Below, piece by piece: positions 1 to 64,000 of a DNA stretch of 64,000 bases; position 1 is the first letter of the stretch, and every line of letters starts with the position of its first letter. The notes beneath the pieces are model-generated. The model saw nothing but the letters and a program-made list of their open reading frames with translations. It had not been told where the DNA came from and did not search any database. A program made the position numbers and the translations under genes. The stretch covers positions 18,617 through 82,616 of the forward strand of contig JAUCBJ010007475.1 of the NCBI GenBank assembly GCA_032718475.1, written 5' to 3'. Source of the DNA: Nemertoderma westbladi (taxonomy: Eukaryota > Animalia > Xenacoelomorpha).

Positions 1-388
1 AGAGAGAACAGGTGGAGTGAACGGGAAAACTCCAAAGGGCGCCAACAAGGGTATCAACCAATCAGAGGGGGGAAAGGCATCGATTAGGTAGAGTAACAAG
101 GCCAACCGTGCAATATAGCCACTTGGCAGTAATCATACCAATTCAGTTATCTCAGTGCATACCGGTGCTAGTTTAGGTTATTACATAGTTTAGCTAGGGA
201 AGGACCGGGACTTTAGTTACCGTATCCCGCTTTCCATATACAACAATATATCCCATATCTATATCTGTATCTATATCCACTTATCATATTATATACGACA
301 AACATCAGAACTCATTCACTCTTTATACACGGCGGGGACGCGTGAACTAAAACCGGATAAACCGGGATCCCTCTTGGATCCCGTCACA
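1..388. mobile_element. End of an LTR (truncated by window edge), related to the solo LTR at 16357-16946
   Basis: Ends GGATCCCGTCACA at 388, the reverse complement of TGTGACGGGATCC that starts the solo LTR at 16357; nearby sequence is also similar in opposite orientation. Confidence 0.45.
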
Positions 389-3384
389 TTTACCATGCAT
401 ATAAACGCTTCAACGAAATTATTTAGCTAATTATTCCAAAAGAATCACGATTACAATACGCATCTAATCATTTTGCGAGATAAACAATGAGCAAGCTGTC
501 TTATTAGTCTGGCTCTCTTTACACTGCTGCCTGTCCTATAGATGTAATTATTCATTTCTCGAGCAGCGGGAGGTGGGAGTTGGTTCCCATCCAGCTAAGC
601 AATAGAAGCAGGCCATGGAATGAGGGAGGTGGAAGTATAGTATGGAAAAACGGGGCATTCTAATAACTTAACATTTAGATCAATTAAAAATACACCCGTA
701 CATTACTTAAAGCAATACTTAACTCCCAAAAGAACCCAAAAAACCCAATAGAACCCAAAAGAACCTAAATTTGTTTTCAACATTATATTTTACCTCCAAA
801 TCTGCTGCAGATGTCCTCTTGCGCAGATTTTCTGCCACTTGTGCTTGAATTTATTCTTCGAATTAACTAACCTGACTCTTAACCCGACCTAATAGAATAC
901 TGACATTCTACTGTAAGTTACTTGTTAAGTCACGCAGAAAAACTCAAACACACATGCAGGCAGACTATTAACGTATCGGCTTTACAAACTTGCAGCGTTG
1001 CAGGGCCTCTTCTACGTAAACAGTAGGATTATTCATAAGCCTAGGGGCTGCGGCCTGGAGGTGGCATCTAAATCTGAAATTAACCGATGAGTGTATAGTA
1101 TGCGGAAAATATGATTCCATAAAAAAGGAACTCCGACATTTTTCCATCTAGCTGGAGACTGTTGAAAATAAACTTTTTCTCTTATTGATGCCTGCAAATT
1201 TTCAATTCGACAGATTTAAATCCGACAAAGTTGGATCCCCGGCCACCCCACTATCAGTGTCAGTTCGCAGAGGATCTGCAATACTGCAATACGACAAGAG
1301 TGAAAACAAATAACTCAAATTAAACAGTAGGCTACGCCACCTTGTGGTACATAATGTGCACTGGTTTGAAGGCCCTTGACAATGTAAAGGAGACGTTAAA
1401 CACAGCACGTTTCTCATTGTGTCCATGTTTCCATTTTCAAATATTCCTGTTAGACGGTTCAACACAACTGCAGTACAGCAATTACTGGTGCCAGACTATC
1501 TAAATATTGGGTGTAAACGCTACGCCGACAATAAATTTTTATTTTTAAATTTCTTCTAGAGCATATTTTTATCAAGATTCCAAATTTGAGAATCGTTTAG
1601 CATGATCTGTCTTAATTCTCGAGATATGGCTGTCTATCTGTTTGACTGTCGGTCTGTCCGTCACCGTCAGTATGTATCCAAAACAATAGAAAGATACTAC
1701 TGTATCTATCATAAAAATTTCCTGCATCGGTTTTCTTGGTCGGTGACTTCATTTCTGATGTCAGTATTCAAATTTGGCCTCGTCGTTTCTGTTTGTATGC
1801 TTGTCCTGCCCGTCAAAATAAAACCGACAGCCTGTTTCTACTGTAAGTTATTGATGACTAAATAATAAAATAGGCCTATTAAATATAATGCAAAAATAAA
1901 CAGATACAGTACGCCAGGGATCGAACACGTCTAATGTCTATGTTGATAAGTAATAGCGAAGTATCCATTCCACTAATCGGAAAGAATGAAAAAATAGGCA
2001 CAATGAGGAACGAACTGCGTTTAACGCCTCCTACAATGTAAATGACACAGTTTTGTATGTATTTCGTTGGCGGCAAATTCAAATCGAAGCGCCAACTGCC
2101 AGCTCTGAGAATCTGATAGAGAACTCTGATTACCCTGCTGCCTGGCCAGGGGCTGAGTTGTAGTTGGACGTGTACCGGTATGTCGTGTAGACGTACAGAC
2201 GTACCGTCGGTAGATAAGGCTACTGGCAGACACTGATTACCGTACATCTGTACTGCCATTGACTGCTGTACACGACTGTACAGTATCAGAGTACAGCCAA
2301 CACTTCACAGCTGCACAGTACTGCAGTAGTATCGGTACTACTCTGCTACTGCAGTACTGTCAGACTGCAGACTGTAGTAAGTAAGGAAAGGGAACACAAG
2401 CCAGCTAGTCAACTGGCAGACTGGTCAACTAGTTGCCACACTATTGCCAGACTACACTAAGGCTGTAAGGTACCGGTCTGCCGGTACCGTACCTACCGGC
2501 TACTGCCTGTACTGCCCTTCGTCTGTTCGTCGCCTACCAGGCTGCCAGGCTACCGGCTGACCTATACTCCCTGACTCCAGGACTCCCAGACTCCTGTCTG
2601 CCTGTACCTATCTGCCTGTTGACCTGTGTACTGTACAGTTTCAGTTTCTGGTACAATAATAAAACCTACTCTTATCTTACTGTCTTAGGGATGTATGGTC
2701 ACTAGCTAACTAGGGCTGTAGACGTCCGACAGTAGACAGGTAGAGGGTGGCTGGGTGGTCCAAAAAATGTTCACAGGGTACGGGTACCTATTGCCTGACT
2801 GCATGATTTTTTTGGTTATAGAGCTGTAGAGTAACTACTGACTGTTTAACCATGTGACTAATGACTCTGACCATATCTGCATATGGTTTCCCTCAATTGG
2901 TAAAGTGATCATTTATTGTTCTGGTTAGAAAAGCCTGCCTCTGTAACCTTCTCCTTTTCCTCAATTGGTATATTTATATAGGCCTATACCAGTACAGTAC
3001 ATCAGCAAATCAACGGGTTTTGGAACTTCAAAATATTGCCAAGTGGGTGTACTGAAACCGATTTTACCCAAAAATTGCTACACACTGACACAACCAGTTA
3101 TTAATACTGTTATTCTGTCCTGCTGTGCGACTATTTGTTTCTCATCTGATATTGATATCATTAGAGTGACTGTAGTTAGTTGTTGTAGGAGATACTGAGA
3201 TACATGCTACAGTCTTGCTACCACCTGTACTTCTAAAATGTCCGACTAATAACATGTACATGACAGTGACAATGACTTGAAATTAGCAGACTCTAATGTC
3301 TTATATTGCAGTATTGTATATTTATTCTGTTCTAGTTTTATTTTTGTTTTATTTTTGAATTTATTTTTGTGTCTACTATCTGAC

Positions 3385-4640
3385 AGTCTGACTGTTGATG
3401 GTGACACAGAACCATTTGAAGTATTATGGGGAGTCCTCCAAGGAGATACACTTGCGCTATTCTTGTTCATAATCATAATTGTGGTTGACTATGTCAGTAT
3501 GTTCTACGCATGTCCTTAGATCATCATAATTATGATGGGGTAATGGTAACTCCACCTACTGGCTCTAGAAGTCGAGTAATTCCTGCCAAGTACCTAACTG
3601 ATCTAGACTTTGCTGATGACTTAGGAGTACTCCTGTACTCTCAGAATCACTAGAGGAAGCCCAACGGCTCCTCACCTAATTAGAACAGGCTGCTTCTAGT
3701 GTTGGTCTTTTTATTAACTCCAAAAAGACCAACATTTTGGCAGTTAATTTTGAAAGTGCTCAGCCAGTCAGCAAGTCTCTGACCGGATGAACATAAGCTC
3801 AAAGGATGGTATGCTCGGAGACGGGGGGGGGGGGGGGGTGGGTGGGGGGAAACTTGATGCAAAACCCGCCTTGGCGAATTAATATCCCGCATCAATGTTA
3901 AATTCACAATTTAGGGAAAGGAGCAGGTTACAGTGGCACGATATTTTAACCAAAACAATAAACTAAACACAATAAAACAGGTAACTGTTATATTTTTGAG
4001 AGTAATCATCTGTTATTTGCGTCCAATTTCCCCTGGAGAGGGGTGAATTTTTATTGTGTCCAGTATGCTCGAGCATGTGGATGACTTCTGTTACCGGGGG
4101 TCATGGATCCGGAAGTCAAATGAGGACCTTCGAAATTCGAATACGTAAGGGAAAGGCATGGTCAGCCTTGAATGGGCTTTCTAGGATTTGGAAATCATAT
4201 AGAATTAAGGTCCGATTATTTAGAGCAGCAGTAGTTCCCGTACTCCTCTATGGGAGTCCATGCTGGGCTCTAACTGCTGAGGACGCCAAATCTCTGGATG
4301 GCACATTCACAAGAATGCTACGCCGGGTTCATTGTGTCGGGCAATGCACACATCTCCAACCAGACACTATATAACATTGGAGATAGATGTCTCATTGGTT
4401 CCCCCAAGCTTGACACTATAACAAAGTTGCCTCCGCTTTGCAGGACATTGCTTTCGCCGTGAGGACCAGCCAGTGCCTAATCATGTGCTTTGGCAGCCTC
4501 ATGGAGTGAATAATAAGCATGGTGGACAACCCATGACTTTCTTGAGACGCATGTTAAAGGACACCAGCATTGAAGATGCGGATGATCTAGCAAATGTCAT
4601 GGGTGATAGGGAGTTGTGGTGGCGCAATTTTGTCGACAAG
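3385..4640 (+). pseudogene. Degraded RTE-clade non-LTR retrotransposon reverse transcriptase (3' half), interrupted by an insertion at ~3790-4060
   Basis: Motifs GVLQGDTLA.FLF, LTDLDFADDL, GLFINSKKT, IRKGKAWSALNGL.RIWKS, RLFRAAVVPVLLYGS, with stops and frameshifts. Confidence 0.8.
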
Positions 4641-4827
4641 CCACCTGCAGCTGCAATGCAGCATGCCGATCCTAGTAGTAGTAGTAGTAGATCTGATATT
4701 GATATCATCAGAGTGACTGTAGTTAGTTGTTGTAGGAGATTCATGCTACAGTCTTGCTACCACCTGTACTTCTAAAATGTCCTGTTAATAATATGTACTT
4801 TGACGATATATTGTATATTATTCTATT

Positions 4828-5036
4828 ATCATTAGAACCACCTATTGCAAGCGCTTTCTTATTGGTTGAATATTCAATATTTTAATCGTCCAATCAGAGA
4901 GTCAGAAACTTCTCGAGATTAGGATGTTGTAACACAGGAGGCAGAACATCATAATTTCAAGCGTTTCTGATTGGATGACTGAAATATTAAATTATTCTAC
5001 CAATAAGAAGGCGCTTGAATTAGGAGGTTCCAATGA
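4828..5036. mobile_element. MITE-like fold-back element with ~70-80 bp imperfect inverted repeats
   Basis: ATTAGAACCACCTATTGCAAGCGCTTTCTTATTGGTTGAATA... versus ...TATTCTACCAATAAGAAGGCGCTTGAATTAGGAGGTTCCAATGA; second copy at ~44805-45012. Confidence 0.5.
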
Positions 5037-5219
5037 CACTAATAAAATGCATTTGTTTTGTTTTGTTTTATGCATTGTCAGATTGTTATTGTTTTTACAT
5101 ACATACATAATAACAATGACCGAACGTAATCAGGATCGAATGTAAATAGTTATTACGTATCGAACGTAACTGCAATTATGTTATATTGGATCCTATAACT
5201 ATGTTACATTCGATCTACA

Positions 5220-6783
5220 CGAAGTGGGGCCTTCGCGCAGCACGTGACTTAAATTTAATTTAAGTACTAATTTGAAAGTATTACTGTATTAGCAAATTTT
5301 AAGCAGATTTCGCCTAATCACTTTTTACCTCTTCCATTTCTATTCAGACATTTCTGACTCTAGCGGTATAGTGAGAACTGAAGATGGATTAGGGTCTCCA
5401 GCCCCACAAAGACACAGCCTATGGATGAATAGTACACACGTACATCGGCCAAGTTTCATCTTGAATAACGGATAACGAAATGAGAGACGGATCTCACTTT
5501 CAGAAATTTCGTCGTATAGCGGCAGACCGATTAAATCTCCCCCCCCCCCCCCCCCCCCCCCACAAAGACGCAGCATGTGGTCCAGAATATATGGCAAGAT
5601 TCAGCTTAAACTGATTAAAATCAATGAGACGGGAGAATCTATTCACTTTCAGGCATAAAGTAGTCCTATAGCGGGTGACTGTTGAACTGATTTTCAACAA
5701 AACAAATTTTCAATTTGGCAGCTTTAAATTCGACAAAGTTATAAGCATGTCAATATCATAACGACGACAACGATTTCACTTTCAGACATTTGGCCCTCTA
5801 GCGGCAGACTGGAGAACTGCAGATGGATTCGCCTCCTTTGAAAGTCACAGCTAATGGTCTAATACATATCTGCCAAGTTTCAGCTTAAACGGATTAAAAG
5901 CAAAGAAATGGGAGGGCATTTAATGTTTAGACATGTGGCCCTCTAGCGGGAGACCATTGCACTGATGGTGTCTGAAAGTCTCTCAAAAATCTCAACTTTA
6001 GCTCATATTGATACCTAGAAATTTTCAACTTGGCAGCTTTAAATCCGACAAAGTTTCAAAAATCTCAACTTTAGCTCATATTGATACCTAGAAATTTTCA
6101 ACTTGGCAGCTTTAAATCCGACAAAGTTATTAGCATGTCAAAATCGTAACGACGACAACGATTTCACTTTCAGACCTTTGGCCCTCTAGCGGCAGACTGG
6201 AGAACTGCAGATGGATTCGCCTCCTTTGAAAGTCACAGCTAATGGTCTAATACATATCTGCCAAGTTTCAGCTTAAACGGATTAAAAGCAAAGAAATGGG
6301 AGGGCATTTAATGTTTAGACATGAGGCCCTCTAGCGGGAGACCATTGCACTGATGGTGTCTGAAAGTCTCTCAAAAATCTCAACTTTTGCTCATATTGAT
6401 ACCTACAAATTTTCAACTTGGCAGCTTTAAATCCGACAAAGTTATTAGCATGTCAAAATCGTAACGACGACAACGATTTCACTTTCAGACCTTTGGCCCT
6501 CTAGCGGCAGACTGGAGAACTGCAGATGGATTCGCCTCCTTTGAAAGTCACAGCTAATGGTCTAATACATATCTGCCAAGTTTCAGCTTAAACGGATTAA
6601 AAGCAAAGAAATGGGAGGGCATTTAATGTTTAGACATGTGGCCCTCTAGCGGGAGACCATTGCACTGATGGTGTCTGAAAGTCTCTCAAAAATCTCAACT
6701 TTTGCTCATATTGATACCTACAAATTTTCAACTTGGCAGCTTTAAATCCGACAAAGTTATTAGCATGTCAAAATCGTAACGAC

Positions 6784-6815
<32 letters not shown>

Positions 6816-6912
6816 CGACGACAACGACGACGACAACTATTTGCATAAATTGACCCACCCCCTAACAGTGTCAATTCGCTAAGGCTCCGCCAACTTCGTG
6901 GCTTGCCCCACA
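5220..6912. mobile_element. Copy-A-specific non-autonomous insertion (Helentron/DINE-like) with internal 315-bp tandem repeats and (CGA)n microsatellite
   Basis: Absent from copy B, which reads TCGATCTACA|AATTACTAAGCTCG at 45181. Units start at 5715, 6030/6103, 6418 and 6733 (315-bp period). (CGA/CAA)n at ~6779-6836. Short subterminal inverted motifs CACGAAGTGG / CCAACTTCGTG. The superfamily is inferred. Confidence 0.6.
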
Positions 6913-7521
6913 AATTAATAAGCTCGAATGTATCATTGCCATTTACAGATTTAAAGGAGCAGATTACAGAGGCGTGTTGGGGGAACCAAAACAATAAACG
7001 AAAGTTAACACATGTTACAAGATTATGCAGGTTACTTTTATTTAAAGGCTGAAAGGAGCAGGTTACAGCTTACAGAGGCGTGTTGGGGGAACCAAAACAA
7101 TAAACGAAAGTTAACACATGTTTCAAGATTATGCAGGTTACTGAATTGGGTCTTGGGTCTTTGTTTTGTACTCACCAACATCAAACTGTTTCTTCCTGTA
7201 AATAAACGAAGCATTTCATCGGTTAACTCCTGAAATCAAATTATTCCCTTACAGTTTCTAAATTACTGTCACTTTGTCTATCTTCTCAGATCCCTCCAAG
7301 AATTGCGAAGAGCTGGTTGCATTTTACCCTCACTATCGTGGATTCTTACAGTCTTACTTGTCAGTAATTGTGTAAATTTGAACGACAAGTAATCTCTGAT
7401 TTTTTATTTGATCTATATTTTATATTTAATCTTAGTTATACTGGTAGCCTAATATATAATAGCTTAATTATTTATTATTGCGTACTACATGTACTATAAT
7501 AATGGCATTACAGTATAGTTG

Positions 7522-8740
7522 ATGTATCGATATTTACGAAGTGTGCCACATGTAAGAGAAAAGAACATCAGCAATCACCATCAACCAGCTCACTGTTTCA
7601 GATTTGCACATCCAGGTATCATTGTCAGAGGTTCTGCAACCACTAGTTTCAATAGACTATTTTGCCTAACTGCTGGGGCATTAGGATTTAAACACAGCTG
7701 TCTTACAAATTATAATTTGGGTTATTTCACCCACCTGCACAACAGAGCAATCACTACTGGTAATATGGATAACCTAATGGATAGCGATAGTGACAGCATC
7801 ACAGGAGAGTCTACAGTTAAAAAGAAGGTTATTAAGAAACCGGAAGCTTCTATGCCTTGTACTGCAAATAAACGACTATCTATCGAGAGAATTTATCATA
7901 AGAAGACCCAACTTGAGCATATATTGCTGAGACCTGATACTTATATTGGTTCCGTAGAAACGGTAACTCAGCCAATGTGGATTCATGATGGCAGGAAACT
8001 GCGTCTTAAAGAAGTTTCTTTTGTCCCCGGTTTGTACAAAATACACTTGAGATTCTTGTAAACGCTGCTGATACTTATTATCAGCAGCATTTACAAGAAT
8101 CTCATCAACTATTTTGTACAAACAGGGACAAACCGGGGTTCGAGATTCCAACATGAGTCTTATAAAGGTGGTCATAGAACCTGAAAACAATTTAATTAGT
8201 GTTTGGAACAATGGCAGGGGAATTCCTATACAGATACACAAAACCGAGAAAATGTACGTTCCCACCATGATTTTCGGTCATTTGCTGACCTCCAGCAACT
8301 TTGATGACGACCAGAAGAAGGTAACTGGTGGAAGAAACGGTTATGGAGCTAAATTATGTAACATTTTCTCTAAACGTTTTATCTTGGAGACGGGAAATAA
8401 AGAAGAAGATGGTGCGAAGATATTTAAACAAGAATGGAAAGATAATAAGACTCAAACAAAAGATCCTGTTGTGAAATCCGGAAGGGATAATTTTACAAGT
8501 CTTACCTTCTACCCGGATTTAGAAAAGTTTCATTTATCACGGCTCGAGGATGATTTTGTTGGAATGGTTCGTCGACGTGCCTACGATGTTGCTGCTACCA
8601 CTCAGGGTAAAGTGAACGTTACTTTCAATGGAGAACGAATACCTGTGAAGAACTTTAAGGAGTATGTGGAGCTGTACATTAAAGCAGTTCATCAGGATGA
8701 AGATGGTGAAGAAATTCCTCTTGTTTATGAAAAAATAAAT
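7522..8740 (+). pseudogene. TOP2: 3'-truncated, rearranged DNA topoisomerase II pseudogene (N-terminal ATPase region)
   Basis: ~99% identical to 45777-46937 (EHILLRPDTYIGS, VTGGRNGYGAKL); frame broken by an inverted duplication at ~8045-8137; ends in a fold-back at 8741. Confidence 0.92.
8020..8132. repeat. Imperfect inverted duplication inside the TOP2 pseudogene
   Basis: TTATTATCAGCAGCATTTACAAGAATCTCATCAACTATTTTGTACAAACAGGGACAAA is the reverse complement of the immediately upstream TOP2 sequence (LYKIxDEILVNAADNK readable on the minus strand). Confidence 0.9.
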
Positions 8741-8839
8741 GATTTATTTTTTCATAAACAAGAGGAATTTCTTCACCATCTTCATCCTGATGAACTGCTT
8801 TAATGTACAGCTCCACATACTCCTTAAAGTTCTTCACAG
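8643..8839. repeat. Perfect 197-bp palindrome (98-bp arms, 1-nt centre at 8741) at the TOP2/YTH junction
   Basis: CTGTGAAGAAC...AAAAATAAAT-G-ATTTATTTTTT...GTTCTTCACAG; the same peptide [32 protein letters not shown] is read on both strands. Confidence 0.97.
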
Positions 8840-10073
8840 CTTCCTCATCCTCCAGTTCAACATCTTCGAGTTCCAACTCGGGATCCGGGGGTCGCCATGG
8901 GGACCGTCGACGCGCGGACGCCCCCCAGCGTGTCGGAACGAAAGGTCGTCGTCGCCGGCGGTCCCCCCGTGGTGACGAGAGGAAGCGATCGGAGCGTTCC
9001 CCCCGCGCGGAACGCGAGCGGTCTCCGCGTCGCAAACGGAAGTCCCGTTCCCGATCCAAACCCAAGGAGTCGGGGAGACGGGGGCTCGAGCGGGACGGTG
9101 GGGGAAAGCGGGGGGACGGGGGAGGGGCGAAACAGATGGAGGAAAGACATAAGGACAACAGAGAGGCCAGGGAGGCGAGTTTGGAACGGCATCGAGAGAA
9201 AAATAGAAAATACGTTCGATATTTAATGAGAGAAGCGAGATTCTTCGTGATAAAAAGTAACAACCACGAGAAAGTGGCGTTGGCCAAGGCGAAAGGGGTT
9301 TGGTCAACACCACCTATGAACGAAAAGCGTTTGAACTGGGCCTTCAAAGAGTCGCGCAATGTAATTCTAATATTCTCTGTGAAGGAGAGCGGAAAGTTTC
9401 AGGGCGTAGCGAGATTGGCGAAGTTGTCCAACCGAGATGGGCCTATGGTTCAGTGGGTTCTTCCGCAAGGGTTGACGAACGCGGCTCTAGGCGGCGTCTT
9501 TAAGATCGACTGGCTCAACCGGAAGGATCTGCACTTCGAGAAGACTGCGCATCTCTTCAACCCCTGGAACGAGAACAAACCAGTTAAGATCGGTCGCGAC
9601 GGACAGGAGGTTGAACCCGGATGCGCCAAGGCGCTGTGTGATCTGTTCCCGCCTGACGATCACATATCCGTCGCGGATATCGTGCGACGTGTGCGACGCG
9701 ATCGCGCGATGGAAGGCGATGATATCGATTGTAAGCGTCGTAAAGGCGCGCCCGAGACGCCGCTGGATGGGGGGTCGGTTCGGGATCGGCGACCTCCACC
9801 GAGACGGGACGACGATAGGTACCACCGAGCCGAGCGCTACCGACCCCCCCCCCCCCCCCCGAGCGATACGGGTTCCTGCCGCCCCCGCCCCCCATGATGA
9901 TCCCGGCGGGGGGCGGGGTCTACGGGCCTCCCCCGCCCGGCTACCCCCCAATGCCCCCCCGACCCAGCCCCTACTCAACCCCTATCTACATGGACGCGTC
10001 CGGCCCTGTCCCGGGTTACACTCGCTCAGGTAACGGACGCGACGATACCCGGTACCTTCCTCGACGCAGATAG
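8803..10073 (+). CDS. YTHDC1: YTHDC1-like m6A reader ORF (RS-rich region, YTH domain, Pro-rich tail); N-terminally truncated/chimeric, possibly a pseudogene
   Basis: [74 protein letters not shown]. The ORF track stops at 9897, but a frame change in the C17 run (9844-9860) gives a Pro/Tyr-rich tail [11 protein letters not shown]...YLPRRR* ending at 10073. No introns. Confidence 0.85.
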
Positions 10074-10452
10074 TTCCGTCGTGGAATATTGGCGCACACG
10101 AATTACCTGCATTTAATGACGAGTTATTTCTACATCACGTATTCTTTATAACGCAACTTTTATTAAAGTCTAAATGATAACGATATGGTAAATGATATTT
10201 CCTTCTTCGAGTTATGCAACTTTAACAAATCGTATTATTATTGATATAATAATTTGTTGAAATTATTTCAAATCGATTATTTGATTAGTTTACAAATAAT
10301 ATTATTTCAATCGTTATTTTCATGTTTAATGTGGACTTCTGTCAATCTTTTCAGTTAGTAAATGTTTGAACATATTGAATAGAATAGATACAGCGTCTCA
10401 TGTGGGCGAAGGTCCCTCAAATTTTTCATATCTTATATCAATATCGGTATGA

Positions 10453-10783
10453 TAATAAGTGAATTGTTGTGGGGTGAGTGACGCGGTGAATCAAATATAC
10501 AATGTAAATAGGACAAATATGATAATGCTCTCCATAGCGAAAAATATATTTTCCTTTATACTTTACCTATATATACTTTCCTTTGAGTGATTAGTTGGCC
10601 TAAATATGATCTCCCACTCCACAGCGAAATATTCATCCGGTCTGGTAGCTCAGTACACTCACCCGGCTGATGATAACCAGAAGTTTGAAACCTAGGTACC
10701 GGGTTCGAGCCCCAATAGGGCCGGTTGATATTTTTCGCTATGGAGAGCATTATCATATTTGTCCTATTTACATTGTATATTTA
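10453..10783. mobile_element. Short element with 55-bp inverted repeats enclosing a tRNA-derived segment, flanked by a 13-bp direct repeat
   Basis: IR 10493-10547 / 10728-10782; A-box-like GGTAGCTCAGT and B-box GGTTCGAGCCC within 10637-10724; AATATCGGTATGA at 10440-10452 and 10784-10796. Confidence 0.65.
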
Positions 10784-11240
10784 AATATCGGTATGAGAAC
10801 TCACGTTTAATTTATTAATTGTTACGATAAAAATTAATAGATACCTAGACCAACGGCATACCAAACCAAGCCAAATCTCCACATAGTTGTCGCAATTTCG
10901 TTCCTCCCTAGTCCCTTTTATCCCTTTCAAGTTGGTCAAGTTCGCCCACGTTAACGCCTAAGTGATCAGAGTACATGTGAAACACGAACCACCGTAGGCA
11001 ACCCGTAGGCAACCCGAAGGCTCCTCTCTCTTGGCTGTTACCTGTTAGGCAGGGAGGGAGGACTCCCAAGATCGAATATTTTCACTATCCAACCGTTTTC
11101 TTTACTTCCCCGACATCCATGTTACCGGCCAGGTACCCATTATAATAGATTATCTATATATAATAGAATAGCTGGGTGGTCTGAAGGTAGTTCATTCGAG
11201 TTAACAGCTTAACTAAATCGAGGATGTTCCGTATCTGGGT

Positions 11241-14200
11241 ATGATGCCACACTTACCTACAGTACCTGTTCTACCTCAACCCTGATGCCACACCTACCTA
11301 CCTACCTACCTACCTTGCTACCTCAACTCTGATGATGCCACACTTACCTGCCTGTTTAGATGCCACACTTACCTACCTGTTCTGATGCCACACTTCCTAC
11401 TTGTTCTGATGCCACACTTACCTTCTTGTTCTGATGCCACACTTCCCTAAATGTTTTAATGCCACACTTACCTACTTGTTCTGATGACACACTTACCTAC
11501 CTGTTCTGTTGCCACACTTACCTCTTGTTCTGATGCCACACTTACCTACTTGTTCTGATGCCACACTTACCTACCTGTTCTGATGCCACACTTACCTACT
11601 TGTTCTGATGCCACACTTACCTACTTGTTCTGATGCCACACTTACCTACCTGTTCTGATGCCACACTTACCTACTTGTTCTGATGCCACACTTACCTTCT
11701 TGTTCTGATGCCACACTTACCTTCTTGTTCTGATGCCACACTTACCTAACTGTTTTGATGCCACACTTACCTACTTGTTCTGATGCCACACTTACCTACC
11801 TGTTCTGATGCCACACTTACCTACTTGTTCTGATGCCACACTTACCTACTTGTTCTGATGCCACACTTAACCTACCTGTTCTGATGCCACACTTACCTAC
11901 TTGTTCTGATGCCACACTTACCTTCTTGTTCTGATGCCACACTTACCTTATTGTTCTGATGCCACACTTACCTAACTGTTTTGATGCCACACTTACCTAC
12001 TTGTTCTGATGCCACACTTACCTACCTGTTCTGATGCCACACTTACCTACCTGTTCTGATGCCACACTTACCTACCTGTACTAATGCCACACTTTCCTAC
12101 TTGTTCTGATGCCACACTTACCAACCTGTTCTGATACCACTCTTACCTACCTATTCTGATGCCACACTTATCTACCTTGCTACCTCAACTCTGATGCCAC
12201 ACTTACCTACCTTGCTACCTCAACTCTGATGCCACTCTTATCTACCTTGCTATCTCAACTCTGATGCCACTCGTATCTACCTTGCTACCTCAACTCTGTT
12301 GCCACACTTACCTACCTTGCTACCTCAACTCTGATGCCACACTTACCTACTTGTTCTGATGCCACACTTACCTACTTGTTCTGATGCCTCACTTATCTAC
12401 CTGTTCTGATGCCACACTTACCTACTTGTTCTGATGCCACACTTACCTACCTGTTCTGATGCCACACTTACATACTTGTTCTGATTCCACACTTACCTAC
12501 TTGTTATGATGCCACACTTACCTACCTGTTCTGATGCCACACTTACCTACTTGTTCTAATGCCACACTTACCTACCTGTTCTGATGCCACACTTACCTAC
12601 GTGTTCTGATGCCACACTTACCTAACTGTTCTGATGCCACTCTTATCTACCTATTCTGATGCCACACTTATCTACCTTGCTACCTTAACTCTGATGCCAC
12701 ACTTACCTACCTTGCTACCTCAACTCTGATGCCACTCTTATCTACCTTGCTATCTCAACTCTGATGCCACTCTTATCTACCTTGCTACCTCAACTCTGAT
12801 GCCACACTTACCTACCTTGCTACCTCAACTCTGATGCCACTCTTATCTACCTTGCTACCTCAACTCTGATGCCACACTTACCTACCTTGCTACCTCAACT
12901 CTGATGCCACTCTTATCTACCTTGCTACCTCAACTCTGATGCCACACTTACCTACCTTGCTACCTCAACTCTGATGCCACTCTTATCTACCTTGCTACCT
13001 CAACTCTGATGCCACTCTTATCTACCTTGCTACCTCAACTCTGATGCCACACTTACCTACCTTGCTACCTCAACTCTGATGCCACTCTTATCTACCTTGC
13101 TACCTCAACTCTGATGACACACTTACCCACCTTGCTACCTCAACTCTGATGCCACTCTTATCTACCTTGCTACCTCAACTCTGATGCCACACTTACCTAC
13201 CTTGCTACCTCAACTCTGATGCCACACTTACCTACCTTGCTACATCAACTCTGATGCCACACTTACCTACTTGTTCTCGATGCCACACTTACCTACTTGT
13301 TCTGATGCCACACTTACCTACCTGTTCTGATGCCACACTTACCTACTTGTTCTGATGCCACTCTTATCTACCTATTATGATGCCACACTTATCTACCTTG
13401 CTACCTTAACTCTGATGCCACACTTACCTACCTTGCTACCTCAACTCTGATGCCACACTTACCTACCTGTTCTGATGCCACACTTACCTACTTGTTCTGA
13501 TGCCACACTTACCTACCTGTTCTGATGCCACACTTACCTACTTGTTCTGATGCCACACTTACCTACCTGTTCTGATGCCACTCTTATCTACCTTGCTACC
13601 TCAACTCTGATGCCACACTTACCTACCTTGCTACCTCAACTCTGATGCCACACTTACCTACTTTTTCTGATGCCACACTTACCTACTTGTTCTGATGACA
13701 CACTTAGCTACCTGTTCTGATGCCACACTTACCTGATTGTTCTGATGCCACACTTACCTACTTGTTCTGATGCCACACTTACCTACCTGTTCTGATGCCA
13801 CACTTACCTACTTGTTCTGATGCCACACTTACCTACCTGTTCTGATGCCACACTTACCTACTTGTTCTTATGCCACACTTACCTACTGTACCTGTGCTAA
13901 CCCAACAACTCTGATGCCACACTTACCTACTGTACCTGTGCTAACCCAACAACTCTGATGCCACAATTACCTACTGTACCTGTGCTAACCCAACAACTCT
14001 GATGCCACACTTATCTACTGTACCTGTGCTAACCCAACAACTCTGATGCCACAATTACCTACTGTACCTGTGCTAACCCAACAACTCTGATGCCACACTT
14101 ACCTACTGTACCTGTGCTAACCCAACAACTCTGATGCCACACTTACTTACTGTACCTGTGCTAACCCAACAACTCTGATGCCACACTTACCTACTGTACC

Positions 14201-15117
14201 TGTGCTAACCCAACAACTCTGATGCCACACTTACCTACTGTACCTGTGCTAACCCAACAACTCTGATGCCACACTTACCTACTGTACCTGTGCTAACCCA
14301 ACAACTCTGATGCCACACTTACCTACTGTACCTGTGCTAACCCAACAACTTTGATGCCACACTTACCTACTGTACCTGTGCTAACCCAACAACTCTAATG
14401 CCACACTTATCTACTGTACCTGTGCTAACCCAACAACTCTGATGCCACATTTACCTACTGTACCTGTGCTAACCCAACAACTCTGATGCCTCACTTACCT
14501 ACTATACCTGTGCTAACCCAACAACTCTGATGCCACACTTACCTACTGTATCTGTGCTAACCCAACAACTCTGATGCCACACTTACCTACTGTACCTGTG
14601 CTAACCCAACAACTCTGATGCCACACTTACCTACTGTACCTGTGCCAACCCAACAACTCTGATGCCACACTTATCTACTGTACCTGTGCTAACCCAACAA
14701 CTCTGATGCCACACTTACCTACTGTACCTGTGCTAACCCAACAACTCTGATGCCTCACTTACCTACTATACCTGTGCTAACCCAACAACTCTGATGCCAC
14801 ACTTACCTACTGTTCCTGTGCTAACTCAACAACTCTGATGCCACACTTACCTACTGTACCTGTGCTAACCCAACAACTCTGATGCCACACTTACCTACTG
14901 TACCTGTGCTAACACAACAACTCTGATGCCACACTTACCTACTGTACCTGTGCTAACCCAACAACTCTGATGCCACACTTACCTACTGTACCTGTGCTAA
15001 CCCAACAACTCTGATGCCACACTTACCTACTGTACCTGTGCTAACCCAACAACTCTGATGCCACACTTACCTAAACTGTACCTGTGCTAACCCAACAACT
15101 CTGATGCCACACTTACC
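11241..15117. repeat. Composite minisatellite/satellite: shared core CTGATGCCACACTTACCTAC in blocks of 25-, 35- and 44-bp units
   Basis: Core+TTGTT/CTGTT (25), core+CTTGCTACCTCAACT (35), core+TGTACCTGTGCTAACCCAACAACT (44, from ~13870 to the end); on the order of 100+ units. Confidence 0.97.
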
Positions 15118-16356
15118 ACCTACAGTACTTGCAAAGCCTTCCTCAACTCTGGGCTTTGTCAAGAATTACTGTGTAATAACTACAGTAATTTGCTGAGTAT
15201 AATATTTTGAATCTTACTTGTTGTGTAGTATTACTTTCAATCGCTATTCCTGGCCCTTTTCAGAACATTTCTTATACTGTACACAGTATTATAGAACTAC
15301 TGCTATACTATACTAAATAGGGGCCTGGCCTACTGTACGTCAACTTCGATCTCAAACTGCACTACTGAACTTCGTTACGCCCTCCACTTATCCATCCAGA
15401 TTATTGTATGTGGGAAAGTATAGTACAGTACAGTACATAGTACACATACACACTATAATGCCCCTATTCAAAGTTTCAAATGAGTCCCTGTGTATGAGGG
15501 ATCATCACCTTGCAGAAACAACATCTCACAGTCTCAGATTCATCTTGCGCTGCTTCTCTTGCGTGATCGAACATGGACAATATATGATAGAGCGAGCCCT
15601 TCTGATATCAATAAATCAACAATCGAGCCGATTAATTTACATCATGGGGGTATCATACTTCAAAGGCATTTCAATTAAATACAGGGAGATATTGTTGGAA
15701 ACTGGATAGCTGACGACCTACGTTTGTATGTAAATCCACTCTCTGAGCTGAGGGGCATTTAGTTTATTTAATTGATGTCATTATTAATTAGACAGTCGTC
15801 TATAAATCTTGCAACGGTAAATAACTGTATGGTTATATTTTAACAAATACTTAGGCCTACTAAAAATTAGGTCTGCCTAAACGGTATTATTTTACATTTG
15901 TACAGCCTGCTCAAGTAGTAAAGTTGGGCATACTGTATATGGTTCGATCCACTCGATAATAGGGGAAATTACTGTAGTATCTAAAAACCTCCATAACTTT
16001 CGCCGTACAGTATGATCAACTTTCTTGATAAAAAGTCCTCTATAATATAAAGTGTTATTCATTATCTTAAAGGGGATACTGTAGTTTTGAAAGAGGACAA
16101 TTACCGAAAGCTACCGGAAGTTTTGCGAAAAGGTTATCGAAAAGGTTAAAGTTGGGGTGAAAGCTATCCATTCACAGATAGAGGGACAATTTCGCACTCT
16201 CAGCGTTCGATAGCATTCACAAACAAAAATATATGGGCTATAATTCAAATAATTGCTGTTTAATTTCAAATTTCCTTCGCGAAATATAAATTAACTGACA
16301 CAGTAAGGGCTCTACTACTACTAGTGCTAGGCTTGATGATTAGGCCTGACCTCAAT

Positions 16357-16946
16357 TGTGACGGGATCCCCGAGTTAGCGAGGGAATCCCGACCAGGTTT
16401 TGTCTTGGTTCAATACGCGTCGCCTCATCCGCTTGCTGTGGCTGAATGACTGAAGGCCGGTTACAATAAAAGAGTTTGGTGTTAATGTTGTTAATCTCTG
16501 ATAAGTATACAAGTACCGGTAGTATAGCACAATCAGTAACACAATGACAGCAGACAGCCGATAACGGTTGAAAACCGTTCGACTTCTGCTCACCAAATAT
16601 ACCAACTAAAGCACAATTGACAGAGTAACGGTTATATATTACATGGAACACATTAACTACCTAGGTTGGCTAAACCAGTGGATGCGCTGTAATTGGACAC
16701 ATGCTGTCCCTCCATTGGTCGATCTATCCCCTTGGCCAAACCTACCTTCCCCTGTTCCTATGCTAGCTTCTACCCTGAGATGAGCTGTGCGCTGGCATCT
16801 CTCCCTGTGGCTGGCACTGTGTATATTGCTAGGTGCCAATTGTTAGGTGACATTATATTGGTAATGTCACCTAATCAACTATAATTGGTAAAAAGCCACT
16901 TTCCCTATTTTCCGCTGGGTAGTGCAGCGAATTGGATCCGCTCACA
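16357..16946. mobile_element. Solo LTR (590 bp)
   Basis: TGTGACGGGATCC...GGATCCGCTCACA termini; 5-bp TSD TCAAT at 16352-16356 and 16947-16951. Confidence 0.8.
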
Positions 16947-17729
16947 TCAATTCAGTTACTTGATCACCAGGGCCGAGTAACTCAAAAAATCTTGAGATTG
17001 ACCTTGAAACTAACCTTGAATCTATTTTACTAGTATTCCTATCTGAAATATTTCAAGGTCAACCTTAAGGTAGACTTAAGATTTTCCTCAAGGTAAACTT
17101 GACATTTCAAGCCGGTAACACAAAATATCTTGACTTGAGTTGAAGTCAAGATTCGAGATAAATTTCAAGGTAGCCATGGAGGTACCTTCAAATTTCAATG
17201 TATCTTCAAATCAATGTTTCAGCAGTTAGCTGTTAGCCTTCCGCTACCGGTACCGTAAGCGGCATTTTTGCAGAATACCCCAGACCCGAAATTTCTAAAT
17301 GAAACTCAGTTGATCATGAATATAATGAATGATACTGTAGCTCGAGTTATACTGTACAGCGGCACTTCTAAGAGTATGTGTACCCATGACCGGGATTTTT
17401 TGGTAGTAGCTAGTTTTTGCTACTTTTTTTTAAATTTTCTATATCAAATTAGCTATAGTTTTGTAAAAAAAAAATGTTCTAGAACAAATATTTTTTGTTC
17501 TAGAACATTTAAAAAAAAATAAATTTATTAGAAATTATTTGTTATGTTAATAAATAGTTTAATTATCTATAAACATTGATAGCTACTAATTATTTTCAAG
17601 CTAGCTAGTGATTTTACAAGTTTAGCTATCATTTAAAAAAAATTTCAGAAATTAATTGAAATTATGTGTAATAAATTGTTTTTTTTTAATAATAGCTAAC
17701 TTGCAAAATCACTAGCTAGCCTGAATATT

Positions 17730-18370
17730 AAAACAACACCAATAAAAACCTGTCCCGGAGATCCCCTACCTTCTACAATCCTGAAGGGTTGCATCCACTT
17801 ATTAATTCCAGTGTTTGTATTAATCATCAACTTGTCATTCTCTACTGCAAAAGTACCGATCCTCTTCAAGGAGTCAACATTACGGCCCCTTATTAAGAAA
17901 GTGCGCCTTGATCCAAATGTTCTAAACAACTTCAGACCAATATCTAATCTGAAGTATATAGCTAAACTCACGGAGAGAGTAGTTGCAAGACAGTTAATGC
18001 ATAATTTAACTATAAACTCACTACATGAACCTTTTCAGAGTGCCTATCGTAGCGCACACAGTGTTGAGACCGTACAGTACGATGCATTGATGATGGTGAG
18101 AGTGTTATTTTGATAATGCTAGATCTATCCGCTGCTTTCGATTCGATCGATCACGATATATTGCTTTCCACTCTAAAGAACGATTTTGGTATCTACGGCC
18201 AGACTCTAAATTGGTTCAAATCTTATTTGTCAGATCGGATACAGAAGGTTCAGATAGGCTCAGCACAATCTGCTTCCAGAACATTGCGGTATGGTGTACC
18301 ACAAGGTTCGGTACTTGGACCCCTGCTTTTCACACTGTATACTCGGTCACTATCCCGCGTTATTGCTAAA
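17730..18370 (+). pseudogene. L2/CR1-group LINE reverse transcriptase fragment
   Basis: NFRPISNL.YIAKL.ERVV, FQSAYR.AHS.ET, LDLSAAFDSIDH, GVPQGSVLGPLLF; frameshift/deletion near 18080-18110; truncated at both ends. Confidence 0.85.
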
Positions 18371-18407
18371 TATTATGGTCAATATTGTAGTCAATACAGT
18401 TTAGTAG

Positions 18408-18566
18408 TGTTATTTCAGTAATTCGTATAATATTCTGATAATAACATGACTACAGGTATAGTAAATCACATGCAGAGAGAACAACATAACGATACCGGTA
18501 GGTATATAACACAGTAGTGATAGATCCCAGTGCAAACGGTAGTTGCACATAATAACAATAATAACA
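18408..18566 (-). repeat. Copia 3' LTR
   Basis: Near-identical to 33485-33639; preceded by AGTAG. Confidence 0.9.
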
Positions 18567-18693
18567 ATATCGTACCAATTTATTTATTTTTTTTTTATTT
18601 TTTTAACTCCTATATTTGATTACTTTCAATTTGATAGGGATCTGATTTATCCAATGCAGTTTATTGCGATACATTTCTTAAAGGTAGTGCTAT

Positions 18694-18996
18694 TTAATGC
18701 TTCCACAAATCAGTTAAAAGTTCAATAAAGACACGTGGGTCACTCAAGATCCGAGAAAGAATAGCAGATGCGGAACTCTTGGCTTTCGTTAGGGTATCTG
18801 CCAGCTGTAGTTTAGTAGGAACCCATTTAAGTAGTTGAATATCTCCAATACGTTCTTTAATAAATGCAAAATCAATTGCAAGTCGCTTCTCTTGAGGAAT
18901 TTTTCCACTGACAAGGTCGTAAACCAACCCTTGATGGTCACAATAGTAGTAGACGTTTTTAACTTCAAGTTTTGTGATATTCTCAATGAGTATCTT
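18694..18996 (-). pseudogene. Copia RNase H C-terminal part
   Basis: KILIENITKLEVKNVYYYCDHQGL...EKRLAIDFAFIKE...WVPTKLQLADTLTK; joins in frame to ...GQYIKI at 32231 once the BEL element and one TSD copy are removed. Confidence 0.88.
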
Positions 18997-20067
18997 TGTT
19001 CGCGGTATTTCAACTTTCCATAACGCGAGTTGAATATTTTTGTATTTATTTAAAATTGATTATTCCGATATTATTACTGGGTGCGGGACCATGGGTTTTG
19101 GGCACATTCAATAAACTGGGGGCGATTTATGGGCGAACTTTGGGGCAACTTACAGGGTACGGGAATAATTTCATAATTATAAGGGCCAGGGGGGGGGGGG
19201 GGATGGAGAATTCAAGCAGTATTCAGGTTAGCCTGAGTACTATTAGGCCCTGGCCAACTTCCTGCTGCCTGTAGGGGTGGATTTGGTAATGCGCCAGGCC
19301 TAAAGGACAAGGACTGCCCTTAGCGGTCCCTGGCCAACAGCAGCTATTACGAGACTGAAAAGAACTCGGACTGCTGACTGCTTGTGTCAGGGATTTGCGA
19401 CGGGAAACGACAGCCCCTTAGTAGCCAAGCCGTTCTGGTTCTCGATGATCGAACCCTTCGGGGTTCGTGAGGGGTGGAATGGACACGCGAACGGGTCCAC
19501 CGACACGACAGACTCCTAGCCAAGCCGTACTGGTTCTCGATGACCATCCTTCGGGGTTCGAGAGGGGCGGTACGGATACGCGACAGAGTCCACCGACTGG
19601 ACCGACCCTTAGCTAAGCCGTGCTGGTTCTCGATGATCGTTCCCTTCGGGGTTCGTGAGGGGTGGAACGGACACGCGACAGGGTTGACCGACACCGACAC
19701 TACGGCACTAAGACTAGGACCAAGGGAAAAATCTGGGGAACATTAGGTAGGCTAAAATCTGAGCGAACAGTGGGTAATTAAATAATATACCGTAGGGATT
19801 TATATTATCGTGTATAATTATTGTGAATATTTGGTGTATATTGATTTGGGGAAGCCCAAAATTATTCTTAATCAGGTTTCAACTGTAGGAAGTTACATTA
19901 AAGAGTATATCCAACTAATGCAGCTTTTTATCAACCGCAAACTTGCATCTCAGAAAACATTCCTTCTCCACAATCAATATCCGGTGACTGGCCGGGGCTC
20001 GGTGGTCTGTAAAGTCACGTCTCCAGCATCGGCGTTTTTCCCCCCTGGTGTAGGGATAACGGCAACA
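18997..20067 (+). repeat. BEL 5' LTR
   Basis: Matches 31157-32230 with about 8 substitutions and a few small indels; candidate poly(A) signal ATTAAA at 19897-19902. Confidence 0.97.
19422..19700 (+). repeat. Three ~94-bp tandem units in the LTR, each with a C(UUCG)G-capped hairpin
   Basis: Units start TAGC(C/T)AAGCCG at 19422, 19517 and 19610; e.g. CGAACCC-TTCG-GGGTTCG; copies in the 3' LTR at ~31579-31860. Confidence 0.85.
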
Positions 20068-20069
20068 AA

Positions 20070-20082
20070 ATTAAGAATAATT
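20070..20082 (+). promoter_or_regulatory. Putative self-priming primer-binding site
   Basis: ATTAAGAATAATT starts after a 2-nt spacer behind the 5' LTR and is the exact reverse complement of LTR 19860-19872 (AATTATTCTTAAT); no TGG-starting tRNA PBS is adjacent to the LTR. Confidence 0.6.
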
Positions 20083-20276
20083 ACGTTCAACTTCAACTGG
20101 TGGAAGTTGAGAATCCTTCAATACTCTTCAAAAACTCTCTACGTGCTTGCCAGCACCCACTACGAGGAAACTCGGGTATTTGAGTTGAGACGAAGTCGTG
20201 GTTTAATTAATCAACAAACTCGATCTAACCAACTCGTAGTCGGCAGATCACATATTTGGAGAGTTGTTAACAGGGA

Positions 20277-20468
20277 ATGGAAGTATCGATCACACCCATT
20301 GATATAATTCAAGTTGAGCCAGGAATCTGGCACGTCGAAGTTGAAGTACAAGGAACGAACGTCGGACGATTCAGGATTACCGTTCGGGTGGTCCAAGCTG
20401 AGTACAATACCTACGAGGAACTGTTTTATGACATCGCGTATCTAGCTATCGACGAGGCGTTACAATGA
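20277..20468 (+). CDS. Small upstream ORF (63 aa) whose stop overlaps the gag start (ATGA)
   Basis: ATG in GGGAATGG context; protein-like alternating hydrophobic pattern (WHVEVEVQG..RFRITVRVV); TGA 20466-20468 overlaps gag ATG 20465-20467. Confidence 0.45.
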   Translation: MEVSITPIDIIQVEPGIWHVEVEVQGTNVGRFRITVRVVQAEYNTYEELFYDIAYLAIDEALQ

Positions 20469-23400
20469 CGACAAATAACGTATCCGATACCGACGAGATG
20501 GATCACCACACAGACTCGGAAGCCGACGAGGTACCAAACGTCAAGAACATGACCCGTCGGCTAGGGGCTCTCAAAGGTGGAGTAACCCGGGCGTATCAAC
20601 GGATGGAGAAACAACTCAAGGGAGTCAAAACCCCCCTCAATGAAGTACAAACTCAGCTTCAAAGTATCCGAAATATCCTACAGCGGTACGAAAGAATGAT
20701 ACAGGCGTACCAAGAGCTCGTTCCCTCCACCGATCAGGAAAACTACCCCAAGTTGGAAGAACACGTTGTACATCTAGATGGGTTCCGCAAACAACACCGG
20801 AGGACCCTCAGCCTTGTGAGAGGCTATGAAGAACAGTATTACAAGAGGGCTGAAAGAACAGACGCGGAATCAGTACGATCCTCCAGCATCAGGACAGCAG
20901 TACATCGCAAGAGAACGGGGTCCGCTAGAAATCAGCACTCCAGCGCTAGGAGCGAGATATCCGGCTCAGCGCGCAGTTCTCAAGGGGCGCCGCCACTCCG
21001 AGACCAACTGCGAGAACGGAAGGCATTAGCCCTCAAAGCTCGGATGGAAGATGAGTATATTCAACTGCAAGCCGAGCAAGATGTATTAGCCGCCGAAACA
21101 CAAAGGCGAGAGGCCGAACAAGCGGCTGAACGGCAGGCCGAACAACGCGAACAGGAGGCCGAGCAACGCAAACGAGAGGACGAACAACATAGACGAGAGG
21201 ATGAACGGCAGGCCGAACAACGCAAACAGGAGGCCGAACAACGCAAACAGGAGGCCGAACATCGCGGACGAGAGGCCGAACGAGAGATCGAACAACGTAA
21301 ATGGGAAGCAGAAATGCGTTAACAACACGCCGAGGCACAAGCAATTCTCATCCACAAAAAGAATGCGGATATTGCAAAACTCGCGGAATACGAAGCCGCA
21401 CTTATAGAACGGGATATTCAACTCTACGAGGACTGGGAAAGGGATATAGATCAGGAATATGAACCAATCCCGGTACCGGAATTAGAAAAGTCATTTATAC
21501 CGACAGCGGCGAAACTTCCGAAACCCGAGATCCCGCCGACCAAACAGTCTACGCTATCGGCACAAGCACCGGTGTTCCATCCCCCACCGGCTACGCTAAA
21601 GAATGAGGAACCTTATTTCCCATCCAACACCACGACAGCGAGTGTACCCAAGTACGAGCCTGAAAAGGACTTGGAACGGGACGCCACTCCCCGATCTAAC
21701 AACCCATTTACATCCACACCACAAACTCGTAGCCGCGTCATTATTAAAACTCCACCTATTATTGATCCATCAAGTATGGGAGTGAGTGCCAATAACTATA
21801 ACCCTCCGAGTCACTCTAGTTCAGACGACGTCAGCATCATCCGGGCGTTGGAGAACCGCCTTGCCATGCCTAAGATGGAGATTCGCACCTTCGAAGGAGA
21901 TCCCGTCGATTACCTCAGATTCAAGAAATGGTTCTTTGCGCAGATCGGATCAACGGACATAGCCGACGCACAGAAGTTGGTATATTTATCGCAATACCTG
22001 GGTGACAAACCACGCAGAATTATTGCATGTTTTGAAGGAGGTTCTCATGAGGCATACTATGACGCATGGAAAACTCTAGATAAAAGATACGGAAATACCG
22101 GAACTATAATTAATAAAACTCTAGAGAGACTGATACAGGACGCGGGATCACTAGGGGACCCACAGAACATCCAGGAATTCTCCGACTCTATGAAGGATGC
22201 CTACTATACTCTGAAACCCTTAAATAAGGAGGACCAGGTGAACAACATTCTAAACCTCCGACAGATCGCCCGGAAGTTCCCTGGATGGCTACAAAGTAAG
22301 TGGGCTTATAAATGTGTAGATCTCCGGCGCAGACATCCAGATCGAGATCCTAGCTTCCTTGAAATGTCGGCATTCCTGGACGATATCTCCGAAGCCATGA
22401 ATGACTCGATGTTTTCAAAACAGAGTCTCGCAAAGTTGGACGGAATAGAGAGCAACTCCAGGAGTAAGATAACCCCTCCGAAACCGAGATTCCGCCCCCC
22501 ACCGGTGAGTACGATGGCCATCACCATGGCCGAGGATTCCGACGACGAAGACTACGAGGAACCGACATCCGCCGAGGAATGGGCATGTTATCTCGCGAGT
22601 TGGGCACCCGAAAGGGAAGGCATCACAAATTCCCTGCTCTGTCTCTTCTGTGGGGAGAAACATAAAGTGGAATTCTGCAGAAAGTTTCAGTTCGCCGAAC
22701 TCGTCCCACGCTTCGAGGCGATAATGAAACACCGAGGATGCTTCCGGTGTCTTGGAACAGGTCACTATGTTCGGGAGTGCGACCAAAGATCATGCTGTGC
22801 TGTCTGTAACGACCAACGCCATCACACGCTCCTCCACATCCCCGCGAACTTCGATTTTACTACCCTCCCCTTTCGGATCGAAGCCAGGCGAAGAGGAGAA
22901 ACAAACCACGTCTTCAAAGCAACCCGGACAACCCAACGGAGAGAAACCAACCCGTTTAAAATCTCCACCGATACACCACAAGTAACAAATATTTCGGCCA
23001 CGATTAATCTTATAAATCGCCGCTACATGGTCTTCGCAAAGGTAATCCCAGTAAGGATCCAAGGAGTCGGCAAATCTTTGACGACACTCGCGTTCCTCAA
23101 TAACGGGTCCGACGGAACCATCATCGACCGGGATTTCCTCGAGCAACTCGGCCTAGAATATGAACCTTGTAAACGGCCCATACAAACCATCACCGATAAC
23201 AGAGAGGTAGAGTCCGGGGAGGTGCAACTCCAGATGGAAGGAGTGATGAAGGGCTACGAAAAGGTTAAGTTAACCATCAAGAACGCCTTGGTACACACAG
23301 ACCTCCGGGTGCGGTTCCGACAATCAGCCGAGTACGCACCCCTCATACAATTGGACCGAGACGATGTAGACCTGAGGTGCCCGCAGTTGGACGTAAACCG

Positions 23401-26400
23401 CATCACCCTACTGATCGGACTTGATACACCGGAACTACACATCCCCACCGGAGATATCGCCCGATCTATAAAACAGGATGACGGATTTTATGCTGAACGA
23501 ACAATAATGGGATGGACACTCTGCGGCATTAAGGAGGAAACTACTGACACCTATACCTACCTTCCCAAATGTCAGATTAAAGAGAATGCAACCTCCGTGG
23601 GTTATTGCTCGGCTTCGGATCTTGACGAGGATTTGTTTCTGGAAACCGAGAAAACCCAACGAGAGATGACGAAATATTTTAATTTGGAGACCCAGGAGTT
23701 CGCAGAAAAGGACGAAAACCCATCCGAAGAGGACCAATATTGTATGGACGTTCTCGACCAGGCCACGTTTAAAGACGGACACTGGTGTTCACCTATGTTA
23801 TGGAAGGACCCAAACAAACCAATGGCAAACAACGCCAGCATGGCACTTAGGTGACTTAAAGGGATTCTACGCCGGCTGAATGACCAACCCGAGATAAAGG
23901 AGAAATATAATACCGTAATCCAAGGATATCTCGATGATGGATTAGCAGAAATGGTACCACGGAATGAACTGCAAGGTGGTAAAAGAACATATTATCTCCC
24001 AACCCACTATGTAGTAGAAGCCCGCAAAGGTGGGAAAATCCGAGTGGTAAATGATGCTGCCGCTATGTACCAGGGCGAACCCCTAAACAGTCAGCTTTAC
24101 ACGGGACCCAGCATATATAGTGCACTCATCGGCGTATTGATCAGGTTCAGGGAAAACCGGGTAGCATTCACCTGTGACATCAAGGCCATGTTTCATCAAG
24201 TTCGTACGTTACCAAGAGACTCGGACTGTCTACGTATCCTATGGACGGATAAAACGCTAACTCAACAGGAGATTAGCCAACTCACGATAAAGGACGTAGA
24301 CGTAATGCGTATGGTCGTCAGGATCTTCGGCGCTAAGGACTCGCCAGTAGCATGCAGTGACATGCTAAAGAGGACGGCAACTATGTGCGAAAACGAGTTC
24401 CCTCCAACCGTCATAGAAACCATTCGACGATGCTTCTACGTGGACGACGGATGCGCCGGCGCGGATAATGTGGATGAGGCATATCGGCTAGCAATGGGGA
24501 TGGTAGAATGTCTAAAGAAAGGAGGGTTTCCGCTCGTGAAGTTCAGATCCCACGACAAAACACTTATGGAAAAGTTTCCGGAGGACATCCGGCTGGAAAA
24601 TAACAAAATGTATTCGGAGGATGTGGAACATTGTGTACTCGGGATTGAATGGGACATAGAATCAGACAAATTCATCTTCAAATATAAACCCCTACCCAAG
24701 CCTATGACAAAAAGGGGATGTTTGTCGATAAAAAGCGCCATCTTCGACCCACTAAATTTCATATCTCCAGTAACCTTGGCCGGAATGAACCTGATTAAGG
24801 AAATGTGGATAGAAGGACTGGGATGGGACAAAGAGCTCCCCCCACACCTCAGCATCAAATGGAGAAAATGGACGGAGCAGCTCGAACACCTACATCTTAT
24901 GCGGATACCTAGACCGTTCTTCCTCGATAAATTACCCACCGATATCTTCCAGCTCCACACCTTTTCGGATGCTTCGAATACCGGAATCGGCGTAGTCACC
25001 TTCTTACGGAGACTAAGTAACGATGGAAACGGCGATACAAGCTTCTTATTCTCCAAAGCAAAGACAGTATCCGGGGAATTCGTAGCAACGATTCCGAGAC
25101 TCGAGCTATAAGCTGCAGTTTGGGCAGTAAGACAGAATCGCATGGTCATGCGGAATCTACGGATCCCCATAGAATCTCAACACTTCTGGGTCGATTCGAG
25201 TATAGTTCTCTATTATCTCCACTCTCCATCACGGCGTCACACCACGTTTGTTGCAAACCGAGCCACGGAGATTAAACAGTGTACCGGCCGAGAACAGTGG
25301 CATCACGTGAACGGGAAGGAAAACCCAGCGGACTTATCAAGCCGAGGCGCCACCCCAAAACAACTCGGTAAGAGTAAACTCTGGCTTACAGGCCCGGAAT
25401 TCCTACGGCAGCCACAATTAACATGGAGTACCCGATTCGACCTCGAACTCGATAGCGGAAAATACTCCGAGGACGATAAAGAGATCCGTAAAGTCCATCG
25501 AAGCAACGCGGTGGAAATTTATAGTTGTCTGACTGAGCCTGCACAGGACTCGGGCAGGCACTATAACGTCGCGACGATCACTCAACTAGCGGCGTCTCTA
25601 CATCGGTTGATCGAGCGAGCTTCATCAATGAGACGGCTCGTCCACCACGTTATAACCCTCCGTAACTTCCTACGGTGGAAAAACAACAAACCGATAGTTC
25701 AACGGAATATACAAGAACTCATTATCGCGGAGAAGTGTATTGTTAGATATGTCCAGAGAGAAAGTTTCCCCGATGAATGGGAACAACTTAGTGCGGGCAA
25801 AACATTGAAACCAGACAGCCCAGTCTACCAACTGAGACCAATGATGGGCGAGGATGGACTGATCCGACTGAATACCCGGATGGCAAACGCACCGGTCGAA
25901 TATGAGGTTAAATACCCGGCACTTCTGCCCGGAACGTCGACACTAGCTAAGCTATTAATTCTACAATGTCACGAGGACAACCACCACGCAGGACAGAATT
26001 GGATTATAGCTAATATAAGACAAAGATATTGGATCACCCACATCCAGCCACTGATCCGGAAAGTGTTGAAACGTTGCTTCACCTGCAGACGTTACCTAGC
26101 ACCACCAATCACCCAAAAGATGGCCGACCTACCAGCCACCCGTCTACAAGCAGATTCCCCACCGTTCTACGTCACCGGAGTGGACTGTTTCGGACCGTTT
26201 ACGGTCATCGAACGACGATCCAACATCAAATGCTGGGGAGCCATCTTCACCTGCCTAAGGTCTCGGGCAATTTACCTAGATATCGTGGTAAATCTGACAC
26301 AACACGCATTCATCAACGCTCTGCGTCGGTTCGTGGCGAACAACGGGACATGCCGCCACATGTATTCCGATAATGGTACAAACTTTGTGGGAGGAGAAAG

Positions 26401-27142
26401 AGAACTTAGAGAGGCGATCGAGGGATGGTTTACCGATAACACCGCATCCCAAGTCTGGAAGGAACACCAGATACAGTGGCACTTCCAGACCCCCTTAGCG
26501 CCCCATACGAGCGGGGTATGGGAGAAACTGATCAAACTAGTGAAACGATCCATGCGCGTCGCTCTAGGCGATACCCGGGTAACCCATGACACCCTCCGCA
26601 CAACATTCTGCGAGATCACGGCTACCCTGAACAACCGACCCATTGTCCCTATCCGCGACGACCCCACAGACCTGGAGCCCCTCACTCCTAACCACCTACT
26701 GGGGAGACCCAAAACCCACGTTCTCCCGGAAACCATGTTCCCGGATCCCAACGAGATCGCGAAACATACAAACTGGAAAAAGGCCCAAGCGTTGGCAGCG
26801 CATTGGTGGAGAATTTGGGCCCAGGAGTACCTCATAACCCTCCGGACCAGGAGGAAATGGAACAACACCTACCGGAACGTCGCAGTTGGCGACATGGTAC
26901 TAGTTAAAGAAGATCTCAAAGACCGCATGCACTGGCCTGTGGCGCGGGTCGTGACCATACACCCAAGCAAAGACGGACTTGCAAGGACTGTGACGATACG
27001 AACGAAATCGGGCCACTACCAACGCCCTATCCAGAGGCTGTGCCTTCTTGAAGGCAATGATAGCGGTGATTCTACGAGAGGTGATAAGTTCCCTACTACG
27101 GATCCTGCTACAGACATTGGTGACAATTATAAATGCGTTTAA
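20465..27142 (+). pseudogene. BEL/Pao gag-pol polyprotein, single frame with three premature stops
   Basis: ORFs 20465, 21572, 23951 and 25142 share one frame, separated by TAA 21320, TGA 23852 and TAA 25109. Gag FEGDP..Y..F; triple Cys-His CLFC..H..C / CFRC...GH...C / CAVC...HHTLLH; protease site LNNGS (D>N); RT YYLP.H, DIKAMFHQV, FYVDD; RNase H LHTFSDAS, TIPRLEL; integrase HHCC, GVDCFGP, YSDNGTNF, GVWEKL. Confidence 0.95.
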
Positions 27143-27435
27143 ACCCTTCTCATCATGTTGACAAACTCTTATAAACTGTGATTTATCGACAATGAAAATG
27201 GACCCCCCTTAAAACAACTGTAACCACGCAATGGTATTTGTGTTTCCTCGTGTGTTATGTGGAGTCCAGCGTCACCCTGCAGATGTTTCGACTGACGCAG
27301 GGTCGTTTATGCATTGTTACCCTGATTTTGGTCATCAGGACCAACGATATTGGATTATTGGAAATGGTAAAGATTTGAAGTGGAATTCATTGTATTCATT
27401 GCAGTATGTTATGTTGTCCGTTGCGTGCGCAGTTC

Positions 27436-27835
27436 GGGGCGTAGGCGGTGTAACGAGTCCAGCTGTAGATCCCGGATTGCCGCGTAACACCCCCTCTATC
27501 CCGTTATTCTGGTGGGTCCATGGTGCATCCACATGACTTCGACGATAGAGGGTTTTATGTTTCTCAGTCGCGTTATTCTGGTGGGACCGTTGCGTGGATT
27601 TTGGGGCGTAGGCGGTGTAACGAGTCCAGCTGTAGATCCCAGAATGTTGCGTAACCCCATCCCACATGACTTCGTCGACTGAGCTTTATGTTGTTGGGAG
27701 TGTTATTCTGGTGGGTCCCTGGTGTATCCATGTGACTTCACTCCTAGCGTCTTCATTGTCCGTTACGTGCGCAGTTTGGGGCGTAGGCGGTGTAACGAGT
27801 CCAGCTGTAGATCCCAGATTGCCGCATAACACCCC
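27436..27835 (+). repeat. Three dispersed copies of an identical 38-nt core in the pol-ORF2 spacer
   Basis: GGGGCGTAGGCGGTGTAACGAGTCCAGCTGTAGATCCC at 27436, 27603 and 27778, each followed by a partly complementary ..TTGCCGCGTAACACCCC-like tract. Confidence 0.9.
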
Positions 27836-28390
27836 TTCCACGACAAAGATTAACCAAAGAAAATGATTGAATGTAGTTGGAAATGATGAAAAGGATCAGA
27901 CAACTCTACTATAAACCTGAATGATGACGCGTATGCTGATGAAAATGAAATGATGCGCACCCTGGTGCTGCGCTTATAACAAATGATGATAGCCGGGGGG
28001 CTATAACCCCAATGATGATGTGGAAATAAACAAAATGTGAAATAAATGGTGGAACTAAATGTGATGAAATATATGTGGAAATAAATGAAATGAGATGAAA
28101 TAATAATGAAATGAAAAAAGACGAAAAAAAAGGTATAAAAAGGTCTAAAGAAAAGAATTGGAAAAAAGAAAAGGACAAAAAAGTCATAAAAACTAGTTGG
28201 ATATTAATGTATAGCTATAGTAACTGTAAATGCTGAATGTATTAGCAATAAGATGATAGATGTCTATATAGCAATGTTATTTAATAAACTGAATTAAATG
28301 AAAAACTGAATTATTCTGCTATCGCTATAGTTTCAGACTTTCTGGACTTATAATTAACTGATCTAATTTGTAACGGATATAATCGTAAAT

Positions 28391-30991
28391 ATGGACCCAA
28401 ATCGCCAAATTATCGGCGAATTACGTAGCACGATAGATCTACTGGAATATTCGCAACCTGGATCCCCTGACTTTGATACAAATTGGAGTACCCTGCTAAA
28501 TGAGAACGTGCGAGTCATTAAATTCACCGGGCGAGAGGGACCGGATTCCAAGAATCTACGAGCCCTCCGGTTAGCCGATGCTAGTACGAGACTGAAAAGA
28601 ACTCGGAACGCAAAGGCTACCGGAGGGGATGACTTGTCGTATTGGGAAACGTTCCGGCAGAGCGTCTACAGATCCCGATGTTTGATCTACGACAACGAGG
28701 GAAATGCGACGCCCACCTCGAAAGCGATTACGTTGGCGAGATGTCAAAGTTTCGTCGACGACAAGAGTACGTACCTCGCCCACTGGGGAAACCTGTCGGA
28801 GTGTACGGCAACGCTTCGAGAGGAACGTATATCGACCATCCAGAATCGCGACGACTACCAGGAAAAGTACGGGGCGAAAGAATACGGTCGATCCTTAGTC
28901 GTCGTCCTCGGAACCCTGGACGGTTTGGTACTGGTGTGCCGAATATTCCCGACACCCAGACAGGAAGTGCAGGCAGCCGGAGCGATCTGGTTGCTAGCTC
29001 CGGAAATCCAAAAGATCCTCTTCGACTTCGACGTCATTAAAATCGGGTCGGATATCAAGGCGGACGTCCGGAACGACTACGCGAACGCTCCTGCAGGAAG
29101 AAACCGACGAGACGACCTCAACGCCCTTAGCCATTGCATCGACACTCAAACGCTACTAGCCTGGTTACGATTCGCCGAGTTCATGCGAGGATTCCAAGAG
29201 GTGAGACCGACGAAATCCGGGATCGGCTACCTCGCTGTGCTAAACGGCGGTATCGACTTCAAACCCCAGAAATTCCGGGACTATAATAAAATATATGGTG
29301 GATACCCGGAATTAGAAATAAAGAGCGAGCGAGAGGGTCGATGGAAGGACGTTGATCGGAATTGGACGATACACCAAAGGTGGGAGAATCCCGATCGACG
29401 GAACTACGTTTACGTCGTTATGGAATGCTACACCGTCGCTAAGTTTATCTGTAAGACTCTCGATAACCTCATTACGGCGGTTCCCCTTTCCTTCGTCGAC
29501 TACGACTGGAACGAGGTCATAAACCACGCGTTCAAAGCGGTCGAGAACATTACACCGGGAGAGACAAAAACGCTCGCCGTTATCGATTCCTGGGACGAGA
29601 GCGGACCTTACGACATCCCTACGATTACCGAACTTCTCGGTGCGGATGAGCCTCTGATCTCTTCGGAAGGGGAAGAGATATGGCTAAACGAGGGTGTTCT
29701 ACTCTCCACCCCGAAGCGACAACTCGAGCCGGAGGCCGCTTACCAACCGGCCGCCAAACGGGTTGCCTCGGCCGAACCGATGAAGAGAACAGGTGCTTAC
29801 ACCCCACGCGGCTCCGGTAGCCCCGTGAGGGAGGTAGCCACTACATCTGCATTGAGCGACTTCGGCGACATATGCCAACGGTTATCCCCGTATCCTTTCC
29901 CGGGTGGCGAAGATTGGTCGTCGGAGATTCCGAGTACCAGCCACCAACGGACCCGCTCAGCGATACTGGTCGAGGAGGGCCCCAGCGATGCGCCGACCCC
30001 CGACGATCTCCTCGGTATCCCTCCGTCTAAAACCCCGGCTCCTCTTCGCCGACCAGCGGTGGCTACTACACCCGCCGTTCCTCAGGACCCTATGCGACTA
30101 ACCCGTTGGTACGCCGAGCAAACTGAATGGATCCACCGCCAGAAACGGTCGTCCGAGTTGAGACCAACGGGACACAAAGAAGGTTATCGAAGCGAGAACC
30201 TACTACGCAAAAGCCTTGCATTCCGCGGGCTACCGGCCACCGCGAATATTCCGAGGAGCGACCGACGACTCGAATATTACGTCGGCCTCCCGATTCCGAT
30301 ATTCCCCGGTCGAGAGATGCAGTTGGAGGTGTGCGGCGACTGTGGTTCGGAGCAGTGCCCACGCGGTAGAAGGAATCGGGTTACCGATTCATGCCTCCAG
30401 CTCCTCGGGATACTCTATTGCCCATACTGCGCGACATCGGGCCACGACGTTTCCGTCTGCCCGATCCTATATAACCTCTGCACCACGTGCGGTTTCCATG
30501 GACATTCCTCTAGCCCCCGCTGCTATATCAAATGTCCAACCAAGGACGTAACCGCTATGGGAAATATGGTCATGTTTGAAACATACGCAAACAGCCACTT
30601 AAAGACCAAGGTTCGGAGAAACGCTCGGAATATCGCGCAGGAGATGGCGTGCGGGTATTTCTCCTTCCCGGAACGCCTCCACACGTCGGCCACGCTGCCT
30701 TTCCATTACGTGGACTTGTTGCTGAGCGCTGGATTATTCGGCCCATTCGAAGTCATTAGACGCTTATACTCGTATAAAGAGGAGTTTGGTGACGGAGAGT
30801 GGTTCCTCGAGGCTCGCAACTCCGAGTTGGAACGACGAACCGATATGATCCCGATGCCATCGAAAGGAAGAGCCGCCAGAAGACAAGCCGAAGCGTTGCT
30901 CACGATGGATGTTGACGCTCCTCTACCAGCTATAGCGATCGATGAGAGCCGACGGGCGAAAAGGCGAAAGGTGTATCAGAGAAAGAAATAG
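28391..30991 (+). CDS. Retrotransposon accessory protein: DEDDy (RNase D/WRN/Mut-7-like) 3'-5' exonuclease domain, Pro/Ser-rich linker, CCHC zinc knuckles, basic C-terminus
   Basis: Uninterrupted 866 aa. ExoI-like LIYDNEG; LAPEIQKILFDFDVIKIGSDIKAD (cf. LPxxLxxLLEDPxIxKVGxxIxxD); CIDTQTL; SGIGYLA; ExoIII-like YVVME; CPYCATSGHDVSVC (C-x2-C-x4-H-x4-C) and CTTCGFHGHSSSPRC. Domain call is by motif recognition only. Confidence 0.8.
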   Translation: MDPNRQIIGELRSTIDLLEYSQPGSPDFDTNWSTLLNENVRVIKFTGREGPDSKNLRALRLADASTRLKRTRNAKATGGDDLSYWETFRQSVYRSRCLIYDNEGNATPTSKAITLARCQSFVDDKSTYLAHWGNLSECTATLREERISTIQNRDDYQEKYGAKEYGRSLVVVLGTLDGLVLVCRIFPTPRQEVQAAGAIWLLAPEIQKILFDFDVIKIGSDIKADVRNDYANAPAGRNRRDDLNALSHCIDTQTLLAWLRFAEFMRGFQEVRPTKSGIGYLAVLNGGIDFKPQKFRDYNKIYGGYPELEIKSEREGRWKDVDRNWTIHQRWENPDRRNYVYVVMECYTVAKFICKTLDNLITAVPLSFVDYDWNEVINHAFKAVENITPGETKTLAVIDSWDESGPYDIPTITELLGADEPLISSEGEEIWLNEGVLLSTPKRQLEPEAAYQPAAKRVASAEPMKRTGAYTPRGSGSPVREVATTSALSDFGDICQRLSPYPFPGGEDWSSEIPSTSHQRTRSAILVEEGPSDAPTPDDLLGIPPSKTPAPLRRPAVATTPAVPQDPMRLTRWYAEQTEWIHRQKRSSELRPTGHKEGYRSENLLRKSLAFRGLPATANIPRSDRRLEYYVGLPIPIFPGREMQLEVCGDCGSEQCPRGRRNRVTDSCLQLLGILYCPYCATSGHDVSVCPILYNLCTTCGFHGHSSSPRCYIKCPTKDVTAMGNMVMFETYANSHLKTKVRRNARNIAQEMACGYFSFPERLHTSATLPFHYVDLLLSAGLFGPFEVIRRLYSYKEEFGDGEWFLEARNSELERRTDMIPMPSKGRAARRQAEALLTMDVDAPLPAIAIDESRRAKRRKVYQRKK

Positions 30992-31147
30992 TGGATCGGG
31001 ATATGCCAGGAACATTTATCGAACATTTATTTTTATACAAACTCTAGGCCAAATTAATTAAAAACTATGCAATATTAAATTTGGGTTTTTTATATTGGGA
31101 ATGACCTACGCAAACTCAATCTACCGACAGACTTCACGAAGGTCATT

Positions 31148-31155
31148 GGGGGGGA
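31148..31155 (+). promoter_or_regulatory. Polypurine tract of the BEL element
   Basis: GGGGGGGA-C immediately before the 3' LTR TGTT. Confidence 0.8.
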
Positions 31156-31156
31156 C

Positions 31157-32230
31157 TGTTCGCGGTATTTCAACTTTCCATAACGCGAGTTGAATATTTT
31201 TGTATTTATTTAAAATTGATTATTCCGATATTATTACTGGGTGCGGGACCATGGGTTTTGGGCACATTCAATAAACTGGGGGCGATTTATGGGCGAACTT
31301 TGGGGCAACTTACAGGGTACGGGAATAATTTCATAGTTATAAGGGCCAGGGGGGGGGGGATGGAGAATTCAAGCAGTATTCAGGTTAGCCTGAGTACTAT
31401 TAGGCCCTGGCCAACTTCCTGCTGCCTGTAGGGGTGGATTTGGTAATGCGCCAGGCCTAAAGGACAAGGACTGCCCTTAGTGGTCCCTGGCCAACAGCAG
31501 CTATTACGAGACTGAAAATAACTCGGACCGCTGACTGCTTGTGTCAGGGATTTGCGACGGGAAACAACAGCCCCTTAGTAGCCAAGCCGTTCTGGTTCTC
31601 GATGATCGAACCCTTCGGGGTTCGTGAGGGGTGGAACGGACACGCGAACGGGTCCACCGACACGACAGACTCCTAGCCAAGCCGTACTGGTTCTCGATGA
31701 CCGATCCCTTCGGGGTTCGAGAGGGGCGGTACGGATACGCGACAGAGTCCACCGACTGGACCGACCCTTAGCTAAGCCGTGCTGGTTCTCGATGATCGTT
31801 CCCTTCGGGGTTCGTGAGGGGTGGAACGGACACGCGACAGGGTCGACCGACACCGACACTACGGCACTAAGACTAGGACCAAGGGAAAAATCTGGGGAAC
31901 ATTAGGTAGGCTAAAATCTGAGCGAACAGTGGGTAATTAAATAATATACCGTAGGGATTTATATTATCGTGTATAATTATTGTGAATATTTGGTGTATAT
32001 TGATTTGGGGAAGCCCAAAATTATTCTTAATCAGGTTTCAACTGTAGGAAGTTACATTAAAGAGTATATATATCCAACTAATGCAGCTTTTTATCAACCG
32101 CAAACTTGCATCTCAGAAAACATTCCTTCTCCACAATCAATATCCGGTGACTGGCCGGGGCTCGGTGGTCTGTAAAGTCACGTCTCCAGCATCGGCGTTT
32201 TTCCCCCCTGGTGTAGGGATAACAGCAACA
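31157..32230 (+). repeat. BEL 3' LTR
   Basis: Direct repeat of 18997-20067, followed by TSD ATCTT. Confidence 0.97.
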
Positions 32231-33162
32231 ATCTTGATATATTGCCCAATATCAACACCCTCGACTAATGCATATGTTTGAGATGACAGTGTACTCTTCG
32301 TCACTCTCCTGGAGCAACGGCTAGACCAATAAACTAAGAATTGTCCCCAAAATACATAAACTGCCAATCGTGAAGGATTTCCGAATGCTGCATCAGTAAA
32401 TACATGAAGATCAGGAAATTCATGCTCAACGCCAACGGATTCTGACGACACGGGTAGAAATTTCAATGTAAAGGATTCCATTTGACTTCGTCTCACTTGT
32501 TTATTCAAGAGTCGAATATCGCTTGTTGTTGGCTTCGAGACTTGTGAGAGCGAGCCGATTTGAAATGCCAAGTCAGGGCTTCTATTTGAGACAATCCACA
32601 TAAATTTTCCTAATAATGCACGAAACATATATTCAAAGTCGTCATCTGTTGCCAAATCGATTTCGTTGAGAGTTCGAATGTACTGGGTTTGAGACAATTC
32701 AAAACCACCATAGTCTAACTTTCGAATATGTACTCCAAGAAATTTAGTCCAACTGCTGCCAATCTGAACAATTTTACCAACTTTTAGCAATGTCTGCAGA
32801 CCATCACAAACTTTAATCACTGATGATGGTAATCCAGCAACTAGAATATCATCCACATGTGTGGTAATAATACCACACAAATTTCCTTCCTCGTTATATG
32901 TCATGTACATGGCTGGATCAAAGAAACTTTGAATGTTTCCCAGTTGACGTAGATTGTCTTGAAGTTTCAAGAACCATTCTCGTGAAGCATCGGAAAGGCC
33001 GTAGACAGCCTTCTTTAATTTCCAGAATCGAGGAGCATCAACGTTCTGAAACTCAACAGGTGGTTTAACATATACAGATCTATCTCTTGACAAATTACCA
33101 CTTTGTAAGAAGGCAGTTTTTATATCAACAGCCCATATATTCCAGTCAAATATGGTTGCCAA
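32231..33162 (-). pseudogene. Copia reverse transcriptase and RNase H N-terminal part
   Basis: DIKTAFLQ, WKLKKAVYGLSDASREW, DPAMY, HVDDIL, VFTDAAF, RRVTKSTL. Confidence 0.93.
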
Positions 33163-33470
33163 TTATTATCGGATTATCGGTAGCCTTATGTAGGTCTTGT
33201 TACCGGTAAAATATCAGAAGTAACGCAGAAGGAAGCCAATAGCCGGACAGTTTAATCGAGGATTAGACAGTAGGTAGGTAATGGTACCTACCGGAAGTTC
33301 TGTAGTACAGCAACAAAAGCTGGATAGCGCCATCACTCAATACTGCAATAGAAGATGCAGGAAACAAAGCGCCATCACGCGAGCGAGAATGTATGAAAGT
33401 GCCATCACACTCTCAACATGAATCAGTGCCATAACACTGTGTAGTGCCATCACACTATGAGATCGATGAA

Positions 33471-33482
33471 GCTCTGCTACCA
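33471..33482 (-). promoter_or_regulatory. Copia PBS complementary to initiator tRNA-Met
   Basis: Minus strand TGGTAGCAGAGC, 2 nt inside the 5' LTR; followed by short GTGATGGCAC repeats. Confidence 0.88.
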
Positions 33483-33484
33483 TT

Positions 33485-33639
33485 TGTTATTTCAGTAATT
33501 CGTATAATATTCTGATAATAACATGACTACAGGTATAGTAAATCACATGCAGAGAGAACAACATAACGATACCGGTAGGTATATAACACAGTAGTGATCC
33601 CAGTGCAAACGGTAGTTGCATATAATAACAATAATAACA
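33485..33639 (-). repeat. Copia 5' LTR
   Basis: Matches 18408-18566; followed by AGTAG. Confidence 0.9.
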
Positions 33640-35003
33640 AGTAGGGTAGGCCTACTTCTACTTCTACTGCGGTCCCGACTTTATCTATTATCTCTTTATT
33701 GATTGGTCTATACGTTTTTGATTGTTTGTACAGAGAAGCGACTGTTTTAGGTTGTTTTGTTTAGATTGTTTTGGATTTATTATTTGTATCGACTAGAAGT
33801 TTTGTAAAATTTGTGAATCTGTACGTTTTATTGTTTTTTTGACAATTCCAATAACTTTTGTACCATTTGTTTTGTACTGTTCGTTTTATTTTTTTATAAT
33901 GTTTGGGATGAATATACTTTTTAACTCTTAGTTACTACTGCTACTTTGATTATTTTACTGTTTGTGACGTTTAGCGCCTTACCGTACTTTTATTATTATT
34001 ATTATTAACATACACAAAAGATTAAATAATATATATCATAGTTGTGCTGTTGTGGTACATAATGTGCACTGGTTTGAAGGCCCTTGACAATGTAAAGGAG
34101 ATGTTAAACACAGCACGTTTCTCATTGTGTCCATGTTTCCATTTTCAAATATTCCTGTTAGACGGTTCAACACAACTGCAGTACAGCAATTACTGGTGCC
34201 AGACTATCTAAATATTGGGTGTATACGCTACGCCGACAATAAATTTTTATTTTTAAATTTCTTCTAGAGCATATTTTTATCAAGATTCCAAATTTGAGAA
34301 CCGTTTAGCATGATCTGTCTTAATTCTTGAGATATGGCTGTATATCTGTTTGACTGTCGGTCTGTCCGTCACCGTCAGTATGTATCCAAAACAATAGAAA
34401 GCATATACTACTGCATCGGTTTTCTTGGTCGGTGACTTCATTTCTGATGTCAGTATTCAAATTTGGCCTCGTCGTTTCTGTTTGTATGCTTGCCCTGCCC
34501 GTCAAAATAAAACCGACAGCCTGTTTCTACTGTAAGTTATTGATGACTAAATAATAAAATAGGCCTATTAAATATAATGCAAAAATAAACAGATACAGTA
34601 CGCCAGGGATCGAACACGTCTAATGTCTATGTTGATAAGTAATAGCGAAGTATCCATTCCACTAATCGGAAAGAATGAAAAAATAGGCACAATGAGGAAC
34701 GAACTGTGTTTAACGCCTCCTACAATGTAAATGACACAGTTTTGTATGTATTTCGTTGGCGGCAAATTCAAATCGAAGCGCCAACTGCCAGCTCTGAGAA
34801 TCTGATAGAGAACTCTGATTACCCTGCTGCCTGGCCAGGGGCTGAGTTGTAGTTGGACGTGTATGTCGTGTAGACGTACAGACGTACCGTCGGTAGATAA
34901 GGCTACTGGCAGACACTGATTACCGTACATCTGTACTGCCATTGACTGCTGTACACGACTGTACAGTATCAGAGTACAGCCAACACTTCACAGCTGCACA
35001 GTA

Positions 35004-38000
35004 CAGTAGGGAACACATGCCCAAACAGGCAGTGCAGACTTTGCAAAATGCACTGCCATATTAGGCAGTTTTAGCCTAAATTTCTGATAAAATGTCAATT
35101 TTTATTAACTTCCTGCTCGAAGGGCCCCTTTTTTATTTCATGGGATGAAAATATAATATGTATTGCAAGGTAAATATAAAATTTGGTAGACTTTCACAGT
35201 TGGGTTTTAGAGACATCAGACTTTGAAAATTGCTAGTCAAAAGCATGCACTGCCCAAAATAGCAGTGTTCTGCTTAATATAGCAACATACTGTTTGAACT
35301 AGCAGTGCAATGCTTAAAACGGCAGTGCAAAATCAGAAAATGCATTCAGCATTACATACAATTCAGCAATCCTGATGGAAACATTATATATATATAACCA
35401 ATATTCAACAGATTTTATAAATCAATTTTTCACAGTTTGAAACACCAGTAGACTGGGAAAGTTGGAAAAAGAAAGACCCGATCATTTTTTCCTGAATTTG
35501 TAAATATTATATCTGTATATGGTATGTTGGTTTGTATTGCATTCTCTATATCCGTTACTATTGTCGAATGTATGACTTTGTATGTGTTTTAATCTACGTA
35601 TTCCTATTGCCTATTGTAAACATAAACTCTCATCTCAGTTTTAGCTTAATTTATACTATCGCAATCGCAATATTAGCTTGTTAATTTTAATTTTTAATTT
35701 GTAATATTTTTATATTGTAGATATTCAGTATTATGTTTGTTTTACTTGTTTGTTTTACTCTACATGTTTTACTATTAACGTTTTAAGCTATCCCAGTATC
35801 CAGCCACTCACAGCCAGCCTATTGTACTTGTCTGCTTGTACACAAAAACATTAGTATCAAATTTTGCTTTGAAAAAATATACTGTTGCAACATGTGTTTG
35901 TTAGAATATATTATCTTTATTATTATTTTATATTTATGTTGGTTTTACTCATTGCTCACTCTATCTATAATTAACGTTTTCCATCTACTGTAAAACCAAC
36001 ATAATACTGTATCAATTTACAATTAATTGATTTATATCAATTTTAGATTACTGGTCAGCCGGTAAGTCATACTGTATCAAAATACTAGTTTATTATATAC
36101 ATTTTATGTGTGAACGTGTAAATCTAAATATAGACTATATTTTAGTATCTAAATTGGATTTAATTATTTCTTACTAATGATCTGATGATGACTTCTTATA
36201 CAGTAATTTGTATTTTGTTAACAAATAATGCCTTAGATCAGTTAATCCTTAAACAGTGAAATTTCTTTATACATCCATAAATTATTAAACAATAATTTTA
36301 TCAAGGGGAGGTAAATTTCTGTACAGACCCCTTCTGCCCTTAAAGATATGACATTTTTAAATATGATATATATTAGGCCTAATGATTTTATTACTAAATA
36401 TTTACTATCAATAAATATCAGTTACCATATCAATCAGTCAATAAACATAAATTTTATCATTAGCGAACCGTAACTTTTAATATTAACGAACTATAGGCCT
36501 ATAATACATATTGTTATAATGGCCACATATATATTAATATTTTATACAGTATAATAAATATATTAATAAATTACCTGTCAGTGACTGTGTAAATTGTTAA
36601 CCAGTTAACTGAATAACTAACAAAAATAAAATATATATAGGCCTATAAATTGCTTTCAATAGGATAGTCTTATATACTGTAGATAGATAGGCTGTTTAGC
36701 AGATACAGTACAGACATAGATAGATAAACTCTGAAGGACTGAATGATGCCTGGCATTGCCAGGCTCTCCAGCTCTCCTACAGTCAGACAGAAGGAATTAA
36801 TTCAATACCATAACTGCAGAACTGCCATTTTAGGCAGTGCATGTTTTTGACTTGCAATTTTCAATGTCAAATATCTCCAAAACCCAACCATGAAACTCTT
36901 ACTACATTTTGTATTTACCTCCAATATATATCATATTTTCATCCAATGAAATAAAAATGGGGCCCTTCCAGCCTTCCAGCAGGAAGTTGATAAAAATTCA
37001 CATTTTATCCGAAATTTAGGGTAAAACTGCCTAATATCAGTAAGGGAAAATACCCCGAATCGGGGTATAGCAGCAAACCCCCATTCGGGGTTTTGTGATA
37101 CCCCGATTCGGGGTTCTCCCATAGACATTTTTTCTCCTTCATTTCAGCATATGAAGATTTTAATTCCGCAATTTCGTTTTAACATATTCGAATACACATT
37201 GGTGTGTACTACAAATAAGAAAACTTTGGAGTAATAATGAAATCTTCCGGCTTCGATATTGTACCGGAAAATCTAATGTAAATTATACCCCGAATCAGGG
37301 TATCCAGGACTCCCTGTACCCCGAATGGGGGCTTGTGATATATTCATACAGCCTGCAGAAGCACCGATTCGGGGTCAGTATTTTCTAGTACACCGATTCA
37401 GGAACTCAATTTTCTCGAAAATACACTGAATCGGCTCTTTTTTTCCACTCTGACACTGATTCGGTGTATATTTTCTAGTCGTTTTTTATATTTTTTAATG
37501 GATTTTCGTGATGTAATGTAATTTGTCATTGTATTTAATGTATATTACGTTATAGTGCTTATTGTTAGACAAATTGCATAATCATATCTATATTTAATAT
37601 TTAAAGTGTGATACAGTTTTGGTGTACTATTATAATGAAAAATATGCATTATTTATTCTCATTTTCACCATAATAATTTATCGTGGGCCCTTCATAACCC
37701 TTCACTTCATAACCACGCAAAACCCGACTTGGCGAATTAATATCCCGCCTCAATGTTAAATTCTCAATTTAGGGAAAGGAGCAGGTTACAGTGGCACGTT
37801 ATTTTAACCAAAACAATAAACTAAGCACAATAGAATAGGTTTCAGTCTTATTTTTGAGAGTAATCCGCTGTTATTTGCTTCGAATTTACTTTGGAAAGGG
37901 ATTAATTTTTATTGCGTCCAGTCCCCCCCCCCCCCCCCCCCCCCCTACAGTAGTATGTTAATTCAATACTAAGTAGCTACAGTACATAATACTACCGTAG

Positions 38001-39367
38001 TTCTCTAGTTTTCACGTACTGTATATAGGTTTCACGTAGGCCTACTGTATTTTATTGTCTATAAATAATATGCAAGCCATTGCAATGTAATGTATTCATG
38101 TATCCATGTATGCCATTGTCATATATTATAATTCTCGTATTCTTCTATAATTCGTAGGCCTATTCGTAGGCCTATAATTCTCTATAATCATCATAATAAT
38201 TATCATAATAATATTATATCTCGACTCATCGTTTAATATGCTAAATCTGGCAGGGTAAATATCTGCTTGCGTCTTATACGTGCTTGCCAGAACGGGCAAG
38301 GTTATTATACGTGCTTGCCCAAACGGGCAAGGTTATTATACGTGCTTGCCAGAACGGGCAAGGTTATTATACGTGCTTGCCAGAATGGCAGAATGGGCAA
38401 GGTTATAAGTGCTCGCCAGAAGAATCTAACAAGATTCTATTGAAGAGTCTAACCAGGGCGCATCTCTGCCTTGCGTCATTAAATGGTAGCTAAATGTGTA
38501 CTGGAAATTCCTCTGGGGAGTATAGCTCTGGGGGTCCACAATGGAAATAAGTCGTCTGACTTTGTGCGCAATCCCTGGCCTAACGGCCGAACAAAATGTA
38601 CTGTATTTTACTTCAGCTTTTTTCCGTCAATCTAGTTTCCTTTATTGTTTTGGATAGAAGCACTGCAACTTTAACCAGCTCTTGTCAGTTAATTACGATT
38701 AGCTTCGTTTATTGTATTAGTTAACTGTAACCGTAAAACACTGTAACAGTTAACTGTGAACTGTAACCTGCTCCTTTCTCTTAATAATGGAATTTACTGT
38801 ACTGGTACTAATGTACTGGTACTCCGTGTTGATTAAAAAACATACTTTTTGTTATCATATCCATATTTATAAATCAGTTGATAGACAAATAACACTGCAA
38901 TAATAATAATGTAAATGTACAATATAGTAATATACTACAGTACCGTACCTCCTGACCTCCCGTACTTCAGTAGGTAGGCCCTATATCTATCATTATAGTT
39001 ACCACATTTATATTATGACTGTATGAAACAGTATTGTACTGCACAAAATGTAATTTTCGCACTATTAATTCCAGTCTGACGTGAGTGAAACATCATTTTT
39101 CTGGAGGGGCGTGAATAACTCCTATACCCCGATTCGGGGTATATCTAATTTTTCCGCTGCCTGAAGATTTTCTAGTAGAGCACCGATTCGGGGTATAGCT
39201 TTCTACTGAAAATCTCCAATCAGTGTCACTATTTTCCACTATGACACCGATTCGGTGTATAGAGCTGTACCCCGATTCGGAGTATTTTCCCTTACTGAAT
39301 ATGGCAGTGCATTTTTCAAAAATGGCAGTGCGTCTGTGCTGCCAATTCGAGCATGTGTTCCCTACTG
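35004..39367. mobile_element. Non-autonomous DNA transposon with long imperfect TIRs and 5-bp TSD CAGTA
   Basis: CAGTAGGGAACACATGC...GCATGTGTTCCCTACTG; empty site in copy A at ~2316-2320. Confidence 0.85.
37038..39297. mobile_element. Nested non-autonomous DNA transposon, 5-bp TSD AATAT
   Basis: CAGTAAGGGAAAATACCCCGAATCGGGGTA...TACCCCGATTCGGAGTATTTTCCCTTACTG; many subterminal CCCGA(A/T)TCGG motifs; inserted in the right TIR of the outer element. Confidence 0.88.
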
Positions 39368-39712
39368 CAGTACTGCAGTAGTATCGGTCAGTCGGTACTA
39401 CTCTGCTACTGCAGTACTGTCAGACTGCAGACTGTAGTAAGTAAGGAAAGGGAACACAAGCCAGCTAGTCAACTGGCAGACTGGTCAACTAGTTGCCACA
39501 CTATTGCCAGACTACACTAAGGTACCGGTCTGCCGGTACCGTACTTACCGGCTACTGCCTGTACTGTCCTTCGTCTGTTCGTCGCCTACCGGGCTACCGG
39601 CTGACCTATACTCCCTGACTCCAGGACTCCCAGACTCCTGTCTGCCTGTACCTGTCTGCCTGTTGACCTGTGTACTGTACAGTTTCAGTTTCTGGTACAA
39701 TAATAAAACCTA

Positions 39713-40555
39713 GGGTAAGACGGGGTAAAATGGGACATGGGGTAAAATGGGACATGTCGGCGTCGGGGTAAAATGGGACATGCATATTTTTTGCCAATTT
39801 TTTTTTAAAGAACACTTTTAGGTCTGTTTTAATACGGTATATTTTTAATTGAGAAACTAAATGTTACATTGTTATATAGGCCTAGCACATATGATGAGAT
39901 CAAGATCACGCGATGAAAGCAATTTGTTAAGCGCGTATACACTTAAAAGTTAGGACACTTCCTATCATTCATTTTCTTCGATATTATATGCATTAGAATC
40001 GCAATCATCGATTTAGTGGGTGTAGAACAAGTCCAAATGTCCAAATTCCTGATCGTTTTGGAGTTACACAGATTTGTAGTTTTACCTTGATACATGTCTG
40101 CATGTAGATAGGCGTAACTCCGTAAATAATGCCTAGATGATTTTTCTCTGTGATTGTTGAGTTTTATAGCTTTTATAGCTACTACTGCATTTAGTTATTA
40201 GGCCTAGCTCATACTGGTCTTAACTACTCATACTCATACTGCTATTTCAACTCATACTGTCATAGGCCCTAATCTTAATCTAACTTCTGAACTTGACTAA
40301 CTAACACTAACAATGCCTCATGTCCCACCTTACCCCGGATGTCCCACTTTAACCCCACTCGGGGTAATGTGGGACACTGCGATTTTTTTAAAAATAAACC
40401 ACCTGAACCAAAGGCTCAGGGGTTTATTTTGGTACAATCTGATAGCCCAGAGTTCAAATGTACAGAATATGCTTTGATTATATCCATCCAGGAAAATCCC
40501 TCTTGGTTATAGAACCAAACATACCAAACTTGTCCCATTTTACCCCGTCTTACCC
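39713..40555. mobile_element. pogo/Tc1-mariner-type MITE, TA TSD
   Basis: TIR GGGTAAGACGGGGTAAAATGGGACA / TGTCCCATTTTACCCCGTCTTACCC; empty site AAACCTACTC in copy A at ~2662-2671. Confidence 0.88.
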
Positions 40556-40628
40556 TACTCTTATCTTACTGTCTTAGGGATGTATGGTCACTAGCTAACT
40601 AGGGCTGTAGGCGTCCGACAGTAGAGGG

Positions 40629-42725
40629 CAGTCGGGGAGAAGTTATATTTTCAACTGACAGTCGGTGAGAAGTCAAAAATTGGACTTCAAGTCCAATTTT
40701 AGACTTCAAGTCCAATTTTGGACTCCAAAGTCCAATATTGGACTTTAGTACAACTCCAAGTGTACCCATGCTGCCATACTGTATATCGGTATTTAAATCA
40801 AAACTGCATCCCGTATCAGTACATATATATTACATAATTACAATGCAACATTATTTTAAGGATCAAATTAATTATTATATGTATTATATAAACAGGGATC
40901 GCACACTTACAGTCAGACATTAGTAGTTACTTTTTGCGGTAGTGGTATAGCTTTGCGGTAGCCTTACTGCCTTAGTGGTGTATACCGCGGTAGCGTAGTT
41001 GAGTTATAGCTGTATAGTTCATTCATACCCATACCTGTGGTATTTTCGTATGGCAAAAATAAGACTACTGTAAACTGTAACCTATTATGTTATTGAGTTA
41101 ATGTTTATTGACTAATTGTTTTGATTAGGTTCAATGTGTCAAGTACAATGCACACATCTCTGCATCTCCAACCAGACACTATATAACATTGGAGTTGGAG
41201 GTGTCTCATTCAGTCATTGGTTCCCCCAAGCTTGACACTAGAACATAGCCGCCCCCGCTTTGCAGGACATCGCTTTAAGCCGTGAGGACCAGCCAGTGCA
41301 CCTCATGGAGTGAATAAGCATGGTGGACAGCCCATGATGACTTTCTTGAGACGCATCTTTCTTACTGTCTTAAAGGACACTGGCCTTGAAGATGCGGATG
41401 ATCTAGCAAATGTCATGGCTGATAAGGCTGTAAGAGTGTGAGGGAGTTGTGGAGGCGCACTTTTGTCAACAAGCCAGCACAGCATTCTTAATACATAATA
41501 GGGCCTATACTGCTATATATATATAATGCAGCTGCAATGAATCATGCCGATTGTAGTAGTAGTATGTGGTGAGGTTATAGGGCTCCTTCAATTGGTAAAG
41601 TCAAAAGTGGCCGTTTATTGTTTTAGTTAGAAAAGCCTGCCTCTGTAACCTGTAACCTGAATTGGTTTATGATTATGACGTGTGTTACTTGTTACTTCTG
41701 TACTTATTATGTGGAGACCCCAACGCGTTAATCAGTTACTAATCCCATTTCATTATCCTGTTATGCAGCTGTTTTATAATACCCTTCCTGTTGTATGGAA
41801 AAATTAGAAGAGATGGTGGTAGCATCAACTTGTAGTAGGCCTATTTCTTTCTGATAGGGCTCCCATAGCCTTAGACGAAATCGTAGCTTGTACTGTAGTT
41901 AGCCTTAGCAGCAGCTGCAGTTGGCTAACCTGGCATTGCTACCAGTATCCACCAAATATAATTTGTAATAAAGTCCAATATTGGGCTTTTGTAAAAATTC
42001 AAAGCCTTATAAAAAAAAGTTCCCCCTGGTGAATTTCAGGTCCCCCTGTTCAAAACTCTTATTTTTTGATATATTTTCGATTAAAGAAAAAAAATCCCGC
42101 CCGATCCTATTACCCAAGGCCCTGGAACAATTGGCTGATTTGAAGTCCAATATTGGACTCACAGAAGTCCAATTTTGGACTTGAACTGGAGTCGAAGTCC
42201 AATTTTGGACTCAAGTCCAATTTTTGACTTCTCACCGACTGACTGAGTTGAAATTTCAACTTTATTTTTTAAAATTCAACTTTTTATTAAAATTCAACTT
42301 TTGGAGTAGAGTTTAAAATTGAACTTTTTTTTAAAATTCAACTTTTGGAGTAGCTTTGGAAATACTAAAATATGGAATTGGAATCCATTACTGGTATTCC
42401 ATTGTATAATAATTATGAGATTCAGCGGTAATTAAATACATCTAATAAATTCCCGTAGTATTTCAGCTAATTTGCAAATGTAATCACTTAAAATGTTTTT
42501 TAAAAAAGTATTCCCGACGGTGAAAGTTTTTATTCCATCGGTAATGAGGGTTAATTTTTCGAGTTACGTCCATAAAAACAATCAAAACACCCCCCCCTTC
42601 TGTGACGTCTTGGGGGCCTTCTGCGCCTCCTGCCATTTTAGAGTTGAATTTACAACTTAAAAGTTGAATTAAAAAAAAAAGTTTTAAATTTCAACTCAGT
42701 TGAAATTTCAACTTCTCCCCGACTG
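40629..42725. mobile_element. Non-autonomous DNA transposon, 5-bp TSD GAGGG
   Basis: CAGTCGGGGAGAAGTT...AACTTCTCCCCGACTG; empty site in copy A at ~2743-2747. Confidence 0.88.
40659..42241. mobile_element. Nested non-autonomous DNA transposon, 5-bp TSD ACTGA
   Basis: CAGTCGGTGAGAAGTCAAAAATTGGACTT...AAGTCCAATTTTTGACTTCTCACCGACTG, inserted 30 bp inside the outer element; carries a diverged RTE fragment at ~41150-41560. Confidence 0.88.
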
Positions 42726-43359
42726 GAGGGTGGCTGGGTGGTCCAAAAAATGTTCACAGGGTACGGGTACCTATTGCCTGACTGCATGATTTTTTTGGTT
42801 ATAGAGCTGTAGAGTAACTACTGACTGTTTAACCATGTGACTAATGACTCTGACCATATCTGCATATGGTTTCCCTCAATTGGTAAAGTGATCATTTATT
42901 GTTCTGGTTAGAAAAGCCTGCCTCTGTAACCTTCTCCTTTTCCTCAATTGGTATATTTATATAGGCCTATACCAGTACAGTACATCAGCAAATCAACGGG
43001 TTTTGGAACTTCAAAATATTGCCAAGTGGGTGTACTGAAACCGATTTTACCCAAAAATTGCTACACACTGACACAACCAGTTATTAATACTGTTATTCTG
43101 TCCTGCTGTCCGACTATTTGTTTCTCATCTGATATTGATATCATTACAGTGACTGTAGTTAGTTGTTGTAGGAGATACTGAGATACATGCTACAGTCTTG
43201 CTACCACCTGATCTAAAATGTCCGACTAATAACATGTACAGTGACAATGACTTGAAATTAGCAGACTCTAATGTCTTATATTGCAGTATTGTATATTTAT
43301 TCTGTTCGAGTTTTATTTTTGTTTTATTTTTGAATTTATTTTTGTGTCTACTATCTGAC

Positions 43360-44616
43360 AGTCTGACTGTTGATGGTGACACAGAACCATTTGAAGTATT
43401 ATGGGGAGTCCTCCAAGGAGATACACTTGCGCTATTCTTGTTCATAATCATAATTGTGGTTGACTATGTCAGTATGTTCTACGCATGTCCTTAGATCATC
43501 ATAATGATGATGGGGTAATGGTAACTCCACCTACTGGCTCTAGAAGTCGAGTAATTCCTGCCAAGTACCTAACTGATCTTGACTTTGCTGATGACTTAGG
43601 AGTACTCCTGTACTCTCAGAATCACTAGAGGAAGCCCAACGGCTCCTCACCTAATTAGAACAGGCTGCTTCTAGTGTTGGTCTTTTTATTAACTCCAAAA
43701 AGACCAACATTTTGGCAGTTAATTTTGAAAGTGCTCAGCCAGTCAGCAAGTCTCTGACCGGATGAACATAAGCTCAAAGGATGGTATGCTCGGAGACGGG
43801 GGGGGGGGGGGGGGTGGGTGGGGGGAAACTTGATGCAAAACCCGCCTTGGCGAATTAATATCCCGCATCAATGTTAAATTCACAATTTAGGGAAAGGAGC
43901 AGGTTACAGTGGCACGATATTTTAACCAAAACAATAAACTAAGCACAATAAAACAGGTAACTGTTATATTTTTGAGAGTAATCATCTGTTATTTGCGTCC
44001 AATTTCCCCTGGAGAGGGGTGAATTTTTATTGCGTCCAGTACGCTCGAGCGTGTGGATGACTTCTGTTACCGGGGGTCATGGATCCGGAAGTCAAATGAG
44101 GACCTTCGAAATTCGAATACGTAAGGGAAAGGCATGGTCAGCCTTGAATGGGCTTTCTAGGATTTGGAAATCATATAGAATTAAGGTCCGATTATTTAGA
44201 GCAGCAGTAGTTCCCGTACTCCTCTATGGGAGTCCATGCTGGGCTCTAACTGCTGAGGACGCCAAATCTCTGGATGGCACATTCACAAGAATGCTACGCC
44301 GGGTTCATTGTGTCGGGCAATGCACACATCTCCAACCAGACACTATATAACATTGGAGATAGATGTCTCATTGGTTCCCCCAAGCTTGACACTATAACAA
44401 AGTTGCCTCCGCTTTGCAGGACATTGCTTTCGCCGTGAGGACCAGCCAGTGCCTAATCATGTGCTTTGGCAGCCTCATGGAGTGAATAATAAGCATGGTG
44501 GACAACCCATGACTTTCTTGAGACGCATGTTAAAGGACACCAGCATTGAAGATGCGGATGATCTAGCAAATGTCATGGGTGATAGGGAGTTGTGGTGGCG
44601 CAATTTTGTCGACAAG
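43360..44616 (+). pseudogene. Degraded RTE-clade RT fragment (duplicate of 3385-4640)
   Basis: Same motifs and lesions as copy A. Confidence 0.8.
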
Positions 44617-45776
44617 CCACCTGCAGCTGCAATGCAGCATGCCGATCCTAGTAGTAGTAGTAGTAGATCTGATATTGATATCATCAGAGTGACTGTAGTT
44701 AGTTGTTGTAGGAGATTCATGCTACAGTCTTGCTACCACCTGTACTTCTAAAATGTCCTGTTAATAATATGTACTTTGACGATATATTGTATATTATTCT
44801 ATTATCATTAGAACCACCTATTGCAAGCGCTTTCTTATTGGTTGAATATTCAATATTTTAATCGTCCAATCAGAGAGTCAGAAACTTCTCGAGATTAGGA
44901 TGTTGTAACACAGGAGGCAGAACATCATAATTTCAAGCGTTTCTGATTGGATGACTGAAATATTAAATTATTCTACCAATAAGAAGGCGCTTGAATTAGG
45001 AGGTTCCAATGACACTAATAAAATGCATTTGTTTTGTTTTATGCATTGTCAGATTGTTATTGTTTTTACATACATACATAATAACAATGACCGAACGTAA
45101 TCAGGATCGAATGTAAATAGTTATTACGTATCGAACGTAACTGCAATTATGTTACATTGGATCCTATAACTATGTTACATTCGATCTACAAATTACTAAG
45201 CTCGAATGTATCATTGCCATTTACAGATTTAAAGGAGCAGATTACAGAGGCGTGTTGGGGGAACCAAAACAATAAACGAAAGTTAACACATGTTACAAGA
45301 TTATGCAGGTTACTTTTATTTAAAGGCTGAAAGGAGCAGGTTACAGCTTACAGAGGCGTGTTGGGGGAACACATGTTTCAAGATTATGCAGGTTACTGAA
45401 TTGGGTCTTGGGTCTTTGTTTTGTACTCACCAACACCAAACTGTTTCTTCCTGTAAATAAACGAAGCATTTCATCGGTTAACTCCTGAAATCAAATTATT
45501 CCCTTACAGTTTCTAAATTACTGTCACTTTGTCTATCTTCTCAGATCCCTCCAAGAATTGCGAAGAGCTGGTTGCATTTTACCCTCACTATCGTGGATTC
45601 TTACAGTCTTACTTGTCAGTAATTGTGTAAATTTGAACGACAAGTAATCTCTAATTTTTTATTTGATCTATATTTTATATTTAATCTTAGTTATACTGGT
45701 AGCCTAATATATAATAGCTTAATTATTTATTATTGCGTATTACATGTACTATAATAATGGCATTACAGTATAGTTG

Positions 45777-48700
45777 ATGTATCGATATTTACGAAGTGTG
45801 CGACATGTAAGAGAAAAGAACATCAGCAATCACCATCAACCAGCTCACTGTTTCAGATTTGCACATCCAGGTATCATTGTCAGAGGTTCTGCAACCACTA
45901 GTTTCAATAGACTATTTTGCCTAACTGCTGGGGCATTAGGATTTAAACACAGCTGTCTTACAAATTATAATTTGGGTTATTTCACCCACCTGCACAACAG
46001 AGCAATCACTACTGGTAATATGGATAACCAAATGGATAGCGATAGTGACAGCATCACAGGAGAGTCTACAGTTAAAAAGAAGGTTATTAAGAAACCGGAA
46101 GCTTCTATGCCTTGTACTGCAAATAAACGACTATCTATCGAGAGAATTTATCAGAAGAAGACTCAACTTGAGCATATATTGCTGAGACCTGATACTTATA
46201 TTGGTTCCGTAGAAACGGTAACTCAGCCAATGTGGATTCATGATGGCAGGAAACTGCGTCTTAAAGAAGTTTCTTTTGTCCCCGGTTTGTACAAAATATT
46301 TGATGAGATTCTTGTAAACGCTGCTGATAATAAGGTTCGAGATTCCAACATGAGTCTTATAAAGGTGGTCATAGAACCTGAAAACAATTTAATCAGTGTT
46401 TGGAACAATGGCAGGGGAATTCCTATACAGATACACAAAACCGAGAAAATGTACGTTCCCACCATGATTTTCGGTCATTTGCTGACCTCCAGCAACTTTG
46501 ATGACGACCAGAAGAAGGTAACTGGTGGAAGAAACGGTTATGGAGCTAAATTATGTAACATTTTCTCTAAACGTTTTATCTTGGAGACAGGAAATAAAGA
46601 AGAAGATGGTGCGAAAATATTTAAACAAGAATGGAAAGATAATATGACTCAAACAAAAGATCCTGTTGTGAAATCCGGAAGGGATAATTTTACAAGTGTT
46701 ACCTTCTACCCGGATTTAGAAAAGTTTCATTTATCACGGCTCGAGGATGATTTTGTTGGAATGGTTCGTCGACGTGCCTACGATGTTGCTGCTACCACTC
46801 AGGGTAAAGTGAATGTTACTTTCAATGGAGAACGAATACCTGTGAAGAACTTTAAGGAGTATGTGGAGCTATACATTAAAGCAGTTCATCAAGATGAAGA
46901 TGGTGAAGAAATTCCGCTTGTTTATGAAAAAATAAATGAAAGATGGGAGATAGCACTAACATTCAGTGAAAAAGGTTTCCAACAGGTTAGCTTTGTTAAT
47001 TCCATAGCAACAACGAGTGGTGGTCGGCACATTGATTATGTTGTGGAAAAACTTACTGAGAAAATTATTGTTGCAGTTAAAAAACAAAAGAAGAACAGCC
47101 AAGTTAAACCATTTCAAGTTAAAAGTCATTTGTGGATTTTTGTGAATTGCCTCATTGAAAATCCCACATTCGATTCTCAGACTAAGGAAAACATGACTTT
47201 AGTTGCCAAGAAATTCGGTTCCCAAGTGAATTTATCTGATAAATTCCTAAAGAAAGTGTCACAGATGGGAATCGTTGAGAGAGTAGTTAATTGGATGAAT
47301 CTTAAAGAAGCAGCAGTATTAAATAAGAAATCGGGTACCAAGAAAACAAAACTAAAAGGAATAGCGAAATTAGATGACGCCAATGAAGCCGGGGGTAAAA
47401 ACAGTCGAGATTGCACATTAATATTAACTGAAGGAGATTCGGCCAAAGCCTTGGCAGTTAGTGGGTTGGGGGTTATTGGACGTGATTTATATGGAGTTTA
47501 TCCGCTCCGTGGCAAAGTTCTCAATGTCCGTGATGCAGCCACATCCGCAATATCTGCCAATAAGGAAATTCAAGATCTGGTAAAGATTCTCGGCTTAAAG
47601 TTCCCCTTCAAGTATCGTGATGAGTCGGAATTAAAGTCTCTGAGATACGGAAAGTTGATGATAATGACGGATCAGGACACAGACGGATCCCATATTAAGG
47701 GACTCATTATTAACTTCATTCATTATCATTGGCCGGAATTAGTTCGTTCTAAGTTTATCCAACAGTTTATTACACCGATAGTGAAAGTATCTAAAGGCAG
47801 TGAAGTAAAATCATTGTACAGTATCCCAGAGTTTGATGAATGGAGAGAGGCGACCCCAAATGCTTCGTCTTATAAAGTTAAATATTACAAAGGTTTGGGT
47901 ACATCGACAATGAAAGAAGCCAAAGAATATTTTACCGATATGGCTCGCCATCGTGTTAGTTTTGTTTACCATGGAGATGAGGACGATGAAGCGATCCGAT
48001 TAGCGTTCGCCAAGGAGCGAGCTGATGATCGTAAAGGTTGGCTCACCGACTTCCATACTGAACGCAATGAACGTCGACTCCAAGGTCTACCAGATATTTA
48101 CCTCTACCACGCTAACACACGTAGTGTTAGTTACAAGGAGTTTATTGACAAGGAATTAATACTTTTCTCGAATGCGGATTGCGAAAGATCGATCCCAAAC
48201 GTTATGGATGGATTGAAGCCGGGGCAACGCAAAGTTATATTCGCATGTTTAAAGCGCGGTCTTGATAAGAAAGAAATCAAAGTAGCTCAATTGGCTGGTA
48301 GTGTAGCTGAGTTATCCGCCTATCACCATGGCGAAATGAGTCTCATGTCAACGATTATTTCTCTTGCTCAGGACTTTATCGGTTCCAATAATATCAACCT
48401 CCTGCAGCCCCATGGTCAATTTGGTACTCGTCTTCAAGGAGGTAAAGACGCTGCTTCGCCTCGTTACATCTTCACCCAACTGAGTCCGTTGGCTCGTCAT
48501 TTATTCTCTTTGAAAGACGACCCCTTGTTGGCCTACTTGAAGGACGATAACTTAAAGATAGAACCCATTTGGTATTGCCCGATAATCCCCTTGGTTTTAG
48601 TGAATGGAAGCGATGGAATCGGTACAGGTTGGTCGACGAAGATCCTCAACCATGATGTTCGAGACGTGGTTGATAATATCCGTCGGATGTTGAACGATGA

Positions 48701-50711
48701 GGAACCCCAACCAATGATGCCAAGTTACCGCAACTTCCAGGGTGTCATAGAGGAGTTCCAACCCAATCGATTTGTGGTTCATGGTAAAGCGTCCATCCTA
48801 GATGAGTCAAACACATTAGAGATATCTGAACTTCCTCTACGCTCCTGGACACAATCATACAAAGAGAATAATTTGGAACCGCTTTATAACGGTACTGAGA
48901 AGGTGCCTGCAACAGTTTCTGAGTATAAAGAGTATCATACGGATACAACAGTTCGCTTCCTCGTCAATATGATTAAATCCAACCGACTACAAGAGCTAGA
49001 AGAATCCGGACAGTTATACAAATACTTTAAACTAACTACAACGTTTAGTCACAACTCGATGGTTCTCTATGACCATAACGGAATCATTAATCGATATTCT
49101 TCAACTATCGATATCTTAAAGGAGTTTTACCATGTTCGTTTTGATTTTTACCGCAAGAGAAAAGAATATCGTGAAGGGTTTCTAGAAGCTGAGGCCAATA
49201 AACTGTCTGCTCAGGCAAAGTTCGTCTTGGAGAAAATAACAGGGGAGATTCGGGTGGAAGATTTGAAAAAAGTTGATATATTGAAAAAGTTGATAACTCG
49301 AGGTTATCCATCGGACCCTGTAAAGGTTTGGAAAGATAAAGTGTCTGCTGGTGATAATGATGATGATGACGAAGAGAACATCGAAAATGAGGAGGACGAT
49401 AAAACAACTGGGGCGGATTATGATTACCTATTGGGGATGAAGTTGTGGAGTTTGACCCGAGAAAGAAAGGAAGAATTGCTCAAACAGAAGGACAATAAAC
49501 TAATGGAACTAAAGACGCTAAAAGGGAAGACATTGAAAGATCTGTGGACGGAAGATCTCGATGGGTTTATGGCTGAGTTGGAAAAACTAGAAGCAAAAGA
49601 GCGCGAGGAGGCTTCGCCAAGTAAAGTCGCTAAGAGCTCTAATATATTGAAATCAAGTAAAGCGAAGCGAGCTCTTGAGAATACTAAGCCAGATAAATTG
49701 GGTCGCTTTGTGGAACCAAAGTTTGAGATTCCAAAAACCGCAGAAGCTGGTCCTAAAGTTCCTAAGAAGAAAAAGGAAGTTGTGAAGGTAGAGAAAGGGG
49801 TTAAGAAGGACCCGCCCACACCATCCCTCAAAGAACGCCTGTTGGCAAAGGGAATTGAGTTAAATGGTAAAGGAGATGTTCCGAAGAATTCAACTCAAAG
49901 TAAACTTACTTTCTTTAAAAAAGTTAAAGACGAGAGCGATGATGTTAGTTTTGTGGATGAAGCCGCAGCTGAACCTATCCCTCCTAGAGAGCGTGGTAAC
50001 CAGCGTAGGGCTGCGGCTGCTGTTAAGTACAACTTTAGTGAAGACGAAGAGGATGACGACTACTCTTCAACCAAGAATAATCGCAATTACGTAATTGATG
50101 ACGACAGCGATGAAGACTACGATGTAAATGTTGTAAAGGATAGCCGACCTTCATCTCTTGATAACCAGCCAGGAGTTTCATCTAGTCGAAACGTTCATGA
50201 TGCTGAAGATTTTAATGGAATTAATGATCTTGTTAATGATGATGACGACATTGTAGAACCTTCCCCACCCCCCAAGCCTAAAGCTAAACCAGCCAATAAG
50301 GTTGCTTCTAAAAAAGAGACAAATTTAAAAGCTACTATCAGTAAACCGAAGCCCAGTAAGCAACCTAAACAAACAAAGAAGAAAGTAGATAAACCCGCCG
50401 ATCCCAAACAGCCGTCCATTTTTTCTGCTTTCGATCGAATGATTTCGGACGGCGATGAACTTGAAGTTAATGTCGCAACTAAACAGAAACTTAAATCGAA
50501 AATTCCCGCTCCTAAATACGGCGGTGATTCTGACAGCGACGATTCTGATTTCCGGCCCCAATTGAAGAAACGCCGGAAGGATGATTCCGATTCGGATTTT
50601 ATTCCGGGTGGTTCTCCGACTAAAGTTTCACCGATCGCGAAACCGAGCAATAAAAGGCAACGAGCGCAGCCTAAATACTACAAACTCGATTCGGATAGCG
50701 ACGACTTTTGA
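45777..50711 (+). CDS. TOP2: DNA topoisomerase II, single exon (alternative start at ATG 46020)
   Basis: GHKL ATPase (DEILVNAADN, GGRNGYGAK), TOPRIM (EGDSA, PLRGK, MTDQDTDGSHIKG), catalytic SPRYIFT, charged C-terminal domain; 1644 aa from the first ATG, uninterrupted. Confidence 0.98.
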   Translation: MYRYLRSVRHVREKNISNHHQPAHCFRFAHPGIIVRGSATTSFNRLFCLTAGALGFKHSCLTNYNLGYFTHLHNRAITTGNMDNQMDSDSDSITGESTVKKKVIKKPEASMPCTANKRLSIERIYQKKTQLEHILLRPDTYIGSVETVTQPMWIHDGRKLRLKEVSFVPGLYKIFDEILVNAADNKVRDSNMSLIKVVIEPENNLISVWNNGRGIPIQIHKTEKMYVPTMIFGHLLTSSNFDDDQKKVTGGRNGYGAKLCNIFSKRFILETGNKEEDGAKIFKQEWKDNMTQTKDPVVKSGRDNFTSVTFYPDLEKFHLSRLEDDFVGMVRRRAYDVAATTQGKVNVTFNGERIPVKNFKEYVELYIKAVHQDEDGEEIPLVYEKINERWEIALTFSEKGFQQVSFVNSIATTSGGRHIDYVVEKLTEKIIVAVKKQKKNSQVKPFQVKSHLWIFVNCLIENPTFDSQTKENMTLVAKKFGSQVNLSDKFLKKVSQMGIVERVVNWMNLKEAAVLNKKSGTKKTKLKGIAKLDDANEAGGKNSRDCTLILTEGDSAKALAVSGLGVIGRDLYGVYPLRGKVLNVRDAATSAISANKEIQDLVKILGLKFPFKYRDESELKSLRYGKLMIMTDQDTDGSHIKGLIINFIHYHWPELVRSKFIQQFITPIVKVSKGSEVKSLYSIPEFDEWREATPNASSYKVKYYKGLGTSTMKEAKEYFTDMARHRVSFVYHGDEDDEAIRLAFAKERADDRKGWLTDFHTERNERRLQGLPDIYLYHANTRSVSYKEFIDKELILFSNADCERSIPNVMDGLKPGQRKVIFACLKRGLDKKEIKVAQLAGSVAELSAYHHGEMSLMSTIISLAQDFIGSNNINLLQPHGQFGTRLQGGKDAASPRYIFTQLSPLARHLFSLKDDPLLAYLKDDNLKIEPIWYCPIIPLVLVNGSDGIGTGWSTKILNHDVRDVVDNIRRMLNDEEPQPMMPSYRNFQGVIEEFQPNRFVVHGKASILDESNTLEISELPLRSWTQSYKENNLEPLYNGTEKVPATVSEYKEYHTDTTVRFLVNMIKSNRLQELEESGQLYKYFKLTTTFSHNSMVLYDHNGIINRYSSTIDILKEFYHVRFDFYRKRKEYREGFLEAEANKLSAQAKFVLEKITGEIRVEDLKKVDILKKLITRGYPSDPVKVWKDKVSAGDNDDDDEENIENEEDDKTTGADYDYLLGMKLWSLTRERKEELLKQKDNKLMELKTLKGKTLKDLWTEDLDGFMAELEKLEAKEREEASPSKVAKSSNILKSSKAKRALENTKPDKLGRFVEPKFEIPKTAEAGPKVPKKKKEVVKVEKGVKKDPPTPSLKERLLAKGIELNGKGDVPKNSTQSKLTFFKKVKDESDDVSFVDEAAAEPIPPRERGNQRRAAAAVKYNFSEDEEDDDYSSTKNNRNYVIDDDSDEDYDVNVVKDSRPSSLDNQPGVSSSRNVHDAEDFNGINDLVNDDDDIVEPSPPPKPKAKPANKVASKKETNLKATISKPKPSKQPKQTKKKVDKPADPKQPSIFSAFDRMISDGDELEVNVATKQKLKSKIPAPKYGGDSDSDDSDFRPQLKKRRKDDSDSDFIPGGSPTKVSPIAKPSNKRQRAQPKYYKLDSDSDDF

Positions 50712-52911
50712 ATCAACTGTGGCAGTTTACTTTTAAGGCCAAACCAATATCAACCTAAAACGTCGTGATCATATATAACCTTCTGCATTTCGTTAGGATT
50801 TCAATTCAACTTAATTATATCGTATTAAATACATTATTACTGTATATCTTATTAATTTTTTTTTTAGGGTCAAGTGTCATTTAATATATTATTCGAAATA
50901 TTATTTAATCGAAATATACATAATTATAAAAAAGTCAGCTATGTCATATCAAAGTTATACAAAACATTAATTTATATAAGCCTAAATATCTATAATACTT
51001 ACATGTATTTTATTAACAAAATTCAAAGTAAAAGATTGTAGTTCTTAATCTTAAGATTAATTTAAAACTTACACAGCATTTGGGTAAAATATTAATATGA
51101 TATAATAAAAAAATAATATAATAAATAAATATCAGTAGGCTAAAGGTAAGTGGAGTCACGCAGACCCGCCCCATCGCCATCGCCAACGCCATATCTTTTC
51201 AATACATTACATTATTACTGTTTATTGTTAATTTTCGCATATTGCTACGGAAACTAGGTAAAATTGTAATCGTATAATTTTAAAAAAATGTTCTATAAAT
51301 GTTGTTTTTTCCTAAAATTATACTCTTTTCTTAGAAATTGCTCTGATAAGGGATTCTAGAAAATATATGTTGCAGTATATTCATATAATTTTATGTATTA
51401 TCCTATGGTACAGCAATATACCAAACTTGCTACGGTTTCTTTCTATAATGTACTGTAGCTATATATTTCAGATTAAGCAAAATGACCATCTCAATAGGAT
51501 TCACAGATTGGCACTTTAAATTCTACTCCAGTATTCGTAAGAATGATAACTCTTATTACAATCTGACCTCACCAAAAGCCATGCGAGCATCATTAAATTA
51601 GATAGAAACGGCATAGAAAAAGTGAAGATCTTTTCGCTGTTTACCATCTTATTAATTTAATTTAATTTTAATGGGGGGGGGGGGGGGGGGGGGGGGGGTA
51701 CTAGTGTAACTAACCCATGTCACCATAATTCTGCCTTTGTATAGCTGTTTTGGCTTGTGATTTATGTTCTGGTACATATTTCTGACTCGTTACATGTTTA
51801 ATTTTTGTGGTAGCTAGTATTTTCAATGGTACTTAATCTATTCATAAAAATGGTACAGCAGCTAGTGTTTATAAAAATACCAACAAATCGTATTATTATT
51901 ACGAATATCCATAGTAAATTTGGTTTATCTTTATTTATTTATCAGTGAAAAGAGCCTAGTATTGAAGAAAGTAAAATGACGTTATTTCTGCAACAATTAA
52001 TTAAATAAGATAATTAAAAAATACAGTAGTTTCATGATAACAACCACGGTGAGTTGAACTAGTTCTGTGTTTCAAATTTCAAGTAATATGATAAAGATTT
52101 GTAGAAAAATTTGGGGGGGTGTCCGTGTCATCAGAAAATGACGCTACAGACGGGTCATTGTGTAATACTGTATGTTATCTTCTCCCTATCTTTGAAAATA
52201 TTTATTTATATAAAAAGGCATTTGCGTTAATCGGATGAACTCCATTTTATTATCATTGCATTCACAATCACAGAAAACCTACGAATCACAGGAATTAGAT
52301 CATACAATGTATATTTAAAAATTAAATTTTGAAAATTTCGAATAGCGGATGCTCCCACTTTTGGTGCACGCATAAAAAATGGTACTTGCATTACTACAGT
52401 ACTATGAACTTAATTTCAAATCCATTGAATTCGCGATCACAGAAAACCTATAAATCGCGGGAATATACAGTATGTCAAATTAATGATAATTTCGAAACAA
52501 TCAATTTTTGGTGCCCGCACGAAAATGCCTGTTAGGCCTCTGAACTAAACATTAGATATATTGTACTCAACTCCACATCCAAAAAGAGATGTAGAGTACT
52601 TAGGGTTTGTATGGTTTTGGGCAACTTTATGATTTACTCTATAATTTTTTATTTTAAAAAATCCTGAAATGGGTGCGAGAAAGGTCCTGTATGAAAAAAA
52701 CGGGCGAAGTTAGATGCACGGTTTTTTTCCTTTGAAAGAGGAATAAATTTGAGGAAAGGTCCAGAAGTTTCAAGGTCATACCTCTAACCTGTTAGGTATG
52801 CCAGCGGCTTTTATAATGGTCTGGGCGGATTCCACCCCCCCCCCCCCCCCCGCAGGGTAGATAGAGTTAAGCTTTGTAGCCATCGATGACTGTTTGTGAT
52901 CCCGGACTTCT

Positions 52912-53300
52912 TTAGGTGTTTTGGTCAAGGCGCCGTAAGGAAAAGCTAATAGACGCACCCAAGAGAGGTGATTGTTTCTCCTGGGCCTCTTTCAATAGTG
53001 TCACTAGGGCAACAGCACCTACAATTATTGCCCCTTTGGGGATTTTGGCAATTTTACGCGATTCGATTGCTTCAGCTGGGAGAAGTACTCTGGAAGATAA
53101 TTGATGAGGGCAGCTGTATCTTTGGAGAGTGTCAGGTTGGGCTTGGGCCCTTTCTTTGCAGCTATCCAAACATGTTCCACAGAACCAATCAACCAGGCCG
53201 ACACAAGAGAGATGGTGACGGCTGACGGGTATTACACTGAGCACATGTTCCCATGAGTTTTCGCTGATTGATTTCATTACAGGTGGCACGTGCCTTGCTG
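52912..53300 (-). pseudogene. Possible degraded PHD-finger-containing (transposase-like) remnant
   Basis: HLSCVGL.DWFCGTC resembles the C-terminal half of a PHD finger; the rest is unrecognisable. Confidence 0.25.
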
Positions 53301-53636
53301 CTGATTGGTCGGAGTACAGGTTGGCCAACCAGTTACGTTTCGAACCTATTACTGTATTATATAGGCCTACATAAGGGCTGGTGGTAAGAGCTGAGTAGTT
53401 CATTGACAGTAAACGTATCAGCATGTGCTGATGTGACAAACCAAACGTGCACAACTGGGCAAACATTCACGCGATTATTCACACTCCCAGGACCCTGTCA
53501 GCCTGTGTCTTTTAGTTTTATATTTATTTATATAATATCTGAATATAGGCCTACATAATGTGAATGTGTACCCCGTTCCCGTAGCGGTACCGGTACCGCG
53601 TACAGTAGGCCTACAGATTCAGCGGCAGCTCGGCCA

Positions 53637-54171
53637 ATGAAGTACCAACGAACCGACGTATGCGGATTACTAATTGGTTTCCTAGTTCTCCAACTCAGAG
53701 TATCCTGCGTTAACCCACTCGATTCCAGTTCGACCTGCCAACGATTATCTACCTCATATGAATGCGACGATGCCAGAAACGAAACCCGCAGATTCAGAAC
53801 CTACATAAATCTCTACAAAGGGGCGACTTGGCGCTACCGGTACAGCAGCGCAACCCATACAGCGGGTTGCTCCGACTGCTCCTGTTATTCAGACTCGATA
53901 TCCTCCGATTTGGGAGCCTTCCGCAGCGGTATCAGCGAGTCATTGTACCGCTCCACCGTGTCACGGACCTCGGCTGTACGGTACCAGCTGATCGCCGGGC
54001 GGGTTTACCGCCAACCGCAGTGCGCTTTCCCGACACGCTGCCAAGGTGTCGAACACTTCCTACTCCGTCTCGCACCGTCGTTACCCGATCTAGAATTAGC
54101 GATCAATGTTCACGATTATCCGGCCAGCCCTAAAGGAATCACTCTACCTGTATTCTCCTTTAGTAAACCCG
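53637..54171 (+). CDS. POGLUT1: Protein O-glucosyltransferase 1 / Rumi (CAP10/GT90), exon 1
   Basis: Hydrophobic signal peptide; CAFPTRCQGVEHFL, LPDLELAINVHDYP, PVFSFSK; donor G|GTTAGT at 54171/54172. Confidence 0.9.
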
Positions 54172-54804
54172 GTTAGTCTGTTAGTTAGAAAATTTTGTTA
54201 CTTTATAGGTCTAATTATTTACAAATAATCCATTTTGATCCAAATTGATATACATCAATCTGCTGAGTTTGCAGTCAGTTGCACTTTTCTAACCATAGGC
54301 CTACGGTAACTATTTTTGGTTATAGGAATTTTGGAAATTGTTTGCTCATGTCAGCATTTCTTTTCTTTTCCGACATTGACGTGTTTGGGCTGTTGAGCGA
54401 GTTTTTAAATGTGTGTGGGAGGGGGGGGGGGGGGGGGGGCTGTATTGAATCCATCCAAAAAGTGCGCCGGATAGCGCGCCGACCAATTTTTATGCGCGCC
54501 GCGCGCCGATGCTATTTCGAAGCAAACCCCGCGCCATCGAAATTTTTAAGCGCGTGGTAACTAAGTTATTACAAAACTTGCCGCTCATGGCCAACTTGTA
54601 CCATAACATTTTCAAAAGAAGAATACCAATAGGCGATAGGCTGTAGAGCAACTATAAAAAGTGTCATTATGTATAGTAAGTGGTGTCTGGTTTGTGTACC
54701 AAACACGCGCTACTGTTGTACCGGTAACCCTAAATACCTTCCCTTAATATGGTTATGACAGTGTCAGTGAGTCCATCTCATGTATCTTTTAACTTCCCCT
54801 TTAG

Positions 54805-55502
54805 ACGGCTACTCGGATATTCTGTACCCGGCCTGGTCGTTCTGGGCGGGCGGCCCGGCCGTATGGCCGTTGTACCCCACCGGTCTGGGCCGATGGGACG
54901 TCCATCGGACCTCGCTAGCCGCGTCCGCCGTCCGCCATCCTTGGCCGACTCGGAAACCCGTCGCTTTCTTCCGGGGCTCCCGCACCTCGTCCCAACGCGA
55001 CCCACTAATCCTCGCTTCGCGTCGGTCCCCCGGTCTACTCGACGCCTCGTACACGAGGAACCAGGCATGGCGCTCTGACGCGGACACCCTCGGCGCACCG
55101 CCCGCTACCGTGATCCCCTTAGAAGACCACTGCGCGTATAAATACCTCGTGGACATTAGAGGCGTCGCTGCTAGCTTCCGTCTCAAACATTTATTCCTTT
55201 GTCGTTCTCTTGTGTTTCGCGTTGAAACTGATTGGCGCGAGTTCTTTTACTCGGCGTTACGACCGTGGGTGCATTACATCCCTGTTGCTGATGACGTCAG
55301 CGATATAGAGACACTAATAGAGTTCGCTAAGAACTTCGATGACATTGCTAAAGATATTGCGCGGAGAGGGGCTGATTTTATTGAAGATAACTTGACTCTG
55401 GATCATGTAGAATGTTACTGGCGCCAATTACTCAGCCAATATTATAAATTATTGAAGTTCAAACCGGTAGCCAATGAAACATTTATTCATATAAGTAGCT
55501 GA
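54805..55502 (+). CDS. POGLUT1: Protein O-glucosyltransferase 1 / Rumi, exon 2
   Basis: Acceptor CTTCCCCTTTAG|AC, phase-1 join giving [70 protein letters not shown]. Confidence 0.92.
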
Positions 55503-57658
55503 ATAGATTCTAACATAATTAAAAGTGAGAAAATTTGCAATGATTTACAGTAACAAACGCTGCTTTATTTCATATTATTTTGTAAAGTTTTTTTACCTAA
55601 GATTTTTTTGTATGATATAATTTGATGAGCTAAATATAAAAAAAGTAACTATTTATTGGAAAAATGCCTAATGTTACCGGCGTGAAAGTTAACCCTCCCT
55701 CTTATCTGCAATTGTTACAAATACGGCCTTTCCTTTGTGGCAGAGGACTGGCAACCGTGTATTAGGAAGTTCAATAATATTAGAGATTCGAACTACAGTA
55801 AATAGTATGACTCGGAATTTGGATTGCATTCATTGGCAAAATAAAGTTTTTATTAACGGACACGCATTTTTGTTAAATCTTAAATTGTAAATTTTCGCCC
55901 GAATATAACCCAAAATCGGGAGAAAGGGGAGAACCTTTTTTCGTGAGGAAAAAATAAAAAATGGGAAAAGTTATACTTTTTCCCGGCGTATGCAAGCTCT
56001 CTAACTAAAATAATTTAAGTTATGGCTGCAATCCAATTTCCGAGTAATACTATTTATTAATCCCTAATATATTCCAGAACACTATATAATTTAACATAAC
56101 GCAAAGCATCACCAGGAGTTGAAGAGTACTGTACTAATTGAATCGCATAACTATGGAAGTACTATCTTTTATTAAAGAATTGAGCAACTGAAAGTACCAC
56201 TACGAATTTAAGAAAAAAATTAAATCTTACATGGGAAAAAAACGCAGGCCTAGTAATTATTTTTCCCAAAATTAACTCGACTGTTTATCAACCTTAATGA
56301 TTTACCGGTATTATAATAGGCCTACATTTATTTACCTTGCTGATTCTCAGTAAATATAATAGGTTTGAAATATATAATATATATTATTAACTTATTGGAA
56401 ACTCTGTAATGGCTTTAATTGCACAAACTAGGTAAAATAATGAATCTGGAATTATTGCAGGACTTAGTACCTAAATAAGCTACAATATCCACAACCTGGG
56501 ACAGAGAATTCTCATGGACAATGGATCCATCTAAGAAACCACCGGGTAAAGATTATTAATTGAAGCGGCGATGAACCTACCAAGCCGTCGACTCCATGTC
56601 CTAGGGATTCCTCGAGTCTCGAGTAAACCGGTTGGATGGGGACAACGACCAGAATGGGGTCGGTCAGCTTGGTACGAGTCTGAAAAGGCATCGGCGGGCC
56701 ACGATGACACTAGGCCTCGTTTGGGAACGAGCGGCGACGACTCAGTGCGACAACCAAGGAAAGTCATCATCGGTTACCAGAGAGGCGAGAAGCTGGCACG
56801 TTGCTAGAGCTTCCTAGACGATAATTCCAGTTTACTTGGAATATACAGAGATCACAAAGTGCCTGGTCAACTGAACGGACAAGCAGATATGGAGCTTTGT
56901 AAGCGATACGACAAACAGGCACCCTGACAATCGGTCGTTATAGTCCTGGTCAACCTCGACGGGTTCGTATTGGTCTGCAGGATTTTCCCTCCTCACCGGG
57001 ACCCCGAGCCGAAAGGGTCGACATGGTTGCTGCTGGAGGATATCCACAAGGTAATCCGCAATCGTATTACGTAATCGGTAACCAGCCAGCTGCTAGAGAT
57101 GCTGGGATGTCGACTTCCATACGATTTTCCGACCATGGATGGGACTGGATACCTACGGTACCAAATTTATGTTGCTTATAACTACTTATTTTTGTGTTGT
57201 ATCCTATAGAGTACTGGAGTAGGTATTGTAAACTTGTCCCTTATTAATACTGTATGTTTGCCTTTAGTACTGTATGTTGTAGAAGCCCTTGTGCATTTTA
57301 ATTATTTTTACTTGAACCTAACTATGCTTTGCCGGTTTTTTATATAATTTAATTTTAATGTAATTTAATTTTAATGTAATTTAATTTTTATTTAATAATT
57401 AATATACACCAACTGTAAGTACTGTAAATAAACTATATATAATTTTAATTATTTTACTAATTTTACTTGAATCTTGAATACCATTATATCCGTATTTTTA
57501 TTATAATAGTACAGTACATAAATATGCTAATTAGAGTACTTTGCCAGATATGTGTTCATTTTATTTTAATCCACTGTACATGTGCAAAATTGATATTTTA
57601 TTGTTATTCTGGCGATATTAATAACATAGCAATACATACCTGTAGCAAATGATTAATT

Positions 57659-59438
57659 GGGTTGTTCTCACAAAAAGTGGCCAAACTTTGATGTCAAAAT
57701 GTCCATGCATTCGCACGGTTATGTTTCCAAACGACACAGATTTAACCCCATGAACCTATATACCAATCGGAAGAGCGGAAATCTGCTCAGATTTCAGCAA
57801 ATTTTCAACAGATTCCATTCACAACCTAGAGAATGACACCATTTCAAATATCGAAAATGCATGTTTTTTGAAATGTCACATTGAATTATTTTGAAATATT
57901 TGGCTTCTGAGCTAAAGCAATGAAAGCAAAGGTTCCACATACCATACATCAAAATAAAGCAAATTTAATGCTCTTTCACATACTATTTATTGGTGGTTTT
58001 CAACCGAAGCTACTCACATTTTATATATTTACTTTTTACTAACAATTAATTACGCCGTCACTAGGATTTTGTCCACCATGTAACGCTCGTTTTCATGACA
58101 TGGTTTTTTTATATTTATTCACAACATCTCCAAGTGAGATATTTCTAAACGGCGATTTATTTAGCTATCAGCAGTTAAAAAAATTATAAGAATTCGTTCA
58201 TTAGAACTCGAGCGTTGTGCGAAAATGTAAATCTACATAAAATACCGTCATTAGGAATGTCCTCAATGTAACGCTACTTTGGATAGCGATAACTTTTGCT
58301 TTACTAATCATAACGACACCATTGCGGGCTCATATGAAAGAGCAATCGCAGATCTATCAAATCACATATTTGATTTTAATATAGTTTCAAAACAGACTAT
58401 AGTCAACGCCATGCTAATGAAAAATGTCTTCAATGTCCATCATGTAACGCATGTAACGCTGTCACAAGCAATAGCGTTTCACTTGAGACATGTCCACCAT
58501 GCAACGTAGTTGGGCCTGAACATACCTAGCAGTACGAGTGGCGTTTCTTTTTACAAATTAGGCAGTCAGGGTCAAATTAACAATAGTCGATGGTTTCTGG
58601 TTTTCAGTATTTAGTATAAACTACTGTAGTAGTAATATTATCTGTTGTAGTCTGTATTACTTAGTACTAACTACCTAAAGGGTTTAGGAAAAGCTCATGA
58701 GTTTGTATACCTTTCTTTATTTCGGTTCTAAAACAGTACATCTTAATCGTCATGTAATTACAATTGTCAAACGGAATTAAGCGTGTTGTGTCCGGTAAGA
58801 ACTTCTCGATTGAATTTAGTGATGGCGTTACACGTGAAGGATATAGAGATTAAGTTAGTGATGGGATGGCATTACACGTGAATGACTTAGAGATTAAGTT
58901 AGTGATGGCGTTACACGTGAAGGACTTAGAGATTAAGTTAGTGATGGCGTTACACGTGAAGGACTTAGAGATTAAGTTAGTGATGGCGTTACACGTGAAG
59001 GACTTAGTTACACGTTTTCAGCCATTGGGTCGATAAATAAATCCGCAAAAAACCCGTATAAATATAAAATAAATCCGTACATGACATTAAAGTGACTGTT
59101 GAATTTCTGGTATATATTTTAAATGTCAAATCCTGGATACTGATTGGCTAACAAGTAGCGTTACATTAGAGACAACGAGTTAGATTGTGGGCGTTTTGTG
59201 AAATGAAGGCTTCTGATTGGCTAACAAGTAGCGTTACACCAGGGACAAAATGTTACATTGTGGACATTAGTTTTTCGCGAATAAAACCTTACGACTTTAC
59301 TAAAAAAACGGCCCACTAGTGTATTCGAAATCGCCTCATCGAGAGCTCTCGAAATATGTATATATTTATATGGTTTTGACAAAAAAAAATTTGACAATTT
59401 CTTCTCAAAATTTTGGCCACTTTTTGTGAGAACAACCC
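57659..59438. mobile_element. Non-autonomous DNA transposon with 27-bp TIR and 4-bp AATT TSD (Sola-like)
   Basis: GGGTTGTTCTCACAAAAAGTGGCCAAA / TTTGGCCACTTTTTGTGAGAACAACCC with AATT on both sides; internal ~39-bp tandem repeat at ~58816-59010. Confidence 0.8.
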
Positions 59439-60194
59439 AATTGATCTTTGTCCATTTTTACAAAGTCCTCAGTACTGTATATGTATGTATGTATACTACT
59501 ATACCTTACCCGTTTTGTCAAGTACATATATTTATTTACCTTGCCCGTATTGGCAAGTACAAATATCTACCTCGCACGTATTGGCAAGTACATACTTATT
59601 TCCTTGCCCGTTTCGGCACGCACATATTGCCTTTTTGAAAAGGATAAATTTCTAATTTTTAAATACCGTACGCTACCGGTCCTACTACTGTAGTACTACG
59701 TCATTATTACTGGTATCCCCTCAGGACCATGGCGCAGGGCGGGTTTGGGATTGCTGTCATATTTTGGTATCATTAAATGCCTATACCTATATTTATGAGC
59801 AAGTAGAGAGCATGACATTGGTTAATTTAACACATTCTGACATTACTCTTTGAGACTATGTCACATGTCTCCCACTGGGTGTGGATGTCTTCCAAATGTG
59901 TGCAAAGGAATTGCCATAAAGGATGAAGGAATAATATTGTAAGGATACGGAGGGTGCGATTTCGCAAAAGACACTTTTTTTTAAAACGCTTATAAAAAAA
60001 ATTTAAAGGCAAAATCGAAAATTCCGGCTTCATGGGGTCATCGACGGTGAGTGGAACTAGTGGTGTTTCAAATTTCAAGCAATATGATGGGAAAAATCTG
60101 GGGGGGGGGGGGGTCCGTGTCATCAGAAAATGACACTATATTACGGGACATTGTGTATATGTATGTATGCACTGTATATGTATATTATGTATGT

Positions 60195-60600
60195 TAGACT
60201 GGTCCTATAATTTCAAGGTGCAGTTTTTTGTTGTCTTACCCCCTAAACCCGTTCCCTTTACCATAAAAATGACCCAGGCAAAATTTGGTTTAAAGTCATT
60301 AACATTAACCACTTGCACATGAACACTGAAGGTTTACAGTCTATCGCGCCCACCGCGGAATGCTATCAGTATTCCAAAACATGTGAAATGACTGTCCGGA
60401 ACAACATATTTTATCTAGAATCTTAAATGAATGCATCTTATTTCAGAACTAAACTTATTTAAATTATAGTGGAATCTCATTGTAGCAGATAATGCAGCTG
60501 GATTGGTAATTGGCAACTTGAAATTAAGCCATTGCTCCAAGGGGGTAAGACAACAAAAACTGCTCCTTGAAATTATAGCCTCCAGAAATCAACCAGTCTA
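60195..60600. mobile_element. MITE-like element with TAG termini (Academ-like)
   Basis: TAGACTGG..CTATAATTTCAAGG..TTTTTGTTGTCTTACCCCC / GGGGGTAAGACAACAAAAA..CCTTGAAATTATAG..CCAGTCTA; no clear TSD. Confidence 0.55.
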
Positions 60601-61995
60601 GCCTACCGTATTGGTATGGCACTGTAGCAGATAGCAGTACAGTGATGTAGGCCTACACACACACTACAGTCTAGCATACCGTCTGTTCGCGCTTTCAGAC
60701 CTTTGGCAGTTTAACCCGCCAAATTAAGATGTCTTCTAGATAATAAATCACTTTTAGTCTATGACAAGTATTTAATTCACTACACTAGTCGAAACCAATC
60801 TGTGCGCGATCATTCACCCGCTGGATATTCCCGGGAGATTGGGTTCGACGGTTTAATTTTATTGCTATGTAAGCCTAATGTATTATTCGACTGACAGTAT
60901 TATATAATCTCTGACAATATTATTCACCTTCGGGGAATATTAACAGTTCCTTTAGGACGTGGCGCTTTATCTATATAAACAGAGTTATGACTTAAACTAC
61001 TCACAACGATATGGCTTAATTATAATTCACATATATGGCGCATTCTTTAGGAATTGCTTCTTTAACAGACTCACTCATACACAATGCTGCACAATACTGC
61101 ACACTAATCTGCCAATCTTCACTGATTTTAGTCACATATAAAAGGAACACAGACTGACTCATGTAGGGTCTATCAAATAACATTAGATTCACTTCAAACC
61201 ACTTTAACATAAGTCACAATCTTTATTGGTAACCTTTCTCTCTTACCTTCGGTATATCAAGAATATTGGGTTTTCGGGGTTATTTCTCGTTATTCCAATA
61301 TAATAATTCATCAACCAATATAATGAATAACCGACAACAAATAGCAGTATACAGTATCGATTGAGCAGGTAATTTTAGCAGTTTCAGCAGTTATTAAAAG
61401 CCGTGTGTCAGCAGTCAGTGTATTCCCAGATCAGTGATTCCATGAGTTTGATCGGTATGTCAGTTAAAGGATATATGCCCTTATAATTAAACCTACTAGT
61501 GTAAGACTAAAAACTGAAAACACGGAGGTGCCAAAAGCCGGTTCTTAGGCTCTGGGCAAAAACATAACACTGAACTACTGAGTTTCTGTATATACCTCCA
61601 ACACAGAGACAACAAACGCTCTGATTGGTCAACCTGAACAACGAGAGAACAGAGAAACAAAGAAACGTCGACGTGGCAATATCAGCTGCTAGCCGTCGTC
61701 ATGGTAGCGACACTGTTTTCAAGAGTATCGAGCTTTTACGTCACGGAATTACGGATTATGTCCTCTAAAGTACAAATACAGAAGAAATAGCTTTTATGTC
61801 CGCTAAAACACCAGTACAGCAAGGACACGGCCTTTTTATGCCTGGTAAACCAACTACAGAGTACTTTACGGGAAAAATAAGGAAAAATAACCGGACAATT
61901 CAGTAAAAGCTTTTACACCGCTCCCAGAAAATGGGATTTTCAGTCTATAAAATATAAAAATCACAGTTTCTAAAACATAAAGATACTCTGAACAG

Positions 61996-63305
61996 TTAGT
62001 CTTTCTTACGCAGACGGCGTTTACGCAGTTTTTTGAGGCTAGCAAGAGTCCTTTTCTCTTTGGGGGGAGCCACTTTACTAGGAGGGCCATAACTCCTGGG
62101 TGAAGGGTGCAATATGATTGCATTAAAAGGTTTGGGTTTACGGTCGGTGTCTCGTCCATTTCGATATGCTTCTCCTCGAGCTGATTTTCCTCCGCTTGTC
62201 ATGGGATACGTTCGTCCAAAACTCTCGCAGAGAATAGGGTTTTCTAAGCTTGATATCTTCTTTGAGATTCGAGGTTTCCCAATCGAACTGAGATAAGGCC
62301 AATTCGTTTATCGATTGGACTTACTGTTATAACTTACGTTTATCTGAACAAACGCAGGTTTCTTTTTTGATCTTTATAGAATAGCGTTTAACTCGTTTCG
62401 TACAACGCTCTCCTTCACCTTGATGAAGGGTTGTATCGCGTTAAACGGGACGACCATACGGTTGGATAGTGATATTAGGTGTCTGCGTCATAACCCAGCT
62501 AGGTAAGATGGGCGGCTAGCTAGAAATCACTGTCGGAGTGTTACCGATTAATTGTTAGGGTAGCACTAGATCTTGAACAGTGAATACAGTCCGCGAGGAT
62601 CCGCGACACCACCAGGATCGCAGGTCTGAGGTCCAACTAAGGAATGAGGAGGTTTGACCGAGGATTCCGGGACTCTGATCGTAGGTTTACTCCAGGATCG
62701 TTTGAGCCGAGTGAGCATAGGTGATACGTCAAACAAGTTTCGCTCGAAACTCCAGTAAATATAACGAGCACAATTGTGTTTAACACAACGTTTCCGTGGA
62801 TGTTTATGTCTTTCCGTTTATTAGTTGGGTCTAGGGCATTTATCATAATAATACTAAAGACGCACGTCTGGTAGGGGAAACGCGGATGATATTTATTTGT
62901 TGTTACAATGCTTCTATCAAGAATTCCAAATATATGTTGGAGTTACCGCGTTTATTTGTTTCTTTAATGTCTTTTCTTTCGAGCCGATTTCGAATAGAAT
63001 TTTCGCATTCGAATTTCAGTTTATGGTTCCGACTCCGCTGGGCAGGATATATAGTCGACATAGTCCGTATTGTGTAAATTGATAGAATGACCAGTAGTTA
63101 AGAAGCCCATATACGTACCATTACGCTGCGTATATCGAGCGGTGAATTTCTTATAGTCCAACTCACGCGTGAGCTGCTCTTGGGACATTGGCGGTTCGAT
63201 ATAACGACCATCATCCTTCGTAGTAGTTGGACTAGTATCACCGCGTATCAAGCTATCAACAAACGTTTGAAAGTAGAATATATCGTTCCCCGATACCAAG
63301 ACCAT
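61996..63305 (-). pseudogene. Degraded coding region, possibly an SGNH/GDSL-hydrolase-like accessory ORF of an old LTR element
   Basis: Fragments VLVSGNDI, YLEFLIEAL*QQINIIRVSPTRR, RKDINIHGN..NTIV/ARYIY and a basic terminus KKLRKRRLRKKD*, spread over several frames. Confidence 0.3.
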
Positions 63306-64000
63306 CTTCTATCAACTCCGTCATATCTGCTATATATGAGTTTATCCATATTATAATGAGTTTATATTTAGGCGAGCGGGCGTCGCTGCCTACCCCAATC
63401 AACCCCCGGACAGTACGAGATCCTCAGCGCCGATGTGTCGTCGCCGCTGTACTTTCGCCAACGACGTAGCCGCACAACGACAACGACAACCGGCACAAGT
63501 CACTCGACTGTCCGTCCCAAAGGCTTAGATGTACTTCAGGTTTTCCTTGGAGAGTTAGGTTACTTTTACGATTGCGACTAGCTACTGTAAACACACCTTA
63601 GCAGTAACATTCACCTATAAACTCACAAATACCACACACACAACTTGTCACAAATTACACACATTCGGGCCATTTGTCCGTTAGTCAATGCCTTCCAGAA
63701 TGTCACTGTATTATTATGTATCCTTGGATACTAGTAGTGCGCTATTTATTCCCTATGCTATTCAATGGGACAAGCTTTCTATTGTTCTTTTAACTCAATT
63801 CTAATTCTAGCGTGGTTGTTGCTATGGTGACATTATGCAAAGCTAGCGGTAGAATTAGAGTAATTCCAATGCATACAGATCTGGGATGTTATTTAATAGT
63901 ATTCTTTAATAGTCAATGTTCTGTTTTATACATGACTTTATGAATTTTATCGGCTATTGACTATGTTTGGGAGACTTTCACACACTCATACGCATGATAA

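Follow-up and report, generated by a model that had tools for sequence, protein, structure and literature searches.

How is reverse transcription primed in a BEL/Pao retrotransposon that holds no tRNA-type site beside its 5' LTR? The question is raised by an element in a 64,000-nt stretch of Nemertoderma westbladi DNA (contig JAUCBJ010007475.1), here called the window. An earlier note, made from the letters of this stretch, had claimed an exact 13-nt complement of the element's own LTR, 2 nt behind that LTR, and had read it as self-priming. We followed up this claim computationally, by controls on shuffled LTRs, comparison with relatives and RNA folding.

Results

Element architecture and insertion site

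The LTR retrotransposon covered 18997-32230 of the window (13,234 nt; Table 1). Its two LTRs aligned with 8 mismatches and 9 gap columns. An RVT_2 match revealed that the minus strand carries a frame for Copia RT/RNase H, split in two halves by the element; since the flanks are the two halves of one frame, both boundaries were confirmed without LTR alignment. The Copia remnant was located at 18694-18996 and 32231-33162 on the minus strand, its RNase H region being interrupted by the insertion.

The gag-pol frame encoded, in order, a DUF1759 capsid, Cys-His knuckles, a protease-like stretch, RT (YVDD), a Peptidase_A17/RNase H region, an H2C2 integrase domain and DUF5641. The TG...CA LTRs with their target-site duplication, the PR-RT-RNase H-IN order and the matches to PF03564, PF05380 (found in all of 120 homologs among the matches listed) and PF18701 are features of BEL/Pao, to which we assign the element by its protein. 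Judged by three in-frame stops in gag-pol (codons 258, 1102 and 1521), this copy is dead.

Several repeats were noticed within the element: three tandem repeats of ~95 nt in U3 of the 5' LTR (19422-19712), with hairpin potential, and three repeats of ~170 nt between pol and the extra frame (27414-27841). Elsewhere the window contained a non-LTR RT fragment at about 17700-18421, a nested satellite at 11333-15117 (related 25-, 35- and 44-nt units, strong C skew) and a topoisomerase II gene at 45774-50711 on the plus strand, one uninterrupted frame of 1645 codons at most 63% identical to the 120 matches listed. A multi-kilobase duplication (1342-8436 versus 34050-46633, 98-100% alike) included a partial topoisomerase II copy near 7500-8800, beside a YTH-domain frame at 8794-9897.

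Table 1. Features of the element, in window coordinates
Feature	Position	Strand	Remark or basis
Left target-site duplication	18992-18996	+	ATCTT
5' LTR	18997-20067	+	1071 nt, TGTT...AACA
Imperfect TATA-like boxes (19801, 19813, 19837)	19801-19842	+	sequence
Predicted 5-bp hairpin adjoining the primer 5' side	19846-19859	+	pair probability 0.63
Candidate self-primer	19860-19872	+	13 nt; predicted 3' end U19872
ATTAAA poly(A)-like signal	19897-19902	+	24 nt after primer 3' end; presumably used in the 3' LTR copy
2-nt spacer AA, LTR end to primer-binding site	20068-20069	+	sequence
Putative primer-binding site	20070-20082	+	exact complement of 19860-19872; no TGG start
Predicted 9-bp hairpin just 3' of the primer-binding site	20086-20111	+	folding
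Single gag-pol frame	20549-27142	+	2197 codons
Extra open frame	28367-30991	+	874 codons; open though gag-pol is broken
Polypurine tract G7 and 2-nt spacer AC	31148-31156	+	sequence
3' LTR	31157-32230	+	1074 nt; 13-mer copy at 32019-32031
Right target-site duplication	32231-32235	+	ATCTT

A 13-nt complement beside the 5' LTR

The central observation of the earlier note, an exact self-complement 2 nt after the LTR where no tRNA-type site is present, was borne out by the coordinates and by shuffling. The complement could not be extended at either side. Its LTR 13-mer had a second copy at 32019 in the 3' LTR and none elsewhere in the window, and among ~11,000 positions of the internal region only start 20070 gave a 13-nt complement in the LTR. 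A search for a GT-AG intron in the element's LTR that would lengthen the match left the 13 contiguous nucleotides as the best. The 2-nt spacers are symmetric, AA at the primer-binding site and AC between the polypurine tract and the 3' LTR.

The note had cautioned that AT richness makes a chance match less surprising. The composition was as it said, 12 of the 13 bases being A or T, but its weight turned out to be small. Shuffled LTRs were scored for the best complement with its start 0-6 nt behind the LTR: 13 nt were reached in 0/5000 dinucleotide shuffles of the whole LTR and in only 2/5000 shuffles in 100-nt blocks, in which local AT richness is kept. None of 92 host stretches of LTR length reached even 10 nt.

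The pattern of a tRNA primer site includes a complement of the T-arm. No TGG was found within 6 nt of the 5' LTR end; the TGG at 20098 was considered as a tRNA site and rejected, as it lies 30 nt from the LTR and is without a T-arm complement. The 64-kb window contained no tRNA gene, and Rfam gave no match near gathering score in 18900-32300. Contigs from one sequencing run (0.19 of words shared) were ~95% alike and left 20055-20123 uncovered; they had 19860-19872 unchanged, which is uninformative at such divergence. A scan of viral contigs for relatives found none.

Distant relatives and a probable spliced form of the complement

Among the matches listed, the closest proteins were 33-39% identical in RT/RNase H, and those with names belonged to fish, echinoderms, corals, one mussel and one tunicate. 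We took 92 loci, namely the best 80 of 534 metagenome matches and 12 from genome contigs; protein identity to the relatives compared was 32-40%. The 12 contigs of the latter group (L081-L092) belong to bacterial metagenome-assembled genomes; the elements in them are animal BEL/Pao ones, and host contamination is the most likely source. Twenty loci with a repeated LTR piece were inspected for its end, and 12 had a clean CA end. One of these, L063, duplicated L061 and was removed, so that the main test comprised 11 families in which two-copy divergence fixes the LTR end.

The site started with TGG in none of the 11 families. Three had a contiguous complement of at least 10 nt, and in 7 of the 8 others the start of the best short match coincided with a pyrimidine-rich AG. 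With one GT-AG junction allowed, all 11 showed a complement of 10-15 nt (at least 11 nt in ten of them), placed 0-4 nt after the LTR: eight paired across the exon-exon junction of an LTR intron, and three were contiguous like the window element. Controls reached 10 nt or more in 5/130 mismatched pairs and 3/192 downstream windows. The donors were mostly GTAAGT or GTGAGT, though any GT was permitted, and from these splice motifs we infer that the LTR introns are spliced. LTR introns of ~66-490 nt that would leave the site's complement at their exon-exon junction were seen in L001, L003, L004, L011, L012, L014, L019, L029, L036, L038, L040, L043, L050, L058, L061, L062, L065, L069, L070, L075, L088 and L089.

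The remaining eight of the 20 loci gave 12-14 nt in L019, L027, L029 and L053, and, with hand-chosen ends, 10-11 nt in L044 and 10 nt in L056 (family of L051); no convincing end or match was found in L021 and L078. The site of L029 starts with TGG by chance, a 14-nt junction match explaining it. Upstream sequence was long enough for a blind scan in 72 loci, the window element among them; at least 11 nt were reached in 39/72 loci versus 22/216 swapped controls, and in 32/56 families. The scan was noisy, with the top match misplaced in some loci (L010, L075, L076, L084).

That two AT-rich stretches complement each other by chance, a reading with the base composition and the two block shuffles on its side, is hardly credible given the shuffle results as a whole, the 11/11 families and the excess of the blind scan over its controls.

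The primer 3' end, a signature not used in the main test, was AC in eight of the 11 families, AT in one and ACT in two; among 33 hand-picked elements, chosen partly by eye, it was AC in 29, AT in two (one of them the window element) and ACT in two. Compensatory changes between site and LTR, which the earlier note had proposed as a check, were found between sisters in these distant relatives: in L088 and L089 the exon-1 ends TAA and CAC were matched by the sites TTA and GTG, and compensated changes also occurred in L001/L007 and in L058/L065/L070.

These comparisons bear on another possible primer. A host RNA (a tRNA fragment, mitochondrial tRNA, pre-tRNA trailer or spliced-leader RNA) could bind the site, the LTR match being incidental or a captured copy. 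The family is described as tRNA-primed by ICTV (PMC8742986), half-tRNA primers occur in Copia lineages according to the available part of PMC6317226, and the site taken together with its spacer has a complement with the UUU end of a Pol III transcript. We nevertheless regard this as improbable: a chance match has a frequency of at most 4 in 10,000, the site of each relative differs and is matched by its own LTR, and the window element has neither a nearer TGG than the one at 20098 nor the Rfam match sought above. A single host RNA cannot account for sites whose primers vary in sequence from family to family.

A FastTree RT/RNase H tree of 90 sequences was midpoint-rooted and contained no tRNA-primed outgroup. 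The window element formed its longest branch (1.42) and grouped with L043 and L025 (local support 0.96), possibly by long-branch attraction, so its placement is weak; L043 had an 11-nt spliced complement. With the best proteins only 39% identical and this weak placement, the comparative support is that of a broad lineage and not of close sisters. Contiguous forms were scattered over several separate places of the tree, which suggests repeated loss or gain of the intron. In L071, the LTR pieces 145-326 and 6924-7103 were 88% alike and differed just upstream of the primer 3' half, one with a splice acceptor and the other with a contiguous complement; intron-bearing and intron-less subfamilies may have been joined in the assembly.

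Transcript start and RNA folding

The TATATT at 19837, the ATTAAA at 19897 and the G7 tract with AC before the 3' LTR were all found where the earlier note had placed them. Its TATA claim held as far as this TATATT is concerned; a consensus TATAWAW was absent from the LTR, which has three imperfect boxes instead, and the transcript start is therefore not fixed by the sequence. Usual TATA-to-start spacing is ~30 nt. From the boxes at 19801 and 19813 this would give starts near 19831 and 19843, both of which fit the helix of primer and site; from the box at 19837 it would give a start near 19867, inside the primer, which does not fit the predicted helix. A Tf1-style RNA start at 19860 is unsupported, and a start upstream of it is compatible with self-priming. 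The relatives point in the same direction: a TATA-like box within 160 nt upstream of the primer was present in 8/33 hand-picked elements and at ~30 nt in only one (L088 has a box at 26 nt when the donor of the GT-AG test is taken, which makes one or two families in all). It is therefore probable that the primer often lies within the transcript.

In RNA starting at 19843, the 13-bp helix appeared in both the MFE and the centroid fold; the fold of the whole region was not better than that of shuffles (z -1.28). With two 3' ends each, the mean pair probability of the helix was 0.95-0.97 for 5' ends 19843-19860, 0.45-0.79 for 19820 and 0.03-0.68 for 19800, and the helix was lost for 19760 (0.05-0.28), 19700 (0.0) and 19867 (0.05-0.12). 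With a third 3' end the weakest helix pair was at 0.67-0.72. The duplex is weak, at -9.8 kcal/mol with one G-C pair.

Side duplexes of the Tf1 type gave z -0.9 and +0.3 in the window element and were not enriched among 28 elements (3 and 2 at z < -1.65, mean z about -0.1), in a test with fixed windows by which short helices could be missed. A near-direct repeat (19879-19895 and 20092-20108, 15/17 identical) has one copy shortly behind the primer and the other shortly behind the primer site; its second copy forms a hairpin, and cross-pairing of the copies was not above shuffles (z -0.9).

The helix encloses ATTAAA, which is itself predicted to be paired. This would suit a regulatory helix, serving packaging, dimerisation or the masking of the 5' poly(A) signal, with priming by another route. 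We consider such a role highly improbable as the whole explanation, because across families the pairing lies 0-5 nt from the LTR end, the sole position that priming requires, with a fixed primer end signature and no other primer site present.

The extra frame downstream of pol

The extra open frame had no Pfam match of note in a profile search, and its reading as env was rejected, as Pfam gave no support. Its N-terminal part resembled two proteins, P0244 and P0245, with weak leads to 3'-5' exonucleases: the atlas score was 0.91, with PF01612 in 50% of that cluster, and P0244 matched PF01612 at E 0.2. The candidate Cys-His knuckles at the C-terminus, also a weak lead, are shared with P0244, as is the architecture. 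The first acidic motif of the two homologs is degenerate in the window's frame, the predicted fold of the N-terminal part had a pLDDT of 32.5, and no PDB match was found. An exonuclease-like product is thus a lead only.

This lead would matter if the primer were the element's own RNA taken from the 3' LTR copy at 32019-32031, the 3' end of the genomic RNA losing its poly(A) tail and being trimmed to the duplex edge, possibly by the extra-frame product, with priming in cis (a circle) or in trans (a partner RNA). The 13-mer is indeed present in both LTRs, and a poly(A)-like hexamer followed the primer within 35 nt in 14/33 hand-picked elements, an uncontrolled count; the weak exonuclease leads fit as well. 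However, the relatives that carry the signature have their LTR within a few hundred bases of pol, with no room for an extra frame, the exonuclease assignment is unproven for the reasons just given, and the proven precedent, Tf1, uses the 5' copy. We rate the 3' copy as an unlikely source of the primer.

Discussion

Proposed mechanism

The complements in the relatives and the folding both support the self-priming reading. A primer derived from the element's own RNA is very probable in any form, and that the 5' LTR copy serves as this primer, replacing the tRNA, is likely. Transcription would start between about 19820 and 19860, as the folding suggests. Folding predicts that 19860-19872, in R, pairs with 20070-20082 and so closes a loop of ~197 nt. 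One cleavage behind U19872, for which the element's own RT/RNase H is the probable enzyme (by analogy with Tf1 only), would free a 3'-OH on the capped 5' fragment; this end RT would extend across the 2-nt AA spacer and U5 and into R, as far as 19873. The resulting DNA of ~197 nt would jump to the 3' R, with which it would share roughly 40-50 nt provided that ATTAAA serves as poly(A) signal, and integrase would later trim 2 extra nt at each end.

The earlier note had treated self-priming as special to the lineage of this element. Our data did not confirm this view: the signs of it are common to a wide set of aquatic-animal BEL/Pao families, mostly via splicing. The best reading of the sequences is that self-priming belongs to a wide lineage rather than to the window element alone. 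Most of the relatives sampled would assemble the primer by splicing out an LTR intron, and the window element would represent the form without an intron.

Wider meaning

We think it reasonably likely, with some reserve, that a large and old animal BEL/Pao lineage, with relatives in fish, echinoderms, corals, molluscs and tunicates, gave up priming by tRNA and uses a self-primer internal to R instead, independently of Tf1 and mostly via LTR-intron splicing, and that intron-less forms arose several times. If true, a broad branch of BEL/Pao departs from the reference description of host-tRNA priming, and self-priming arose in all three LTR superfamilies. The primer would then not need to be the first bases of the RNA, and where it is made by LTR-intron splicing, replication would be tied to host splicing. 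Such a trait would also explain the many BEL/Pao elements annotated without a primer site, and would provide an annotation rule: look 0-5 nt behind the LTR for a complement of 10-15 nt that ends in AC or AT and is either contiguous or joined across an LTR intron. The RNA-DNA junction to be expected on strong-stop DNA would also be sharply predicted.

Comparison with known systems

The ICTV profile of Belpaoviridae describes host-tRNA priming, poorly understood, from an 18-nt site for tRNA-Arg or tRNA-Gly, in genomes of 4.2-10 kb with LTRs of 0.2-1.2 kb (PMC8742986). The window element is like Belpaoviridae/Semotivirus members (Tas, BEL, roo, Pao, Cer) in its LTRs, the PR-RT-RH-IN gag-pol, the BEL-specific Pfam families and the short polypurine tract, and its LTR of 1.07 kb is in range. 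It differs in being without the 18-nt tRNA site, in its 13.2 kb and in an extra frame that is not env-like. Within the BEL group, Cer7 of Caenorhabditis elegans has reportedly been proposed to encode its own primer; this is said to be a separate tRNA-like RNA inside the element, not an LTR fold-back.

The literature searched, which did not extend to subscription journals, Repbase reports and supplements, contained no account of self-priming in BEL/Pao. The available parts of the self-priming papers (PMC6317226, PMC7175516, PMC4600332, 10.1101/2022.12.06.519325, PMC5445492, PMC5443660, PMC3601003) do not assign self-priming to BEL/Pao. By term search of the available text, primer, PBS and tRNA are unmentioned in PMC3118150, PMC8556966 and PMC6238403, and PBS, tRNA and priming in PMC554778.

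As far as the available sections of the self-priming papers listed above go, self-priming is described for Tf1/sushi and Tcn1 and predicted for Copia TAR. For the TAR lineage of plant Ty1/copia (Houba, Osr-1), the prediction in the accessible part of PMC6317226 comes from a complement of at least 10 nt lying 0-5 nt after the LTR, which the window element also has. TAR elements differ in belonging to the Copia superfamily and to plants, and self-priming there is, in that text, likewise only predicted. The bdelloid LTR elements Juno and Vesta, in the available portion of PMC5408684, carry a DEDDy exonuclease as third frame; the window element resembles them in that pol is followed by a further frame showing exonuclease-like and Cys-His features. 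They are apparently not BEL/Pao, and the exonuclease call in the window element is a lead.

The closest likeness is to Tf1/sushi (S. pombe Tf1/Tf2, Tj1, Tcn1), whose site can pair with 11-13 nt of RNA from the element's own LTR in the accessible parts of PMC7175516, PMC4600332 and 10.1101/2022.12.06.519325. Both lack a tRNA site and have a primer-binding site beside the 5' LTR that is complementary to the own LTR. In Tf1, as described in the sections available, the primer consists of the RNA's first 11 bases, RNase H cuts between bases 11 and 12 (PMC7175516) and a three-duplex 'pretzel' is required, whereas the relatives of the window element point to an internal primer, many of them would form it by splicing, and the side helices are not conserved in the window element and its relatives. 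Tf1/sushi elements are Ty3/gypsy chromoviruses; the window element is BEL/Pao and has no chromodomain match. Because the superfamilies differ, an origin independent of Tf1 is likely. By analogy, then, the element would work like Tf1 in its self-priming, and it is not a member of Tf1/sushi.

Follow-up and report, generated by a model that had tools for sequence, protein, structure and literature searches.

Juno and Vesta are Ty3/gypsy-like elements. Both are LTR retrotransposons of bdelloid rotifers in which third open reading frames (ORF3s) of the DEDDy type have been published (Rodriguez, Kenefick and Arkhipova, 2017; PMC5408684), and Athena/Terminon elements also carry a DEDDy ORF3 (PMC5408684; Terminons, PMC6431247). 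An earlier note on the locus described here, made from the sequence alone, had pointed to this precedent correctly. In the study by Rodriguez et al., copy number was not clearly linked to the DEDDy ORF3 and no activity was demonstrated; the rotifer env and GDSL ORF3s did not depart from neutrality within the genome, and a Cys-His-Cys motif was noted for Vesta2/5 (PMC5408684). Among the third genes of Belpaoviridae are Cer19-ORF2 and genes for env-like glycoproteins, as in Tas and Atlas virus (PMC8742986, PMC9094657, PMC7084138). No report of a DEDDy ORF3 in a BEL/Pao element was found in the literature searched. Little is known of enzymes that animal retrotransposons might encode to suppress silencing. 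Among viruses, arenaviruses are reported to use an exonuclease against host immunity (PMC7968707).

The window, a 64-kb stretch of contig JAUCBJ010007475.1 from Nemertoderma westbladi, contains a retrotransposon of 13,234 bp (~13.2 kb) with the following features.

18992..18996 and 32231..32235, no strand: left and right TSD, 5 bp, from the empty-site joint and the window sequence
18997..20067, forward strand: 5' LTR, TGT...ACA, 1,071 bp, from the LTR-LTR alignment
20432..27142, forward strand: gag-pol in a single frame, with Gag (DUF1759 and zinc knuckles), protease, RT, RNase H plus integrase, from Pfam
27143..28390, forward strand: non-coding spacer, 1.25 kb, with a candidate acceptor TTTCAG ending at 28336, from the window sequence
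28391..30991, forward strand: ORF3, 866 aa, unbroken, from an ORF scan and base shuffles
31138..31156, forward strand: PPT, purine-rich, adjoining the 3' LTR, from the sequence (the G-run meets TGT at 31157)
31157..32230, forward strand: 3' LTR, 1,074 bp, from the LTR-LTR alignment

The LTRs are 98.4% identical over 1,078 columns and match the description of a 0.2-1.2 kb TG...CA pair flanked by a TSD. The empty site appears in sequencing runs X1 and X3 as a joint 18991->32231 with 5 ambiguous letters. In gag-pol, DUF1759 (E 5e-14), Peptidase_A17 (1e-30), Integrase_H2C2 (7e-9) and DUF5641 (1e-29) scored above the Pfam cut-off, protease, RT and rve gave weak matches, and these Pao-type domains follow the order Gag-PR-RT-RH-IN. 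The G-run of the PPT directly precedes the TGT of the 3' LTR. By its LTRs, Pao-type domains and PPT, the host element is a BEL/Pao LTR retrotransposon (Belpaoviridae), in agreement with the earlier note. It is longer than the 4.2-10 kb given in the ICTV profile, taken here as a descriptive range, because of ORF3. BEL/Pao elements are described with an 18-nt primer binding site for tRNA-Arg or -Gly behind the 5' LTR; here the first TGG is ~28 nt beyond the LTR end, and no primer site starting with TGG is closer. A search of the window for tRNA genes found none.

ORF3 occupies the env position, between integrase and PPT and inside the LTRs. It consists of 866 codons free of stops, and the longest stop-free run in its frame after 2,000 base shuffles was 305 codons. 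Stops at 21320, 23852 and 25109, three in all, interrupt the gag-pol frame. The earlier note had described both frames accurately and had set one against the other. By length, the probability that none of the three stops falls in ORF3 is 0.37, so an intact ORF3 beside a broken gag-pol is compatible with chance and has no weight alone. Two outcomes that the earlier note gave as refuting, absence from related copies and neutral evolution there, did not occur. ORF3 in sister copies is joined to the spacer and to the PPT/LTR, and the 44 differences from the window ORF3 comprise 27 silent, 17 replacing and no stop changes. Only 12.4 of the 44 were expected to be silent, and none of 20,000 simulations reached 27. 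ORF3 is thus kept by purifying selection in related copies. There is no ATG between the end of TTTCAG and 28391; contigs from runs X4 and X5 run unspliced across 28336, with no joint and no loose end there, which is compatible with splicing or with none.

Within ORF3, the following parts were distinguished.

28502..29590, forward strand: domain (aa ~38-400) predicted to be a DnaQ-like, DEDDy-derived 3'-5' exonuclease, from profiles, a structure model and fold searches
28691..28699, forward strand: predicted ExoI, D101-x-E103 (D-N-E), aligned to the D-x-E of relatives and of bacterial PF01612 domains, on a modelled strand
29039..29065, forward strand: predicted ExoII, K-x-G-x5-D225 (KIGSDIKAD; D225 at 29063-29065), with equal spacing in 7 relatives
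29411..29425, forward strand: predicted ExoIII, Y341-x3-E345, E replacing the canonical D, from the alignment
29591..30190, forward strand: low-complexity linker, aa ~400-600, 48% P/S/T/E/A, from composition; not conserved
30332..30523, forward strand: zinc module with a probable first finger, C648-C668, and knuckles C677-C690 and C697-C711, from alignment A5 and a profile
30524..30790, forward strand: conserved C-terminal helical domain after the zinc module, with no fold match, from alignments
30914..30988, forward strand: NLS-like basic tail, K/R at 9 of the final 25 positions, from composition

Searches of Pfam, NCBIfam and PDB sequences with the single ORF3 protein returned nothing meaningful. 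Word-index protein searches also gave 0 matches, a result of low weight since they likewise gave 0 for an alignment whose members sit in the collection. Other comparisons pointed to one superfamily. The structure model, built from an alignment of 9 sequences, is of modest confidence (mean pLDDT 52.6, pTM 0.57). In a wide structural search, 50 of 50 among the matches listed were exonuclease domains that we assign to the DnaQ-like superfamily. The best was Nibbler (Z 7.9, rmsd 4.7, 181 aligned), with which DNA dinucleases and the proofreading domains of DNA polymerases tied to within 1 Z; WRN, EXD2 and the family A and B polymerase proofreading domains came within ~1-2 Z of it. Trypanosome RNase D, an enzyme that in Trypanosoma brucei trims guide RNA tails, also matched the nuclease model (Z 7.3). 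With Foldseek, 39 of 44 among the matches listed were likewise DnaQ-like, and no row reached E 0.001. A family profile run against 177,635 PDB sequences at E<=1 matched only WRN exonuclease (2) and EXD2, and a language-model search of the Atlas gave PF01612 on 24 of 30 matches. Profile-profile comparison with 7 bacterial PF01612 domains scored 35.4, with ExoI, ExoII and DT in register, against a maximum of 16.9 for 30 column-shuffled templates. ORF3 aa ~38-400 is therefore predicted to adopt a DnaQ-like 3'-5' exonuclease fold, as the earlier note had supposed. The confidence of this assignment is moderate because the model has a pLDDT of 52.6.

The motifs that the earlier note had listed are all where it placed them, including IDTQ (29138-29149) and the two knuckles, and the basic tail is present as well. 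D101/E103 lie on strand 1 in the model, and D225 is eight residues past the K of KxG, matching relatives and references. Together with Y341/E345, these residues are predicted to sit in the ExoI-III register. ExoIII is not the canonical Y-x3-D, and we therefore file the domain as DEDDy-derived, not canonical DEDDy. The E is shared with the two closest relatives, P0001 and P0004, and six others (L004, L008, L009, L011, L017 and L020) have D; in a tree of 17 nuclease domains with long branches, the three Y-x3-E proteins formed one clade in 4% of bootstrap trees. Catalytic residues are retained in relatives at 15-27% identity. They are lost in P0002 and P0005, 2 of the 11 proteins (relatives plus window) in which the domain is present, and both of these keep the zinc module. 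An insert of ~45-55 aa separates ExoI from the next strand in ORF3 and is absent from relatives. The alignment used for folding (A4) is the trimmed version, which puts D101 in ExoI; in three alignments with untrimmed relatives ExoI was unmatched, and a profile excluding the window protein matched aa 159-332 only.

The two CCHC knuckles run from 30419 to the Cys at 30521-30523. Upstream, all 14 aligned rows share the three Cys of C648-C651...C668 (30332-30394), and the other 13 rows also have a His that the window copy lacks; this is probably a third zinc module ahead of the knuckles. Alignment A5 has 14 invariant columns, of which 13 fall within the zinc module. The profile of this module matches the knuckles of nucleocapsid, Lin28, Air2 and trypanosome RNase D, consistent with the RNA-binding type proposed in the earlier note. 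The zinc/C-terminal model found no fold match, one search returning a single row at E 7.2 and another a best Z of 3.2, and the Atlas matches for this part, all below 0.9, are leads only (DUF8363, zf-CCHC). The basic tail recurs in P0001, P0004 and P0005, with K/R counts of 8, 11 and 9 among the 25 C-terminal residues.

A distant element places ORF3 in a family. The metagenome locus L009, read here from gag-pol to a TGT, has an open Pao gag-pol of 2,062 aa, then an ORF of 1,369 aa, then a G-run and the TGT. In the 1,369-aa ORF, D-x-E, D and Y-x3-D are present along with the zinc module, and the RT-RNase H of L009 is 24% identical to that of the window element. A distant BEL/Pao element thus has ORF3 at the equal place with a canonical tetrad, and ORF3s therefore form a family. 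A pol gene was found in only 1 of 22 metagenome loci; 8 of the 22 were excluded, since 5 resembled non-LTR ORF1, 2 resembled Nanos and 1 lacked an open frame. Relatives L005, L013, L014, L019 and L021 have the zinc module without the nuclease, and the ORFs downstream of L008 and L015 show no similarity to Gag N-termini. The zinc pattern occurred at 0 and 1 loci in two scans of viral contigs and at 6 loci in prokaryote genomes; none of these gave a score with the nuclease profile, and weak scores with the zinc profile came from L025 and L026 only.

We propose that ORF3 is a BEL/Pao accessory gene whose product, a predicted exonuclease with zinc fingers, may act on RNA 3' ends and, by analogy, blunt host RNA silencing; we put the probability of this reading at roughly 0.4. 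The protein would be made apart from Gag-Pol and act in trans, and its knuckles would bind single-stranded RNA. The nuclease could then shorten or destroy guide RNAs that target the element, or remove decay tails from element RNA, with the ExoIII E-for-D change keeping or tuning metal binding instead of killing the site. A bolder version is doubtful: that ORF3s are a widespread, unnamed BEL/Pao gene family of active, zinc-finger-guided exonucleases that trim small RNAs and disarm piRNA/siRNA silencing, D-E-D-E being a functional variant.

It is rather unlikely that an active nuclease instead serves replication of the element, by trimming the 3' end of RNA or primer or by cleaning mismatched or untemplated cDNA ends before strand transfer or integration. 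The closeness of polymerase proofreading domains, WRN and EXD2 to Nibbler, WRN and EXD2 as the sole profile matches, and the resemblance of the knuckles to nucleocapsid would suit such a role. Priming may also be unusual, given the distance of ~28 nt to the first TGG, and Rodriguez et al. proposed 3'-end processing of element RNA (PMC5408684). However, ORF3 is its own gene 1.25 kb downstream of Pol, no route into the particle is evident, and by the ICTV profile most BEL/Pao elements replicate with no such gene.

Equally improbable, in our judgement, is a DnaQ fold that in this lineage has little or no activity and plays the part of an RNA-binding adaptor or decoy, a role described for Egalitarian, EXD1 and Maelstrom. 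The window protein retains all four acidic positions and the Tyr, none of which is touched by the 17 replacing differences listed, and ExoIII is canonical in six relatives. In favour of an adaptor or decoy are the ExoIII E, the insert directly after ExoI, the degenerate sites of P0002 and P0005, the nuclease-less zinc relatives, and Egalitarian as the best Foldseek row (E 0.037).

That ORF3 encodes a membrane or env-like protein, or is a chance-captured host gene now decaying or domesticated in this one copy, is very improbable and largely refuted. The env position, a hydrophobic stretch and the intact frame beside a broken gag-pol speak for it. Hydropathy, model and fold search, however, revealed no signal peptide, TM anchor or fusion-glycoprotein fold. 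The N-terminus is not hydrophobic (best 9-residue mean 0.82), and the absence of a signal peptide claimed in the earlier note stands; its denial of any TM helix needs qualifying, since aa 165-188 exceed a naive threshold (Kyte-Doolittle 19-mer up to 2.08) and are modelled as a two-stranded beta hairpin of the nuclease core. Sister copies keep ORF3 under selection in its element context. Domestication in the window copy was rejected, as the LTRs differ by <2% and the stop distribution gives no sign of it. A chance agreement between short motifs and a model of low confidence is a similarly remote explanation of the exonuclease reading: single-protein searches were blank and each score is weak, but four unlike methods (profile-PDB, profile-profile, language model, structure) agree on the superfamily, and relatives have canonical tetrads.

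The proposed RNA 3'-end nuclease has several known counterparts. Trypanosoma brucei RNase D (PDB 7c42/7c45) combines a DEDD nuclease and a CCHC knuckle in a single chain and matches both halves of ORF3; it is a cellular enzyme, and direct descent is unsupported. Nibbler/Mut-7, EXD2, WRN exonuclease, EXD1 and Egalitarian, the nearest structural or profile matches, share the predicted fold and ExoI-III layout, whereas ORF3 is only 10-18% identical to them, has the ExoIII E, long inserts and a fused zinc module, and is encoded by a mobile element. The extra genes of Belpaoviridae likewise lie within BEL/Pao LTRs, but the env genes encode membrane glycoproteins. Cer19-ORF2 also has CCHC knuckles; their spacing is longer and Gag-type, on which ground it was rejected as an ORF3 homologue, and an exonuclease is unmentioned in its text or supplement. 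ORF3 suggests that env-slot genes blank in Pfam can conceal enzymes. Compared by description, the ORF3s of Juno, Vesta and Terminons are also close: a distinct ORF downstream of pol occupies the env position and encodes an RNase D-like nuclease of DEDDy type, without TM domains and with a D-to-E change in the tetrad (PMC5408684). The rotifer motif is given as DEED and ours reads D-E-D-E, so that by the paper's wording the substituted position differs, and the words BEL or Pao are absent from that paper (PMC5408684). A CCHC knuckle module is present here and none is described for the rotifer ORF3 in the accessible part of the paper; purifying selection here contrasts with the rotifer env/GDSL ORF3s, for which no departure from neutrality was seen within the genome (PMC5408684). 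About twelve relatives, which are diverse and whose sites range from canonical through variant to dead, make the 2017 rotifer question directly testable in vitro. DEDDy ORF3 cargo was already known from rotifer elements; its extension to BEL/Pao, of which the literature searched held no report, carries it into a further LTR superfamily, with an RNA-binding-type module and under purifying selection.

A conserved accessory gene under selection, ORF3, lies inside the LTRs of a BEL/Pao element in the window, and its product is predicted to combine a DnaQ-like nuclease with zinc fingers. The element and its target comprise:

18997-20067 and 31157-32230, LTRs (98.4% identity over 1,078 columns), each with TGT at the start and ACA at the end
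20432-27142, gag-pol in a single frame with three internal stops
28391-30991, ORF3, 866 codons with no stop, located after integrase and before the purine tract (PPT)
18694-18996 and 32231-33162, minus strand, copia-type RT/RNase H remnant, its halves separated by the BEL/Pao insertion

At 13,234 bp, the element exceeds the 4.2-10 kb range of the ICTV profile for BEL/Pao (PMC8742986). A 5-bp duplication flanks the LTRs. Gag-pol matches DUF1759, Peptidase_A17, Integrase_H2C2 and DUF5641 above their Pfam cut-offs, the set typical of BEL/Pao. The target is a copia-type RT (RVT_2, E 1e-21, Pfam), and in contigs of sequencing runs X1 and X3 position 18991 is connected with 32231, five letters at the joint being ambiguous: an empty site with the remnant unsplit. 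No obvious primer binding site was seen right behind the 5' LTR (20068-20110), the nearest TGG being ~28 nt further downstream. In this copy the active-site motif of the protease (23048-23230) apparently lacks its aspartate, an added sign that its gag-pol is dead. Repeats spaced by 93-95 nt occur inside each LTR (19455-19692 and 31612-31851), and segments of ~134 nt are repeated within the pol-ORF3 spacer (27500-27830), where an X3 contig skips one unit. A LINE-type RT fragment (17700-18421; RVT_1, E 8e-15) lies left of the copia remnant, and neighbouring minisatellite arrays with units of 25, 35 and 44 nt and strong C skew occupy 11235-15221. Long direct repeats and inverted-repeat pairs of 98-100% identity (1342-8436 versus 34050-46633; 35058-37037; 37037-39298) are probably other recent transposons or duplications.

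ORF3 is a real feature. The longest stop-free stretch in 2,000 shuffles was 305 codons; for ORF3 to be free of the three stops has a P of 0.37 by length. The earlier note had described an unbroken ORF3 beside a gag-pol with three stops, and both descriptions hold; all the motifs it named lie at the coordinates it gave. Its statement that ORF3 lacks a signal peptide or TM helix stands for the N-terminus, where a hydropathy scan found no hydrophobic stretch; residues 165-188 exceed a naive transmembrane threshold but form two strands in the AlphaFold2 model.

Relatives of ORF3 exist. A phmmer search of 1.84 billion representatives returned six matches at E<=0.001. Four (P0001, P0002, P0004 and P0005) have both the N-terminal domain (like residues 40-400) and the zinc/C-terminal domain, and two have only the latter. 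A degenerate pattern of the invariant zinc residues, with one match in the window and none in 100 shuffles, found 22 loci in metagenome contigs. The zinc profile matched 14 of these at E<1e-27, ten being profile members. Seven loci scored with the nuclease profile, six of them members and one, L011, independent (E 8e-7). L009, the only one of the 22 with a pol gene, carries an open Pao gag-pol of 2,062 aa, whose RT-RNase H is 24% identical to that of the window element. Directly after it comes an ORF of 1,369 aa that has both the nuclease and the zinc module; beyond this ORF, a G-run and TGT lie close to the contig end. Since the remaining family contigs are short (1.4-5.4 kb) and without pol, the link between ORF3 and BEL/Pao stands on these two distant elements.

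Other loci differ in content. In L005, L013, L014, L019 and L021 the same zinc module ends coiled-coil, low-complexity proteins with no nuclease domain, and in L016:124-2022 (P0002) the nuclease is degenerate and the zinc/C-terminal domain is present twice. At L008:3-1133 and L015:3-956 (minus strand) the zinc-module gene is followed by long, helical-looking ORFs of the same orientation; these could be Gag N-termini, placing that gene upstream of gag, and BLAST found no similarity to Gag N-termini. The pattern also caught knuckle ORFs in L002, L003, L010, L018 and L022, followed in the first three by an endonuclease/RT ORF in the style of non-LTR elements. The Nanos-type zinc finger genes at L006:2958-3662 and L007:2009-2713, on AT-rich contigs, were rejected as chance matches; RING and vWA genes are present in L007 too.

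ORF3 alone matched nothing in Pfam or among PDB sequences. At E<=1, a nine-row family profile picked out three PDB sequences (E 0.03-0.09), each of a DEDDy nuclease: WRN exonuclease from mouse and from human, and EXD2. Against seven bacterial PF01612 domains the profile scored 35.4 (E 2e-4; at most 16.9 for 30 column-shuffled templates), with matching positions for ExoI, ExoII and the DT motif, and for ExoIII in global mode only. Of 30 ESM Atlas matches, 24 fell in PF01612 clusters, and the top three matches are unnamed; the best score was 0.92 with 157 of 256 features, short of the 170 customary within one family. The AlphaFold2 model, of modest confidence (pLDDT 52.6, pTM 0.57), places D101/E103 on a strand. 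With it, 39 of 44 listed Foldseek rows were DnaQ-like, none at E<=0.001. All 50 listed rows of a wide structural search were DnaQ-like. Nibbler came first (Z 7.9 over 181 aligned residues, rmsd 4.7), and trypanosome RNase D, dinucleases and the proofreading domains of polymerases were tied with it to within 1 Z; these entries belong to one DnaQ-like superfamily. By agreement of methods, the predicted DnaQ-like fold of the N-terminal domain, proposed earlier, is well supported; subfamily and substrate are not.

In trimmed domains, D101-x-E103 falls on the relatives' D-x-E in two MAFFT modes and the tool's own alignment, with a common F-x-x-S-[VI] helix before it and a ~45-55 aa insert after it in ORF3. 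Because untrimmed relatives left a gap there, D101-x-E103 is likely, not certainly, ExoI. D225 is spaced as the ExoII Asp is in seven relatives. Among 11 domain-bearing proteins, ExoIII is Y-x3-D in six (L004, L008, L009, L011, L017, L020) and Y-x3-E in the window, P0001 and P0004, so the glutamate is not a private lesion; a tree of nuclease domains did not recover a single origin for it. Under the strict motif the predicted nuclease is best classed as DEDDy-derived, not canonical. ExoIII is lost in P0002 and P0005, which speaks for a dead nuclease fold serving as an RNA-binding adaptor, a less likely reading than an active enzyme used against silencing.

In the zinc module, all 14 rows agree at 13 Cys/His/Tyr/Leu/Gly columns, which outline three fingers in the relatives; in the window copy the first keeps three Cys and lacks the His. 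The zinc profile matched retroviral nucleocapsids, Lin28, Air2 and trypanosome RNase D (E 4e-5 to 1e-3), as would be expected of any knuckle pair. The helical domain downstream had no fold match in structure searches, and the basic tail after it is common to P0001, P0004 and P0005.

Each of the region's 30 bins is covered in X1 and X3, with thousands of contigs, as would fit a family of many copies, depth not being a copy number. Contigs of a third run, X4, link ORF3 on one side to the spacer before it and on the other to the PPT and the beginning of the LTR. Only the best-supported differences were classed (the best 40 of 230, plus four ORF3 rows among the best 40 of 991). These 44 in ORF3 comprised 27 silent, 17 replacing and no stops (rough omega 0.25); the same base changes placed randomly gave 12.4 silent, and 27 was reached in none of 20,000 simulations. 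Within one contig (27 rows, 28 differences) 17 were silent against 8.1 expected (P 0.0004), and for the nuclease domain the figures were 13 of 19 and 5.7. Of 16 gag-pol rows, seven were silent against 4.6 expected, not significant. The silent excess argues against neutral evolution of related copies, in line with the earlier expectation; copies with a broken ORF3 do exist, since one X4 contig is missing 4 bases at 30864. An X4 record across the nuclease domain (28457-29089) represents a sister subfamily ~83% identical, its sole indel a 3-base insertion. Another X4 contig lacks 1,158 bases of ORF3 (29446-30605), a multiple of 3, with ends AT..AG and a short side of 29 letters, which may reflect a deleted copy, an unusual splice or an assembly error.

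We tentatively propose, at a probability of about 0.4, that ORF3 protein would be made separately and act in trans as a nuclease attacking RNA 3' ends, against host silencing. No RNA run was on record as carrying the sequence, and for the spliced subgenomic transcript suggested earlier, with the candidate TTTCAG acceptor ending at 28336, no joint was seen in the run contigs. X4 loose ends at 19214 and 28457 resemble a template-switch cDNA adapter; the run was first guessed to consist of DNA and may instead be cDNA. The end at 19214 sits ~32 nt past the LTR TATAA (19178-19182), a hint only, as contigs cannot give starts or levels. A less likely reading, on a par with the dead adaptor, is that the nuclease instead processes RNA, a primer or cDNA of the element itself.

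Our literature searches, several of them noisy and with Repbase, GyDB and subscription journals outside their scope, brought up no BEL/Pao element with a reported exonuclease ORF; a prior annotation is possible. In the accessible portions of five articles, the BEL/Pao extras named are env genes or Cer19-ORF2, with no element-borne exonuclease (PMC3118150, PMC11662393, PMC12440569, PMC9094657, PMC7084138). DEDDy ORF3s, of activity untested there, are known from bdelloid Juno, Vesta and Terminons (Rodriguez et al. 2017, PMC5408684), a precedent restated, as far as excerpts go, in PMC5718144, PMC6431247 and PMC6338049; the words BEL and Pao are absent from the accessible text of the 2017 article. 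As described in these partial texts, the rotifer genes carry the motif 'DEED' in their own element families, whereas the window ORF3 is in a BEL/Pao element.
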